Below, one piece after another: positions 1 to 64,000 of a DNA stretch of 64,000 nt. Made by a program: the position numbers and the translations under genes. Origin of the DNA: Dicyema japonicum (lineage: Eukaryota > Animalia > Dicyemida). The DNA lies in assembly GCA_011109175.1 (NCBI GenBank), contig RDEW01000029.1:406158-470157 (forward strand), in the 5' to 3' direction. Numbering within the stretch: position 1 is the first letter of the stretch; each line of letters starts with the position of its first letter. The notes below the pieces were generated by a model. It saw only the letters and a list, made by a program, of their open reading frames with translations. It searched no databases and was not told the DNA's origin.

Positions 1-1698
1 TCAGTACCAAAAATAATAATTTTAGATAAGAAATTCATTCAAACGGATGTTTAAAGCAAGATCTTCCAAAGAAAGCCTAGCCTCAATGAAAATAATTCAA
101 GAAGCGCCTTTGACGTGATCATTGGATGTTATAGACTAGATCTAACAACTCTGTGGGAGACATCAGTGATCTCTGTAAGCTATTGAGGGAAAAGGAACTT
201 ACTGTGGCTGACTTACAGCTTGAGATTGTCGCACAGAGAAATATAATAAAAGAACTGGAAAGCAAGCTCGAAGATATCCAAAAAAGCCATCAGTCAACTG
301 TCATATCTAAACGGAGACTGAGTGGAGTGGGGATCTTTACAGATGACTACAAACTAAGTTTAATGTTGATTAATTAGTAAATTTGCGAGCAAGTCAAGGG
401 AATGAGTGGGAAGAAATAATGATATCATTCTATCTCCTCCAAAAAACCAAAGGAAAGAAGGTAGTCATTCAATATAACACCAAGAGTTTTATGGGGAATT
501 TACTAATAAACAAAAGTATAAGTTGGGTTAGTCTCTTCCAAAATGCCAGGAAAATATTCAAAGTATTACACAAGATATTTTAGAATTTTATTAATTTGAT
601 TGACTCAAGATCAAATATAGGGATTGGACCTGAAAGTATCCACGCCTTGGTCGTTGGAGAAAAGTCATGGCTTGTCGGTCTACACAATTTCTTTATTAAA
701 GATAAGAACGTCCCGGTCTCCTCCCCTTGTTCTCATTTCTCCGGCTTCCACGACAGTATCTCCATTCTGTTGAAGGGATCAAAACAAAAGGCAACGGACG
801 AGATTGCCTTTGACTTGCTAATTTCAAACAAACTGATCACACGTTATATGGAAGAGATCACTAAAAGTAGGAGACTGATACTCTACGGTCCACAGCTTAG
901 TGGGAAATTCCACCTGGCGACCTCATTGGCTGAGCATATAAGAGATATCACATCGTCTGTCAATTAAAGTGATTTTTAGTTCCAAAACAACCGTGGTCGA
1001 AATCAAAAAAATATTCACGTCTGAGACAACTGTTTTGTCTACCCTTATGATGAATTTTGTTGAGAAAAATGACTGCAAGAATATTATATTTGTAGTAAAG
1101 AATATAGAAACTTGTAAATATAATTATCTGGATGTTCAATTTAGAAAGTTCTTTGCTAAAATCAGAAATTTACAGTATTAAAGTCGATTACTTTTAGAAT
1201 TTACATAATTGGAACCTGCAGGATAAACTCGAAAATTGTTAAAGATTTGGAGATGGAGTACAAATTCAAAGTATTTCGTCTTCCACTTCACATGGAACCT
1301 TTGGAGAACATAATATCTAGGTTAATTGTGAGGGAAAGCATTAACACAAACAATTCTATGATCAATTTGGAGACTGACGTTGAGATTGGCAACTTTTTTA
1401 CATCTACTTTGGTATTTATAAACGACCTCCTGGAGTCTAACGATAAGGGGGACAAAGTCTTAGGTTTAATTGTACTTTACTCTTAGGTCCCTTTATATTT
1501 GCAAACTGTCCTTTGTCAGGGAGTAAATCTGACTGGTTTGTCCGGACGTGGAATGAAAAAGTGATCCCCATTTTGAGGAATTCTTTGGACTCTACTCCCA
1601 AGGTCGAACCCTTTGATTGGGTGATGGAAAAAATTCCATGGAAGATAAGTCGAATTTCATTAAATAGACTGGGGATAATATATAAACGAGGAAATTAA
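1..1698 (+). CDS. NAV: Neuron navigator / UNC-53 / sickie family protein, 3' portion (coiled coil + AAA+ domain), multi-exon; 5' end lies outside the window
   Basis: Spliced translation gives IRNSFKRMF, RRLILYGPQLSGKFHLATSLAEHI (Walker A region), IYIIGTC, GPFIFANCP..WFVRTWNEKVIPIL and EPFDWVMEKIPW, all matching recalled NAV C-terminal motifs. GT-AG introns such as 358-377 (20 nt), 563-583 (21 nt) and 955-979 (25 nt) join the ORF-track fragments in frame. Confidence 0.9.
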
Positions 1699-1747
1699 TA
1701 TTTAATATTTGTTTATTTATAAATTAAATTTTAATTATAATAAATAA

Positions 1748-1965
1748 ATGAGTGGTTGTGTGGATGATAATCTATCTGATTGTAGTAAAATATCTAATAA
1801 ATAGTACTATTTGAACTTTCTGAATTACTAAATACGGGACTTAATAGGGACACGTTGAATGTATGTATACAGTTGCTTGACTCGGGTGTTAATCCTGAAA
1901 CTCTTGCTGAGGTCGTCCAGGAATTACGGAAAGAACCCGATAAAGAAGTAAACTTTTTTATTTAA
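1748..1965 (+). CDS. MZT1: Mitotic-spindle organizing protein 1 (MOZART1/GIP), ~60 aa
   Basis: ATG at 1748 and a 23-nt intron (1782-1804) give MSGCVDDNLSDLLFELSELLNTGLNRDTLNVCIQLLDSGVNPETLAEVVQELRKE, matching the MZT1 signature LNTGL...GVNPE.L..V..ELR. A possible second intron (1948-1971) would move the stop slightly. Not in the ORF track. Confidence 0.92.
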
Positions 1966-2079
1966 AATTAGAAATAAAATTTGTTTAATATTTTTTAGTT
2001 TTCTATTTGTTTTGTTATTTAACATGATTTACTTTTACGGAAAACCCAATTAATCAATACGAATTTTATCCTTAAACGT

Positions 2080-2137
2080 GGCGTCATGCCTGTTGTTGTG
2101 GTGGCGCTCAGTGCGGCTTTTGCATGGAAGAGAACCG
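2080..2137 (+). ncRNA. Candidate HDV-like ribozyme leader, copy 1 (degenerate)
   Basis: P1 GGCGTC/GGCGCT, P4 TGC-7nt-GCA, and J4/2-like TGGAAGA. The 5' strand of P2 appears deleted. Homologous to 6719-6780 and 63456-63515. Confidence 0.4.
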
Positions 2138-2214
2138 TTCGACTTTCCCTACCTTTCTGCGATCTTCAGACGGGTAGCTTACCAATTCCCCAGTTTTCTC
2201 TCTACTACTTCTGT

Positions 2215-2238
2215 GATGTAGAACCTAATCCGGGACCC
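2215..2238 (+). other. 2A-like (StopGo) motif DVEPNPGP upstream of APE
   Basis: gat gta gaa cct aat ccg gga ccc = D-V-E-P-N-P-G-P, in frame with the APE start. Confidence 0.8.
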
Positions 2239-3479
2239 AACTGCACGTTGAGTATTCCACAACTAAATGTAAATGGAATCCGCAATAAAGTATTGGAATT
2301 ACGATCCCTCTTATCCGATTTGAGAGTGGACATTGCCCTCATCCAAGAATCGAAGTTTTCTATAAAGTCCCCAACACCATGTTTTCTTGGATGTTGTGTA
2401 CTTCGCAGGGACCAAACAAGAAGTTTCGGAGGAGGATTATTGACGATCGTTAAGGATGGACTTAAATTCACTGATGTCACCCCTTCTGTATTTTATCTCT
2501 TCGAAGGGGATCTGGTCAAGTACTACTTCCTACATCCCCAACCTATTGAGCCTGTGTGGACTAAAGGATCTGCTACTATGCGGAGACCTAAACGCGAAAA
2601 ATCCACTCTGGCTCCAGACTCAATCAGTCGACAGTCGCGGCGAATACATCCTTTCCCTGATCAATGATCTGACTATCCTTAATGATCCGGACACCCACAC
2701 AAAAACTCCGTCCCGGAAAAGGAACAGTCCGACATCCCCGCACCTGTCTCTCTGCTCTCCTTTTATGGCTGGATGTATTTCATGGAATTTTCGTTATGGT
2801 TTCTCAAGCGACCATAACCCCATTGTGTTGAGACTTAGAAGGCCTATTTGTTCACCGTGTTGTTCTACAAAGTTCAAAAATTACTTGAAAGCCGACTGGC
2901 AAGGTTTCAGGACGTATGTGGACAATAGTCTCCTTGACCTTACTATGGTTAATTGCACAGTAGAGGAGACGGCCAAGATTCTGTCCGCTATCATTCTGAA
3001 AGCTGATAAACTATTTATACCTGTCGCCTCTTACAAGAAGTTCAATCCAAGATTATCATCACAAATTGTGTCACTCATCAAGAAACGAGATGCGCTGAAG
3101 AGGAATAGAACACAGACCAATAACTCCTTATACTCCATACGTTCATTGAATACCAAATTATCTGAGCTTATCCGAACTAACAACAGACTCAAATTGAGTC
3201 GCCTAGTCGGACGACTATGTGACAAAAACTCTTGTGCCACATTTTGAAAAGCGCTAAGAAGGAAAAACCCTACCTACTACCAATGATCAGGACACCATGT
3301 TTTGGTCCTATGCGGACGACCTAATTATCGCTGCAAGAAATAAATCTCCTTTCATGGCTGTAGCAACTGTTCAGATACACCTAAACCTAATTTGTGACTG
3401 GCTATCTGCAAATACGTGATTAGTTAGTTTGTTTAAGCGTGATCTCTGGTGATTTTATTATTATTAATAGCAATATCCG

Positions 3480-4020
3480 CGGAACCATAAAAATTAACTA
3501 ATTTGAGATTTTACTTTTACCATGCATCTCTGGATACGCCCTGCAATACATGGCCGACTAAAAATTAACACATAATACTTGGAGAATATGGACGCTATGA
3601 TATCTCGAATAATAGTAGGAGGATCCACATGCGCAATAAGATGTGAAGAAACCAGAAAAACACCAAGTTTATTACAACCTGTGTACGAATAATGATTTGG
3701 TTCCTTGGATGTCAAACCTCGACGCCAAAAGAGTCAGATAAATGTTTCAATCTTCTTCCATTCAGATTGGTTGTACCACACCCAAAAGCAACATGTTTTG
3801 AATTAAGATCTCCAACCAAATAGAGTAGTCAATAAAAAACTGGCTGATACTGTCCACACAATTATAAGAATCTTCGAATACATTGCCTTGATGGTAATCC
3901 ACACATCGTCACAGCAAAAGTCAACAGAGGTAAATTCACAACCAGTATTCCGTATGACTTGGGGTTTTAGAGTGCATTGATGTCGACGATAAAAAAGACG
4001 TACACGTGCCGGCAACAGCT
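3480..4020 (-). mobile_element. Jockey/I-like APE remnant (paralog of 7540-7910)
   Basis: Near-collinear DNA similarity to 7560-7900. Translation includes KEPNHYSY and NSKHV motifs. Confidence 0.6.
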
Positions 4021-4464
4021 ACTTCCTTCCATCTTATATCTACAGACGAAAACCCTCTAGGATGAAATCTTCTCCTTCTCTGATTTAAGTCTCGTTAACA
4101 ACGATAATATCAGCCACCTAGACTTTCAACAGTAATGAAAGTTCATCATGCCTTTTTCGAATGGATCTGGCAGTCACCAGCTTGGTATAACATTAGACTT
4201 CAACCAGCATATAAAGTATGTTATAAACCATAGAACATATGAAACAAGTCATCAATAGAGACTGTAGTGGTACATCTTTTAGGCAACAAAGAATATCTAT
4301 GCTGCTAAATAAATTGTTACTAATTATGCCTGTCAAGCATATTTACAGTTCTCTTAACCTGGAAATCAAAAAAAATACAGAATATTGTCTTACGGATTTC
4401 ATCATCTAGACGGTGTATGTTAAGAGAGATGACGTACTCTCTTGCCAAAGAAAGTCTCAGAGGA

Positions 4465-5050
4465 AACGAACCTAAAGCTATTTGATTCCTTGTACAACTG
4501 GAACCTTTAGATCTCCACAAATAAAACTCGAAATAATAAACCTTTCTCTCAGTCTGAATAATAAGTATTTGAATTGGCAAAAAATGGGTTAATGTTTTAT
4601 TTTTTTGAGGCAATGAACCTAAATCAATTTGATTCCTTGTACAACTGCAACCTTATATAAGACTCGACAGAATAAACCATTCTCTCAGTCTGAATGGAAA
4701 GTATTTGAATTCACAAAAAATGGATTAATGTTTCATTTCTTTGATTTAATGAACCTAAAGCCATTTGAATCCTTATACAACTGGAACATTTAGATCTCGA
4801 CTGTCCAAACATAGGACATGTCAAAATAAACCTTTCTCTCAGTCTGAATGGAAAATATTTGAATTGACAAAAAATGGGTTAATGTTTTATTTTTTTAGAT
4901 AACGAACCTAGATCCATTTGATTTCTTGTACAACTGGAACCTATAGATCTCGACTGTCCAAATATAAGACTCGACAAAATAAACATCTCTCTCAGTCTAA
5001 ATGGAAAGTGTTTGAATTCGCAAAAAATTAGGTCATTGTTTTATTTTTTG
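4465..5050. repeat. Diverged tandem repeat, about 4 units of ~135-155 bp
   Basis: Units begin gaaccta(a)a at ~4470, 4615, 4751 and 4904. They share ttccttgtacaactggaacc, ctctcagtctgaatggaaa and caaaaaatgggttaatgtttt. Confidence 0.85.
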
Positions 5051-5740
5051 ACATAGTTACAGATCTGCTTTTTCATACTAGAAAAGCTGAAAACGTTTAG
5101 GGATCAATTTGTCCTCGGCCATTCGCAGTAGAAACTTCGGGGCTTATGCTTCGCCCCGATTTCGTTTAAGAGTTCGAGTCTGGTCGTACCAGTCATCAGA
5201 GATGCTATCCGAGAAATTGGAATCGCAATCTCTTCTGGTTGGGATATCCTCTAGAGCGGCATTGGTTTCGTGAACGCCTCGGAATTGCCATCGTTCGCGA
5301 CAATGCTCACTGTCTCTTGCTACTGCTGTCCGATTTGTAATAATAAATTTTTGATACTAAAAATATATTTGTCTAATCCATCGTTTCTAAGTGCCAAGAA
5401 TGTGAGATTCCAAGGAAAATCTAGAATATTCAACCACTTAAGTTCCAAATGAACGAATGAACGACTCTATTAATCAGGGAATGAAAGGTTGGGGTAGTTT
5501 ATTAAAGTCTTGCCTCTAGTCATGGACAATCCGCTAGAGTCCTTCTTCTCCATAGTTATCCAGATTTGCAAGTGGGGTCCAAACGAGGGATCCAGGAGTC
5601 CAGTCAAACGTTGACTCCCAAAGTCTTAAATAGTGATTCTACATAATGGTTAAATTATATTATATAGTTTGTGTTAGACACAGATGCCCTATTTATAACA
5701 AATATTCCAATCTTAATGAGTAAGCCTGTTTAAATGAAAG

Positions 5741-6430
5741 TTAATTATTATCATTATTTGTATAATTATTTTTGAAGATTGCACATATTTGAATGATCTA
5801 AAATATATAATTATCATAAACTATTGAAAATGAGCATACATAGGAAACAAATAATATTTGTCCACCATGTACTACTGTAATACGCTTAAAAGTACGTTCA
5901 CAAAGCTAAGTAATTTATAAATCATTACCACACCCACTTCATCTTCCAGAAATACAAATTTACAATTTAACTATAAATAATAATTACAATAACTGCATTT
6001 TCAATAAATTTAGGCTTATTTGATTCAAATATATAATCAATTAACCATTCTCTAATGTGGATTGCTGAGAAGATCACAATTATGGTAACATTGAATATCA
6101 AAATAAAAAATGAAATATCAAAAGCTAAAAATATAATAATTTACAACAGTTATATTTATCGGTTTAGTAATTTTCCAAATCCTTACAATTCCAAGTGTCG
6201 TCACGGGAATATAGAAAGTAGCAGTAATCAAGATACATGAAACTGAAACCCAAAAAAAGATTGGCGAATCAGTATCATCATAATTATTGATATATGCATT
6301 TATGAAGAACCCACCTCCAACAAATAGTCCAATAGAAGTTCCCTAACAATTAAAGTTATCATACAGATAAAAATATAGTTAAAATTATTGTATTTGCTAT
6401 AAACACGAATCGTTCAAATAGTATAGCCAT
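5741..6430 (-). CDS. Four-TM, tetraspanin-like membrane protein (~190 aa, 5 micro-introns); one apparent 1-nt frameshift in a homopolymer near 6100
   Basis: ATG at 6430. Five GT-AG introns of 22-24 nt give MAILFERFVFIANTIILTIFLS-GTSIGLFVGGGFF...IFFWVSVSCILITATFYIPV...FNVTIIVIFSAIH...LNCKF..LCERTF..GQILFVSYVCSFSIIIQICAIF, with the stop at 5741-5743. Hydrophobic segments flank a two-Cys loop. No CCG motif. Confidence 0.7.
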
Positions 6431-6627
6431 TAATTAGAACACTTCATAAGTCTTTATTATATATTTGGTTAACCTTTGTAAATAATATTTAATAATAAAA
6501 TTATAATATTTATTTTATATTTTATTAACACTACTTCTATTTTGGTTGAGTTGGTGTCTCAATAGCACAAAGTCTTAATCACATATGAGGCTATCCGAAG
6601 AGTTTACCGTTCTATCGTTTAATGTCA

Positions 6628-6960
6628 TTAGACGCGTGGCGTTATGTGGTGCTGCGTGGTTAATCGGTTGAAGTTTTCTGATTGCTTGTCTCTTCATCTT
6701 CTCTCTTCCTATTAGAGTGGCGTCATGTGATCCACCTGGCTAGGTGACGCTTAGTGCCAGGCCGGCATGAAAAAGAATCATTTGCTTTCCCCACTCTACT
6801 GGAGGGGATTCCACAACTGCATGTATTGGACGTCTTATCTTTTATGCTGATTCCGGATGGAATCTGTTTCTGTAGAAGTGGAAACTAGATACAATAATTA
6901 ATTGTTTACTTTAACTTCTTTCGCGGTGCATCCGGGGTTAATAAATAAATAAAAAATAAA
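6628..6960 (+). mobile_element. Short non-autonomous derivative of the I/Ingi-like LINE (RIME/NARTc-like)
   Basis: Contains the LINE 5' leader (6719-6796) and the LINE 3' end cttctttcgcggtgcatccggggttaataaa, compared with ctttctttctcggtgttccggggttattaaa at the 49.8-kb LINE end (minus strand). Candidate TSD TAATGTCA at 6620-6627 and 6961-6968. Confidence 0.6.
6719..6780 (+). ncRNA. Candidate HDV-like ribozyme leader, copy 2
   Basis: GGCGTC-ATG-TGATCC-ACC-TGGCTA-GGT-GACGCT-TAG-TGC(caggccg)GCA-TGAAAAA-GAATCA. P1, P2, P3 and P4 can all pair in HDV order. The catalytic-C position is T. Confidence 0.55.
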
Positions 6961-7539
6961 TAATGTCAGAGGCTTGAAATATATCTACAAACGAATATGC
7001 CAAGAATACTTACAGTGCCATTATTGGATGCTTAAGTGTGGACTATTTGAGTTACATAATGATTACCGATTTATCCTCCTACGATCAGAACTTTACCACT
7101 ATGGAGAGGGTTCGCTATTCACAAGAGTTATTTGAATTCAATCTAAAAGTTTTATTACATGAACGATGGATGATAGTCTCGTGTGTGGCACAGGCGGGAA
7201 CTTAATTATTTATTTGAATCATTTGTTCCTATTATAGACCAATACACTTTCCGAGGAACCATATCAGCTATCGGTCCCCTCAGGCAGAACACACACTTTA
7301 TTTTAAGCAGAGAACAGTTATCATAGCTAATCGATTAGGGAGAATCGAGAAAAGCTATTCACTTTTTTGTTTTCTTTTTCTTGGGTGTGTGGGCTATTTA
7401 GACGATCCGGTTTGCTTTCATAGCACTCACACCATGCAACAATATAGACATCGATAAAGAACATATCCGTCATAAAAGTCCTGTAATGACTGACATTATT
7501 AGCATTAAATTTCATAAAACCCCGCAATACATGGTAGAC

Positions 7540-7910
7540 TTTAAATTGACACATAAGACTTGGGGAATATGGTAGCTTCCGATATCTGAAGACACCAGAA
7601 AAACATCAGGTTTATCACAACATGTGTACGAATAATGATTTGGTTCCTTGAATGTCAAAACCTTGACGCCAAAAGAGTCTAATAAATGTCCTAATCTTCG
7701 TCCATCCTGGTTGTTCATGCCACACCAAAAAGCAACATGTTTAGAATTAAGAACCAAAATAGATATCAGATAGTCAATAAAAAACTGGCTGATACTGTCC
7801 ACAAAATTAATGGTAATCCACATATCGTCACATCAAATGTCAACAGAGTAAACTACAATCCTGTTACGTATGACTTGGGGCCTTTGAGTGTATAGATGTA
7901 TGCGAAATAT
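7540..7910 (-). mobile_element. Jockey/I-like APE remnant
   Basis: LNSKHVAFWCGMNNQDGRRLGHLLDS..KEPNHYSY resembles the APE GDFNxKH..W..N..G motif. Confidence 0.6.
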
Positions 7911-8479
7911 TATTACCACACATTGACGAGTTTGTATTCTAGTGATTCTTTTCTTAGGATACCGTATATCAGTTCGCTTTGTTTGCTGCATGTTAGCTCT
8001 TGTGTACTTTATAACCTTAACCTCCAGTTAAATCTGTTTTGATTACGAAATGGCATTTAGTAGTCACTTTGTCATTTTTTATATGTCGATGACCTGCTAT
8101 AACTATAACGAACTTTATTATCAAAGTTATGCAAATAGGGTATTTTGAGGCTCCTTTTATCACAAGTCCTTCCGAAGGTTTGAATGTCCTCCTGCAACTT
8201 CAGATCCTTCTTATAATTGATTTTGTGCTGTGATTTATGTTTTTTAAGAAATTCGTTATCGTTTTCTTTGTTCCTTTATAATTCACAAAAATCAAAATGT
8301 AAAGACTCCAACAGGAATGATAAAATGATTAATTGGGGGTCATTAATTGGTTTTATCTAAATCTAGAAACATTCCTTAATGTGTATAAAGGAATTCCTAT
8401 CGAATTCAATATATTGTTATAAGATTTCCAAGGAGTCAAAAAGTTAATTAAGCTTCTCTTGTCAGAATCTTTCTGATTG

Positions 8480-8775
8480 ACGCTTAGAATGCCCCTGCAA
8501 ATATAATAATGGACGATTACTTTAACAATGAGAACAAACCATCGTTCAGAAGAAGACCCAGAGTCACTCTACCCGTGGCTCTGAACAATAATTTTAATGG
8601 AATTGGAAGAAAACTTAAATCTGCAGAAGACCTAGAAGATCTACGGACAGATGCGCAAAGCAGAGGGCGATGGGGACGCCTAGTGAAGCAAATTTCTGAA
8701 CGTATAGCACAAAAAGGACCTTAGTTAATATAACGTTCTTTGGTTCTATGAAAGTGCTTTTTAATAATAAAAATA
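8480..8775 (+). mobile_element. RTE LINE 3' end remnant
   Basis: MDDYF..FRRRPRVTLPVAL..AEDLEDLR..RGRWGRL is homologous to the C-terminus of the 27-28 kb RTE. It ends in the same gaaagtgcttt(taa)n tail. Confidence 0.75.
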
Positions 8776-8999
8776 AGAACGCAGGTGGACCAAATCGATG
8801 AACTCTGGTGAAGGTAGAATCGAATATCTTTCTGATTGACGACCTATCTTAAAAAAGCAAAACCAATGAATAGAATGACTTTATTTTTATCTGAATTCTT
8901 ATACTAGATCACACGTTTTTTGGAGAACCCTAGGATGATAAATTCCAGACAGACGCCACTCAGTTTTTCTCTCAAATAAAAAATTTGTCTTATCCGTCC

Positions 9000-9615
9000 G
9001 TAACCAGGCCAACTTATTAATGGGTCACTATGCGAAGATTAACCACATTCTTTCCCCGAGAGGACTCCGCTGTATGAGACTATATGCTCCGAAGTCAACA
9101 GAGGTTTTCATTATTCGAAATCTCTAATTACGCAACTTTTTAACAACGATCGAAACTCGAATAAAAGATGGCTTGATCCTCCTTTGGAAAGACAACTGCT
9201 CATTCCGTCTTCTTCCCCGCAAATATGGTATTTCTCAAATTCAATGCATCGAAATGCAATTTCTGGCATCTGACACATCTGATTACAGAGTCTTGATACC
9301 ATTGACTGCGGATTTTCTGAAAACCAACGTGTAATCCAGATCTTATAAGAGACGTCCCCAACCATGGAATACCTTACGGAGCGTCACCGGGACTTCCTCA
9401 AGATGGCAAAGTCCTCTGACCATCCCCTCGGGCACCAAATCAAACTATATATGGACGCCTGCCCGAGATATGAGAAGAAACTTCCCCGTTGTTGAGATTA
9501 ATCCAGGACTCCAAAACTAACCGCAGGAAAAGCACTGGCATGGACACCGGGATCACTTAATTAGACTATACCTTTTATCCTCTTTCTCGTGGTTTCGGAG
9601 TTAATAAAATAAATT
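9000..9615 (+). mobile_element. I/Ingi-like LINE 3' remnant
   Basis: Ends ..GIT* followed by gggatcacttaa..ctttctcgtggtttcggagttaataaaataaa, the family 3' end. Confidence 0.55.
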
Positions 9616-10259
9616 ATACGTAGCCTCAGCTATGTATTTGACGGTCAATTTTCAACACTAAGGTTGTAACCATCTTTCTTGAAGCGATAAAAAGAAATTT
9701 CTGGCTGATGAGTAACAAACAAAAATGCACAAAGATTTTTGTCAGTAACCCATGAGGGATTCCCTCTTCAGAACCACTTCTGATGGACGTATACTCAGTT
9801 TGGAAACTCTGCCCATTCACATCAAATGGGGAACTTTTCAAGCTCCGTAGTAAAAGCATTACGGTCGTTAATATTGGAGATTAAGTGTGAAAGAGCCGGA
9901 TTTCCTCAGACTAATTCGAGCTTTACTCGAATTTCCAAATTGGCCAGAGTGTTAAAACAATAAATCGTTCCAAACACAGGATTAGTGATCACAAAAGAGA
10001 GCACTAGTGAGTTTGTCATATCCACTTACTGGGCAATTGCTTCCAGCGAAGACTTTTCATCACTTCGATTAGGAATATCTTTAGCGTTCTCAACAGTATT
10101 CTTTTCCAAGAACTTTCCAAAACTTTGGTCATATCTTTTTTCAATAATATTATTTTTAGGTACTTTTTTCACAACAGACATAATCACAACAAAACCACGT
10201 TTTGTATAAAATCAGGTTGCAAATTTATTATATAATCCGTTAAATTCAGCTTGTTTCAA

Positions 10260-11100
10260 CATTAATGGACCAACTCGTACAGTTCAATTTCAATTAAGCA
10301 AATATAGTATTTATAGAAGGTTGATTAATAGATTTGCAGCATTGAGCTTCGTATGTAGCAGTCCGACGATCCTCTTCTTTACGTTTTCCGTGGTCGTCCT
10401 CAAAATATCTTTCTTCGTGAAGTTGCTGGAATAATCATCTAAATTCAATGTGAGAGGAATTGCGACCTCACTGCAAAGGACCTTAGTCGTTATGAAGTTT
10501 CTGTAGCCTGCCTTTAGGAAACAAAGTAAAAAGAATGAAGTCGTGGGAGCATACAAAGTTATACTGCTATAACCACAATGCAGACACTATGTACAGAGAT
10601 TTACTATTTATCGACGCTATGCCAATACGATTCAAAGATGTTGGAGTGTAAGTGACAGGATCTCGGTCTTCATCTGAGGTTGGGAAAAACGCTGACTACG
10701 GTTATCAACGCATATACTATGGGCCTAACAATGAAGTGTCCAGATGAAGTTGAAAACTTCTACACGCCACTCGCGATGACCATGGACGATCTCAGACAGA
10801 GAAAACAGCGGAATGGTGAGATAGTTCCGATTTACAATATACTGTGTAAGCGTGAATTCAAATGCATGCTTATGGACTCGCGATCTTATGGAGGCACTAT
10901 TCTACTGAGTGTCATCTCTCGCTTTAAATAGGAAGAAGTGAAGGAGTGATCAAAAGAAAACATAACAAACACAACTCTGAAAGATTGGTGGCAAATAATC
11001 TGAACATAAATAGCGTCATCCACAAAAGATTCGTGATAAAGTGGATGTCTTCGTCTCAAAGTTGGACATGAGAGGCCCACCAAGTCAGCGGTAGACTGCA
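10260..11100 (-). mobile_element. Decayed RTE RT fragment
   Basis: SFVDDAIYV (YxDD-like) and DDYSSNF..GRPRKT remnants. Many stops. Confidence 0.5.
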
Positions 11101-12860
11101 ATAATTAATGGACTTGGAAATATTGTTTGGTCACTATTGAAGCTCAAGAAGGCCACAGTCGGCCACGTCTATTAATAAAAAATAGACTTGCTATCGGAAA
11201 CACAAAAAATTTAGAGACTCCGGAATACAAAAAGGAACTCTATCCTGTGGAACATAAAGAAAAGAGTACGCTTGAACAGTACGCAGAGGAGGTTTAGGAA
11301 CTTAATTTTGGCTTGAAAATGTCGAGAGCAATCCGGTCTTTAAACAGAGCGGAATGATTGTGAATGACAAGAATGGAAAACGAATACTAGAAAAAAAAGA
11401 GGTTGCAGAGAATATTGCTGATCACTTTGAGTCGATCTTCAAGAGTGACGACGAATGCATAACTCAATTTGTTCGACACCCCAGATCTTTGACTACGCCA
11501 ATTACTGTGGCGGAGATACAAACGGCTCTGCGAAAGCTGAACAACAACAGGAGTCCGTGCATTAAAGGTTCAACGGGGAACTTCTGAAACATTCGTCGTT
11601 CTCACTGGCCTATCACCTATGCAGCAGGCCATACGACATTTTTATGAATCACGTGCCTGTCCCACTAGGGCAGGGAATTCTGATACCTATACAGAAACCT
11701 GGGAAGCCGGTTGGACCGGTAGAAAATCTCAGATCTATAATCCTTCTAACAACTTTACGGAATCTACTATTCCCAATTATTCTGGATAGGATTTCTTCTA
11801 CTGCTGGCGAATATCTATCTTTTGGCCAAAGTGGATTCAGAAGAAAAAGTTCCAGAGTAGATATCGTTTGGACACATATATGGATATATACCATGACGCA
11901 GAGATTCCAGAAAACTGTTCATATAATGGGGATTAATCTCTTCCGAGCGTTCGCTAATTTATGCAGAGAGAAACTAATGTTGTTACTTGGTACGTTGCTG
12001 GACGGTTCAGAGCGATACCGTAATTTTGAGACACATATTGGCACTCATCAAGGAGATTCTTTATCGTCACTACTATCTGTTGTCTATCTGGAAGCTCGGC
12101 AACAACGAGACAATACTGGCCGATTTCGATTACAAAGCTAATTTACGCGGAAAACGTAGACTTTGTTTCGGACTACATAAAAGTGAGTCCAAATCATGCT
12201 CCCGGAGCATTCGCAGTATGGTCTCTGAAAATGAACGAACAAAAGACGGAGGTCACTACTGTTAAAAGAGAAACTTAATTGAAAGATGAGAAATGGAGAA
12301 CAAAGAAAGTCGGCTCACCACTCTGTGATTGGGAAGATGTTCACAGCAAAAATGCATCTATTTTGCCTATTTTGCTGTACAACCTCAGGAACGTCGGGTT
12401 TGAGTCATATTTGCACTGAAAGTTTGAATGCTTTTCACAGAAAATAACAGAATCCCTATTGTATGTTGTCCGAAAGGAACAAACCATCGTTCAGAGGAAG
12501 ACCCAGAGTGGAAGCTACCAGAACCTATACACTATCGGTAAACCTGAAAGCTCGGGGACCACAATAAGAAACACTCGATGGGAATTATTTTGACATATTT
12601 TGAGAATGGATTATGCTTCTCCCGCGAATGACATCATGGATTCGTATTTCCTACGTACCCGCCTATTTCGGATCAGGCTACGGCCAACGCTTCCACTGAC
12701 AATAAACAATGACATAAAAAATATCAAAATGCGATTGGAAAATGCTGATGACTTAACGTCTTTTGAAAAATCGCAATCACAAGATCGTGGAGGCGTCTGT
12801 ATGCAAAGATTATCCAAGGTGCGGCACAAGTGACGTCAATGTATTAAGTTTCTTACAAAT
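11100..12860 (+). mobile_element. Decayed RTE LINE (RT region)
   Basis: GILIPIQKPGK..ENLRSIILL, GQSGFR and GTHQGDSLSSLL are paralogous to the 26961-28712 RTE. Confidence 0.85.
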
Positions 12861-12899
12861 GTGCATAATAATAATATTTTTCGAAAACGAAGCTCTTCG

Positions 12900-13340
12900 A
12901 TCCGCAAGCAAGGTACCAGATCAGCAGTCATAATGGGTCATTGCTCTTGCTTTTGTAATTACAGAGGGGGAGGAATAGGACTGAAAACAAAAGGAGTGAA
13001 AAGGAAGAGTCTGGTCCAACCCATTTGTTGTTCCAAGTGAGATTGCTTTGACTTAAGTAACATCGTCGTCTCCCAAGATATTCTTCCCCAATAAAGTGAT
13101 GTCCACACATTTAAGGTCTTTCCGATATAAAATTAGTAGCCACCATTTCGCTTCTTCTTCCGGTTAGTCCGTATTAACTTGTATCCAGGGAACCTCGGGG
13201 TAGGACTGTTTACAGGGAGTTCCGTATTGAATCAAAGCCACGTAGATCTTCAGCTCCACCAGGAGAGACCGCAGTTCTAATATTTTGTCCCTTACTCCAT
13301 TGACTTTTAGTTATAGAATCGTGGTCCGTTTCTTGCCGTG
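12900..13340 (-). mobile_element. I/Ingi-like APE fragment, interrupted by the hAT element
   Basis: TIL*LKVNGVRDKILELRSLLVELKIYVALIQ matches the APE start at 2.26 kb and 63.3 kb. A leader-like gccgtcatg lies on the other side of the hAT (~16678-16686). Confidence 0.7.
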
Positions 13341-13599
13341 GGCTAGGGCAGGGGTCGGCAACCGTGGCTCTTTGAGTTTTTTTAGACATTTTAATTCAAA
13401 GCATGGTGACTTTCTCAAGAAAATTAGGGATGCACAAAAACTAGCTGTGAAGAACTCCAAAAATTTCAAAATTAAAAGTTCAGCATTTAATTATTGTAAG
13501 CAGTCTGCGAAGACTACTAGTATTGGAAGTTTCGTGGTCAGTCATGAGATTGCAAAAATGGGAAAACATCACCGATGGTGAATATATTGGTTGAAGTGG

Positions 13600-13860
13600 T
13601 GACGTGCTTCTGTTTTTTCCCGGAAAAATTATGTCTTTATCATGCTTAGATTCAAACTCCTTGTTCACCATCGCCACATACAACTTTCGAGGTCTCTCTT
13701 CTCTATTCGAGAAGAAACAACTATCTAAAGATCTGTCACGTTACAAAATTGACATCTGTTGCTTACAAGAGACAAAGAATGCCTTTGAATACAAAGGAAC
13801 CTTTGGAAACTACCGAATTATCTTACTACCATCAGACAATCGTCATAACCCCGTAATATG
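13600..13860 (+). mobile_element. RTE APE N-terminal fragment
   Basis: TIATYNFRGL..LSRYKIDICCLQETK..YRIILLPSDNRH. Confidence 0.7.
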
Positions 13861-14298
13861 AGAATTATCGGAACAGCACAAGGAAACACGTTAGAAACTG
13901 GGAAGTTCAAACGATCGAATGACCTCTGGCACAAATATTTGACGATGAGGCTACTGAAATTGAAAACTGTCAGTATGGAAGACGAATGTGGACGAAGATG
14001 GCGAGGAGGATGGCTGTAAAGTATGGCTCAAGCGAAACCCTTTTAAGGCTACGCGAAGGAGCTTTTAACTAACTAAGATGGTGAATACATCCTATTTTCT
14101 AAAATTGTCACAACAACTATTCTAAAATTTTACGAATAAAACAGGGATTTTAAATCAAATAAAATACACCGTTATCGGTAAAAACAATTGCAAACTAATA
14201 GGATATCTTGCAATGTGACGATGCAACAAGCTGATAACCTTAAAATAGCTTCTGCAATTTCACTATTGGCGAAGGAAGTGCAATATCTCATTAAATAT

Positions 14299-16503
14299 TA
14301 TTATCATTACCCCCAGGATCACTGGGTCAAAGAGAAAGAAATAAAAGTTCTCATCTAACTAAGTGATCCCAGACCGACAAAGGTGAGGACGAGTCCGGTG
14401 GGGTCAAGAATCCTGAACAGCTTTTCTCATTGGACATGGCATCGGCTCAAAATTTCTGTATGATTGTAGATAATTCGATAGTATTTGGAATAGAGGGCAG
14501 CTCGGTAGAATAGCCTCCTTTAATAGTTTCCGTTGTAGTTCGATTAAAAAGTTTTTCAATAGGTTGGATATTGTGATCTGGTCCAATTAACTTTATTGCA
14601 GTCTCCTCGATTGCAGATAATTTCAATGTGGAAGATCGTGACATTTGCATTGCCCATGAAGGACTTGCATACGTCATCGTTGGTCTGATAAATTGTTTGT
14701 AAATCGTGGCAAGGATCCCAGTTTGATCTCTAAGTGTTTTGAGAGCACTTTTAAAATTCTCATTTTTTTCAGAGCAGAAGTTACTTTGTTTTCAACATGC
14801 CGGATAAAGGTGAGTCCCTGATCAAAGGTTACTCCCAGAATCTTCGGTGTTTTGTCAATAGAGATAGCTTCGTTCTTCATAAAGACTTTTGGTTCGATAC
14901 AGAGCTGTCTCTTGTAGGTGGTAAACAGTGTGACAAAATACTTTGCTGCTGTTGTGTCAAGTCTCCGCTTCGAGAGCCATAGTTCCAAGTTGTCGAGCAT
15001 TTGTTGAGCCAACTGAGTCGCTGATTGAATGCTTCTGTTCTTGGAAGCAAAAATGATATCGTCGGCATAGGAGAGGATTAGACAGTTTTCATTACAGGTT
15101 TGTGGCATGTCGTTTATGTAGAGATTGAAAAGTAGGGGTGATAGTGGGGAGCCTTGAGGGACTCCATTTGGGAAATAGCGAGATCTTGATTTGATGTTGT
15201 TGCAGAGTACTTGTGCTCGTCTTCCATTTAGGAAGTTTCCAAGACAAAGTTTCAGATTCGGATGGATGTTGGTTTCGTATATTTTCTTTGTTAGGAGTTT
15301 CCTGGGGACTGAGTCGAACGCTTTTGTGATGTCCACGGATATAAGTACTGTCTTCTGATGTGGTTCGGGGGAGTTAAATCCTTCCGCAATGAATTGTGTG
15401 AAAGTTGTAAGGTGTGTTGTCGTCGAATGGTTGTCCCGGAATCCGTGCTGGGTCGGAGGTTTTGAGATTGAGTCTTGTATTTTTTCCAAAACAAGATTTT
15501 CAAGGATCCTTGAGACCGGACTTAGAATAGATATTGGGCGATAGGAAGATGGTTCATCTATTGGTTTGTTGGGTTTTCGGATAGGTCTGATTAGAGACTT
15601 CTTTCATATTTCAGGGATTGTATTTGTGTTAATGGAAAGGTTGAAGGTATAGGCTAATAGTTCCAGGGCTCGATGGCCTAGGTGCTTCAGTTCACATGTG
15701 GTTATGTTGTCTGGCCCTTTGGCCTCTGAGTTGTTGGCCTTAGATATGGCTCTGAGAACATCCTGACTAGTAAATAGGATCCAGTCATCGGAGCGTTTCG
15801 GTTCAATCTTTTTCAGGAATACTTGGTGTTCTTTTGAAAACTTTCTGTAGGATATAGATGTGTAATATTTTATCAGAGTGTCTGGTTTTATGTAGACTTC
15901 GACTTTTCTCTCTGGGGAGGGTCTATTGATGTTTTTGATCAACTTCCACACTCTTTGCATTGGGGGGTTTTTGTAGAGAGCTTTCGATAGTCTCGTCCAT
16001 CTATTTGCATTTTCTGTCTTTATGTTGTTGTCGATCTCTCTGTTCAATTCTCGTATTTTCTTGATGTTTTCTTCTGTTGGCGATTTTACCATCTTAAGAT
16101 TATTTCGTTCTCTGATCAGATGTTTCGTGTTGTGTTAAAACGTTTTGATGACGTTGGTTGTCTCCCCATATGAATGTACTTCTTTTTCGCATCGTTTATA
16201 ATGGAGTTGAACCATTTCACTAATTGTTCGACGGAGGGAAAAGTGGGGAAATTTAATAGTCCAATACAATTATCGACGTATTCATTGAATCCTTTCCAAT
16301 TCGCAAGGCTGTAGTTAGTTATCGTTGGGCATTGTCCTTTTATCCGTGACCTTGTTTTGACCTCCAAAAATATTTGGTTGTGGTCACTACTGGTGTCATA
16401 CTTCACTGACCAGTCAATAAGTGGGGCCAAGGACGGTGATGACAATGAGATGTCGATAAAAGAAGGTTTGACAATGAGATGTCGATAGAAGAACCCTAAC
16501 CCT
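14299..16503 (-). mobile_element. 5'-truncated I/Ingi-like LINE (APE end, linker, RT, 3' UTR) nested in the hAT
   Basis: QHGFR, VDITKAFDSV, GVPQGSPLSPLLFNLY, YADD and KILGVTFD. Candidate TSD ATTAAATAT at 14290-14298 and 16504-16512. Confidence 0.9.
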
Positions 16504-17083
16504 ATTAAATATACTATTGTAGATAAGGCGACTGAAAAAAAAGTTGGGGATAGAATAAACTTTAAAAAGTGGCTCTTCAATTTTTTAATTGCTAAAAACC
16601 AAAAATTGGCTCTTTGGCTTAGAAGGTTGCCGACCACTGGGCTAGGGGATCCTTCTGGGTACTTGAGACTGAAATAGCATGACGGCAGGAGACTGTATCC
16701 TCGTATGTAAATGTTTAATGGTTCACTTTGGAGGAACATTAAATGCCCTCTAGGCATTACTAATAATTACAAAATTGGTGAGCCACATAGCGCCACAAAT
16801 AAATTTAAATAAATTTTTAGCAATGTGCATCGAAAAACCTAATGTTTGTTCCAAAGGATTTCTCTGTTAGATGTCAGGGGAAACATCCATTCTATCAGCT
16901 GGATTATTTTAAAGTCTTGTTCTGTAATAAAATTTTTTTTAATTAAAATTACATTTTGAAATATTCAGATTAAAGTGTGATCAAAAAATTATAAGATGCT
17001 ACTGACTCGGATCATTTAACTTGTCCTGAATAACCGATTACTTGACAAAATCACTTAATCTCCAATGAGAAAACAATAGTCAG

Positions 17084-18913
17084 CTAATAATCACAAATTA
17101 TCATAAAAAGATGGGGACAGCATAAATTTTGCAATACGTTCCAACTCCTCAGATGTGGGCACGTGTTTTCCATAGTTAATGGGAGTGTAGGGCTGGAATA
17201 ACTAGATAATATACCATTAGAATAGCCAAAATGTGGTTAATAAAATCCTGTCGCTGTTGTCCATCAGTAAAATACAAATCCACCATTCTAACAAAACTTT
17301 TGTTTTTCTCATGAACCCAACTCACAGAAATACTCGAATCATAGTTTCTTCTGGGTAAGTGTAATCTCCTAATATCCGTCTCCAACAGAAAATTAGGGGA
17401 TTCCTAAACTAAATAAAATACCAACGTTGTTCCCAATCATGATAACATGACCAATTATTTCAACATTCCCCACAAACTCCAAATTGTCATTGTCCACAGT
17501 CTTATAGGAGATAACAACGTCGGGGAAAAATAATGAGACTGAGTCCAGATTGATCACCCTTTCGCAATCCTCCACCAGACTCATCAGACTAACATAATTT
17601 TGTCTGTATTCCAGCAAAATTCTGAGTAATTCAACGTTATTGTACATAAAATCCATACAAACCGACAGACAAAGCAAGTACTTTTCAACCACAACAACAA
17701 TGTTAGTCACGTAGGACTAAATTGAATAAAAAACCAACTTTTCTGCCAGCGTAAAACTCTCTGATTAGTGGAAACAACTGATAGGCAGTTTTGTTAATCC
17801 AACATAATTGTTCCTACAATAAGAAAGTACATACTCTTATTTTATTGAATTCATCAAACTCAGATGACATCAACATTTTAAATATTCCTGTCTTGGGGGA
17901 TAGAATAAACTTTTTATAGTATAATTTTGCATTTCTGTCCCTTCTTGGAGAGTTCACTTGAGGAGACTCATAATAGTCTGAAAAATTCTCAGTAAATGAG
18001 GCTTGTAAAAATGTGTCATGTTCATTGTGTTGAGTGGTAACTGGAATTCTTTCAGACCCAAAGGTAGGCTTCATTGACTCGGTGTGTTCTAAATTTACTG
18101 AATCAAATAATTCAGCTGGAGACTTGCGACTATTTTGAAGAGGTGGTCCACCAAATCCCTTTACTTCTGTGGAGTTTTGAAAGTTATGATCTAGATATTT
18201 TTGCCAAGAAAATTCTTGTTCCTTGTCAATAAACTTTTGGTGGTCAATTTCGGAAATAAAAGATTTCTGATGGTGCAATACATTACATTTTAAGTCTCCA
18301 AGTTTTTTAGAGATATCACTGAGGTTCTCCTGAACTTCTCTCACATGTAGGTCTTTCATTTCCTCCATCATCTTAATAAGGCAATCATTATCAGACTCAA
18401 TATTGTTTATTCGATCAGAATTCGCATTCACGCGCTTTCCCAGTTCCTCTAGTCTTTCAGCCATCTAAATATGACAGAAGAGTACTGAATGAATTCCTAA
18501 AGTCTGATTATACATGATTTTGGAGAATAGTTCAAACTGTTGTATCATTGACTGCTGGAAAGCATAGTTCTGTTTAACTTCTTCGTTCTTGTTCCTTAAG
18601 AGAAGGGTCATGGCGTCCTGCAAGGAATTGAGGCTGCAAGCTATTTCGTGTAATGAGTATTCTTGAGGTTTTTGGCTTAGGGAAGTAACTTCTTTAGTCA
18701 GGTCCCTTATTTTCGAATTGAGAAGGTCAAATGAAAAGTCTAGACTGTCGATGGCCTGGCAAATCATAAATCATAATAAACCATCAATTGTGGGAGTTTT
18801 TCTGAGATCTTGGTGTTTATTATTTTTGATATTTGGGCTAAATAAAAATTACTCATAATTTCGTCTTTCTTTGGTTTTGAAAAACCTGACTTGCCGACAT
18901 CACCACGATTCAT
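17084..18913 (-). CDS. Uncharacterised multi-exon protein: N-terminal coiled coil, S/T-rich linker, globular C-terminus
   Basis: ORF-track pieces 18465-18767, 17814-18464, 17393-17710 and 17176-17385 are joined by 21-26 nt GT-AG introns (e.g. gtactcttctgtcatatttag, gtatgtactttcttattgtag, gttggttttttattcaatttag). Start and stop are approximate. Confidence 0.75.
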
Positions 18914-19019
18914 TATAAATTTTATTTTTTAAGCTTTTAATTTTAAATTTAATAAGCATAAATTATAATTTATATAACAATACGTATTAATATATCTAAT
19001 TAAGAATTTAACCCTGATC

Positions 19020-19490
19020 GTCGGTAATCTCTCTCCTTCTCTTAGAAGAATAGTTTGCTGCTAATTTCCTTTTCTTCATCTCCATATTAATATCTGTCAT
19101 TATATCTTCGTTCAGTCGAGTGTCTTCACGACATACCAGTTCCACATGTTGGGAGGGGGGAGGTAGCAGACGCGTACTCTATACCTTCATCCCATGCTTA
19201 TGTTCAATGAGCATACTTTCGAGCAATCTCTTTAGCACAACCGATTGGTCCTCGTTGATTTTTCAATAGATAATTTATTCATATGATTTTTGAAGCATCT
19301 TGAGACAACTCCATCCCATGTCAAAACCACTGTAATAATCTTCACTTGGCATTCATAGAGTAGCGAGAGTTCATTTGAGAACAAGTCATATTTGTTAAGT
19401 TTCTCAACTTGCTTTAGTCGGTCTTGTGAGGTAATCCCCAGTTCGATTAAGGTTCTTTCTTTAGTTGTCATAAACAAAAATATCAGGTTT
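19020..19490 (-). mobile_element. R4/Dong-like RLE endonuclease 3' remnant
   Basis: [41 protein letters not shown]. Confidence 0.8.
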
Positions 19491-19799
19491 ATTAAATTGG
19501 ACTTTTGTCTCTGTCATAATCGACATGTCAACTTTGATTTCGACACTTTGAGTCGTTAATATTGACTAAACCGAATGTCCTTTTAACTTCCTGCTTCATT
19601 TGATTCCATAAACTTGATGAAGATGAAGATGAATACACTTTACCACTTCATTATGTCTTCGGAGATAATCACTGTTTAGTATTTTACCACACTGAGTGGC
19701 CAAATGATCGACAGTTTTCGTGCTTTTTGCAATGGTTGCATAATGACCCCGTGTGTGCTAAAAACAATTCCTATCTTGCAGAAGACATTACAATGCTTC

Positions 19800-20690
19800 G
19801 CTCCGTGGGCCGTTAGACACAATGAACATCTTCAATTAATGGCAGAAAAAAATGCAAGTTAGTTTTAGCAGCAATATTCCCAACGATGAGATTCTTAGTA
19901 CGGAAACAAATCCTGAGGACCTTCCTACTGATTTGATGGAAGAAATACACGAAGTAGGAAATTTGGCTCCAGGGCTGCATGAACCACCTGAGGTTAGTGG
20001 TGGACCACAACGGCGTTTACCTGACCATCTACTGCCTCTGAGGACAGTGATCGCCAGTGTTTGTCACAATGACAAGTGGAAGTGGATGAGTGAAGTAGTC
20101 GGTTGTTCAGAATCTAGAATTGGGAGGATTCCTCGTGGTGGCTATCATTGATTGCCGACATTTTTAATGAGAGGTTTTCAACCAACGAGAACATTTCAAA
20201 TGTCAAGAAATTTCTTAAGGGGAAACTACTAACAAGAATAGTTTTGAATTTGGGAAGTTTCCTACAAAGGAGATTGTGACTAATGGTCCCATAATAGAAA
20301 TTCGTATATATGGAAAGTTTGTAAAGATTCAAATCAAAATTGTTCTCACCATTCCATGGGATGCGAAGGCTCCGACACGGAAAATCCCTTTGAGGCTGTT
20401 CAAAAGGGAAGTGCTTACTTGACTGAATGCAGCTATTGCACATTACACGATTGTCCTCAACCTGTAGAAAAGAAAGGACAGACAACGGGCATATGACATT
20501 CTAACATGGAAGTTACATAAAGTAAATGGATGGAGAATACTGAAAAGAGGATAGTCGTATTTAAGGAAAATCTGTTTAATGACTTTGAAGGCTACAGTAA
20601 TGATGATAAGGAAAAAATGATAAATATACTTCTTATGGATGTAATAAATACAAGTAGTTTCAGTCATTAATAACAAAATTAGAGTACTCG
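19800..20690 (-). CDS. Possible intron-rich gene or pseudogene, product unknown
   Basis: Several host-like introns on the minus strand (gtaagcacttcccttttgaacag, gttgtctgtcctttcttttctacag). Partial splice gives YPLFKCHMPVEDNRVMCNSC. A full frame could not be resolved. Confidence 0.3.
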
Positions 20691-20929
20691 AAAAAAGACT
20701 AATAATTCATGAATCGAGGGGAGCATCCAGAAAAAATAATTATGGATTTAAATTAAACAGGAAATTCTATCATAGTCTTACCGGCGTACTCTGTGTGAAG
20801 TAAGAAAAGATGATTGTGATCTTTTTGAAAAAATGTGGAAGAAAGTTGAAAGTCAAATCTTTTAACATTGTCAGAAAATTTATAAATGGGGTGGCCTAAA
20901 AATGACATTTTATGTAAAAAAACCACCAA

Positions 20930-22450
20930 AGAGAAAATCACTTTAGGGCAGTTGAAGATCAATGGGGTAAATGGAAGATCAGGAAACTCCGCTCACTCTT
21001 GGAAAGTCAGAAGATCTAGTGGTTATGCTTCAAGAGTCCAAACTTATTTTAAACGACCCTATCCCTACATTCCCCGGATACAAGGCTATCAGGATGGACC
21101 GTAAGGAGAAAAGAGATGGAGGTCTGTTCACTTTATTAAAAAAACCTGAGATGCAGAGACATCTTCTTGTAGGTCAGGAAACTTGTTGGGGATTATGAGG
21201 TTACCGAAACAATTAGAATCTCGCTCGGAAAAACGAAACAAAACTATGACTTATGAATATCTACGTTCCTTCACCTGGTTCCTGCCCGAAGACCTATGTT
21301 ATGCTAAACCTATCAAGAATGACTTCCTTCGATGAGATCATCATCTGTGGTATCTGAATGCGAAGTACTCCTTATGGCTGTCAACTCAACTAGGCGACAT
21401 TAAAGGAAACTATTGTTATCGCCTAGCCTACGCAACAATCAGCTCCTCGTCAGTTTCATCGATAATTACTGGTCAGTCATCAATGAAACAAGAAATGATC
21501 GCAATCCGATTGTAACGAAGATCAAGAGAGATGCAAACGTCAGAAGAATTATTACAAGTGAGGCTATTCGAGATGAAGAAATTTAACTGAACAGGATAAC
21601 ATTCAAGAGATGTGAACAACTTGATAGAATTCTACACGAAAAATTCGTAAAAAGAGCACTGCAAGTTGAATGCACTCTTATCACACAGAAAATTGAAAAG
21701 AGTGTAATATCCGCTCCACTTGTCGGAGAAAGATGTGAAGGATGCAGTACGTTTCATAAGAACAATATACTCTCACAGTCCTGATAACATTCCAGTCATC
21801 CTATTAAAGAATCTTGGAGATGTGAGAGTTAGCTTCCTAACTTGGATATTAAACTATTCGATTAATCAAAATGATACCGTTAATCTGGAAACAGACACAT
21901 ATTTGGCCAATACTGAAAGCTGGAACACCAAATGATAATCCAGAATCATCTAGACTTGTGTCTCTACTAAGTTTCATATCTAAAATCCTGGATGGCTCGG
22001 GATAATAAAAGAGTTCTTACCAGATAGGCCTTTTTAGCACGGATTCAAAAACATATATCCACTTATAAACATTGTGACAGATTTCGTTCGAAATGGATTT
22101 TTAAATGAACCGAGAAATTTGAAAACAGTGCTATTCTCATTTGATATAGGCGTTCGAATTAGTTTCGAGGAAGATTTTATCCAATAATATATTTTAATAG
22201 GAGATCACAGTGAAGCTCCCTCAAGGATCTCCGTTATCTTCTGCCTGTTTAACCTTCACGGAAAGTACATCGAGGCATGTTTCTCATATGCCTGCGCCTC
22301 GTGGGGCACTCCATATCTTGGACAAACATGAGGAAGATCGAGAAAATGCGAAAGAGGGCTTTCTGAGTAGCGGAGCGTTGTATCTTTTGAGAACAACGAA
22401 CGGACCATTCCTATTGAAACCCCTATGAGTCCAGACTCCAGAATGCAGTC
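20930..22450 (+). mobile_element. Heavily decayed I/Ingi-like LINE (APE + RT pieces)
   Basis: LVMLQESKL..PTFPGYKAIRMDR..DGGLFTL, and KLPQGSPLS. Confidence 0.65.
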
Positions 22451-22765
22451 AGATAAATTCAATCACGGGAACGAGGGAACAACATCTTGAGGTCACGAAT
22501 GAAACGCATCAGGATCACGTGATAATTAATTTGGTTTGCCGTTGTCATAGATGTTAAAAAAGAAGTGACATCGTTGATTTCAGTAACATCGTCGTCTCCC
22601 TGTGTTAAGAATCTTCTCAGTCTTTCATAAAATTGAGGGAAAAAAAACACAAGATTTCAACAAATTAACCACGTAGCACCGGATGGCAGCACTCGGCTAA
22701 AAATGATTATTTTATATTTAATAAAATTAATTTATTTTATATTTTAAATTTTTATTGTTGGACAC

Positions 22766-23979
22766 ATGTTAACTGCGACATATAAATATAAAAGTATAGT
22801 CATTAAATTATTTGGTTTCCACGTACAAATGCTTTATTGTTGTCAGAAACATTACCTCAAAGATGCCCCAATTACAGCAGCAAATATCTGCCATAATTAA
22901 CCACGAGTTGAGTCAATGTTCTGAAGGAATGAAAGAATCGTCGCTTTATTATTTCTTAAATGGAGGCAAAAGGATCAGATCCCGACTTACTTGTTTGGTC
23001 TCCAATATTTGCAACAGTCATTCAGAGTTGTTCCATCAGTTTATTTAGCCATTCAATTATCATAAATGAACACCAACTGAGTATTGCTGCCATTGTGGAG
23101 ATGATACATTCGGCTTCTCTCACTCATGATGATGTCATTGATATGAGTGAGGTACGCCGGAATAAAATAACACTCCCCAAAATTGTGGGGGATTATAAAG
23201 TAGACACAAGTGGTTGTTTGCAGTCGATTTTGGTAGGAAACTTTATTCTCTCACGTGCGTCAATGATTCTTGGGAGAATAAGGAGGCCCGACGTGACTGT
23301 TGTCCTTTCCAAAGTTATCAATGACCTTGTTATGGGTACTAAGACTTTAATATGTAGGGGAACTTGGCCAGATTGGGAATAAAAACAAATCGTTTGATAA
23401 TTACGATGAAATGTTGGAAGAGTATGTAGATACAATATATAAAAAGACAGCCTCTCTGTTTGCTAACAGTTTCAAAGCAGTTTGATATATTTTTGTGTTA
23501 ATTTAGGTCGCTCTTTTGTCCGGTCATCCAAAAATTGATAGAATCTCAGAAATTGCATACGAATTCGGAAAAAACTACGGACTGGCATTTCAGGCTTGTA
23601 TTTTACTTAATTTAGATAATTGACGATCTCCTTGATTTTACCTCTGCCCAAAGTGAACTTGGAAAAAAAACCAACATGGACATCCGCCAGGGATTGATCA
23701 CTGCTCCCATAATATTCGCTGCTAAACAGGTTAGACCCCCTTCTCTATGAAAAGTCAAGTGAAATGCACGCCTTACTTGCTCGTAAATTTTACAAAGTGG
23801 GAGATGTAGAACGTGCAGTAGAAATAATACAAAATGTCAATGTGCTTGATTCTGTTAGAGGATTCGCTGAGAAATTTGCCTCATTGGCTGAGGATGCTGC
23901 CATTAGACTCATTCCTGACTCACAAATGGCCAATTTACTAACGAAATATTGCAAAGATGTTATGGAAAGACGTAGTTGA
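22766..23979 (+). CDS. PDSS1: Trans-prenyltransferase, decaprenyl-diphosphate synthase subunit 1 (COQ1-like); start uncertain
   Basis: GGKRIR, EMIHSASLTHDDVID..RR (FARM), YKKTASLF, GLAFQIIDDLLDF (SARM) and GLITAPIIFA. Introns are 22-27 nt, including a GC-AG intron at 23594-23615. Confidence 0.9.
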
Positions 23980-24149
23980 GTTGTATTATTTAATAATTTT
24001 CTATAAATTAATTTTATTCGAACATAAAAAATAATATTTTAAAATTTAATCCTTTACCCACAAGGAACAGCCTAGTCGTCCGTCTGATCGACTCAAAGGA
24101 TAAAATTATTCAACATCCTCACCAAATAAATTTTTCACTACAAATAGTT

Positions 24150-24880
24150 AAAATTTGTTGTTTTAATAATAGGAGAGAGGACGGATGCATTTATATCCAG
24201 TATCGAAAGAAAACTTCTTTCGAAGAGATGCGAGTCCCGCGTAGGAGTCTGAATTATTACAGAATGTGGGAAGTGATAAATGAAAGAACAAAAGAAAAAT
24301 GGGAGCTGCTCGTCAACGTTTCGCCAAGTTTATATAGAGACAGAAATATAAACACTGTGAATTGGACACAATATTAGTAGCAATACAGAATTTATAGACT
24401 TATTGGTCCAAACCACTCTTGAAGACTGTTAGAGTGGTTCTGGACATCCCTCGTTACTTCGATAACGTGACTAACGTGACTGTTTTTAAAGCGATAATCA
24501 GAAGTGTTTGAATTTAATTGGAATATCGCTTAAGTGCAAGTTGAATAAAGTAGGAGACACAACGAATCCTTGGGGGACTCTTTTTGGAAAGATGAAGAAA
24601 AATAGAATAGTTGCAGCAACGCATAGCAACTCCTCGCGATCCGGGAAGTGAAATGGTTAACTCCTTCACAGACGCCGTGCAAGACTGAAGATTCTAAAGC
24701 CCGTTGGATCCTTTTTTGACATATTCTACGGATGGGTGAAGACACACCATGCAATTCCGCTATGGAACATTTTTTAGGCCATACTGAATCTTCTACATTC
24801 AGAGGACGTCCAAGAAGTGGTATTCTCAGGAGACTTGCGACAATGCCAAAGGCGTCAATCAGAAACAAATCATAGGCCAC
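24150..24880 (+). mobile_element. Decayed RTE 3' region
   Basis: RWILF*HILRM...AMEHF..FRGRPRS. Confidence 0.6.
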
Positions 24881-24899
24881 ATCACTAGTCCATTGGAAG

Positions 24900-25450
24900 A
24901 AATGTGATCACTTGCGAATGGATGAGAAAAGGGCCGCTGATCTTCTATAGTTGCCAGCAAATCGGGCACTTTGCATACCAGTGTAAGAAAGAAGGGTTTC
25001 CGATGTGCGAGAGAACATGATATCTCCAACTGCAAGATGGATCCGGGATTAAAAACTAATTGAGATAACTGCGGATCTTCCAAACACGGGGCCAGATATG
25101 GAGGATGCCCTGTGTTATTAAAACATTAAAAGCCAAACATAAACTTGATGTTCGCAACAACATAAAGGAATCAGGACAGAATAATAAGACCAACACTGAA
25201 ATCAACAAAGAAACTCCGCTGAGAATAATCAATGAAACCGATAGAGAGAATAATAATCGCCCCCGAATTATTAACAATGAACCGGTTTGATAGGCACGAG
25301 AATTGGCCTGGAAAGCTCGAATTGATATGCCTGAAAAGATCTCAAAAGAACTAGAAGATATAATCTCAAGGCTAAAAAAACTTAGCAAAATCCTTGGTGT
25401 GGATTTAAGAAAGATGGTGGATCCCCAAGCGAGAAATAATTTTAAAAATC
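24900..25450 (+). mobile_element. LINE ORF1 (gag-like CCHC zinc knuckles) remnant
   Basis: YSCQQIGHFAYQC..RCAREHDISNC..NCGSSKHGARYGGCP. Confidence 0.65.
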
Positions 25451-25577
25451 ATGATTACTTGTACGCAAATGATCTTCAAATAAAATATATAACAAAAGAA
25501 TTTGAATACATTTATATTTTTGCAAGTTCTGGTCCCATTTGCAACAAATTGGCTATCTGAATCTGGATTTTCATCTT

Positions 25578-25936
25578 TAATAATAATAAAGCCTTTTCAC
25601 GAGAGCCATAATATTGCATAGGCAGCTAAGAACAGTTAATTTTAACTAATCGTAGAACCAAGGAATGATCTTCACACTTTATTTAAGTAAAGAACAGTTA
25701 ATTTTAACTAATCGTACAACCAAGGAATGATCTTCATTTCTTTTTTCTTTTTCTTATGTGAGTGTCCTTTCTAGACATAACAGTTCCGCAGTGAATATCC
25801 ACTGATGACGGCGTCACTCGTCAAACCCTTTCTGCATCGTAGATGCGTGGAACCTTCCACCAGGTGAACAGCAGCGAGATTTGAACCCGTAGCCTAAGCC
25901 ACTTAAGCCCGACACCTAACCACTATGCCACCCGGC
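25578..25936 (-). mobile_element. tRNA-derived SINE, full-length, with an internal ~55-bp duplication
   Basis: A box TGGCATAGTGG, B box GGTTCAAATCT, a hairpin-rich body, an RTE-like 3' tail and a (TAT)n end. Homologous copies at 52826, 55995 and 60014. Confidence 0.85.
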
Positions 25937-26529
25937 TTACTATATAAAAAATAAGTACTGAAAACGATCTCTGAATTGCACTAGAAAACAAAAAGCCATA
26001 TTTCGAAGAATTAATTAAAACTAAAAGGTAGGAAAAGTCTCAGGAACTTAACTAATTTTTTTGCTACCTGCGTTACCTATCGCATGAGATTACATGGATG
26101 ACATAAAGGAAAGGAGAAAGAGAGCTTTTCAGTCGCTCCTATGTGAACGGAAGCTACACGTTAGCCGTGACACCTACCTGTCCATTTTCAAGGGAGTTGT
26201 TCTTCCTAGCCTACTTTATGGGTGCGAGGGGTGGTTTTTTTTCCGAAAAGGGAGAAAATCTTATCCCTCCTAGAGAAGACTAGGAAAGCTCTCCTTAAAC
26301 AAGAAACTGAAAGACTGTCTAAGCGTTTTTCAGTCTTTTTCAACTTTTTTCTCCTAAGAATCATAATGATATAGTGTGGAGTTTTTTTATTTAAAAATAA
26401 TAAATTTTTTAATGACTAGAAATAAAAAAATAGTAATAAATTTAGTTCCAAATCGAGGTTTTCATTCAAAAGGAATAAAAATAGTAATAAATTCAGTTCC
26501 AAATCGAGGTTTTTTTAGAAAGGGTTGGA

Positions 26530-26735
26530 CGAGTGACGCCGTCATCAGTGGATACTCACTGCGGAACTGGATTGTCTAGAAAGGACACTCATACAAGAAA
26601 AAGAAAAAAGAAGTGAAGATCATTCCTTGGTTCTACGATTAGTTAAAATTAACTGTTCTTTACTTAAATAAAGTGTGTGTCCTGCCTATGCGGAGCTATA
26701 AATACTATGGCTCTCGTGAAAAGGCTTTAAAAAAA
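26530..26735 (+). mobile_element. Same SINE family, 5'-truncated
   Basis: gacgagtgacgccgtcatcagtggatactc...ggctctcgtgaaaaggc. Confidence 0.8.
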
Positions 26736-26960
26736 TCGAGGTTTTCATTCAAAAGGAATAAAAAATAGTAATAAATTCAGTTCCAAACAGAGATCCTACA
26801 AAGTGTTCCAAAAACTGAGATGATCCAGCCCCGAGGTCCGTTCTAAAACGAAGTCTGACTGTAGTAATAAAAATGATAAACCTGTTAGTTTGAAATGTTT
26901 ATTAGACAAAAGACTCAATAAAAAGCTGTTGTTAGAAAATTCGTGAGTTGATATAAAATT

Positions 26961-28712
26961 AAAAGATGTGGAATGTCTAAAAGACAATTCAAGGATGTAT
27001 GCGGCTTTGCGGCTGCTGCGGACAAAGAAAGGACAAAACATCCTTCACATCAAAGACAAAGATGGAAAATTCGTGGGTAACCCGAAAGAAAAAGCAGAAT
27101 TGATTGCACAACACTTCGAAACACTGTTGAATAAAGAAAATAATGACTTTCCCCCTTTCCAAGGAAAAGCAAAGGCGCTAAAAATCCCAATCACAGTGGA
27201 AGAGGTGGAATTAGCGATAAATAAACTGAAGAACAACAAGAGTGCTGGGCCGGACAACATAAGCCCTGAGCTCCTAAAATATGGGCCAAAAAAACTTAGC
27301 GACACAATTGCAAAAACCTTAAATGCCGTCTTTGAAACTAATACCGATCTAGGACTTGGAAATGGATTATTAATACCCATACAAAAACCGAACAAATCAA
27401 AAGGACCAGTAGAAAATCTCCGCCCGATAATACTTCTGAATTCGATACGCAAGGTGCTGGCAAACATTGCACTAAGCCGGATAAAGGGTATGGCGAATCT
27501 ATACCTACCAGCAAGTCAAAGTGGGTTCCGAGAAGGGAGGTCTACGGCAGACATTGTATGGAGCCACAGATGGCGCTGCGCAACGCACCAAAGATTCAAG
27601 AGCGCAACAACCGTGTTGGGAATAGATCTCTCCAGAGCTTTCGACTCAATAAACAGACAGAAACTGATGAATGTGCTTGAGCAAATATTGGATGAATCGT
27701 CGGTTAGGATAATCAGACTACTACTTGCGAACACAAGACTATCTGTGAGGACAGAAGGAGCAACTTCCCGCAGTTTCAAAACAACGATTGGGACACCCCA
27801 GGGTGATTCCCTCCCTATTTACTATTCACCATATACCTGAATCTGCACTCCGCGACCTCCGTAAATGCTATATAGGAGACATAGAAGAGATATCTTATGC
27901 GGATGATGTGGATTTTGTATCACGGGATGTGACCGCACTCCAACACCTGCTAGAAAATGCACCTGCGGAGCTTGAGAAATGGTTTCTCAGCGTAAATGTT
28001 AACAAAACTGAAATTACGGAAATCAAAAGAGAAGACGATATTACTCAAGAAAGATGGAGACGTACTAATAAGCTCGGCTCTCTACTAGGAGACGCTGAAG
28101 ATGTACTGAGAAGGAAAACACTGGCAAATGCGGCAATGGCTAAACTGAAGAAAGGATGGCTAAGGGCCAAAGGACTTGGAATTGACATCAGATGCAGGCT
28201 TTACAACGCGTTTGCGAAACCGATCCTACTGTATAACGCTGGGACATGGGGAAGTTCCCTCAACGAACTATTGAAACTGGATTCGTTCCATAGAAGGCAA
28301 CTAAGAAGCTTACTCGGAATGGAGTGGCCACGTAGAATATCAACCACTGGTATCTACAACAAGTGTATGTGTTCCTACATCAGCAAGGATGTGATAGATG
28401 CCCGGTGGAGGCTATTTGGGCATGTACTAAGAATGAACCCGGACGCACCCGCTAACAAAGCGATGGAAGATTACTTTGACAGATGCGAAAAACCCTTCCG
28501 CGGACGACCTAGATCGACACTTCCGACAGCCCTAAACAAAGACTTAAATCGTGTGAGAAAAAATTTAAAGACGGGAGACGACCTGGACGAATTGAGATCA
28601 CTCGCATTCGACAGAGGAAGATGGAAAAGACTAACTATAAATATTGTTTCTTTGAGTGTTGCACATGCGGGGCTATAATCATTATGGCTTTCGTGAAAGT
28701 GCTTTAATAATA
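26961..28712 (+). mobile_element. 5'-truncated RTE LINE, nearly intact RT (one frameshift near 27810), 10-bp TSD
   Basis: ORFs 26968-27840 and 27788-28678 contain KSAGPD, NLRPIILLN, QSGFR, DLSRAFDS, GTPQGD and YADD. TSD ATATAAAATT at 26951-26960 and 28713-28722. (TAA)n tail. Confidence 0.92.
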
Positions 28713-28999
28713 ATATAAAATTCACCACCATATTTTCTAATATCAGTCTTAACCTTTTCAATGACTTGATTTGAATGCGGAAAAACAGTTGATGACACAT
28801 TAATATTTTATTCAAAACCTCTAAAAATTAATAAATAAAAAAAACGATAAAAATTTTGACTTTATTGACTTTATAACTTTTGATTTATATAATATTTTTG
28901 TTTAAAAATCACATTTTTATAAGTTTTAAACAAATTTAAAGAACAAATTAATTTTTGACTTAATTGACATAAATTGCCCTATTCATAAACCATATTCAA

Positions 29000-29790
29000 A
29001 AGACCTGGATGTTCATTCATGCCATGGTCGAAGGAATAATTGTCCAAACATGACTTTCTTCGATCCTTCAATGGTGAACTCAGTAGTCAGGAAAATGAAT
29101 AACTCGTCGTCCCGCGGTTTAGATGACATCTCCATTCTAGAACTGAATAACCTGGATCCTTCCGCGACGGCCGCAATAACACAAAATTTCAACCTCTCAA
29201 TAAACGAGAACAAAATTTCGTCAATATGGAATAAATCTCTGATACACCCTATCCTGAAGAAAAACTAACTACCAAACTACCCGTCTTCTTTCCGCCTGGT
29301 ATCCATCATCTGCGCCTTATCACGAGTGTTAAAAAACTGGTCCTCCTCAAGATCTGTCCTCTCATAACTCTACCATCTTATCTACACAAATACGCGATGG
29401 AAACTCATCAACAACTCATCTAACAAAACTTGTTCAGTTCATTTCGGACGGCCTGAATACCCCAATTCCACACGAGAGAACCGTGCTGGTCTCAGTGGAT
29501 GTAGAGAAGGCTTTTGACTCAATATCCCGGAAGATCCTTACAGCCAAAATTTTTACGACGTCGATCCACCCTAAATTCAAGTCATGGTTGGCTAACTTCA
29601 TCAACGGCCGAGTGGTTGCAGACAACCAGAAATCAAACGCGATACCTTCCAAATAGAATGAATCCCCGTTTCCCATTAAGAAAACCCTTTCAAGCCTTTC
29701 CTCACATTCACTCATCAAGTGGACTAGTAACCGCCAGGATCCAAAAGAAAATTGGAATTCTCAAGGCTTTCACTCACTTTCCAATATCTT
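29000..29790 (+). mobile_element. I/Ingi-like RT fragment
   Basis: SSRGLDDIS..IWNKSLIHPILKK; RTVLVSVDVEKAFDS. Confidence 0.75.
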
Positions 29791-29989
29791 AGACATGATG
29801 TGTCTTGTAACCAGCAAATTATTTAAAGTCAATAATTTAGCCGATTCAAGTCAAATCGATACTTTAATAATCCAAATCAAGTGCATTCATTGACTGAATT
29901 AATTAAAACGTGATTTTACACTTATATATATAGGAATATTTCATTTCATTTCGATAAATGCATAGATCTCAGAGCGGCGACTAGGTGTT

Positions 29990-30540
29990 TTTATCGACGA
30001 AGTCCAAGGTTGGTGCGATCGGAGAGGCATGAAACTCTCGACGGAAAAATCCAGTTATTTGAGGATAAGCAGGCCGGGTAGACATCAGGAGGAGCCCTGC
30101 ACTCTCTGTATACCAAGAGTTTCGTCATTGAAATACCTGGGGATTTCAGTCGATGGAAGAGGATCATACATGAAAGACATCGAAAGGCGAAGGAAAAAGG
30201 CTTTGCAGGCACTGTACTGCACTAAAAGACCGAAGCTAGACGTTGATTCCATGCTCTTCATCTTCCGGAATGTGATTCTTCCAGACTGATCTACGGAAGC
30301 GAGGGATGATTCACCCCCTCGAGAGAAAGGATTCTTGCCCGACTGGAGAAAACACGGCGGGCGGCGATAAAACTAGCCCTCGGTAAGAAATTACATGAAG
30401 CCCTGACGGAGGAAGAGAACAAACTTGTCAGGGCCGATCAAGGAGGACATCCGAATCAGGACGTCAAAGTAAATAGACATAAAAAGGATTGTCAGAAAAA
30501 GGGTACCAGGATGAAGAGTCTAGGCCTAACAGGCAGATCT
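29990..30540 (+). mobile_element. Non-LTR RT C-terminal fragment
   Basis: LSTEKSSYL..SSLKYLGISVD. Confidence 0.55.
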
Positions 30541-30649
30541 TCCCAATGAATATTCTTATATATTATGTAACACGCCGCCTTCTAAATAAAATATTTTATG
30601 AAATAAAATCAATAATTTAATTAATTAACACTGCCAACCATCTAAAGTG

Positions 30650-32045
30650 GACCCCGCCGACATTATCGACGTTGCGTTGCCTCTCAAGATTGTAACAGAG
30701 ATCAACTGAGAAGTCACCGGGTCTCACGTGCGTCGTGGCTTTTAGTGCAGCTAGGCGTCCAAGTTTCTTTAGGAAGCGAAGAGGGTATCCCGCAGACTCC
30801 AGGGCTCGCTTGACAATTCCGTTGATCGCCTTGTGTCTTAGGAATCGTCCTGCACTTCTTCAACAGGAGAGGGCATGGCGTCTATAACAATCGACGGTGG
30901 CGCCACACCAGCATTTGTGAGTACGTCAAATCTCCAGTCCAAGTCTGGTGGAGATGCAGACAATATAGTCGTCAAGAGTGCATTGATCCAACCGCCACTC
31001 CACTCGCATCTTCCAGTGACTGTTGGTTTGATTGGTTCAGAAGCCTCTCATATTTATCTTCGCAGATGGTCTTGTAACGGTCTTTCTGCTCAGGCATCAT
31101 CCCTTTCAAATGCTCCATATCTATGATTTCAACTGATTCTGTTTAGAGTTGGAGAATCATCCTAATCAGCAGTCGGCTGGAGCCCAAAAAAGACAGATAC
31201 GCTGGCAAGCCAGATCTTTCGGTGAAGGGATTCCCAGTCGAATTGTTTCTGGTAGTGTCCCTGATAGCATCCTGTTCATTAGTTTGGTTGCCCGTGCTAT
31301 GAGCAATGAGGTCTTTGAGGTTCCCCGGACGGAGCCCATCTAGTCCTCCACTGCTGCTCGGGACGAAAAATAGAATCCCATCTTTAACGTTTTCTTCAGA
31401 TACAAGTAGGTTGGGTAATTATCCTGGGCAAGGCGGAATCTCATGGTCGTTGGGGGAACTTGGATGTCGCTCAACAAGTGATGCGTAGGACCGTTCAGAC
31501 GGCACAATTATACTGTGTTGATCTGCAAGGATCCTCACGGCAGCACGGATTCCTTTTAGGAGTCTGCCAATAGGTTCCTTGAGGAGAATGTGTGGACATT
31601 CTCCTTTACTAATGACGTAAGTGATTTCTCTTCTTTCCCCTTCCTATGGGGTATGCATGGTGTGAATAGAGCGAGACAAAATAATCGTACCTAATCCTCA
31701 GAGTCGTCCGAAGAGACTGCACTTTCAATACACTCACATATGCAGTCCGCGACGGATATACGAGCAGCTTTGGGGATCCTGATCAAGAGTCTTCGTGTGT
31801 GTGTCAGGTTTGAGATCAATTCAAGTATTTCCTGATTGTCTAGTGGAACATGTTCAGAAGGGTATCGTAAGGCCGTATGTCGTTATCTGGTAGGAGACAT
31901 GACCGACAGTGCCAATTGGAAATGACAGCCAGGGCTCTTTTAGTCATTCCGACATAGGTCATGTGGAAGCCACATGAACAGGCCGTGCAAGGCTATCCAG
32001 TGAATCTTGTAAATGGGTACCCGCTGTGTGGATACACTGGTCTCT
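30650..32045 (-). mobile_element. Decayed CRE-like non-LTR element (PHD-like finger, pre-RT region, RT start)
   Basis: CSCGFHMTYVGM..WHCRSC; LIRIPKAAR; VSEENVKDGI..SSGGLDGLRPGNLKDLI. Confidence 0.6.
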
Positions 32046-32049
32046 TGTT

Positions 32050-32900
32050 TCCAGGATTAAGTCGTCAGCATAAGCAAGGAATAGGGTATCGTTGCAGTGT
32101 GGGAAGACAAGTCGCTCATAAGTAGGTTGAAGAGAATAGGTGAGAGAGGGATCCTTGCGGGAAATTTAGTGACTGAAAAGATGGAATGGGAAATTCCTCT
32201 TTGTCCGTTGAGGAAGTTTACGAGCCAAATTTTCATGTTGTTCAGAATGTTAGAGCCATAGATCTTCCTAGTGAGCAGTTTTCTTGGAATCGAGTCAAAA
32301 GCCTTCTGAATATCAATGGAACACATAGTGGTCTTTTGATGCCGAGGTTTGCGTTGAAGGTCTTTGTCAAGCAAGTAAGGTGGGTAGTTATAGAACGAGC
32401 CTTCTTAAAGACATGTTGGAATGATACGTCTGGGAGGTAAGGTTTAATCTGATCGAGAATGAGTTTTTCCAGGATTTTGGAGGTGACACACAGGAGGGAT
32501 ATTGATCTGTACGAAGCTGGTGAGTCATCAGGCCGTCAAAGTTTTAAGATGGGCCGAATATGGGATAATTTCCATAGAGTAGGAATCGAGTTTCTACTGA
32601 TGGAGAGGCTGTAAATTCTGGTCAAAGCCAGGATGGTGTAGGGGCCTATCTTCTTAAGTACAATAGAGGGAATTCCATCTGGGCCACTTGCGTAAGACGA
32701 TTTCTGGTTTTGAATAGCCGCACGACGTCCGTCGTAAGGCTGTTCGAGGTTGCCTCGCGTTTTTGTTTTATTGAAGATGTAGGAGAACCTTCAATTTTCT
32801 GGTGTGGGATTAAGATCACGGAGGAGTAAACTTTTATAATCTTGTTTAAAAAGTTCTTGTTCTCTAGGTCTTCGCAAGAAGGCGGTCTTAAAGAGTTATC
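32050..32900 (-). mobile_element. I/Ingi-like RT fragment
   Basis: SIDIQKAFDSIPRKLL..WLVNFLNG..LSPILFNL. Confidence 0.75.
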
Positions 32901-32974
32901 CGAGGAATCATAGTTTGGTAGAGGAGACTAACTTACATTAGTAAATTCAAAACACAAACACTGATAAAATAATC

Positions 32975-34051
32975 TTAGATTAATCCAGCGGACTCCAAGT
33001 TGAATTGGATTATAATATAAATCACATTCTGGAAGACTTTTTTGACGTTATCAGTGTCCACGGCACATATATAATGAACATACACTTTTCTTTTGCTTTG
33101 TTGGTTAATTTTTCCACAAAACATATTTTTGATAAATTCCTGCACATCTGACTTGTTGGTAGGATCCCCTAACATTAAAAAATATACAAACCACTAAATT
33201 CAGGGAAGGTGTCCTTAATTGAGTGTTGGCTGAACATATTCGAGAAAAGGTCGTATTTGTTAAAAAACAAGATCACTGACTTATCTTCAAAGTTGTCGTC
33301 GTTTACAACGGAATCGAATAACATGATACTCTCCCGCATTCGATTCTGTTACTGAGACCAGAAGACAAACCGTTTTGAAATCCTCCTGCAACAAGAGGTT
33401 ATAGTCGGACATGGAGGACACAAATACAATTGCAGTCACCTCACTGAAACAATAAATCCACTTTTTTCTTTCTGATCTTTGTCCCCCCACGTCGAGGACT
33501 CTAAAATGGAATTAGAGAGAAACTTGAAAGTGGTGTCGTTGAACATAAACTCAATAGAAGTCACTCCCGTCGTCTTCACTCGTGCCCTCAACACATGATC
33601 TATTGACGGAACGTATTCAGGATCATTGATTTCGTCCAAACTGTTAAAGAAACTAAAATAGTATCCATTGCCAAAGTGAGAAAATTACAGGCAACTTCCT
33701 GAAAGAAATGCGTATTTACATTACAGAATTGTCTTCATTGATAAAGTCTATTTTGAGATCAGCCATAGCTCTGAGAATGGCCACCATACTTTGCATAACA
33801 TTAGAGTGGATAATCTTCTTGAAGGCGCGACGTTCAGATTCACTGTAGTTCCCGATATGGATTTGTCGAATTTGCTTGAGAAGTGTACTCTTCCCAGACT
33901 CACCCGGACCTACATGGAGACATTAAGAAAACCAAGTAGAATTATGTTGAAGCACTTCCTTACCTCCTTGGTGATGTTCTTCATTTTCTTTTCGGCGGCA
34001 AGTCTTCTTTTTTTTGGCCAATTGAAAGTCAGAACCATGAACACATCCCAT
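32975..34051 (-). CDS. Heterotrimeric G-protein alpha subunit, Gi/o-like
   Basis: MGC start, [50 protein letters not shown] and C-terminus NLESAGLI. Micro-introns such as 33910-33932 (23 nt). Confidence 0.95.
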
Positions 34052-34799
34052 CACCTATTTAGAAAATCTGCTGAATAATTCAGACTTAATTTATGTAAAT
34101 TATGAAATCCCCTATTTTTTATTTATGATAAACTAATCATTTTTAAATAATTAAAATTTAATTATTTTATTATTTTTATACCATTTCGTGTTTTTAAATT
34201 TACCACCAATTACTTGTGGGCCCATCACTCTCAGAAGGACGTTTGATGTCACTCGGCTTCCTGCATGTTAGTGTGGTCTTGCAACTAACTCGCTAACTAC
34301 CATTCATTGTAACATTCAAATATAGAAACCTCCTTTGTGGTCAAAAAGTCCGTTCAATTCTTTGATCTTCATTTTATTGTTATTAACACGTTTGAGAAAA
34401 CAATAATTAATTAGAGTTTTCTCTTGTGTCACATTCATTCTTTATTCGCCTTGATAATCGCATCCAGTGTATTCTATTCATTTCCTCGGCTCTTAGTAAA
34501 TCTAGATCGTCTTCAGACTCAGTTTTCATAAATCTTTAATCAGACCTATGGGTAAGGTAGTTGTCCATCGTCAAGGAAGTCACCGATTCATGGAAAACGT
34601 GGTACTTATCTATAACGTCGGAAACTTTTTTGGTGCTGGTGCATTATAGTACCCCAAAGCAGGTATAGTAATCAATAATAGTAAATATTTTTATCTCAAT
34701 AAATTTTTTTGACCGCTAGAAACAATTTCCCTACTTATCACTAGACTGACGTTGCTAGGGACGAATATAGAGACCTTGAAAATTGGTCCTTCCTTTTTT

Positions 34800-36293
34800 A
34801 CATCCGAATAGATAATTAGATACGAATTGAATGCCCAAGTTTACGAGATTTTTCGTAATCCCAGGTCGAAAGTTTTACCAGTCAATGGCCAACCTTAAAG
34901 CTAATCGCACGTAAAATTGCATATAGAAATTCAAATCAAGATTTCACTGCTTCCAATGGATGGTTTTACAGATTTAAGAAGCAATTCGAAATAAAATTCA
35001 GAATATTAGATGGATAATCACAATCAGCAGATAAAGGAGGTACGAGAAACTTCCGATCAACTTTCAATGATTTGCTTGAGAAATGTGGTGAAGAAAACAT
35101 TTTTAATTGTGATGAAACTGCATTATTTAATAAAGCTGTTTCCAAAAAAGATTTGTTGAAAGAAATGAGTCACACAGCAGACATAAAATAAGAAAAGAAC
35201 GTATGACACTTCTTTTGTGTTGCAGTTACACAGGAAAAAATATAAACCGCTTATAATTGGGCGTGCGAAGTTACCAAGAATATTAAAAGGTGTGAATCTG
35301 AAAGATATCGGCATTGAATATTATGCTTTCAAAGTCTGGATGACAAAAAATATTTTTGAAAATTAGTTATCTCGATTTAACAAGAAAATGAGGGAGAAAA
35401 GAAGAAAAATAGCATTATTAATTGATAATGCAACTTGTCATGCTGTTTCTACCCAATATTCAAACGTCGACGTAATATTTTTTTCAAAAACACAACTACC
35501 TTATTTCAGCCATGTGACCAAGGATGCATTTAAGAATCATTTCAATAATTGGATAATGAAAACGATTATCTATGATAAAAATCCTGTAGCTCAAATAGAT
35601 GCTATTTCATGTTCGAATTTGGCATGAGGCGAGATTACAGAAACTTCAACACGACATTGCTTTGAAATGGCTTTGGAATATGAATATCTGGAAAAAGAGG
35701 ACACCGAATAAAGTCTGATTGATTCTGATATTTTGGAGAGCTTCTGGATGATAATAGTAGTGATGAAAAGGACTGCAGTGAACAATTTCTGGATCATTTG
35801 GATGATCAACAAGTTATAGACAATGCGGAATGCGCATTTACAATGCTGCTAATGTTATTAAACAATAGACTCAGGAAAATGCCCTTGATCTATACAGATT
35901 TAATTTTAATTTAATCAATTCCAAAGACCACTGTTAAACCAAAAAGACTAAACTAAGTGATCCCGACGAATTGGATCAAGGCTCTCATCTTTTCTCGGTG
36001 TTGATCCCTTGAGCCTACACAAGTACGTTGCGAAGCATTTTTTGGCATTGGTGTCCATTTTTGTTTTTTCGATTAGTTTCTCCATGGGCGTCAATAGATT
36101 CAAAGATTATGAGTCCATGCGAAAAAATAACAGTCGATTAAAATTAACAGATTTTTTTATTAAAAAATAAAAATTGTAATTATCCGTCTTGGTTATATTA
36201 TTAAAATAGGAAATCGAACAGTTATATTAAAAATTAGGAAAACCCTCTTTTTTGGGGAAGAAATAAAGATTTCCCCAATTCGGGGTCGCACTG
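34800..36293 (+). mobile_element. Tigger/pogo (Tc1-mariner superfamily, CENP-B-like) transposase pseudogene with right TIR
   Basis: ASNGWFYRFK..IFNCDETAL..LLIDNATCH. TIR ccccaattcggggtcgcactg is followed by TA at 36294-36295. Confidence 0.85.
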
Positions 36294-37859
36294 TAATATA
36301 AAAAAAGCTTTTATTAAAAAGGCCTGTTTGATTTCTGCATTTTATTCAACGCCTCAAGTACTTTGTCTTCCCTCGTCGATTTTTATACGTATTTTTAAAC
36401 TCCCTTGACGTTTCACACACTTTTTTAATGAAAGATCCAGTAATAAGCTTCATTCCTCCAGGATGTCTAGTATAATACAGCTAGAACTAAGATTAACATA
36501 AAACTCTTTTTAAAGTAAATTAAAAATTTCATTTTTCTTTCGTAAAGGGGGACCGATGTCAAGATCTCCCTTTTTTGTAACTTGCTCCAATCACTTTTTT
36601 AGACAAAATTAAAAAATTCGTCTCGCGGTGATTTAGTGATATGTAGGCAAGTTGTTTCTAGCACCAAAAAATTATTAATTCTAGCTGAAAATTATTCAAC
36701 AATTACTAGTCATCCATATTTAATTAACATCTTTCAAAATAATCCTTATGATTTAGATAATTTGTGAAATAGTTGCTCTTTCAAAGGACTTTACGATCAA
36801 TGACAACAGCAGCAATTAAAACACGTGAAATCGACTAAATTTCTATCAACAAAGATATACAGCATTTTCCTTTAATAAAATCAAAATTATTCCAATTCTC
36901 CATTTTCAATTATATAATAACAGATTGACAATTAGCTATGAAAAAATCTGTTGATTCCATATTCACTTCGGACTAAAAAATTCCATTAAAATTGAAGTGG
37001 AAGGGAAACAATACCATTAAAGAAATGGCAAAGAATTTTGGGAATAATATTCGATACGTTGACATGGTTCTCACGGCATATCTAAAATGTGGAATCAAAT
37101 GAAAAGAAAAATCAACTGAATAAAAAACCTAACACAGTTATAGACAATAGAGAATCATTCCCTCCTAAAAACTTTTAACTCGCAATAAACTTAGCCATGC
37201 ATATAAATGAATGCGACCTATGACATTCAATGGGATATCTACTTTGACTTCAAGAGACTGTCTTCCTTCCCAATCTATTATCCGGGGTTAAAAACGATGA
37301 AAAAATCTAAAAAAAAGAATTATTCACTTCGGACTAAAAAATTCAGACAAAAAATTACATGCGGTTTTGCTAATTATTTTCTAGTCGGAATGTTAAATAA
37401 TGGTACAATACGGAAGCTGCAATCCGTAGATGTTGTTGATAATGCTTCGTTTCAATGTATGCCATTCCTTATGTGATGACTTAATTTTGTATCATTACTA
37501 AATTCACAGTGGTATTTGAAGAAGCTGGAAATGTATATTTTAAGCTCAAGAGGACAGAGTCACTAGACGCATGTCTTACGAATTCTATTCTGAACCTAAA
37601 GTGCAAGAAAATGAAAAATTAGCTAGTCGGGATAGTTTTACTAGTAACGTGGTATAAAAACATTTTAGAGCAAACAAAACTTAAGAATTAATTAAAAAAT
37701 TTAGAATGAAACCAATGTAACTAAAGTCACATTACACGCTTCAAAAATAATTGCTGAATAATTTCAGCTATAAAAGGAATTTTTAAACGAATTTTGCAAT
37801 TTTAAGCAAATGAATTTTCTCTTTTACACGTTATTCTGTGGTTTCGTTGGTAATTTATT

Positions 37860-38691
37860 TTTAAAAAGTTTTAGACAACAGACACTTAAACAGAAGATTC
37901 GATGTCGCCACTGTTCTGGATAAAACTTTTGTTTAGATTTAATATTTTACATATAGCAAAAAGATTACGGCTTTGATAAAAACCAAATGAGACAACACAT
38001 TAAAAAATTGTTCGATCTTGCTCAAAAAGTATATATTTATAATAATCAGTATCTTGGAACAATCAAAATTCAATTAAATCTTACAAAAATATACTTCACT
38101 GACGACATTACATCAACTGATCCTTACACTGCTTCCTTGTACGCAACTAATAAAAAATATTTACTTGATGCAGACGCAGTTTTATTCTTTGAGTAATTAT
38201 TCTAACTAATTCTCAGAAATTCTTATGTCAAAGGAAAAACAGGAACACGTAGAGTGGGAATAGCATATGTAGGAACTGTCTGCACATCTAAATCAGTGGG
38301 AATTGTTTTTAAGCAATCCTACGATAAAAAGACTGCAGCGACTATATCTCATGAGTTATTCCACTTGCTTGGTTTTTACCACGTCAAAATTACTGAGAGT
38401 AATTGCAATAAAAATTGTTTAATGAATCCTAGTAGCTATAAAAATAAGTATAAAAATTCTTAATTTTTAGACATGTGTCGAAAAAATCAATCGACACTAT
38501 GCCTTTACTGGAATACATGTGGCGGTGCCTTAAATCGAGTAATGAATTGTTTTAAATTAGTCAATGTTACTAATGATGTCCCCGACAGTGAAGGTAAAAC
38601 CGTAAATTATGAATCTAATGGAGCTAATTTCTGGATTTACTCCTTTCTTCTTTTTCTGGTACAATATGCTAATCATAATTTAGGCCTTTAA
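37860..38691 (+). CDS. Reprolysin/ADAM-type (M12B) zinc metalloprotease lacking disintegrin and Cys-rich domains, with a hydrophobic C-terminal tail; 5' exons unresolved (possibly from ~37440)
   Basis: GIAYVGTVC, HELFHLLGFYH (HExxHxxGxxH) and CLMNP (Met-turn). Introns include 38193-38216 (24 nt). C-terminus ESNGANFWIYSFLLFLVQYANHNLGL. Confidence 0.85.
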
Positions 38692-38804
38692 TTAGATTTC
38701 TTCTCTAGCTCTTACTAATTATCTAATAATAATAATTTTTATTCAATTCCTTTATTAGTTTCAATAAAGAACCCCAAAAACCGATGCTAATAAATTTTTT
38801 CGGG

Positions 38805-38930
38805 AAACTTCTTGTCTGGGACATCACCTGCACCTACAAGTTTGCCCCTTGCAGAGTGCCTCTGGAGCCTGTTCTTCCGCTGAGAAGGTCAAGAAGTTGA
38901 TAAGGGAAAAGTACGAGGTCCTAGTCAAGG
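38805..38930 (+). mobile_element. CRE-like RLE fragment
   Basis: GKLLVWDITC..AEK. Confidence 0.45.
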
Positions 38931-39219
38931 ATTTTTTGTCTGTTTTTTTCACCGTTGGGGGAAGGGGTAAATATTCTGATCAGAGATGATCCTCGAGGAG
39001 CTCATTGTCATATGAAAAATTAAAAACGGATAAATAATCGAGTCTTATTTATTTTTTTTTTAAATATTTGTTTATAACGAGCAAATTAACTAATTAAGCA
39101 GATTTTGATCCAGATTGTTGGTAATCCCTCTTTTTTTCTTAGAAGAGGAGTGTGCCATAAACTTTCTGTTGTTTCTCATCTCCAATCATATCTCAGTTAG
39201 AATCCAGTGGCCTGTCCTC

Positions 39220-39470
39220 ACGGAATGCCAGTTCCACAAGTTGGGAGGTAGTAGAGGCGTACTCTTTATCGTATACCTTCATTCCATGCTTATGTTCAAT
39301 GAGCATACTTTCAAGCGTTCTTTTCAGAACAACCGATTAGATGTAAGTCATCGTTGATTCTTCAATAGATAATTTATCCATATGATTCTTGAAGAATTTT
39401 GAGACAACTCCATCCCATGTCAAAACCAACTTCAACTTGCTTTAGTCCGTCTTGTGAGGTAAAGCCCACA
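39220..39470 (-). mobile_element. R4/Dong-like RLE remnant (same family as 19.0-19.5 kb)
   Basis: TWDGVVS..YI*SVVLKRTLESMLIEHKHGMK; DNA similarity to 19140-19330. Confidence 0.75.
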
Positions 39471-39479
39471 TCTTCTTTT

Positions 39480-40387
39480 ACACTTTGAGGTAAGATGGTT
39501 ATCCAAACGAAATTGATTTGAACGATTTGTAAAATTATAAGATTCCATCGTTGATTTTTTAAAATTACAGGAAGAATTTGATTTGTTTAATTCCTGCAAA
39601 ATTCATAGGAAAAATATTTTTTATTTGAATTGGATTTTCAAAAAATTGAATGGAGTTTCATTGGCATTACAAAAGGATTAGTTTAATTGATTGCAAAAGA
39701 ATTATCAATGCGCTCATTAAAAAAGTTGAATTTTTTCAATTTTGCTTGATTAACAAATTTTTTGGATCTCTAGATTTTTATGTGATATTTTTGATGACAA
39801 CGATTCAAAAATTTACGAAATTCACTGGAATCTCTGACCCGAAATTTGAAAAAAAATATTTGATAAATTTAAAATTTTCAGATTGTATGATTAATCGTTT
39901 GTACCGATTCCGTATGATTGTGACAAAAAATTTCAAGAATTAATTGAATTGAAAAATGAAGAACTCAAAGTCAAATTCAAGAGGGAAAACATTTCACAGT
40001 TCTGGAAATCTAAATTAATGAAGAGAAAAGTTCAAAAATTAAGAGGAAAAGGACTTCAATCATTTTATGTTTCCCGAGTTCATATTCCGTAGAAAGAGGA
40101 TATAGCACTTTCAACAATGTCATCAGGAAATAACGAAACAAAAGTAATGTACAAAAAAACAGATGTAGGATTGCATTTAGTCAAAGAAGGGAAAATTTAG
40201 AGAATCTTATGAATACTCATAAACCAGAGGGATCTGATTAAAACTATAATTTTTAAATAAAACAAAATTTTTAAAATAATTTCTGTACGTGGTAATAACT
40301 TTTTGACTTGTAAAATAAGAGGCGATAAAAAATTGGAGGGACGAAATAAAATTCGCGGCGGTGATTAAAAAAAGGTTGAGAACACTG
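39480..40387 (+). mobile_element. Decayed hAT (Buster/Charlie-like) 3' part with right TIR
   Basis: FPSSYSVERGYS-like C-terminal motif. Terminus ggttgagaacactg is followed by ctttagta (nnnTAnnn). Confidence 0.65.
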
Positions 40388-40409
40388 CTTTAGTATTACG
40401 GATTGCTAC

Positions 40410-41140
40410 ACAATCAGGAGACCCTCGTGAGCGCTGCTGATTCTCGCTTTGACATCCTAAGAGGGAATAGCCACGGTGACATGGCAGCCGATTTGTGACT
40501 ATTTAATCTCTTTTCTAAATAAAATTAATAATTTTTCACAAAATTAATTTATTTATAAACAATAATAAAAGTAATTCTATTATAAGGCTCATCTAACTCA
40601 ATCTTCTTTTCTTGAAGCCAACCTATATTGTCTGTATAGCCGTGTTCACGACGCTGCATACACCACATTCAGAGAATACTCTAGGTTGACATTCCATGGC
40701 GTATTCCTCATCAATAGGTATCGTTGCTCTATGCCTCTCCTCAGCTTGCATACTCTCCAAAGTCTTCCATAACACTGGTGTCAAAATTGTCCTCTATGTT
40801 TTCTTCTTTTTTGATTTTTTCTTTTTTGACACGATCAGAGACCCTCATGAGCGCTGCTGGTTCTTGCTCGAAAGAAAATTCGATTAAAAAGTGACATCCA
40901 GAGAGGAAATAGCCACGCAGTCAGGGCAGCCGATATATGATCATTTAATCTCTTTTCTAAATAAAATTAATAATTTTTATAATATTAATTTATTTATCAA
41001 ACAATAAGTAAAAGTAATTCTATTAGAACGCCCATATAACTCAATCTTCTCTTCTTGGGGCCAACCTTTATTGTATGCATAGCCGTGTTCACGTCGCTGC
41101 ATACCCCACATTCAGAGATTTCCCTAGGTTAACATTCCAT
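40410..41140 (-). mobile_element. Two tandem R4/Dong-like 3' ends, each followed by a conserved GC-rich ~90-110 nt module
   Basis: VLWKTLESMQAEERHR resembles VLKRTLESMLIEHKH. Duplicated blocks at ~40415-40705 and ~40833-41140. Confidence 0.55.
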
Positions 41141-41319
41141 GTGCTTTATGGCGATTATTGAATATTCTGCTTTTCCTTTTTAGAATAAAATCTTCTGTCA
41201 GAATTAATATACGAAATTAATAAAGTAGGTGATAAATAGACTATATTTAACGTTAATATGTGTTTGTCTTGTGCTATTAGCCTAAATTGTCTGATTCAGG
41301 CAATTTAGTTTCAGCCAAC

Positions 41320-41700
41320 CGAAGACCGGGCGGAACCACTCTCTTCCCTGGGAGAGTGGTAAATACTTTGCCTGAGAAGCCACCTGTATCGATAGCTTCT
41401 ATTTTTCCAACCTCTCAACGACATTAACTGACCCAGGCTCAACTTCGGAAAAAGCTGAGACCCTAAAGATGAAAAATACGCATGTTTTAAAGGACAATTT
41501 ACCTTCAAACCAGTAGCAGTCGAAACCGACAGGAATAATTGGAAGCAGGTAACTGACGCTTCTAAACAGGATCGCCTCGCTCATTGCGAAGATGAAAAAC
41601 GATAGGAGATAAAGGAGCTGGCTTATTGAGCGCATTTCCTTCAATTCGTAAGGGGAAATGTGTTTTCAATTATGAGAGCAGCCAGCATTTGCTAACTTAG
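41320..41700 (+). mobile_element. CRE-like RLE 3' end
   Basis: LPWESGKYFA*EATCIDS; FTFKPVAVET; LLNRIASLI..RSWLIERIS..RKGNVFSI. Confidence 0.7.
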
Positions 41701-41834
41701 TTTTTGTCTTATAAAAAATCTTTTAATTTTTGTAATTTATTTTATTTATTAAAACCAAATATCATCGACAAATTAAATAACTACCACTTCGTTATGCCGC
41801 CTGAGATAAGAGCTATTCAGTATTCTCCCACACC

Positions 41835-42030
41835 TCATCAGTGGATACTCACTGCGGAACTGGATTGTCTAGAAAAAACCACAGAAAAAGAAAAAAAAGA
41901 AGTCAAGATAATTCCTTGGTTCTACGATTAGTTAAAATTAACTGCTCTTTATTTAAATAAAGTGTGTGTCCTGCCTATACGGAGCTATAAATATTATGGC
42001 TCTCGTGAAAAGGCCGTTATTATTATTTGT
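41835..42030 (+). mobile_element. SINE 3' part, inserted in the Tigger element
   Basis: tcatcagtggatactcactgcgg...ggctctcgtgaaaaggcc(tat)n, followed by the same flank as in the array copies. Confidence 0.8.
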
Positions 42031-43380
42031 TTTTTTTCGCATGGACTCATAATATTTGCTTTGAATCTTTTTACGCCCATAAAGAAACTAATCGAAAAAA
42101 ACAAGAATGGGCATTAATGTAAAAAATGCTCATCCGCAACGTACTTGTGTAGGCTCAAGGGATGAACACCAAGAAAAGATGAGAGCCTTGATCCAATTCG
42201 TTGGGATCACTTAGTTTAGTCTTTTTGGTTTAACAGTGGTCTTTGGAATTGATTAAATTAAAATTAAATCTGAATAAATCAAAGACATTTTCCAGAGTCT
42301 CTTGTTTAATAACATTTAGCAGCATTGTAAATGCTCATTCCGCATTATTTATAACTTGTTCCAGAAATTGTTCGCTGCATTCCTCTTCATCACTACGATT
42401 ATCATCCCAGAAACTCTCCAAAATCGTATTTTCCACAATATCCAAATCAATCAGACTTTATTTGGTGTCCTCTTTTTTCCGACATTCATATTCCAAAGCC
42501 TTTTCAAAGCAATGTCGTATTGAAATTTCTGTAATCTCGCCCCATGCCAATTTCGAACATGAAATAGCATCTATTTGAGCTACAGGATTTTTATCACAGA
42601 TAATCGTTTTCATTATCCAATTATTGAAATGATTCTTAAATGCATGTATTATCCCTTTGTCACATGGCTGAACTTAGGTAGTTGTGTTTTTTAGAAAAAA
42701 TATTACGTCGACGTTTTAATATTTTAGATTCACATTTTTAATACTTTTGGTGACTTTGCTCGCCCAATTACAAGCGGTTTATAATTTTCTCCTGTGTAAA
42801 TGCAACACAAAAGAAGTGTCATACGTTCTTTTCTTATTTTATGTCCGCTGTGTGACTTATTTCTTTCAATAAACTCTTTTTGGAAACGGCTTTATAAAAT
42901 AATGCACTATCATCATAATTGAAAATGTTTTCTTCACCATATTTCTCACGCAAATCATTGAAAGTCGATCGGAAGTTTTTCGCACCTCCTTTATCTGCTG
43001 ATTGTTATTCGCCATGTAATATTCTGAATTTTATCACGAATTGGTTCTTAAATTTGTAAAGCCATCCATTGGAAGCAGTTAAATTTTGAATTAAATTTCT
43101 ACATGCAACTTTACGTGCAATTTGTTTAAGGTTGGCCCATTGATTTGATAAAACTTTCGACCTGGGATTACGAAAAATCTCGTAAACTTGGGCATTCAAT
43201 TCGTATCCAATTATCCCTTCGGATGTTGAGAAACATTGAGCTAGGATTCCTTCCTTTTTTTTCGATGGGATAGCATTCCTTTTGAGATGTTAAATCGTTC
43301 TCCTTTTAATCTTTTTAAAGACCTGACTCTACATCTTTGCAAATTCTGATCTTTTCACTTCGATTTAGATATCTAGGCAT
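42030..43380 (-). mobile_element. Tigger/pogo transposase pseudogene, inverted paralog of 34800-36293
   Basis: Starts MPRYLNRSEKIRIC at 43380; contains TASNGWLYKFKN. Long reverse-complement similarity to 34820-36130. Confidence 0.85.
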
Positions 43381-43759
43381 TCACTTTCTAGAATTTATAG
43401 AATAACTTTAAAAATTGATAATTACAATTCCTTACCAGGTTAATTAGTTAACTATCTTACCAGGTTAAATTAATTTCAAAAATTATTGATAAATTTGGTA
43501 AAACAGCTTAGAATAAATAAATAATAAATCAAAAATTATAGAAATATATTAATGAATCAATTATGATTATTTACTTATTATTAAAAAGCACTCCCGAGAA
43601 AACATAAAATTTGTTAAGATTCCATTGATTCGAATTCCGAATCATCCTCTCCGTCAGCTTCGACCACAATCTTCTGTTGCGCAATAGTTCTCTTAGGTAG
43701 TATTTCCATTATAATATCAGATGCTGTCCACACTCTTGTAGCGTCATGAATTTACATAG

Positions 43760-45050
43760 AACTACCCTAAACACTGACCCTAACTAAAAACCCTAACCCT
43801 TAAAACCCTAAACACTGACCCTAGCTAAAAACCTTAAACATTAACCCTAACCCTTAAAACCTAACCAAATACCCTCAAAGTGTAAATTATTAAACATAAT
43901 TTATTAATTAAATTATTTACCGTTTTCGATCACTTCGAATCGTGACCTGTGAATATTTTCATCATCATTGTTATTGAGAAAACAATTATCTCCCTCAATT
44001 TTGGTAACTTCATAGATGGTACAGTCAAGCTCATCGTACAGTGTCATTGTACGATGAGCTGGATTTTCGCCATGATCTCCTTTTTTAAAGACCTTGTCAC
44101 CAACTTTTAAAGTTTCTTCGTCGTTTCTTCATTAATTTTTCAATCATTTTTGGGGCTGTTACTTTGGTATATATTCGTGCCTTATCCCTTGCTTCATCCA
44201 TTTCATAAGACAGAAAATTCGACAAATCCTCCGGAATAGCTTCCTGTGGATACTTACATCCCACAAAAATGAAAAATGACATTTGTTTCGTTGTCTCGTG
44301 TATCGACTTGTTGTAATCAAAAACAATTTTTTTAATTAAGAAAATAACTCCCAAACTCTCCACTGGAAGCGAATGTAAAAGAAATCCATTTTTTATTGAT
44401 TGGTTAAAGCTAAATTTATAATTTCTTTTTTTATTTCTCTAGTTGACCTTGTATCCATGAAGCACGCGGTCTAGCAAAGACATATTTGATCCGTAGCTCC
44501 ATTAACATGTCAGTCATCAATTTATTTTTAAATTCTATTCCGTTGTCCGTGTGTAGTAATAACGGGGGGCCATATGTATAAAAACTTTTTGAAAAGTTTT
44601 AACTACTTCCTTTGAATTTTTTGAGTAGTTTCGACCATACCAAGTTTGCTGAAACAATCAACAACTGTCAAAAGTTACAAAAAATAAATGAAAAAAATAC
44701 CCATGAATAACCCAAGTTTTTGTCTGAATAACGTCGCAAATCGATCAGATCGGCTATATATCCGTCTCGTGCGAATTTTGCAACAATTGGTGTGTGTTAT
44801 CGGAGGTTTTGTTTCCAAAAGCCTCTTAGACAGACAAAATGGACACCGCTTTACAATATCTCCAATTTCGTTCTTTGTCACATTGTAGTACAGCTTTTTC
44901 AAAATACTAAAAACTCTGTTCCTGCCCATGTGAGATTTGTTGTGTTCAGACATAGACTAAAAACTTAAAGATCGAAAGTTAATCGTTTTAGCTCTAGTTC
45001 GTCGTTTGCAAAAAATCGTAATTTATTATTTGTTTCCTACATGAGCAATT
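43760..45050 (-). mobile_element. Ginger-like (Gypsy-integrase-type) transposase pseudogene 1 with two decayed micro-introns
   Basis: HNKSHMGR..CPFC (HHCC), DLIDLR, TVVDCFSK, HTDNGIEF and QGQLE. Introns at 44675-44700 (acceptor AA) and 44410-44434 (donor AT). Confidence 0.8.
43765..43870 (+). repeat. Degenerate telomere-like (CCCTAA) cluster downstream of Ginger 1
   Basis: ccctaaac..ccctaactaaaaaccctaacccttaaaaccctaaac..ccctaacccttaa. Confidence 0.7.
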
Positions 45051-45611
45051 ATAAATATACCTAGATATATGGCACATCGTTTTCAAACGTAAAACTACTG
45101 GCAAGTCTTTTATAACTCCTCTTATCGGATATTGCCAGATCTGAAAAGAACAAGTCAGATTCTTTAAATTCCTTAATTATTTTCAGATCGTGAAGAAAAA
45201 TCGAACAACAAAAACCATCGATCGCATATTGATAAAAGCGTGGTAAATAAATTTTAAATAATTTAAATTAATTATTATTAAGAAACAATTTATATATTAA
45301 AAACTAAGTATTTTGATACTGTACCCATTCATTCTTCAATTTTATTTTTTCCAAAAAATTAAAAAAAAGAAGTAATTATTTTAAAATAAAAAATATATAT
45401 TTGTGATCCTTATCCAAAACGAACAAAAATATACAATTATTTTTTTAAATGATAAAAATAATTGACCATGTGTGGGCCGATACCATATACGTACAGGGCC
45501 GTGACATATTATTACCATCTTACAATATTTTACTTAAATCATCCTCATTCTTTATTTTTTGAGAAAATCTTAGGGTAAATTTGTTGATCATTATCCAATT
45601 CGGTTCTTTTT

Positions 45612-46782
45612 CAATACATGCTTCATGAAAAAAGGCTCTAAATGAATTAATGAAATTTTTTTTGAATATTAGATCTAAAAATTAAAAAAATGAACAATGC
45701 CGAATTTGTAAATATTATTATAAATTTTTTAAAATAAATTTTGAATTTTCTACCGGTTTGTTGGGATGAGTGATATAGTTGTTATGCGAAAATATTTTAA
45801 ACTGAAAAACTACGAACTTCCACATTCAGAAATGGAGTCAGTTGCTTTACTTCAGGAGGTTCGAATCTTTCCGAAAGAAAGGAAATGCCTTAAAGGACAT
45901 TTGATGACCCTATGATAGCATGTTCTCTAAGAGAAAAAACAATGCAGGAAAGATTCTTCCTCAACAATGGGTGTTTGGGGGAATTTGTCGGGGAAGTAAA
46001 AACTGTTTCCTAGAGATGGTTCCTGATCGGTCGAAAAGAAATCTAACAGCGGCTATAGAGCGAAATATCGCACCGGTATGAGTGATACACACTGACAAAT
46101 GGAAGGGTAATTGTAATAATATATTCTTGGAAATAGGTTATTCAACGCCAGATCTTAATGCTCTTGCCTATGTGAACCTCAAATTTAATCACAGGTTTAT
46201 CGAAATTCGTTTATAAATTTGCAGACGAAATTTTATAGACCCGAGGACAGGTGCACATAAGCATACTGTTGAGAAATTCACAAAAAAATTAAATAGGAAA
46301 ATTTAGACTGTGGGAAAGCGCAGAATGCCGCAATAAAAGACAAAGACGTATCGCGAGTCACTTCAGTGGTTCACATTTTGCAGGTATTAAATACTCGAGT
46401 TATTTTGTAGAATTTTTCTGGAGAAGGCAAGTGAGCCTTTTGGAAAACTCCTTCGATGAATTAATAGATGCGATCGTCAGATATTGTGCACCGAACATCA
46501 CGCTGCAGAGAAACAAGTTACTTATTTTTGTAATAATGACATTTTTTTGCTAAAGGAATGATTATAAGCATCTACGATTTCTTCATAGGTAGAGGGTCGT
46601 TAATACCTCAGCTTTGACTTTTTCGGTATCGTTTTAACACCACTAAGTCGTAAAGATTCAAAATTTTATTTAAAAAAATTTATCATAATATTTACAAATT
46701 CGGCATTGTTCAATTTTTTTCATTAATTCATTAAAAAAATTCTTTAATTTATTTAGAGCATTATTTCGTGAAGAATGTATTG
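45612..46782 (+). mobile_element. Merlin (IS1016/ISXO2-like) DNA transposon with ~110-120 bp TIRs and an intron-containing transposase pseudogene
   Basis: QQWVFGGICR, HTDKWKGY, NHRRNFIDPRTGAHKHTVE and FAEFFWRR appear after removing introns 46107-46136, 46195-46224 and 46384-46410. Inverted repeats at ~45612-45730 and ~46674-46782. Confidence 0.85.
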
Positions 46783-46789
46783 CAAAAGT

Positions 46790-46890
46790 ATCTAACCCAA
46801 ATCCCTAACCCTAATCTATAACCCAAAATATAAACCCTAACTTTTATCCTTAAACCTAAAAATATCATAAAACCTATCCCTTAACCATGT
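46790..46890 (+). repeat. Degenerate telomere-like (CCCTAA) cluster downstream of Ginger 2
   Basis: ctaacccaaatccctaaccctaatc..aaaccctaac..cccttaacc. Confidence 0.65.
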
Positions 46891-48250
46891 CTAATTTTAA
46901 TTATAACTTTGACGTCCCTTTCCTAAAAAATAGCGCTAAGTCTAACATACCCAATACACAACATCAACTCTAATCAATATATCTGATTCGTAATCAACAA
47001 CTTAATCTAATCTCCAAGCCAAAAAGATTAAAAAATTTCTTGAATGGAAAGTCATTTAAAATAATCTTCTAATTCGGCTTTGGTGGACTATTATTATTTC
47101 CGAGTTGCCACCATCTATGTGGACCATAGTTCCTTGTATATCCTCTACTAGATAAACTGTAGTGTCCAAGTGCTCATATAATTGACCTTTTTTCGTTGTT
47201 TGATTGTAGTCACAGTCAATTCGTAGAATAACCCTGTCTCCTACATTCAACGATTCTTATCATTTTTCTATCTTCTTTTTTTTCTGCAGCTACCAAAGTA
47301 TGCCTTCGTACAGGTCTTCACAAAGATAGGTCTTCGTCTTCTTCATACTGTAGTAATCTATTTAAGCGTTCATCATATATTCCTTGCGGATAATCCACTC
47401 CATTAAATATCTTGAAAAGAGCATGTTTGGTGGTTTCGAGTTTGGTAATATTGTAGCTGAATACAATATCTCCCAGACTGGATTGATATTTTCCCAGAGT
47501 TCCACCAGTAGAAGAAACGGATGATAACCATTTTTAAGAGATCGATTTAATCTATACATTATCATATAAATGATACCTCTCTACCTGGCCTTGAACGCAC
47601 GGTGCTCTTGGTCGTACAAAAATATGTTTAACATTTAGCCTGTTACAAATTTCTCTGAGAAAAGAGTTTCTGAACTCCAAAACATTGTCTGTTTGAAGTA
47701 TAATAGGTGGTCCATGGGTATAAAAAAATTTCTGGAAAATCTGAGATATTTCTTCAGTTGTTTTTGATTTAGCCATATCTACAATAGCAGAATTCGAAAA
47801 AGAATCAACAATTACAAAAATCTAAATGTAAACTGAAGAAATATTACACAAGAATATTCGTTATTCAAACTGGAATATCTTCTCAGATCCATCAAATCAG
47901 CAATATACCTATCACGCGAATATTCCACAATGATAGCAGTAATTGGAGGACTAGTCTCACTAAGTCTTTTGGTCTGACAGTAGACACATTTTTTAGGGCA
48001 TCTGCAACTTCTACACGAGTTAAATTGTAGATCTTTTTTTTTAGCAAACTAAATAAACGATCTCTCCCCATATGTGCTAAATTGTGTTCATTCTCATGAT
48101 TAAAAGGAAAAAATACTATTATAAATTGTTGTTTCAGTTTTGCTACTTTCTCACAAAAAATCGCTGAAATAATTTGTTGCCCTAATCCTATTAAAATCGA
48201 ATTACTCAATAATAGACTATATCGTCCTCAAAAACTAGCAATGGGGCTAA
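46790..48250 (-). mobile_element. Ginger-like transposase pseudogene 2 with intact micro-introns
   Basis: HNLAHMGRDR, DRYIADLMDLR, IVDSFS, LQTDNVLEF and QGQVER|LNRSLK. Introns at 47822-47847 (26 nt) and 47552-47576 (25 nt). Confidence 0.82.
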
Positions 48251-48559
48251 TCTCCAAATGCGCTGTTTACTCTTTCTTGAAAGCGATGCATCAAGATATC
48301 CACTTTCTAGATATTCGATTATCTGACGCAACTAATACATTTTCAACTTAAAGCTTTAACCATGTGCAGAAATTAATAAATTTTTATTTTATATTTAAAT
48401 ATTAATAACGTTTTTTTTGTTAATTAAGAATAATAAAATAACATTAAAATGACACTCTATTCATATTGACTGATTTTTTTGCTACTTTATGTTTTCAAAT
48501 ATTAACGATTTTAACTAAAAATTACACCATTTAACTTAGAAAATTCTGAATTATCCAGA

Positions 48560-49200
48560 GAACTAATTTTTATTTTTATTGGTTTTTTGTGGAGTTCCAC
48601 GTACGGACAGTGACAGTTATTATTTCAGCAGTAAGCTCCATGCCATTCTCACTTTGCATTATTTGCGGTGCTCCAAACATTAAAAAATATTGACAATTTG
48701 AAAAGCAACTTTTCCAGCACATTTTTGTTTTTGAGCGCGAAGGATACAAAATTTGGTTATATGATCTTAATGGACTAAAATCCAATAATAATGGTCGAAT
48801 GATAAAGATGACATGTCAATCAGATCAACCTGCGACGAGATAAAAAGTCTTTCGATAAAATTGGACGAACACTAGATTTTGATTTTGATCTGATTCTCTT
48901 TTTCTGACAATTGAATGCAAAATGACTTATATAAAGCAATTGTCTGACGAGAAATTTTGCTATATTTTTAGCCAGTTCATTGATCATTCTATCACGTCCA
49001 CCACGTCCAGCTTGTATGTCAGCTTTCTTGTAATATCGAAAAGTTCTTCTACGTAAACATAATATTTCGGAATTTCTTCTTCCGTGTTTCGTTTATATAT
49101 GAGTCTTTCAGAATCTCCACATTCAAGTACTTTGTATTTTTTTCAAATATATGATAATTTTTTCTTGATCTCTTTGAATTGTTTAAATTCATTTAAAATT
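48560..49200 (-). mobile_element. KRBA2/SCAND3-like integrase-type transposase remnant
   Basis: HIQAGRGGRDRM; DHITKFCILR; IFLMFGAPQIMQSENGMEL. Confidence 0.7.
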
Positions 49201-49782
49201 TTTCGATGATTGAAAAATATTCATCTTTAAAAATAAATGAGTAATTCTTATTTCCAATATGTTTCAATTTTTCCAAAAAATTGTTGCTCCAAACTTTGTT
49301 TCATTGGATAATTCATAAATAGGGCGATTTGTATTTTGACTTTATATATTCTAAATTTTAACATAAAAACTTTACTTTATTGACTTTAAAATTTCAAAAT
49401 TTTGACCATTTTTGACATTATGACAAATTTATCTAAAAATTTTTTTTTTAAATATGAAAAAACTAATCAAAAACTTTATTAAAATATGGAATAATGTAAT
49501 TCAAAACGTTTCTATGTAAAAAAAATTTTCGGTATTTAGATAATAATTTTACAATATAAAAATTTTTATTGAATAATATTGATGTGGAAGAGAATTTTTC
49601 GAATAGTCGTATAAGCATTGAGAAGTATTGTTTTTTCATTTTTGTAATAGAAAAAACTTATTGATAGAAAATATACATCTTTATTTCACATAAATCGTTA
49701 CTAAAATCTAATTTTTGAATATTCTAACTGCGTATTCTACTGTAAAGTGAGTTTTTGCTATCATACTTATAAATTTATTTTT

Positions 49783-51660
49783 ATTTTAATAACCCCGGGA
49801 ACACCGAGAAAGAAAGACAAAAAATCAAACAGTTAGGTGATCCCAGTCCTCGCAATCAATTGTGCCATTCGACGTGTGTGATCTTCCATCGTCCCCACTA
49901 CTTTCTGGAAGAACCTTCTCTCGGTCATGCAGAGGAATCCTGATCTGGGAGGGAAATTTCTTATCCAATCGGTTTTCTCTTCCCATGGAAAGGATCGGGC
50001 GAAGCGGATTTTCATCTTCCTCACAGACGCGAAAAATCCGGAGCCACGACTACGGATCTTAACTTCCATGAGTAGTGGTGAGTCGACTGTTGATCCATTA
50101 CGTGGGCAAAGCATACTAATTGTTTTCTGGTGTATCGAGTTGACTCTTTGGACCAAAGACTCCGATGGCGCGAATCTCCATGCAACGGAGGCATACTCAA
50201 CGGCAGGCGCGATTGTTTGTTGGTATAGGGTAGAAACGTTAAAATCCATTTTCCTCGTAATCTTTCGGACAAGGGCGCGTAAAACGTTAACTTTCTGGAG
50301 GCCCCTGGTAATCATGTCTTTAGCGTGGGAGTTGAAATTGAGTAGACTGTCGTACTTGACTCCAAGGACAGTGGGGACATTGTCACTGGAATCCGAGTGG
50401 GACCAATAAAGATACTCGGTTCATCCTTAGAACGACGGTCCGAAGTGAAAGTGGAACAGATGGATTTGGTTGCAGAAATCGTAAGTCGATTGCCAACAAT
50501 CCAATCGTGGAGACTGTTCAATTTGCCTGAGTTTAAAGGATGCGACTTGCGTCGAGCGGTTCCGTATTGCAATGACTACATCGTCTGCGTAGGATAATAG
50601 CAGGGAATCTTCGTCTCCATCATTAGGTAGGTCGTGTAGGAATAGGTTGAATAGAATTGGTAAAAGTGGAAACCCCTGGGGTACCCCGTTCGGTAGTAAT
50701 CATGATCTATATCTGAGATCACCACTGACTACTCTTTCACGTCTTCCAGACAAAAAGTTAGCCAGCCATAATTTCATATTCGGACGAATATTAGTAGAAA
50801 ATATTTTTCCAACCAGGATTTTCCTCGAAACAGTGTCAAAGGCTTTGTTGATGTCAATAGAAACGAAGATTGTGCGTTTGTGAGGCAGGGGATGGGTGTT
50901 AAACCGTCTGCAATGAACTGCGATAGGGTAGCCAAGTATGTAGCGGTGGACCTACAGCGGAGGAAACCATGTTAAAATATAGGACGTGGAAGATACGGAA
51001 TAATGACTGATAATACAAGTTTCTCCATAATTTTTGACAGTGTGCAGGTAACGGAAATAGGCCTGTAGGAGGCATGTTCAGTCTCTGGTTTCCCAGCTTT
51101 CAATATCGGTCTGATGATAGAATTCTTCCAAATCTTAGGAATAATATTATAGTTAATGGACAGGTTGTATATTTGCGTGAGGTAGCCAATTGAGTAGTGG
51201 CTTAGGTGTTTTAGGTGAATAGAAGATACTTTGTCAGGCCCGCACGCCCGTGAGCTCTTTAATCTGGTGATCACATCCAAGACTTGGTCATCTCTGAATA
51301 GTTCGTGATAAGGTTCCTTCTTCGGTTTATGGGCATGCACCTTAATGTCTAGGTGTTTTGAGAATGGTTTGAAGCTAATTCCAGCGTAATGTTTCATAAG
51401 GGAGTTAGGATTTAGGTGGCATAAGTGTTCAAAAGAAGACTTTCCGGTTCCGTCTGCATCATCCAGCTCCGACTTGACTTGTTTAAGAGTTTTCCAGAAA
51501 TGTCGGGATGTACTTTTCCTGTCGAGGTGGTTAACTAAGATGCTGCCATCTCTTGTCCTTGTGTTCTTTTATGCTCTAAGAGATCCTTATTTGGTTTTCT
51601 TGTTAGTTGTCTGAAGGCTGTCAAAGACTTCAGTCCAACAGATGGCATCTCTTCAGCCGG
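49783..51660 (-). mobile_element. I/Ingi-like LINE, RT + intact 3' end (array copy A)
   Basis: RACGPDKVS, YRPIS, SIDINKAFDTV, GVPQG and YADD, ending GIT* plus the family 3' UTR. Related copies at 53890-55405, 57063-58850 and 61082-63540. Confidence 0.9.
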
Positions 51661-51999
51661 TCTCATTCTGACCTGAACTATTTTTGGTAGATATCCGTAA
51701 ATATTCTAGACTATGCATAGAAGGAATTAACATAAATCCAATACATCCAGTAGGTTTTGTAAACTTTAATGTTCAATATATGCAAAGAAAATAATATCCG
51801 AGTAAGCATTAGTGACCTCATTGAGTCTAGAGTAGATGGAATGAGAAAATCAGATATTTTATAGTAGCACCTAGTAATAAAAATGATAGACCTGTTAGAT
51901 TGAAATGTTTCATTGATGAAAGATTAAACAAAAAGCTGTTTTTAGAAAATTCGTGAGTTTATAAAAAAATTAAGCAGGACATTTTCTAATAACAGTCTT

Positions 52000-52550
52000 A
52001 ACCTATTCAACTACCTTCCTCATTGATCGAGGCATAGCAGTTGACGACACATTAGTTTCTCCGTTATCAAAAAACATGCTACGATCCTGAAGTAGACACA
52101 GCTTTTCCTCGGTTATAGGAGAGTGACTTCTATGCACTAGCCATCCAGAGGATTCTGCAATATTCAATTCTGTGTCTTTAAACACTGAAATAAAATAGTG
52201 TGCTGAGGCTTCTTCTTAATTTTTCCCGATAGATATTTTTTTATCAATTTCGACATGTTGTATTTCCATCAATTTTGACTTTGTCAAGTCTTTCGCACTT
52301 TCAATGTTGTACTTTTGGGAAATGAATTCTACGATAGTGGTGTTTTTTTAATTCCCGCTATTCTTAGGCATTAATTTGCCTTATGTTCCAAGTCACCATA
52401 TAATTGGAGGATCATTCGTTTGCTTTGTTACTGACAGACTCACGACCTATTCCAAATTTATTTCTTGGTAAAGTCATTCTTTGTTAGCCGGTTGTAAGAA
52501 ATCTGCGGATGTTTTTATCGATCTGTTCAAATTCTGGAGGCTCTATATCA
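52000..52550 (-). mobile_element. R4/Dong-like fragment (post-RT region)
   Basis: RMTLPRNKFGIG; IAESSGWLVH..EEKLCLLQDRSMFF. Repeated in later units. Confidence 0.6.
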
Positions 52551-52552
52551 AT

Positions 52553-52630
52553 CAGTGGTTCCCAACCTGGGTTCCGAGGAACCCCAGGGTTCGACGTAGA
52601 CAGTTTTGGGGTTCCGGGAAATTTATTATA
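52553..52630 (+). mobile_element. hAT (Buster-like) left end fragment; also at 55722 and 59741
   Basis: cagtggttcccaacctgggttccgaggaacccc is typical of hAT termini. Confidence 0.7.
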
Positions 52631-52642
52631 AATTATTTAATA

Positions 52643-53887
52643 CAGTGCAACCCCGAATTGGGGTAATCTTTCCCAACTTTCAGGTTTTCCACAAAAAAGA
52701 GGGTTTTCCTTAAATTTGGGTCTCCCCAGTTCGACTTCCTACCTTAATAACATAACCAAGACGGATAATTACAATTATTATTTTTTAATAAAAAAATCTG
52801 TTAATTTTAATCGAGTGTTTTTTTCCCCGGGTGGCATAGTGGTTAGGTGTTCGGGCTTAAGTGGCTTAGATTACGGGTTCGAATCTCGCTTCTGTTCACC
52901 TAGTAGAAGGTTCCACGTATCTACGATGCAGGTTTGACGGTGAGGCCCGTCATCAGTGGATACTCACGGCGGAACTGGATTGTCTAGAAAAAACCAACAC
53001 ACAAGAAAATAAAAAAAAGAAGTCAAGAAAATTCCTTGGTTTTTACGATTAGTTAAAATTAACGTGTTGCCCTGCCTATAAGGAGCTATAAATATTATGG
53101 CTCTCGTGAAAAGGCCATTATTATTTGTTTTTTTCGCATGGACTCATATGGCAGAACATAATATTTGCTTTGAATCTATTGACGACCATGGAGGAACTAA
53201 TCGAAAAAAACAAAAATGGACACCAATGCCAAAAAATGCTCATCCGCAACGTACTTGTGTAGAATCAAGGGATCAAACCGAGAAAGCCTTGATCCAATTC
53301 GTCGCGATCACTTAGTTTAGTCTTTTTGGTTTAACAGTGGTCTTTGGAATTGATTAAATTAAAATTAAATCTGTATAAATCAAAGACATTTTCCTGAGTC
53401 TCTTGTTTAATAACATCTAGCAGCATTGTAAAAACGCATTCCGCATTATTTATAACTTGTTGATCATCCAAATGTTCCAGAAATTGATAGCTGCAGTCCT
53501 CTTCATCACTACTATGATCATCCCAGAAGATCTCCAAAATCGCATTTTCCACAATATCCGAATCAATTAGACTTTCTCCGGTGCCTCTTTTTCCCGACAT
53601 TCATATTCCATAGCCTTTTCAAAGCAATGTCGTATTGAAGTTTCTGTAATCTCGCCCATACCAATTTCGAACATGAAATAGCATCTATTTGAGCTACAGG
53701 ATTTTTATCATAGATAATCGTTTTCATTATCCAATTATTGAAACGATTCTAAAATGCATGTATTATTCCTTGGCCACATGGCTAAATAAGGTAGTTGTGT
53801 TTCCTGGAAAAAATATTATCTCAACGTTTGAATATTGGGCAGAAACAGCATTGCATTGTCAATAAATAATGTTATTTTACTCTCCCC
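52643..53887 (-). mobile_element. Tigger/pogo 3' part with TIR and inserted SINE; repeated in each unit
   Basis: TA + cagtgcaaccccgaattgggg is the reverse complement of the TIR ending at 36293. The body matches 35410-36270. Confidence 0.85.
52826..53125 (+). mobile_element. tRNA-derived SINE, full-length, 10-bp TSD; copies at 55995-56296 and 60014-60315
   Basis: A box TGGCATAGTGG and B box GGTTCGAATCT. TSD TGTTTTTTTC at 52816-52825 and 53126-53135. Confidence 0.9.
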
Positions 53888-56800
53888 ACTACGTCTGTTA
53901 TCTTCCATCGTCCCCACTACTTTCTGGAAGAGCCTTCTCTCGGTCTTGCAGAAGAATCCGATCAGGGAAAGAAATTTCTTATCCAATCGGTTTTCTCTTC
54001 CCATGGAAAGGATCGGGCGAAGCGGATTTTCATCTTCCTCACAGACGCGAAGAAATCCGGAGCCACGACTACGGATCTTAACTTCCATGAGTAGTGGATC
54101 AACTGTTGATCCATTACGTGGGCAAAGCATACTGATTGTTTTCTGGTGTATCGAGTTGACTCTTTGGACCATAGACTCCGATAGCGCGAATCTCCATGCA
54201 ACGGAGGCATACTCAACGGCAGGCGCGATTGTTTGTTGGTAGAGGGTAGAAACGAAAATCCATGTTCCTCGTGGTCTCGGACAAGGCGCGTAAAACGTTA
54301 ACTTTCTGGAGGCCCCTGGTAATCATGTCTTTAGCGTGGGAGTTGAAATTGAGTAGACTGTCGTACTTGACTCCAAGGACAGTGGGGACTTGTCACTGGA
54401 ATCCGAGTGGGACCAATAAAATACTCGTTCATCCTTAGAACGACGGTCCGAAGTGAAAGTGGAACAGATGAACTTGGTTGCAGAAATCGTAAGTCGATTG
54501 CCAACAATCCAATCGTGGAGAGTGTTCAATTTTGCCTGAGTTTAAAGGATGCGACTTGTGTCGAGCGGTTCCGTATTGCAATGACTACATCGTCTGCGTA
54601 GGATAATAGCAGGGAATCTTCGTCTCCATCATTAGGTAGGTCGTGTAAGAATAAGTTGAATAGAATTGGTGAAAGTGGAACCCTGGAGTACCCCGTTCGG
54701 TAGTAATCGTGATCTAGATCTGAGATCACCATTGACTACTCTTCCACGTCTTCCAGACAAAAACTTGGCCAGCCATAATTTCACATTCGGACGAATATTA
54801 GTAGAAAATATTTTTCCAACTAAGATTTTCCTCGAAACAGTGTCGAAAGCTTTATTGATGTCAATAGAAACCAATATTGTGCGTTTGTGAGGCGGAGGAT
54901 GGGTGTTAAAACCGTCGGCAATGAACTGCGATAAAGTTGCCAAGTATGTAGCGGTGGACCTACCGCGGAGGAAATAATGTTGAAATATAGGACGTGGAAG
55001 ATACGGAATAATGACTAATAATACAAGTTTCTCCATAATTTTTGACAGTGTGCTGGTAACAGAAATAGGCCTGCAGGAGGCAGGTTCTGTCTCTGTTTTC
55101 CAGCTTCAATATCGGTCTGATGATAGAATTCTTCCAAATCTTGGGAATAATATTATAGTTAATAGACAGGTTGTATATTTGCGTGAGATAGCCAATTGCG
55201 TAGTGGCTTAGGTGTTTTAGGTGAATAGAAGATACTTTGTCAGGCCCGCACGCCCGTGAGCTCTTTAATCTGGTGATCACATCCAAGACTTGGTCATCTG
55301 TGAATAGTTCGTGGTAAGGTTCCTTCTTCGGTTTATGGCATGCACCTTAATGTCCAGGTGTTTCGAGAATGGTTTGAAGCTAATTCCAGCGTAATGTTTC
55401 ATAAGTTTTTATCAATTTCGACATATTGTATTTCCATCAATTTTGACTTTGTCAAGTCTTTCGCACTTTCAATGTTGTACTTTTGGGAAATGAATTCTAC
55501 GATAGTGGTGTTTTTTTAATTCCCGCTATTCTTAGGCATTAATTTGCCTTATGTTCCAAGTCACCATATAATTGGAGGATCATTTGTTCTGCTTTGTTAC
55601 TGACAGACTCACGACCTATTCCAAATTTATTTCTTGGTAAAGTCATTCTTTGTTAGCCGGTTGTAAGAAATCTGCGGATGTTTTTATCGATCTGTTCAAA
55701 TTCTGGAGGCTCTATATCAATCAGTGGTTCCCAACCTGGGTTCCGAGGAACCCCAGGGTTCGACGTAGACAGTTTTGGGGTTCCGGGAAATTTATTATAA
55801 ATTATTTAATACAGTGTAACCCCGAATTGGGGTAATCTTTCCCAACTTTCAGGTTTTCCACAAAAAAGAGGGTTTTCCTTAAATTTGGGTCTCCCCAGTT
55901 CGACTTCCTACCTTAATAACATAACCAAGACGGATAATTACAATTATTATTTTTTAATAAAAAAATCTGTTAATTTTAATCGAGTGTTTTTTTCCCCGGG
56001 TGGCATAGTGGTTAGGTGTTCGGGCTTAAGTGGCTTAGATTACGGGTTCGAATCTCGCTTCTGTTCACCTAGTAGAAGGTTCCACGTATCTACGATGCAG
56101 GTTTGACGAGTGAGGCCGTCATCAGTGGATACTCACGGCGGAACTGGATTGTCTAGAAAAAACCAACACACAAGAAAAATAAAAAAAAGAAGTCAAGAAA
56201 ATTCCTTGGTTTTTACGATTAGTTAAAATTAACGTGTGTGCCCTGCCTATAAGGAGCTATAAATATTATGGCTCTCGTGAAAAGGCCATTATTATTTGTT
56301 TTTTTCGCATGGACTCATATGGCAGAACATAATATTTGCTTTGAATCTATTGACGACCATGGAGGAACTAATCGAAAAAAACAAAAATGGACACCAATGC
56401 CAAAAAATGCTCATCCGCAACGTACTTGTGTAGAATCAAGGAATCAACACCGAGAAAGCCTTGATCCAATTCGTCGCGATCACTTAGTTTAGTCTTTTTG
56501 GTTTAACAGTGGTCTTTGGAATTGATTAAATTAAAATTAAATCTGTATAAATCAAAGACATTTTCCTGAGTCTCTTGTTTAATAACATCTAGCAGCATTG
56601 TAAAAACGCATTCCGCATTATTTATAACTTGTTGATCATCCAAATGTTCCAGAAATTGATAGCTGCAGTCCTCTTCATCACTACTATGATCATCCCAGAA
56701 GATCTCCAAAATCGCATTTTCCACAATATCCGAATCAATTAGACTTTCTCCGGTGCCTCTTTTTCCCGACATTCATATTCCATAGCCTTTTCAAAGCAAT

Positions 56801-59800
56801 GTCGTATTGAAGTTTCTGTAATCTCGCCCCATACCAATTTCGAACATGAAATAGCATCTATTTGAGCTACAGGATTTTTATCATAGATAATCGTTTTCAT
56901 TATCCAATTATTGAAACGATTCTAAAATGCATGTATTATTCCTTGGCCACATGGCTAAAATAAGGTAGTTGTGTTTCCTGGAAAAAATATTATCTCAACG
57001 TTTGAATATTGGGCAGAAACAGCATTGCATTGTCAATAAATAATGTTATTTTACTCTCCCCACTACGTCTGTTATCTTCCATCGTCCCCACTACTTTCTG
57101 GAAGAGCCTTCTCTCGGTCTTGCAGAAGAATCCGATCAGGGAAAGAAATTTCTTATCCAATCGGTTTTCTCTTCCCATGGAAAGGATCGGGCGAAGCGGA
57201 TTTTCATCTTCCTCACAGACGCGAAGAAATCCGGAGCCACGACTACGGATCTTAACTTCCATGAGTAGTGGGTCGACTGTTGATCCATTACGTGGGCAAA
57301 GCATACTGATTGTTTTCTGGTGTATCGAGTTGACTCTTTGGACCATAGACTCCGATAGCGCGAATCTCCATGCAACGGAGGCATACTCAACGGCAGGCGC
57401 GATTGTTTGTTGGTAGAGGGTAGAAACGGAAAAATCCATGTTCATCGTGGTCTTTCGGACAAGGGCGCGTAAAACGTTAACTTTCTGGAGGCCCCTGGTA
57501 ATCATGTCTTTAGCGTGGGAGTTGAAATTGAGTAGACTGTCGTACTTGACTCCAAGGACAGTGGGGACATTGTCACTGGAATCCGAGTGGGACCAATAAA
57601 GATACTCGGTTCATCCTTAGAACGACGGTCCGAAGTGAAAGTGGAACAGATGGATTTGGTTGCAGAAATCGTAAGTCGATTGCCAACAATCCAATCGTGG
57701 AGACTGTTCAATTTGCCTGAGTTTAAAGGATGCGACTTGCGTCGAGCGGTTCCGTATTGCAATGACTACATCGTCTGCGTAGGATAATAGCAGGGAATCT
57801 TCGTCTCCATCATTAGGTAGGTCGTGTAGGAATAGGTTGAATAGAATTGGTAAAAGTGGAAACCCCTGGGGTACCCCGTTCGGTAGTAATCATGATCTAT
57901 ATCTGAGATCACCACAGACTACTCTTTCACGTCTTCCAGACAAAAAGTTAGCCAGCCATAATTTCATATTCGGACGAATATTAGTAGAAAATATTTTTCC
58001 AACCAGGATTTTCCTCGAAACAGTGTCAAAGGCTTTGTTGATATCAATAGAAACGAAGATTGTGCGTTTGTGAGGCAGGGGATGGGTGTTAAACCGTCTG
58101 CAATGAACTGCGATAGGGTAGCCAAGTATGTAGCGGTGGACCTACAGCGGAGGAAACCATGTTAAAATATAGGACGTGGAAGATACGGAATAATGACTGA
58201 TAATACAAGTTTCTCCATAATTTTTGACAGTGTACAGTAACGGAAATAGGCCTGTAGGAGGCATGTTCAGTCTCTGGTTTCCCAGCTTTCAATATCGGTC
58301 TGATGATAGAATTCTTCCAAATCTTAGGAATAATATTATAGTTAATGGACAGGTTGTATATTTGCGTGAGGTAGCCAATTGAGTAGTGGCTTAGGTGTTT
58401 TAGGTGAATAGAAGATACTTTGTCAGGCCCGCACGCCCGTGAGCTCTTTAATCTGGTGATCACATCCAAGACTTGGTCATCTGTGAATAGTTCGTGATAA
58501 GGTTCCTTCTTCGGTTTATGGGCATGCACCTTAATGTCAGGTTTTGAGAATGGTTTGAAGCTAATTCCAGCGTAATGTTTCATAAGGGAGTTAGGATTTA
58601 GGTGGCATAAGTGTTCAAAAGAAGACTTTCCGGTTCCGTCTGCATCATCCAGCTCCGACTTGACTTGTTTAAGAGTTTCCAGAAATTGTCGGGATGTACT
58701 TTTCCTGTCGAGGTGGTTAACTAAGATGCTGCCATCTCTTGTCCTTGTGTTCTTTTATGCTCTAAGAGATCCTTATTTGGTTTTCTTGTTAGTTGTCTGA
58801 AGGCTGTCAAAGACTTCAGGTCCAACAGATGGCATCTCTTCAGCCGGTCTCATTCTGACCTGAACTATTTTTGGTAGATATCCGTAAATATTCTAGACTA
58901 TGCATAGAAGGAATTAACATAAATCCAATACATCCAGTAGGTTTTGTAAACTTTAATGTTCAATATATGCAAAGAAAATAATATCCGAGTAAGCATTAGT
59001 GACCTCATTGAGTCTAGAGTAGATGGAATGAGAAAATCAGATATTTTATAGTAGCACCTAGTAATAAAAATGATAGTCCTGTTAGATTGAAATGTTTCAT
59101 TGATGAAAGATTAAACAAAAAGCTGTTTTTAGAAAATTCGTGAGTTTATAAAAAAATTAAGCAGGACATTTTCTAATAACAGTCTTAACCTATTCAACTA
59201 CCTTCCTCATTGATCGAGGCATAGCAGTTGACGACACATTAGTTTCTCCGTTATCAAAAAACATGCTACGATCCGGAAGTAGACACAGCTTTTCGTCGGT
59301 TATAGGAGAGTGACTTCTATGCACTAGCCATCCAGAGGATTCTGCAATATTCAATTCTGTGTCTTTAAACACTGAAATAAAATAGTGTGCTGAGGCTTCT
59401 TCTTAATTTTTCCCGATAGATATTTTTTTATCAATTTCGACATGTTGTATTTCCATCAATTTTGACTTTGTCAAGTCTTTCGCACTTTCAATGTTGTACT
59501 TTTGGGAAATGAATTTTACGATAGTGGTGTTTTTTTAATTCCCGCTATTCTTAGGCATTAATTTGCCTTATGTTCCAAGTCACCATATAATTGGAGGATC
59601 ATTCGTTTTGCTTTGTTACTGACAGACTCACGACCTATTCCAAATTTATTTCTTGGTAAAGTCATTCTTTGTTAGCCGGTTTTAAGAAATCTGCGGATGT
59701 TTTTATCGATCTGTTCAAATTCTGGAGGCTCTATATCAATCAGTGGTTCCCAACCTGGGTTCCGAGGAACCCCAGGGTTCGACGTAGACAGTTTTGGGGT

Positions 59801-62800
59801 TCCGGGAAATTTATTATAAATTATTTAATACAGTGCAACCCCGAATTGGGGTAATCTTTCCCAACTTTCAGGTTTTCCACAAAAAAGAGGGTTTTCCTTA
59901 AATTTGGGTCTCCCCAGTTCGACTTCCTACCTTAATAACATAACCAAGACGGATAATTACAATTATTATTTTTTAATAAAAAAATCTGTTAATTTTAATC
60001 GAGTGTTTTTTTCCCCGGGTGGCATAGTGGTTAGGTGTTCGGGCTTAAGTGGCTTAGATTACGGGTTCGAATCTCGCTTCTGTTCACCTAGTAGAAGGTT
60101 CCACGTATCTACGATGCAGGTTTGACGAGTGAGGCCGTCATCAGTGGATACTCACGGCGGAACTGGATTGTCTAGAAAAAACCAACACACAAGAAAAATA
60201 AAAAAAAGAAGTCAAGAAAATTCCTTGGTTTTTACGATTAGTTAAAATTAACGTGTGTGCCCTGCCTATAAGGAGCTATAAATATTATGGCTCTCGTGAA
60301 AAGGCCATTATTATTTGTTTTTTTCGCATGGACTCATATGGCAGAACATAATATTTGCTTTGAATCTATTGACGACCATGGAGGAACTAATCGAAAAAAA
60401 CAAAAATGGACACCAATGCCAAAAAATGCTCATCCGCAACGTACTTGTGTAGAATCAAGGAATCAACACCGAGAAAGCCTTGATCCAATTCGTCGCGATC
60501 ACTTAGTTTAGTCTTTTTGGTTTAACAGTGGTCTTTGGAATTGATTAAATTAAAATTAAATCTGTATAAATCAAAGACATTTTCCTGAGTCTCTTGTTTA
60601 ATAACATCTAGCAGCATTGTAAAAACGCATTCCGCATTATTTATAACTTGTTGATCATCCAAATGTTCCAGAAATTGATAGCTGCAGTCCTCTTCATCAC
60701 TACTATGATCATCCCAGAAGATCTCCAAAATCGCATTTTCCACAATATCCGAATCAATTAGACTTTCTCCGGTGCCTCTTTTTCCCGACATTCATATTCC
60801 ATAGCCTTTTCAAAGCAATGTCGTATTGAAGTTTCTGTAATCTCGCCCCATACCAATTTCGAACATGAAATAGCATCTATTTGAGCTACAGGATTTTTAT
60901 CATAGATAATCGTTTTCATTATCCAATTATTGAAACGATTCTAAAATGCATGTATTATTCCTTGGCCACATGGCTAAAATAAGGTAGTTGTGTTTCCTGG
61001 AAAAAATATTATCTCAACGTTTGAATATTGGGCAGAAACAGCATTGCATTGTCAATAAATAATGTTATTTTACTCTCCCCACTACGTCTGTTATCTTCCA
61101 TCGTCCCCACTACTTTCTGGAAGAGCCTTCTCTCGGTCTTGCAGAAGAATCCGATCAGGGAAAGAAATTTCTTATCCAATCGGTTTTCTCTTCCCATGGA
61201 AAGGATCGGGCGAAGCGGATTTTCATCTTCCTCACAGACGCGAAGAAATCCGGAGCCACGACTACGGATCTTAACTTCCATGAGTAGTGGGTCGACTGTT
61301 GATCCATTACGTGGGCAAAGCATACTGATTGTTTTCTGGTGTATCGAGTTGACTCTTTGGACCATAGACTCCGATAGCGCGAATCTCCATGCAACGGAGG
61401 CATACTCAACGGCAGGCGCGATTGTTTGTTGGTAGAGGGTAGAAACGGAAAAATCCATGTTCTCGTGGTCTTTCGGACAAGGGCGCGTAAAACGTTAACT
61501 TTCTGGAGGCCCCTGGTAATCATGTCTTTAGCGTGGGAGTTGAAATTGAGTAGACTGTCGTACTTGACTCCAAGGACAGTGGGGACATTGTCACTGGAAT
61601 CCGAGTGGGACCAATAAAGATACTCGGTTCATCCTTAGAACGACGGTCCGAAGTGAAAGTGGAACAGATGGATTTGGTTGCAGAAATCGTAAGTCGATTG
61701 CCAACAATCCAATCGTGGAGACTGTTCAATTTGCCTGAGTTTAAAGGATGCGACTTGCGTCGAGCGGTTCCGTATTGCAATGACTACATCGTCTGCGTAG
61801 GATAATAGCAGGGAATCTTCGTCTCCATCATTAGGTAGGTCGTGTAGGAATAGGTTGAATAGAATTGGTAAAAGTGGAAACCCCTGGGGTACCCCGTTCG
61901 GTAGTAATCATGATCTATATCTGAGATCACCACTGACTACTCTTCCACGTCTTCCAGACAAAAAGTTGGCCAGCCATAATTTCATATTCGGACGAATATT
62001 AGTAGAAAATATTTTTCCAACCAGGATTTTCCTCGAAACAGTGTCAAAGGCTTTGTTGATGTCAATAGAAACGAAGATTGTGCGTTTGTGAGGCAGGGGA
62101 TGGGTGTTAAAACCGTCTGCAATGAACTGCGATAGGGTAGCCAAGTATGTAGCGGTGGACCTACAGCGGAGGAAACCATGTTAAAATATAGGACGTGGAA
62201 GATACGGAATAATGACTGATAATACAAGTTTCTCCATAATTTTTGACAGTGTGCTGGTAACGGAAATAGGCCTGTAGGAGGCATGTTCAGTCTCTGGTTT
62301 CCCAGCTTTCAATATCGGTCTGATGATAGAATTCTTCCAAATCTTAGGAATAATATTATAGTTAATGGACAGGTTGTATATTTGCGTGAGGTAGCCAATT
62401 GAGTAGTGGCTTAGGTGTTTTAGGTGAATAGAAGATACTTTGTCAGGCCCGCACGCCCGTGAGCTCTTTAATCTGGTGATCACATCCAAGACTTGGTCAT
62501 CTGTGAATAGTTCGTGATAAGGTTCCTTCTTCGGTTTATGGGCATGCACCTTTCTGAATGGCAGCGCTGATAATTTCTGCGGCCTCATCAATAGATCGTA
62601 TTAAGGAGGATAATCTCCGGGCCAAGAATTTATCGACAAGGTTACTGAAACCAGACCAGTCAACCTTCGTATAATCCTTGAATCTTTTTGAATCGGCGGG
62701 CCGTCTCCTGTATCGTCGAAGACCTCTCAATTTTAGATAGATTGGATTGTGGTAAAAGACGTTCCAGGAAATGAGTCCAGCCAGAGAACGTGAGCATAGT

Positions 62801-63393
62801 GTTAAGTCGGGGGATGTGTAGCTATCAGTCATCCTTAATGGGGTTCTCGTATGTGAGTTAAGGTTGTTCAGTATATTCAGGTCAGGAAGATAATTTGCAA
62901 TGAATTCTCATCGGTTATCAGAGGATTGGGAAGTGAGCCAAACTGGATGTCGTGCATTAAGATCCCCACATAATAGTAGATTTTTTTATGTTGAAATGCG
63001 TGATAAATCAGGGGTGTAAGATGACGGACACGATCCTTGTGGAGGAATATATAAATTAGACAAATGGATCCAAAAGGACGGGAATAACTCGATTTTGACA
63101 GTAATCTGCTCCAAAGTCTTGTCGATGCCAAGAAGAACTGAGGTTCGTTGAGTTGTATCCATAAAAGGAATGTCGTTCTTTATAATAGTAAGTAGTCCTC
63201 CTCCGCGTCCTCCCTGACGATCTTTACGGATCACTGTGTATCCGGGAAAAGAGGGTGTTGGTATGGAGGGAGATAGCTTGGACTCCTGTATTAAAGCGAG
63301 GTCAGCCTCATTTTCGCGGATGAGTGCCCGGAGTTCAAAGATTTTCTTCCTGATCTCATTCGTATTCAGTTGTATAATTGTAAAACTTCTCCA

Positions 63394-63429
63394 TGGACCA
63401 GGATTGGTTTCGACGTCTCCACATAGAAG
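63394..63429 (-). other. Canonical 2A (StopGo) motif LLCGDVETNPG-P
   Basis: ctt cta tgt gga gac gtc gaa acc aat cct ggt cca, immediately upstream of and in frame with APE. Confidence 0.9.
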
Positions 63430-63455
63430 ACCACCGGACGGTGGGGAGAAGCTGT

Positions 63456-63515
63456 TGGCTCTTTTCGTTCTTTTTTGGAATGGGTGATAACATTTCTGGT
63501 GAGCCACATGACACC
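63456..63515 (-). ncRNA. Candidate HDV-like ribozyme leader, copy 3 (retains the catalytic-C position; P1 and P3 partly decayed)
   Basis: GGTGTC-ATG-TGGCTC-ACC-AGAAAT-GTT-ATCACC-CA-TTC(caaaaaa)GAA-CGAAAA-GAGCCA. P2 TGGCTC/GAGCCA is a perfect 6 bp. Confidence 0.55.
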
Positions 63516-64000
63516 ACGCTAACGCCACGCTAACAACATTTCTCAGAATCACAGAATCGTTATAAATTTATAAACCAACATTGACATAATATAAAAGATA
63601 AATTGCTCCGTAGTTCATTTTAATAGATTACTTTCCAAGCATCTTTTGATTAAAAGTATATTTAAAAAAAAAATTATAGTTATTTTTTACTTCAATAAAG
63701 ACTTACTTCATGACAACTCTCCATTCTGACCAGAAATATTTTTGGTAGATATCCGTAAATATTCTAGACTATGCATAGAAGGAATTAACATAAATCCAAT
63801 ACATCCAGTAGGTTTTGTAAACTTTAATGTTCAATATATGCAAAGAAAATAATATCCGAGTAAGCATTAGTGACCTCATTGAATCTAGAGTAGATGGAAT
63901 GAGAAAATCAGATATTTTATAGTAGCACCTAGTAATAAAAATGATAGACCTGTTAGATTGAAATGTTTCATTGATGAAAGATTAAATAAAAAGCTGTTTT

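Follow-up and report, generated by a model that had tools for sequence, protein, structure and literature searches.

Three stretches of a 64,000-nt segment of the Dicyema japonicum genome (henceforth the window; positions refer to it unless another locus is named) appear to retain the remains of a nested double pseudoknot of the HDV (delta) type, and comparison with relatives from Octopus sinensis and from sequencing reads indicates that this fold is real. With some reserve, we favour the view that these leaders are decayed copies of an HDV-like ribozyme module of about 62 nt, which heads single-ORF LINEs encoding a 2A motif followed by an APE endonuclease and a reverse transcriptase (RT), and which has also been carried into an abundant short derivative of such LINEs. 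Intact members of the family would probably cleave themselves 5' of G1, the guanosine at the base of helix P1. One feature does not fit the textbook role of such a ribozyme, namely that G1 is offset from the true 5' end of the elements.

Leader copies in the window

The three leaders were found at the places originally predicted, with G1 at 2080 (+), 6719 (+) and 63515 (-). The motif GTGGYGTCATG, with at most one mismatch allowed, occurs five times in the window against 0.76 expected, and this number was reached by 0 of 100 shuffles. A chance match to the leader motif at 43738 is adjoined by degenerate CCCTAA-like repeats (…ccctaaacactgaccctaactaaaaaccctaaccc…) at 43760-43880 on the plus strand. 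Each full leader represents the start of a LINE, whose ORF contains a 2A motif directly 5' of the APE endonuclease and which also encodes an RT.

Copy 2 (6719-6780, +), read from the sequence with the help of a helix table, is a decayed HDV-type fold. P1 is formed by 6719-6724 with 6746-6751, the ATG follows at 6725-6727, P2 pairs 6728-6733 with 6775-6780 (five of six pairs), P3 pairs 6734-6736 with 6743-6745 around L3 (6737-6742), J1/4 occupies 6752-6754, P4 pairs 6755-6758 with 6764-6767, and J4/2 (6768-6774, TGAAAAA) opens with U rather than C, position 6768 being T. P1, P3 and P4 are thus well formed, and P2 contains a single C x A mismatch. The original prediction took this copy for the 5' leader of a LINE; this does not hold for the copy itself, which lies inside a short element that starts at 6628 (see below).

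Copy 1 (2080-2137, +), preceded by TTAAACGT at 2072-2079 (+), possesses none of the six P2 pairs, since six nucleotides that members of its family carry have been lost after 2088, and with them the 5' strand of this helix; its J4/2 (TGGAAGA) has U in place of C. The first ORF of this LINE (2086-2667, +) starts at the ATG inside the fold and contains the 2A motif DVEPNPGP (2215-2238, +), behind which comes the APE endonuclease. The element has suffered an internal deletion, and the YADD motif of its RT is found near position 3300.

Copy 3 (63456-63515, -) has a complete 6-bp P2, a 3-bp P4 and the junction J4/2 CGAAAA, and its gaps are found in P1 (four of six pairs) and P3 (two of three pairs). 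The 5' terminus of this LINE (63511-63533, -), read directly from the sequence as T[TAGCGTGGCGT][TAGCGTGGTGT], is an 11-nt tandem duplication of the first bases of the element, situated upstream of G1 and overlapping it. The ORF (62986-63552, -) comprises the 2A motif GDVETNPGP (63394-63420, -) and, behind it, the N-terminus of the APE domain; the ATG of the fold is one frame off this ORF, and RT-bearing tandem units lie downstream. LINE bodies are arranged head to tail on the minus strand from 49800 to 63700, as tandem units whose lengths are 4,019 and about 3,172 nt. The full 5' part, with leader copy 3, is confined to the last unit, and an unrelated 345-nt stretch takes its place in the others. 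Alignment of copy 3 to the neighbouring tandem units gave no clean empty site for its 5' end.

A fourth copy (16774-16796, -; GTGGCGCTATGTGGCTCACCA) is a stub that consists of the 5' strand of P1, the ATG and the 5' strands of P2 and P3. Its likeness to the other leaders ceases after the 5' strand of P3, i.e. after the first ~21 nt; it has no TTAGC upstream, and it is joined to a LINE body that starts at about residue 146 of the APE domain.

In a helix table built by hand within a script, all pair changes that had been claimed between copies 2 and 3 were recovered, namely C-G to U-A in P1, A-U to G-C and U-A to C-G in P2, and G-C to U-A in P4, as were the three J4/2 sequences given above and the partner of G1, which is U in copies 1 and 2 and C in copy 3. 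The HDV ribozyme likewise has a G1.U wobble, and its J4/2 is of the form C-N-R-A. The proposed common helix order stands for copies 2 and 3 and fails for copy 1 at the missing 5' strand of P2. In agreement with the suggestion that the window copies are degraded versions of the fold, all three appear to be non-functional relics: copy 1 has lost the 5' strand of P2 and the cytosine, copy 2 has lost the cytosine and has a mismatch in P2, and copy 3 has P1 and P3 broken.

Specificity of the searches

A relaxed HDV descriptor is far too unspecific in DNA so rich in A and T: it yields 155 (+) and 126 (-) non-overlapping matches in the window and matches about a quarter to a third of 200-nt shuffles, and only strict settings were therefore used as evidence. 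Pseudoknot-free folding gave z-scores from -1.2 to +1.1, which for a pseudoknot are uninformative. The delta-type models of Rfam matched neither the window copy nor the two octopus copies described below, either at the gathering threshold or at E <=10; this is weak evidence, because these models cannot encode pseudoknots and missed also the cleaner octopus copies. The window copies alone are therefore insufficient to separate the fold from chance, and it exceeds chance only once relatives are brought in. Another candidate, a ribozyme of the twister type like that of Schistosoma Perere-3, was rejected; the window contains no twister motif.

Relatives of the leaders

A protein search with the ORF of copy 3 retrieved about 1900 related APE proteins, and 66 of the 150 matches listed contain NPGP. 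Protein searches for copies from the same genome found none; the nearest proteins are at most 49% identical, which implies that the LINEs of this genome are absent from the protein collections. The matches include the annotated LINE-derived protein LOC115229065 of O. sinensis, whose gene starts at the ATG of a leader (L002:1496-1562) that is homologous in sequence to those of the window. This leader passes the strict descriptor, with a 6-bp P1 (GCGTCA/TGGCGC), a 7-bp P2 (GTGGTTC/GAACCAT), a 4-bp P4 (AUAC/GUAU), L3 UUUUCU, J1/4 CGG and J4/2 CUAAAAA; among 1000 dinucleotide shuffles, only 10 gave any match to it.

A second O. sinensis leader (L038:3088-3158, -), 7 kb from the first, was detected with a covariance model made from three leaders. 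It has a G1.U wobble, a 7-bp P1, L3 UUCUCGU, J1/4 GG, a 7-bp P4 and a cytosine in J4/2, and its frame is open into the 2A motif GDVEQNPGP. It falls outside the strict descriptor on account of a one-base spacer before P1' and an additional A before the J4/2 cytosine, and its fold was parsed by hand. The L3 of the genomic HDV ribozyme is UCCUCGC, from which the L3 of this leader differs at two of seven bases. The same covariance model recovered only the known copies in the window and no further ones in 36 metagenome loci.

Logan contigs from four runs of the organism of the window were placed on positions 1900-7100. Other members of the copy-1 family carry a 6-nt insert, CGGTTA or CGGTTC, after 2088, which pairs with GAACCG of copy 1; one contig of this family reads ...GTCATGCGGTTC. 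The relatives of copy 2 read ACGAAAAAGGATCA, in which both the C of J4/2 and a perfect P2 are restored. The original prediction explained the U at the catalytic position of copy 2 as a decayed C, and this is borne out by five of five independent read-derived strings from its relatives, which have ACGAAA(AA).

A distant relative, a full-length animal 2A-LINE with an ORF of 1061 aa from a Logan contig (L039), contains a very clean HDV-like motif at L039:351-416, with a 7-bp P1, an 8-bp P2 and J4/2 CAAA, the ATG of the ORF (408) lying across J4/2 and P2'. It has no sequence likeness to the window leaders and occupies the same place in the element; it passes the explicit descriptor, and its score was reached by 0 of 1000 shuffles. 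The distant 2A-LINEs L041-L043, as well as L001 and L040, gave no significant match to the descriptor.

Covariation and the conserved core

The sample is small, comprising five full leaders from two genomes together with consensus fragments from contigs. MAFFT and model-based alignments misplaced copy 1 and the second octopus copy, for which reason the pair table was constructed by hand. All five full leaders fit the order P1, J1/2, P2, P3, L3, P3', P1', J1/4, P4, J4/2, P2', copy 1 without the 5' strand of P2. Across five lineages, four of the six P2 pairs show two-sided changes: the copy-2 family has A-U for G-C and C-G for U-A, and C-G replaces U-A in the copy-1 family and also in copy 3. 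In P1, two to three of the six pairs are changed on both sides: copy 3 has U-A in place of C-G, and the second octopus copy has U-A in place of G-C and A-U in place of G.U. P3 (ACC/GGT) is conserved, and P4 is a hairpin in all five leaders with a different sequence in each.

Copy 3, both O. sinensis copies and L039 have the cytosine of J4/2, as do the five read-derived strings from relatives of copy 2; the focal copy at 6719-6780 and copy 1 have T in its place. A candidate P1.1 of two base pairs can be drawn in every copy, with bases and registers that vary (UG:CA or UG:UA in the window, U/C with GG in the octopus, GC:GC in L039). The L3/P1.1 core of the window families thus departs from the canonical CC:GG, and the UG:YA pairing proposed for them can be regarded as a consistent variant, next to the GG of the O. 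sinensis leaders and the GC:GC of L039. In copy 1 and in the two octopus elements, the ORF starts at the ATG of the fold.

Taken with the data on relatives, the claim of a conserved and covarying nested double pseudoknot in this LINE group is upheld. We judge the fold, of delta type, to be real from the sequences of the relatives, that is because of the cleaner octopus folds, the restoration of P2 and of the C, the covariation in P1 and P2, and the motif in L039.

The short element carrying copy 2

Copy 2 resides in a short non-autonomous element of 333 nt (6628-6960, +), a deletion derivative of a LINE, which is bounded by the target-site duplication (TSD) TAATGTCA (6620-6627 and 6961-6968, +). 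Its head (6628-6718, +) is 91 nt long and has a LINE-like start, TTAGACGCGTGGCGTTATGTGG, with no delta-type fold; within the leader-like beginning of this head (6628-6650, +), the motif GTGGCGTTATG occupies 6636-6646. Rfam recognises nothing in the head, and ARAGORN found no tRNA-like gene anywhere in the window, the head included. The head is followed by the 5' part of a LINE, comprising TTAGA-GT 5' of G1 and the fold, then by a remnant of the APE N-terminus from which the 2A region has been deleted, and the element ends in a 3' part with a tail of (TAAA)n type.

The summed depth of contigs is about 1.2 million over 6598-6945, against four to five thousand in the flanks, and in each run 25-30 contigs (6 in the small run X5) lose their likeness to the window before 6633, their flanks mostly ending in TTAGC. 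Because of this depth and of the contigs that diverge before 6633, the short element is a very abundant deletion derivative of a LINE, like NARTc or RIME. The LINE family of copy 1 is also present in many copies, as the depth rises from 593 to 39,909 (about 70-fold) at the bin that starts at 2074.

Element 5' ends and the predicted cut

The position of the element 5' ends relative to G1 had been set beforehand as a test of the ribozyme. The outcome is in part against it: the ends lie 6-10 nt upstream of G1 and not at it. The bases that precede G1 are TTAAAC-GT in copy 1, TTAAC-GT in another contig of its family and TTAGA-GT in copy 2; TTAGACGC-GT is found at the head of the short element, and in most of its relatives TTAGC closes the flank. 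In copy 3 TAGCGTGGYGT is duplicated at the 5' terminus, and O. sinensis has TTTAGCGC. TTAGC is missing in two copies, the stub at 16796 and the second octopus copy. This conservation of the upstream bases across independent insertions and across species places the start of the reverse-transcribed RNAs at (T)TAGC, which is 6-10 nt upstream of where the cut is predicted. G1 is thus at about +7 to +11 of the element, and the predicted cut falls neither at its first nucleotide nor upstream of it. The head and the body of the short element have about equal depth, which gives no sign of copies that begin at 6719; such copies are not common.

In the second octopus copy, the 15 nt directly 5' of G1 (L038:3159-3173, -; GGTTCACCTTCTCGT) repeat the fold's own P2-L3 segment (3132-3146). 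This repeat faintly hints at a template-switch scar from an RNA end at G1.

Proposed mechanism and alternative explanations

According to the mechanism that we propose, the 5' end of the LINE RNA would fold into P1, P2, P3, P1.1 and P4 as a nested double pseudoknot, with the LINE start codon between P1 and P2. A start codon in this position implies that the fold would be translated as a throw-away leader peptide, to be split from the enzyme by the 2A. Intact RNA would most likely cut itself 5' of G1 by means of the cytosine that opens J4/2, and the cut would free the LINE RNA from longer transcripts, leaving a 5'-OH RNA with the AUG 5-7 nt from its end. Since the RNAs copied into insertions began 6-10 nt 5' of G1, cutting would be at best partial, or dispensable for the template.

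The offset of G1 can also be accommodated if the knot, though real, has ceased to be a ribozyme in these families and is a delta-type descendant kept for another task, such as translation start at the buried AUG or binding of the LINE protein. This would explain why the knot is found some bases into the element and amid the short repeat, and why the template remains uncut. We consider this rather unlikely, though it agrees well with 5' ends that lie 6-10 nt upstream of G1 and are conserved there, with a fold that lies within a short element amplified to very high numbers, head and body being equally abundant, with the non-canonical L3/P1.1 core of the window families, and with a start codon that is always within the fold. 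A purely structural role, however, needs neither the J4/2 cytosine nor the G1.U or G1-C pair, both of which are kept in intact relatives and in family reads, and it does not account for the octopus leader at L038, with GG in J1/4 and an L3 near to that of HDV. That no RNA structure matters at all, and that an internal promoter and a start codon at the LINE 5' end were joined by eye with chance complementarity into helices, is in our estimate very improbable. It is true that the best conserved part is formed by the first ~20 bases (TTAGC..GTGGCGTCATGTGG), that these are found again at 6628, in the head that has no fold, and in the stub at 16796, and that neither the relaxed descriptor, very unspecific here, nor the unremarkable folding z-scores speak for a fold. 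Chance pairing would, however, hardly leave four of six P2 pairs and two to three P1 pairs changed on both sides and still paired across five lineages, nor a P4 hairpin preserved while its sequences are unrelated from copy to copy, nor, in an element without sequence likeness (L039), the same motif at the same place, which no shuffle out of 1000 equalled.

If the leaders are, as we prefer, decayed ribozymes, the location of G1 might even be deliberate, with a ribozyme placed inside the element as a switch. Uncut RNA initiated at the promoter would be the template for copying, which keeps its 5' terminus, and translation would proceed from the cut RNA, whose AUG is 6 nt from the 5'-OH end; in thousands of short dependants the module would then compete for the LINE machinery or recruit it. 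We regard this version as speculative and improbable.

Comparison with known ribozymes of LINEs

The occurrence of HDV-like ribozymes at LINE 5' ends, and their pairing with 2A in L1Tc/Ingi elements, are already well known (PMC3185411, PMC3383444, PMC3708506), and the order of ribozyme, 2A and APE-RT is an architecture familiar from L1Tc/Ingi. In L1Tc the HDV-like ribozyme is contained within the first 77 nt (PMC3185411), and 2A directly 5' of APE is known in elements of the Ingi clade, including one from a mollusc (PMC3708506). The closest counterpart is L1TcRz/Pr77 of the Trypanosoma cruzi elements L1Tc and NARTc (Ingi clade), with which the leaders described here share an HDV-like fold in the first ~77 nt, a single-ORF APE-RT LINE and an N-terminal 2A (PMC3185411, PMC3383444, PMC3708506), as well as a head that is common to the LINE and to a short non-autonomous derivative, as in L1Tc and NARTc. 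The same layout is found in the window, where the 2A motifs at 2215-2238 and 63394-63420 are followed by APE, and the folds end within ~75 nt of the element start. L1TcRz, however, cuts at +1, the transcription start, whereas here G1 lies 6-10 nt inside the element; here, too, the start codon is placed between P1 and P2, the fold of the short element stands behind a 91-nt head, and the elements, unlike L1Tc, are those of an animal and have a leader homologous to that of an O. sinensis LINE. With G1 offset from the element start, an AUG in J1/2, the UG:YA version of P1.1 and amplification inside a short dependant, the leaders amount to a minor variant of this known arrangement.

With the HDV-like ribozymes of R2, R4 and RTE the leaders have in common the helix order, the J4/2 cytosine, the basal G of P1 and a location at the 5' end of a LINE for the processing of co-transcripts (PMC3774820). 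These ribozymes differ in cutting at the junction or up to 36 nt upstream of it, never inside, they are not accompanied by 2A, and R2 is site-specific. In general, the proven LINE ribozymes (R2, R4, RTE, L1Tc) cut at the first base of the element or upstream of it, which frees the template of upstream sequence (PMC3774820, PMC3185411). The twister-variant of Schistosoma Perere-3 provides another example of a LINE headed by a small self-cleaving RNA, there with TSDs abutting the cleavage site (PMC8501958); it belongs, however, to another ribozyme class. The genomic HDV and CPEB3 ribozymes possess the same nested double pseudoknot, in contrast to which the leaders have no sequence homology to them, no Rfam match, a short P4 and, in the window, UG:YA in P1.1.

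A paper devoted to 2A in LINEs of animals is silent on ribozymes, and the literature searched contained no report of such ribozymes for octopus. If the leaders derive from a ribozyme, the pairing of a delta-type ribozyme with 2A would extend from trypanosome LINEs to animal LINEs that look cephalopod, and its presence in the latter suggests that this LINE group has had the arrangement for long or has acquired it repeatedly. By way of the short dependant element, a fold of ribozyme type has also been multiplied to thousands of copies.

Other repeats with leader-like hairpins

The window also contains copies of a tRNA-derived-looking SINE on the plus strand, at 26523-26609, 41816-41902, 52931-53017, 56100-56186 and 60119-60205, with a box-B-like sequence GGTTCGAATCTCG at 56046-56058. 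These copies include the stretch GGCCGTCATCAGTGGATACTCACGGCGG, in which CCGTC/GGCGG enclose a GTG/CAC hairpin and are followed by a second hairpin and a run of A; it has no partner for P2 and resembles the front half of the LINE leader.

Follow-up and report, generated by a model that had tools for sequence, protein, structure and literature searches.

Our analysis showed that the window, by which we mean the whole stretch of 64,000 nucleotides of Dicyema japonicum DNA under study, contains dead copies of single-ORF APE-RT LINEs carrying stops, frameshifts and internal deletions. We consider it likely that these dicyemid elements have a common front end, in which an HDV-type ribozyme knot (or what was formerly one), an AUG start and a 2A skip precede the enzyme. 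The features identified are listed in Table 1.

Table 1. Features of the LINE copies and of the SINE-like element in the window, with the evidence for each.
Feature	Position	Strand	Evidence
Decayed copy of the abundant ~3.0-kb single-ORF LINE fam1	61084–63550 (5′ limit approximate)	−	blastn vs L035, 92–94% identity
Reverse-transcriptase region with stops and frameshifts (fam1)	61084–62552	−	Pfam RVT_1 on L035; map
AP-endonuclease region with stops (fam1)	62547–63393	−	Pfam PF03372/PF14529 on homologous open stretch of L035; map
2A/StopGo-like peptide LLCGDVETNPGP (fam1)	63394–63429	−	Translation; genome-wide excess
Predicted skip, Gly / Pro codon (fam1)	63394–63396 (Pro codon)	−	2A motif
Copy-specific 60-nt in-frame leader deletion; other copies have 20 more codons (fam1)	63430–63431	−	Alignment of 30 copies; split match
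HDV-like nested double pseudoknot, decayed copy (fam1)	63455–63515	−	Covariance-model match, 71.8 bits; pair counts
Knot, 5′ half (fam1)	P1 63510–63515; J1/2 63508–63509; P2 63501–63507; P3 63498–63500; L3 63492–63497	−	
Knot, 3′ half, mutated (fam1)	P3′ 63489–63491; P1′ 63483–63488; P4 region 63468–63480	−	
Knot, end (fam1)	J4/2 63462–63467; P2′ 63455–63461	−	
Copy-specific 11-nt tandem duplication (fam1)	63513–63534	−	Alignment of 30 copies; frames
Fragment of the diverged LINE family fam2, with large internal deletion	2075–3417	+	Covariance model, 29.4 bits; map vs L043
Leader and start (fam2)	AACGT leader 2075–2079; P1 2080–2085; in-frame ATG 2086–2088	+	Coordinates, frames
Knot remainder, P2 5′ strand decayed (fam2)	P3′ + P1′ 2100–2108; P2′ 2132–2138	+	Covariance model
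2A/StopGo-like peptide FCDVEPNPGP (second LINE family, fam2)	2209–2238	+	Translation
Short non-autonomous SINE-like element	6631–6963	+	Covariance-model match, 52.3 bits; 8 copies aligned, translated
Knot of the SINE-like element	P1 6719–6724 to P2′ 6775–6781	+	Covariance model

LINE copies in the window and their families

The fam1 copy aligned by blastn with a better-preserved copy in three blocks (63523–63425, 63430–62547 and 62552–61084). It has an internal deletion of ~390 nt, ends ~100 nt short of the 3′ end of the element and is interrupted by stops. The genome contains at least 40 copies of fam1 with 95–98% identity; an alignment of 30 copies showed a sharp 5′ end for the family. Pfam search of the better-preserved copy revealed Exo_endo_phos/Exo_endo_phos_2 directly 3′ of the 2A motif, then RVT_1, and nothing further. 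For the fam2 fragment, the part mapped by blastn was 2089–3417. The elements have the features of LINEs, namely 10–13-bp target-site duplications and, at the 3′ end, a stem-loop with a (TAAA)n-like tail after it, and ORF1 is absent from them. The sequence read comprised 20 genome loci, families beyond these 20 being counted only, and every copy read had a broken ORF, with a longest open stretch of 480 codons.

On the minus strand, the 3′ two-thirds of the fam1 LINE is present in four partial copies, all in the same orientation (62552–61084, 58851–57065, 55405–53891 and 51664–49774). Three of the four stop at one position of the element (about 2918 of 3013), and an unrelated repeated ORF fragment is found between the copies at a spacing of 3.2–4.0 kb. 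The array, at 49774–62552, has the appearance of a block duplicated in tandem.

Diverged LINE families and the SINE-like element were found to have a 3′ terminal hairpin in common, consisting of CUCGG, a 5-nt loop and CCGGG, and followed by GUUA and a (TAAA)n-like tail (L031:2990–3030; L035:3060–3110; the 3′ ends of L038, L042 and L043; window 6915–6963). The shared hairpin is probably the recognition site of the reverse transcriptase. At the other end of the elements, T-runs or short variable stretches often lie between the target-site duplication and the conserved leader (L035:86–105, L042:2314–2326 and other 5′ junctions), which suggests that nucleotides were added or slipped during second-strand synthesis.

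2A-like motifs in the window and in the genome

Translation of the fam1 copy gave LLCGDVETNPGP (63394–63429, −) followed by WRSFTIIQLNTNEIRKK, and that of the fam2 copy gave FCDVEPNPGP (2209–2238, +) followed by NCTLSIPQLNVNGIRNK. The strict 2A cores are DVETNPGP (63394–63417, −) and DVEPNPGP (2215–2238, +). A sequence-only reading of this DNA had placed the two peptides at these positions and strands, between a structured leader and the APE, and our translations bear it out: each peptide belongs to a decayed APE-RT LINE and precedes its AP-endonuclease by 6–9 codons. The Gly of the fam2 family has been lost in the window copy, while another copy of the same family (L043) reads LLLSGDVEPNPGP. 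In L035, a single frame is open from the 5′ AUG through the 2A and into 400 codons of APE, unlike the window copies, in which the frame from 2A to APE is interrupted by stops.

In the 67.5-Mb assembly (377 contigs), the degenerate DNA pattern for D[VI]ExNPGP had 365 matches versus none for the reversed pattern. Among the first 100 of the 365 matches there were at least 30 codon variants, and therefore the motif has been kept at the protein level, in many diverged families. A Leu-rich stretch lies 5′ of the motif in each of the 15 other families fetched, and wherever their downstream frame is still open the endonuclease starts 6–9 residues past the 2A. The contexts before D(V/I)E across families include LLILLCG, ILLLSG, LLTLG, LLLAG and LLLPCG.

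The protein relatives considered here are the best 150 from a library of 1.84 billion representative proteins. NPGP was found in the N-terminal region of 69 of these, and the strict motif in 29. A word-indexed protein search yielded one match only. The only named relative is a mite protein labelled 'Tcoingi protein-like', and this label is uninformative on clade. Many distant 2A-LINE relatives have a short conserved 'VFS'-type motif ~25 residues before NPGP, and in many of them 2A and APE are separated by a Cys-rich (PHD-like) finger, which is absent from the Dicyema elements; relatives showing the motif or the finger include P0006, P0009, P0024, P0028, P0075, P0082, P0084 and P0085.

Structure and covariation of the leader

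The leader was found to be an RNA domain of ~65 nt that starts 3–24 nt inside the LINEs and has the topology of an HDV-like ribozyme, i.e. a nested double pseudoknot with the order P1, J1/2, P2, P3, L3, P3′, P1′, P4, J4/2 and P2′. Across families, the element is conserved as nucleic acid from its 5′ end to ~65 nt irrespective of the reading frame. At L036:2343–2404, for instance, P1 GGCGUC is followed by AU, P2 GUGGUUC, P3 ACC, a 6-nt L3, P3′ GGU and P1′ GGCGCU; the 3′ half consists of two bases, a P4 hairpin of 5 bp, a C with five A's, and P2′ GAACCAU. P1 has 6 bp and P2 7 bp, P4 is variable, and J1/4 and J4/2 measure 2 nt and 6–7 nt, respectively. As in the HDV fold, P3′ abuts P1′ and P2 abuts P3, and P1 opens with G-U or G-C. 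J4/2 starts with C, then G or A, then A's, the C being absent in some copies.

A covariance model was built from P2 and P3 alone, with P1 excluded, and gave at least 150 genome matches at E < 1e-12. The pair statistics were calculated from the 17 matches at E < 1e-10 in the sequence read, with P1 written as a pseudoknot. In these, 88% of the cells were paired, versus 33–56% when the partners were slid by 1–3 columns, and compensatory (both-side) changes were present in 12 pairs; none of 500 shuffles reached the observed values. P1, which is independent of the model, was 89% paired and had three compensatory pairs. The helix variants include GGUUC/GAACC, GGCUC/GAGCC, GAUCC/GGAUC, GGUGUC/GUCACC and AAUGUC/GGCAUU. 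L042, L037 and L047 fit P1 only with a register shift of 2–3 nt, which is suggestive, and were kept out of the statistics. A related LINE from what is probably a second dicyemid genome also begins with this knot. The covariation shows that the structured leader proposed from the letters is real and HDV-like in topology, and the start coordinate of that earlier finding, 63515, is the first base of P1.

Recognition that P1 pairs with the strand following P3′ led us to drop several other models of the leader, namely a three-way junction, a hammerhead, for which there is also no CUGANGA core, and a tRNA-like cloverleaf or pol III A/B boxes. The first HDV descriptor used, which was too strict in J4/2 and too loose overall, matched shuffled and real sequences equally; it was replaced by alignment-based pair counts and a stricter descriptor. 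Folding energies calculated without pseudoknots were unremarkable (z −2.1 to +0.9).

Start codons and reading frame

The usual start codon is embedded in the knot, its A and U forming J1/2 and its G being the first base of P2. In six families or copies this AUG is in frame with the 2A and the frame between them is open; in a seventh, the in-frame AUG is found within P1 instead. The leader part of the ORF, 47–65 codons long, crosses the knot and a second hairpin and ends in the Leu-rich D(V/I)ExNPGP. The exceptions are fam1 and the L036 family, whose J1/2 AUG is not in the frame of the 2A. Typical copies of fam1 have an in-frame AUG at the 5′ end, 10–13 nt upstream of P1, so that the predicted cut would fall 3′ of their sole in-frame AUG. 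The same 5′-terminal ATG is present in the window copy (63537–63539, −), where the 11-nt duplication has put it out of frame.

These results do not agree with the sequence-only reading on three points. It had taken the out-of-frame ATG as a sign that translation may be non-canonical, whereas most families have the J1/2 AUG in frame and fam1 has its 5′ AUG in frame. The out-of-frame ATG that it reported proved to be mostly copy-specific damage, the duplication of the window copy being the case in point. And it had attributed an APE to a 'copy 3', most likely the element at 6631–6963 (+), which has the leader and neither 2A nor APE.

Within the knot part of the leader, fam1 and the L036 family use another reading frame than the other families do, and yet the helices are preserved. 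Therefore this stretch has been selected as RNA and not as peptide. Such RNA-level selection would fit a role of the 2A in discarding the leader peptide.

5′ ends of the elements and the predicted cut

Rfam searches, at the gathering thresholds and at E ≤ 10, found no relevant match in the window, in the well-kept leaders or in the foreign LINE leaders, the HDV-type families being included in the search. The Rfam models of HDV type are known to miss divergent members. The sequence of L3 differs in every family, and a 2-nt partner for P1.1 is present in most L3 loops, at varying positions. A C directly follows P4 in fam1, L036, L038, L039 and four of the seven SINE-like copies; in fam2, L047, L045 and L044 the position after P4 is T or the C is absent.

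Target-site duplications and copy alignments place the start of the element 8–24 nt upstream of P1. The conserved sequence upstream of the predicted cut amounts to about 4–8 nt in most families, 20–24 nt in fam1 and ~85 nt in the SINE-like element, and overall 3–24 nt of LINE sequence is retained there. All families have inherited a short leader whose last bases are ACGU or AGCGU, and a CGTG core is found at the 5′ edge of the element. None of the 30 fam1 copies starts at the predicted cut. For a ribozyme at the 5′ end of a retrotransposon the cut is expected to be the 5′ end of the mobilised RNA, and the copy starts contradict this. Because the genomic copies keep sequence 5′ of the predicted cut, the RNA that was copied into DNA must have been uncleaved. 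We infer from the fold that the leader may be a self-cleaving HDV-type ribozyme now, or may have been one formerly.

The SINE-like partner

The SINE-like element of ~330 nt is composed of a ~85-nt 5′ extension, the knot, ~150 nt of unrelated body, a 3′ stem-loop of LINE type and an A/T-rich tail. Neither 2A nor APE was present in the eight copies aligned. The first ~35 nt of the element partially repeat P1, J1/2 and the 5′ strand of P2, ~85 nt ahead of the knot. Seven more copies were found in the loci read, including those at L039:6799–6886 (−), L048:2246–2333 (−), L048:4363–4450 (+), L049:918–1005 (−), L040:3825–3912 (+) and L046:7059–7146 (−). Since the element keeps the knot and the 3′ end, the knot region would have a function in cis (promoter, ribozyme or tag).

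HDV-like folds in unrelated 2A-LINEs

A strict HDV-like descriptor was applied to eight unrelated 2A-LINEs, whose 5′ regions were taken from metagenome, SRA and mite contigs. A strong HDV-like site upstream of the 2A was identified in four of the eight (L053:351–420, L058:103–215, L056:159–245 and L052:386–455), versus 0–8% of shuffles. The four folds end between a few nt and about 130 nt before the 2A, and an AUG is located at the J4/2–P2′ junction in L053 and inside P1 in L058. As the sample consists of eight LINEs without a 2A-free control, a coupling of HDV-like fold and 2A outside Dicyema is to be taken as a lead rather than a result.

Probable dicyemid DNA in the octopus assembly

In the Octopus sinensis assembly GCA_006345805.1, contigs of 390–510 kb were found to carry the dicyemid LINE family. 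The loci are L051 (VCDQ01001009.1, 375041–384174), L060 (VCDQ01001570.1) and L061 (VCDQ01013128.1), and XP_029655350.1 and three cluster mates, which are annotated as octopus proteins, belong to the same family. The flank of L051 matched a contig of the Dicyema genome (G000:C173) at 91% over 2.8 kb, and L060 has dispersed repeats in common with that genome at 77–86%. Counts of CACGTG gave no separation of dicyemid from octopus DNA in repeat-rich stretches. Judging from these matches, the contigs are probably DNA of a related dicyemid parasite in the assembly of its host. At least three 'Octopus sinensis' RefSeq contigs, together with annotated proteins, look like dicyemid DNA.

Discussion

In the explanation that we favour, the knot would be a self-cleaving HDV-type ribozyme, or would once have been one, and it probably contains the information of an internal promoter too, in the manner of Pr77/L1TcRz in L1Tc. 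Translation would start at an ordinary AUG after a very short leader. The ribosome would then skip the Gly-Pro bond. The leader peptide, the residues of which are set by the RNA fold, would thereby be discarded and the APE-RT released with an N-terminal Pro.

The nature of the knot allows another reading, which we hold possible with considerable doubt: the knot, with its HDV-like topology, might be a structural 5′ element that does not cleave, the 2A working as in our main explanation. It might then be a ribosome platform on the embedded AUG, a tag for the protein of the element and/or the RNA image of an internal promoter. The unconserved L3, the atypically long J4/2, the C missing in some copies and the lack of an Rfam match all point this way, and so do the copy starts, since all copies keep sequence upstream of the predicted cut and no fam1 copy out of 30 begins there. 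Cleavage would, moreover, remove the start codon of fam1. The region is kept in the SINE-like element, as expected of a promoter or a cis-acting tag, and the CGTG core at the 5′ edge resembles the DPE core of Pr77. However, the match to the HDV fold is complete in the order and adjacency of the helices; in addition, a G-U or G-C opens P1, and P4 is followed by C and purines, the C in part of the families. Active R2 ribozymes show a similar looseness, and cleaner HDV-like folds are present at the same place in unrelated 2A-LINEs.

The other rivals concern the start codon and the 2A. The sequence-only reading proposed that a ribozyme-cut, uncapped transcript is translated from a non-AUG or otherwise non-canonical start, with the 2A setting the N-terminus. 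Besides the out-of-frame J1/2 AUG of fam1 and the L036 family, an in-frame GUG overlaps this AUG in fam1, the called ORF of L056, an unrelated 2A-LINE, has no AUG before the 2A, and HDV-like ribozymes promote translation initiation according to a claim of Ruminski 2011, as relayed by a citing paper. We nevertheless find this version improbable, given the J1/2 AUG that is in frame and open in six families or copies, the AUG inside P1 of the seventh, the in-frame 5′ AUG of typical fam1 copies, the 11-nt duplication that accounts for the frame loss in the window, and the absence of APE from 'copy 3'. It has also been proposed, by Odon et al. and Luke et al., for LINEs without ORF1, that the 2A is mainly a brake, which would reduce either the amount of APE-RT made per upstream product or protein abundance, and would not be a leader-shedding device. 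The Dicyema elements have no ORF1, and a 2026 preprint describes many retrotransposon 2A-like peptides as reducing protein abundance. A brake, which we think rather unlikely to be the main role, would leave unexplained why the leader is constrained at the RNA level rather than the peptide level, and it is compatible with our main explanation. Finally, both window copies are dead, and the motifs could be imagined as chance matches in junk DNA. This is next to impossible, and is refuted by the 365 matches versus none for the reversed pattern, the fixed place before the APE and the motif in 69 of 150 distant relatives.

Two questions remained from the work of Odon et al., namely why the 2A is always located 40–80 residues from the N-terminus in LINE ORF2, and what role the upstream piece has. 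In Dicyema, the upstream piece is an RNA knot under RNA-level selection, which gives a concrete and testable answer to their question. We put forward, as a tentative idea that may well prove wrong, that the 2A of single-ORF LINEs exists because the ORF must begin inside a 5′ HDV-like ribozyme/promoter module, and that this coupling is general and extends beyond dicyemids. In that case the RNA fold would dictate the first ~50–65 codons, the 2A would shed the resulting peptide, and the enzyme would start clean at Pro. It would follow for Dicyema, with its predicted cut inside the element, that the ribozyme divides the RNA into messages that have lost their cap and templates that stay intact.

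Comparison with known systems

L1Tc of Trypanosoma cruzi has a Pr77 promoter with a DPE core, the HDV-like ribozyme L1TcRz and the 2A sequence L1Tc2A. The Dicyema elements are similar to L1Tc and NARTc in that they pair a single-ORF APE LINE, which has an HDV-like fold at its 5′ end and an in-frame 2A preceding the endonuclease, with a non-autonomous partner of ~260–330 nt that has the 5′ signature and the 3′ end in common with it. As in L1Tc, the 5′ signature is common to several element families and a CGTG core is found near the 5′ end. They differ in other respects. L1TcRz cuts at +1, whereas P1 in Dicyema lies 3–24 nt inside the LINEs and ~85 nt inside the SINE-like element; the start codon embedded in J1/2 is a feature of Dicyema and not of L1Tc; and the activities of L1TcRz and L1Tc2A are proven in L1Tc, while those of the Dicyema knot and 2A are putative. 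L1Tc has an RNase H and a C-terminal chaperone region, and the ~3.0-kb Dicyema element is without an RNase H domain. Pfam found no RNase H in this element or in nine full-length relatives, in which only Exo_endo_phos and RVT_1 were detected; RNase_H is present in one more distant relative (P0133). The proposal of an L1Tc/Ingi-style cassette thus stands in part: the order of knot, 2A and APE-RT is conserved in many families and is accompanied by a short partner, while membership of the Ingi/I clade is not supported, there being no RNase H. 'Ingi-style' holds for the architecture and not for clade membership.

The knot resembles HDV-like ribozymes of R2 type in its nested double pseudoknot, in the C that follows P4 in part of the families and in the position of the fold, which overlaps or precedes the start of the ORF. 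In the latter, P1 has 6–7 bp, P2 at least 5 bp, P3 3 bp, P4 is variable and J1/4 has 0–2 nt. The helix sizes in Dicyema are within the range reported for R2 ribozymes, and the topology is that of the published HDV-like definition. However, L3 and P1.1 are well conserved within a lineage of such ribozymes, whereas L3 varies freely in Dicyema; J4/2 is 4 nt in HDV and 6–7 nt in Dicyema; and the Dicyema leader upstream of P1 is inherited and the knot matches no Rfam model. R2 SIDEs, which are non-autonomous deletion derivatives of R2, are likewise short elements made of the 5′ ribozyme region and the 3′ end of a LINE; they are specific to rDNA, whereas the SINE-like element of Dicyema is dispersed and has an extra 5′ extension of ~85 nt.

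Odon et al. (2013) have reported 2A-like motifs in animal APE-type LINEs of the clades Rex1, L2, L2A, Crack, CR1 and Ingi, where -GD(V/I)ExNPGP- is found 40–80 aa into the APE-RT ORF and ORF1 is absent from most of the elements. The Dicyema elements are similar to these, the 2A being 47–65 aa from the AUG and ORF1 absent; the sample of Odon et al. did not include dicyemids. RNA structure or a ribozyme upstream of the 2A is mentioned neither in that paper nor in the follow-up essay, nor in two recent large 2A surveys, which do not mention Dicyema either. In the literature searched, 'HDV-like ribozyme', '2A-like' and 'retrotransposon' occurred together only in T. cruzi papers. The present elements link the LINE-ribozyme and LINE-2A literatures, which have been joined there only for trypanosomes, and provide an L1Tc/NARTc-like LINE/SINE pair in a spiralian animal together with many short natural 2A variants. 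Their layout is known from trypanosome LINEs, and their parts are known separately from other animals.
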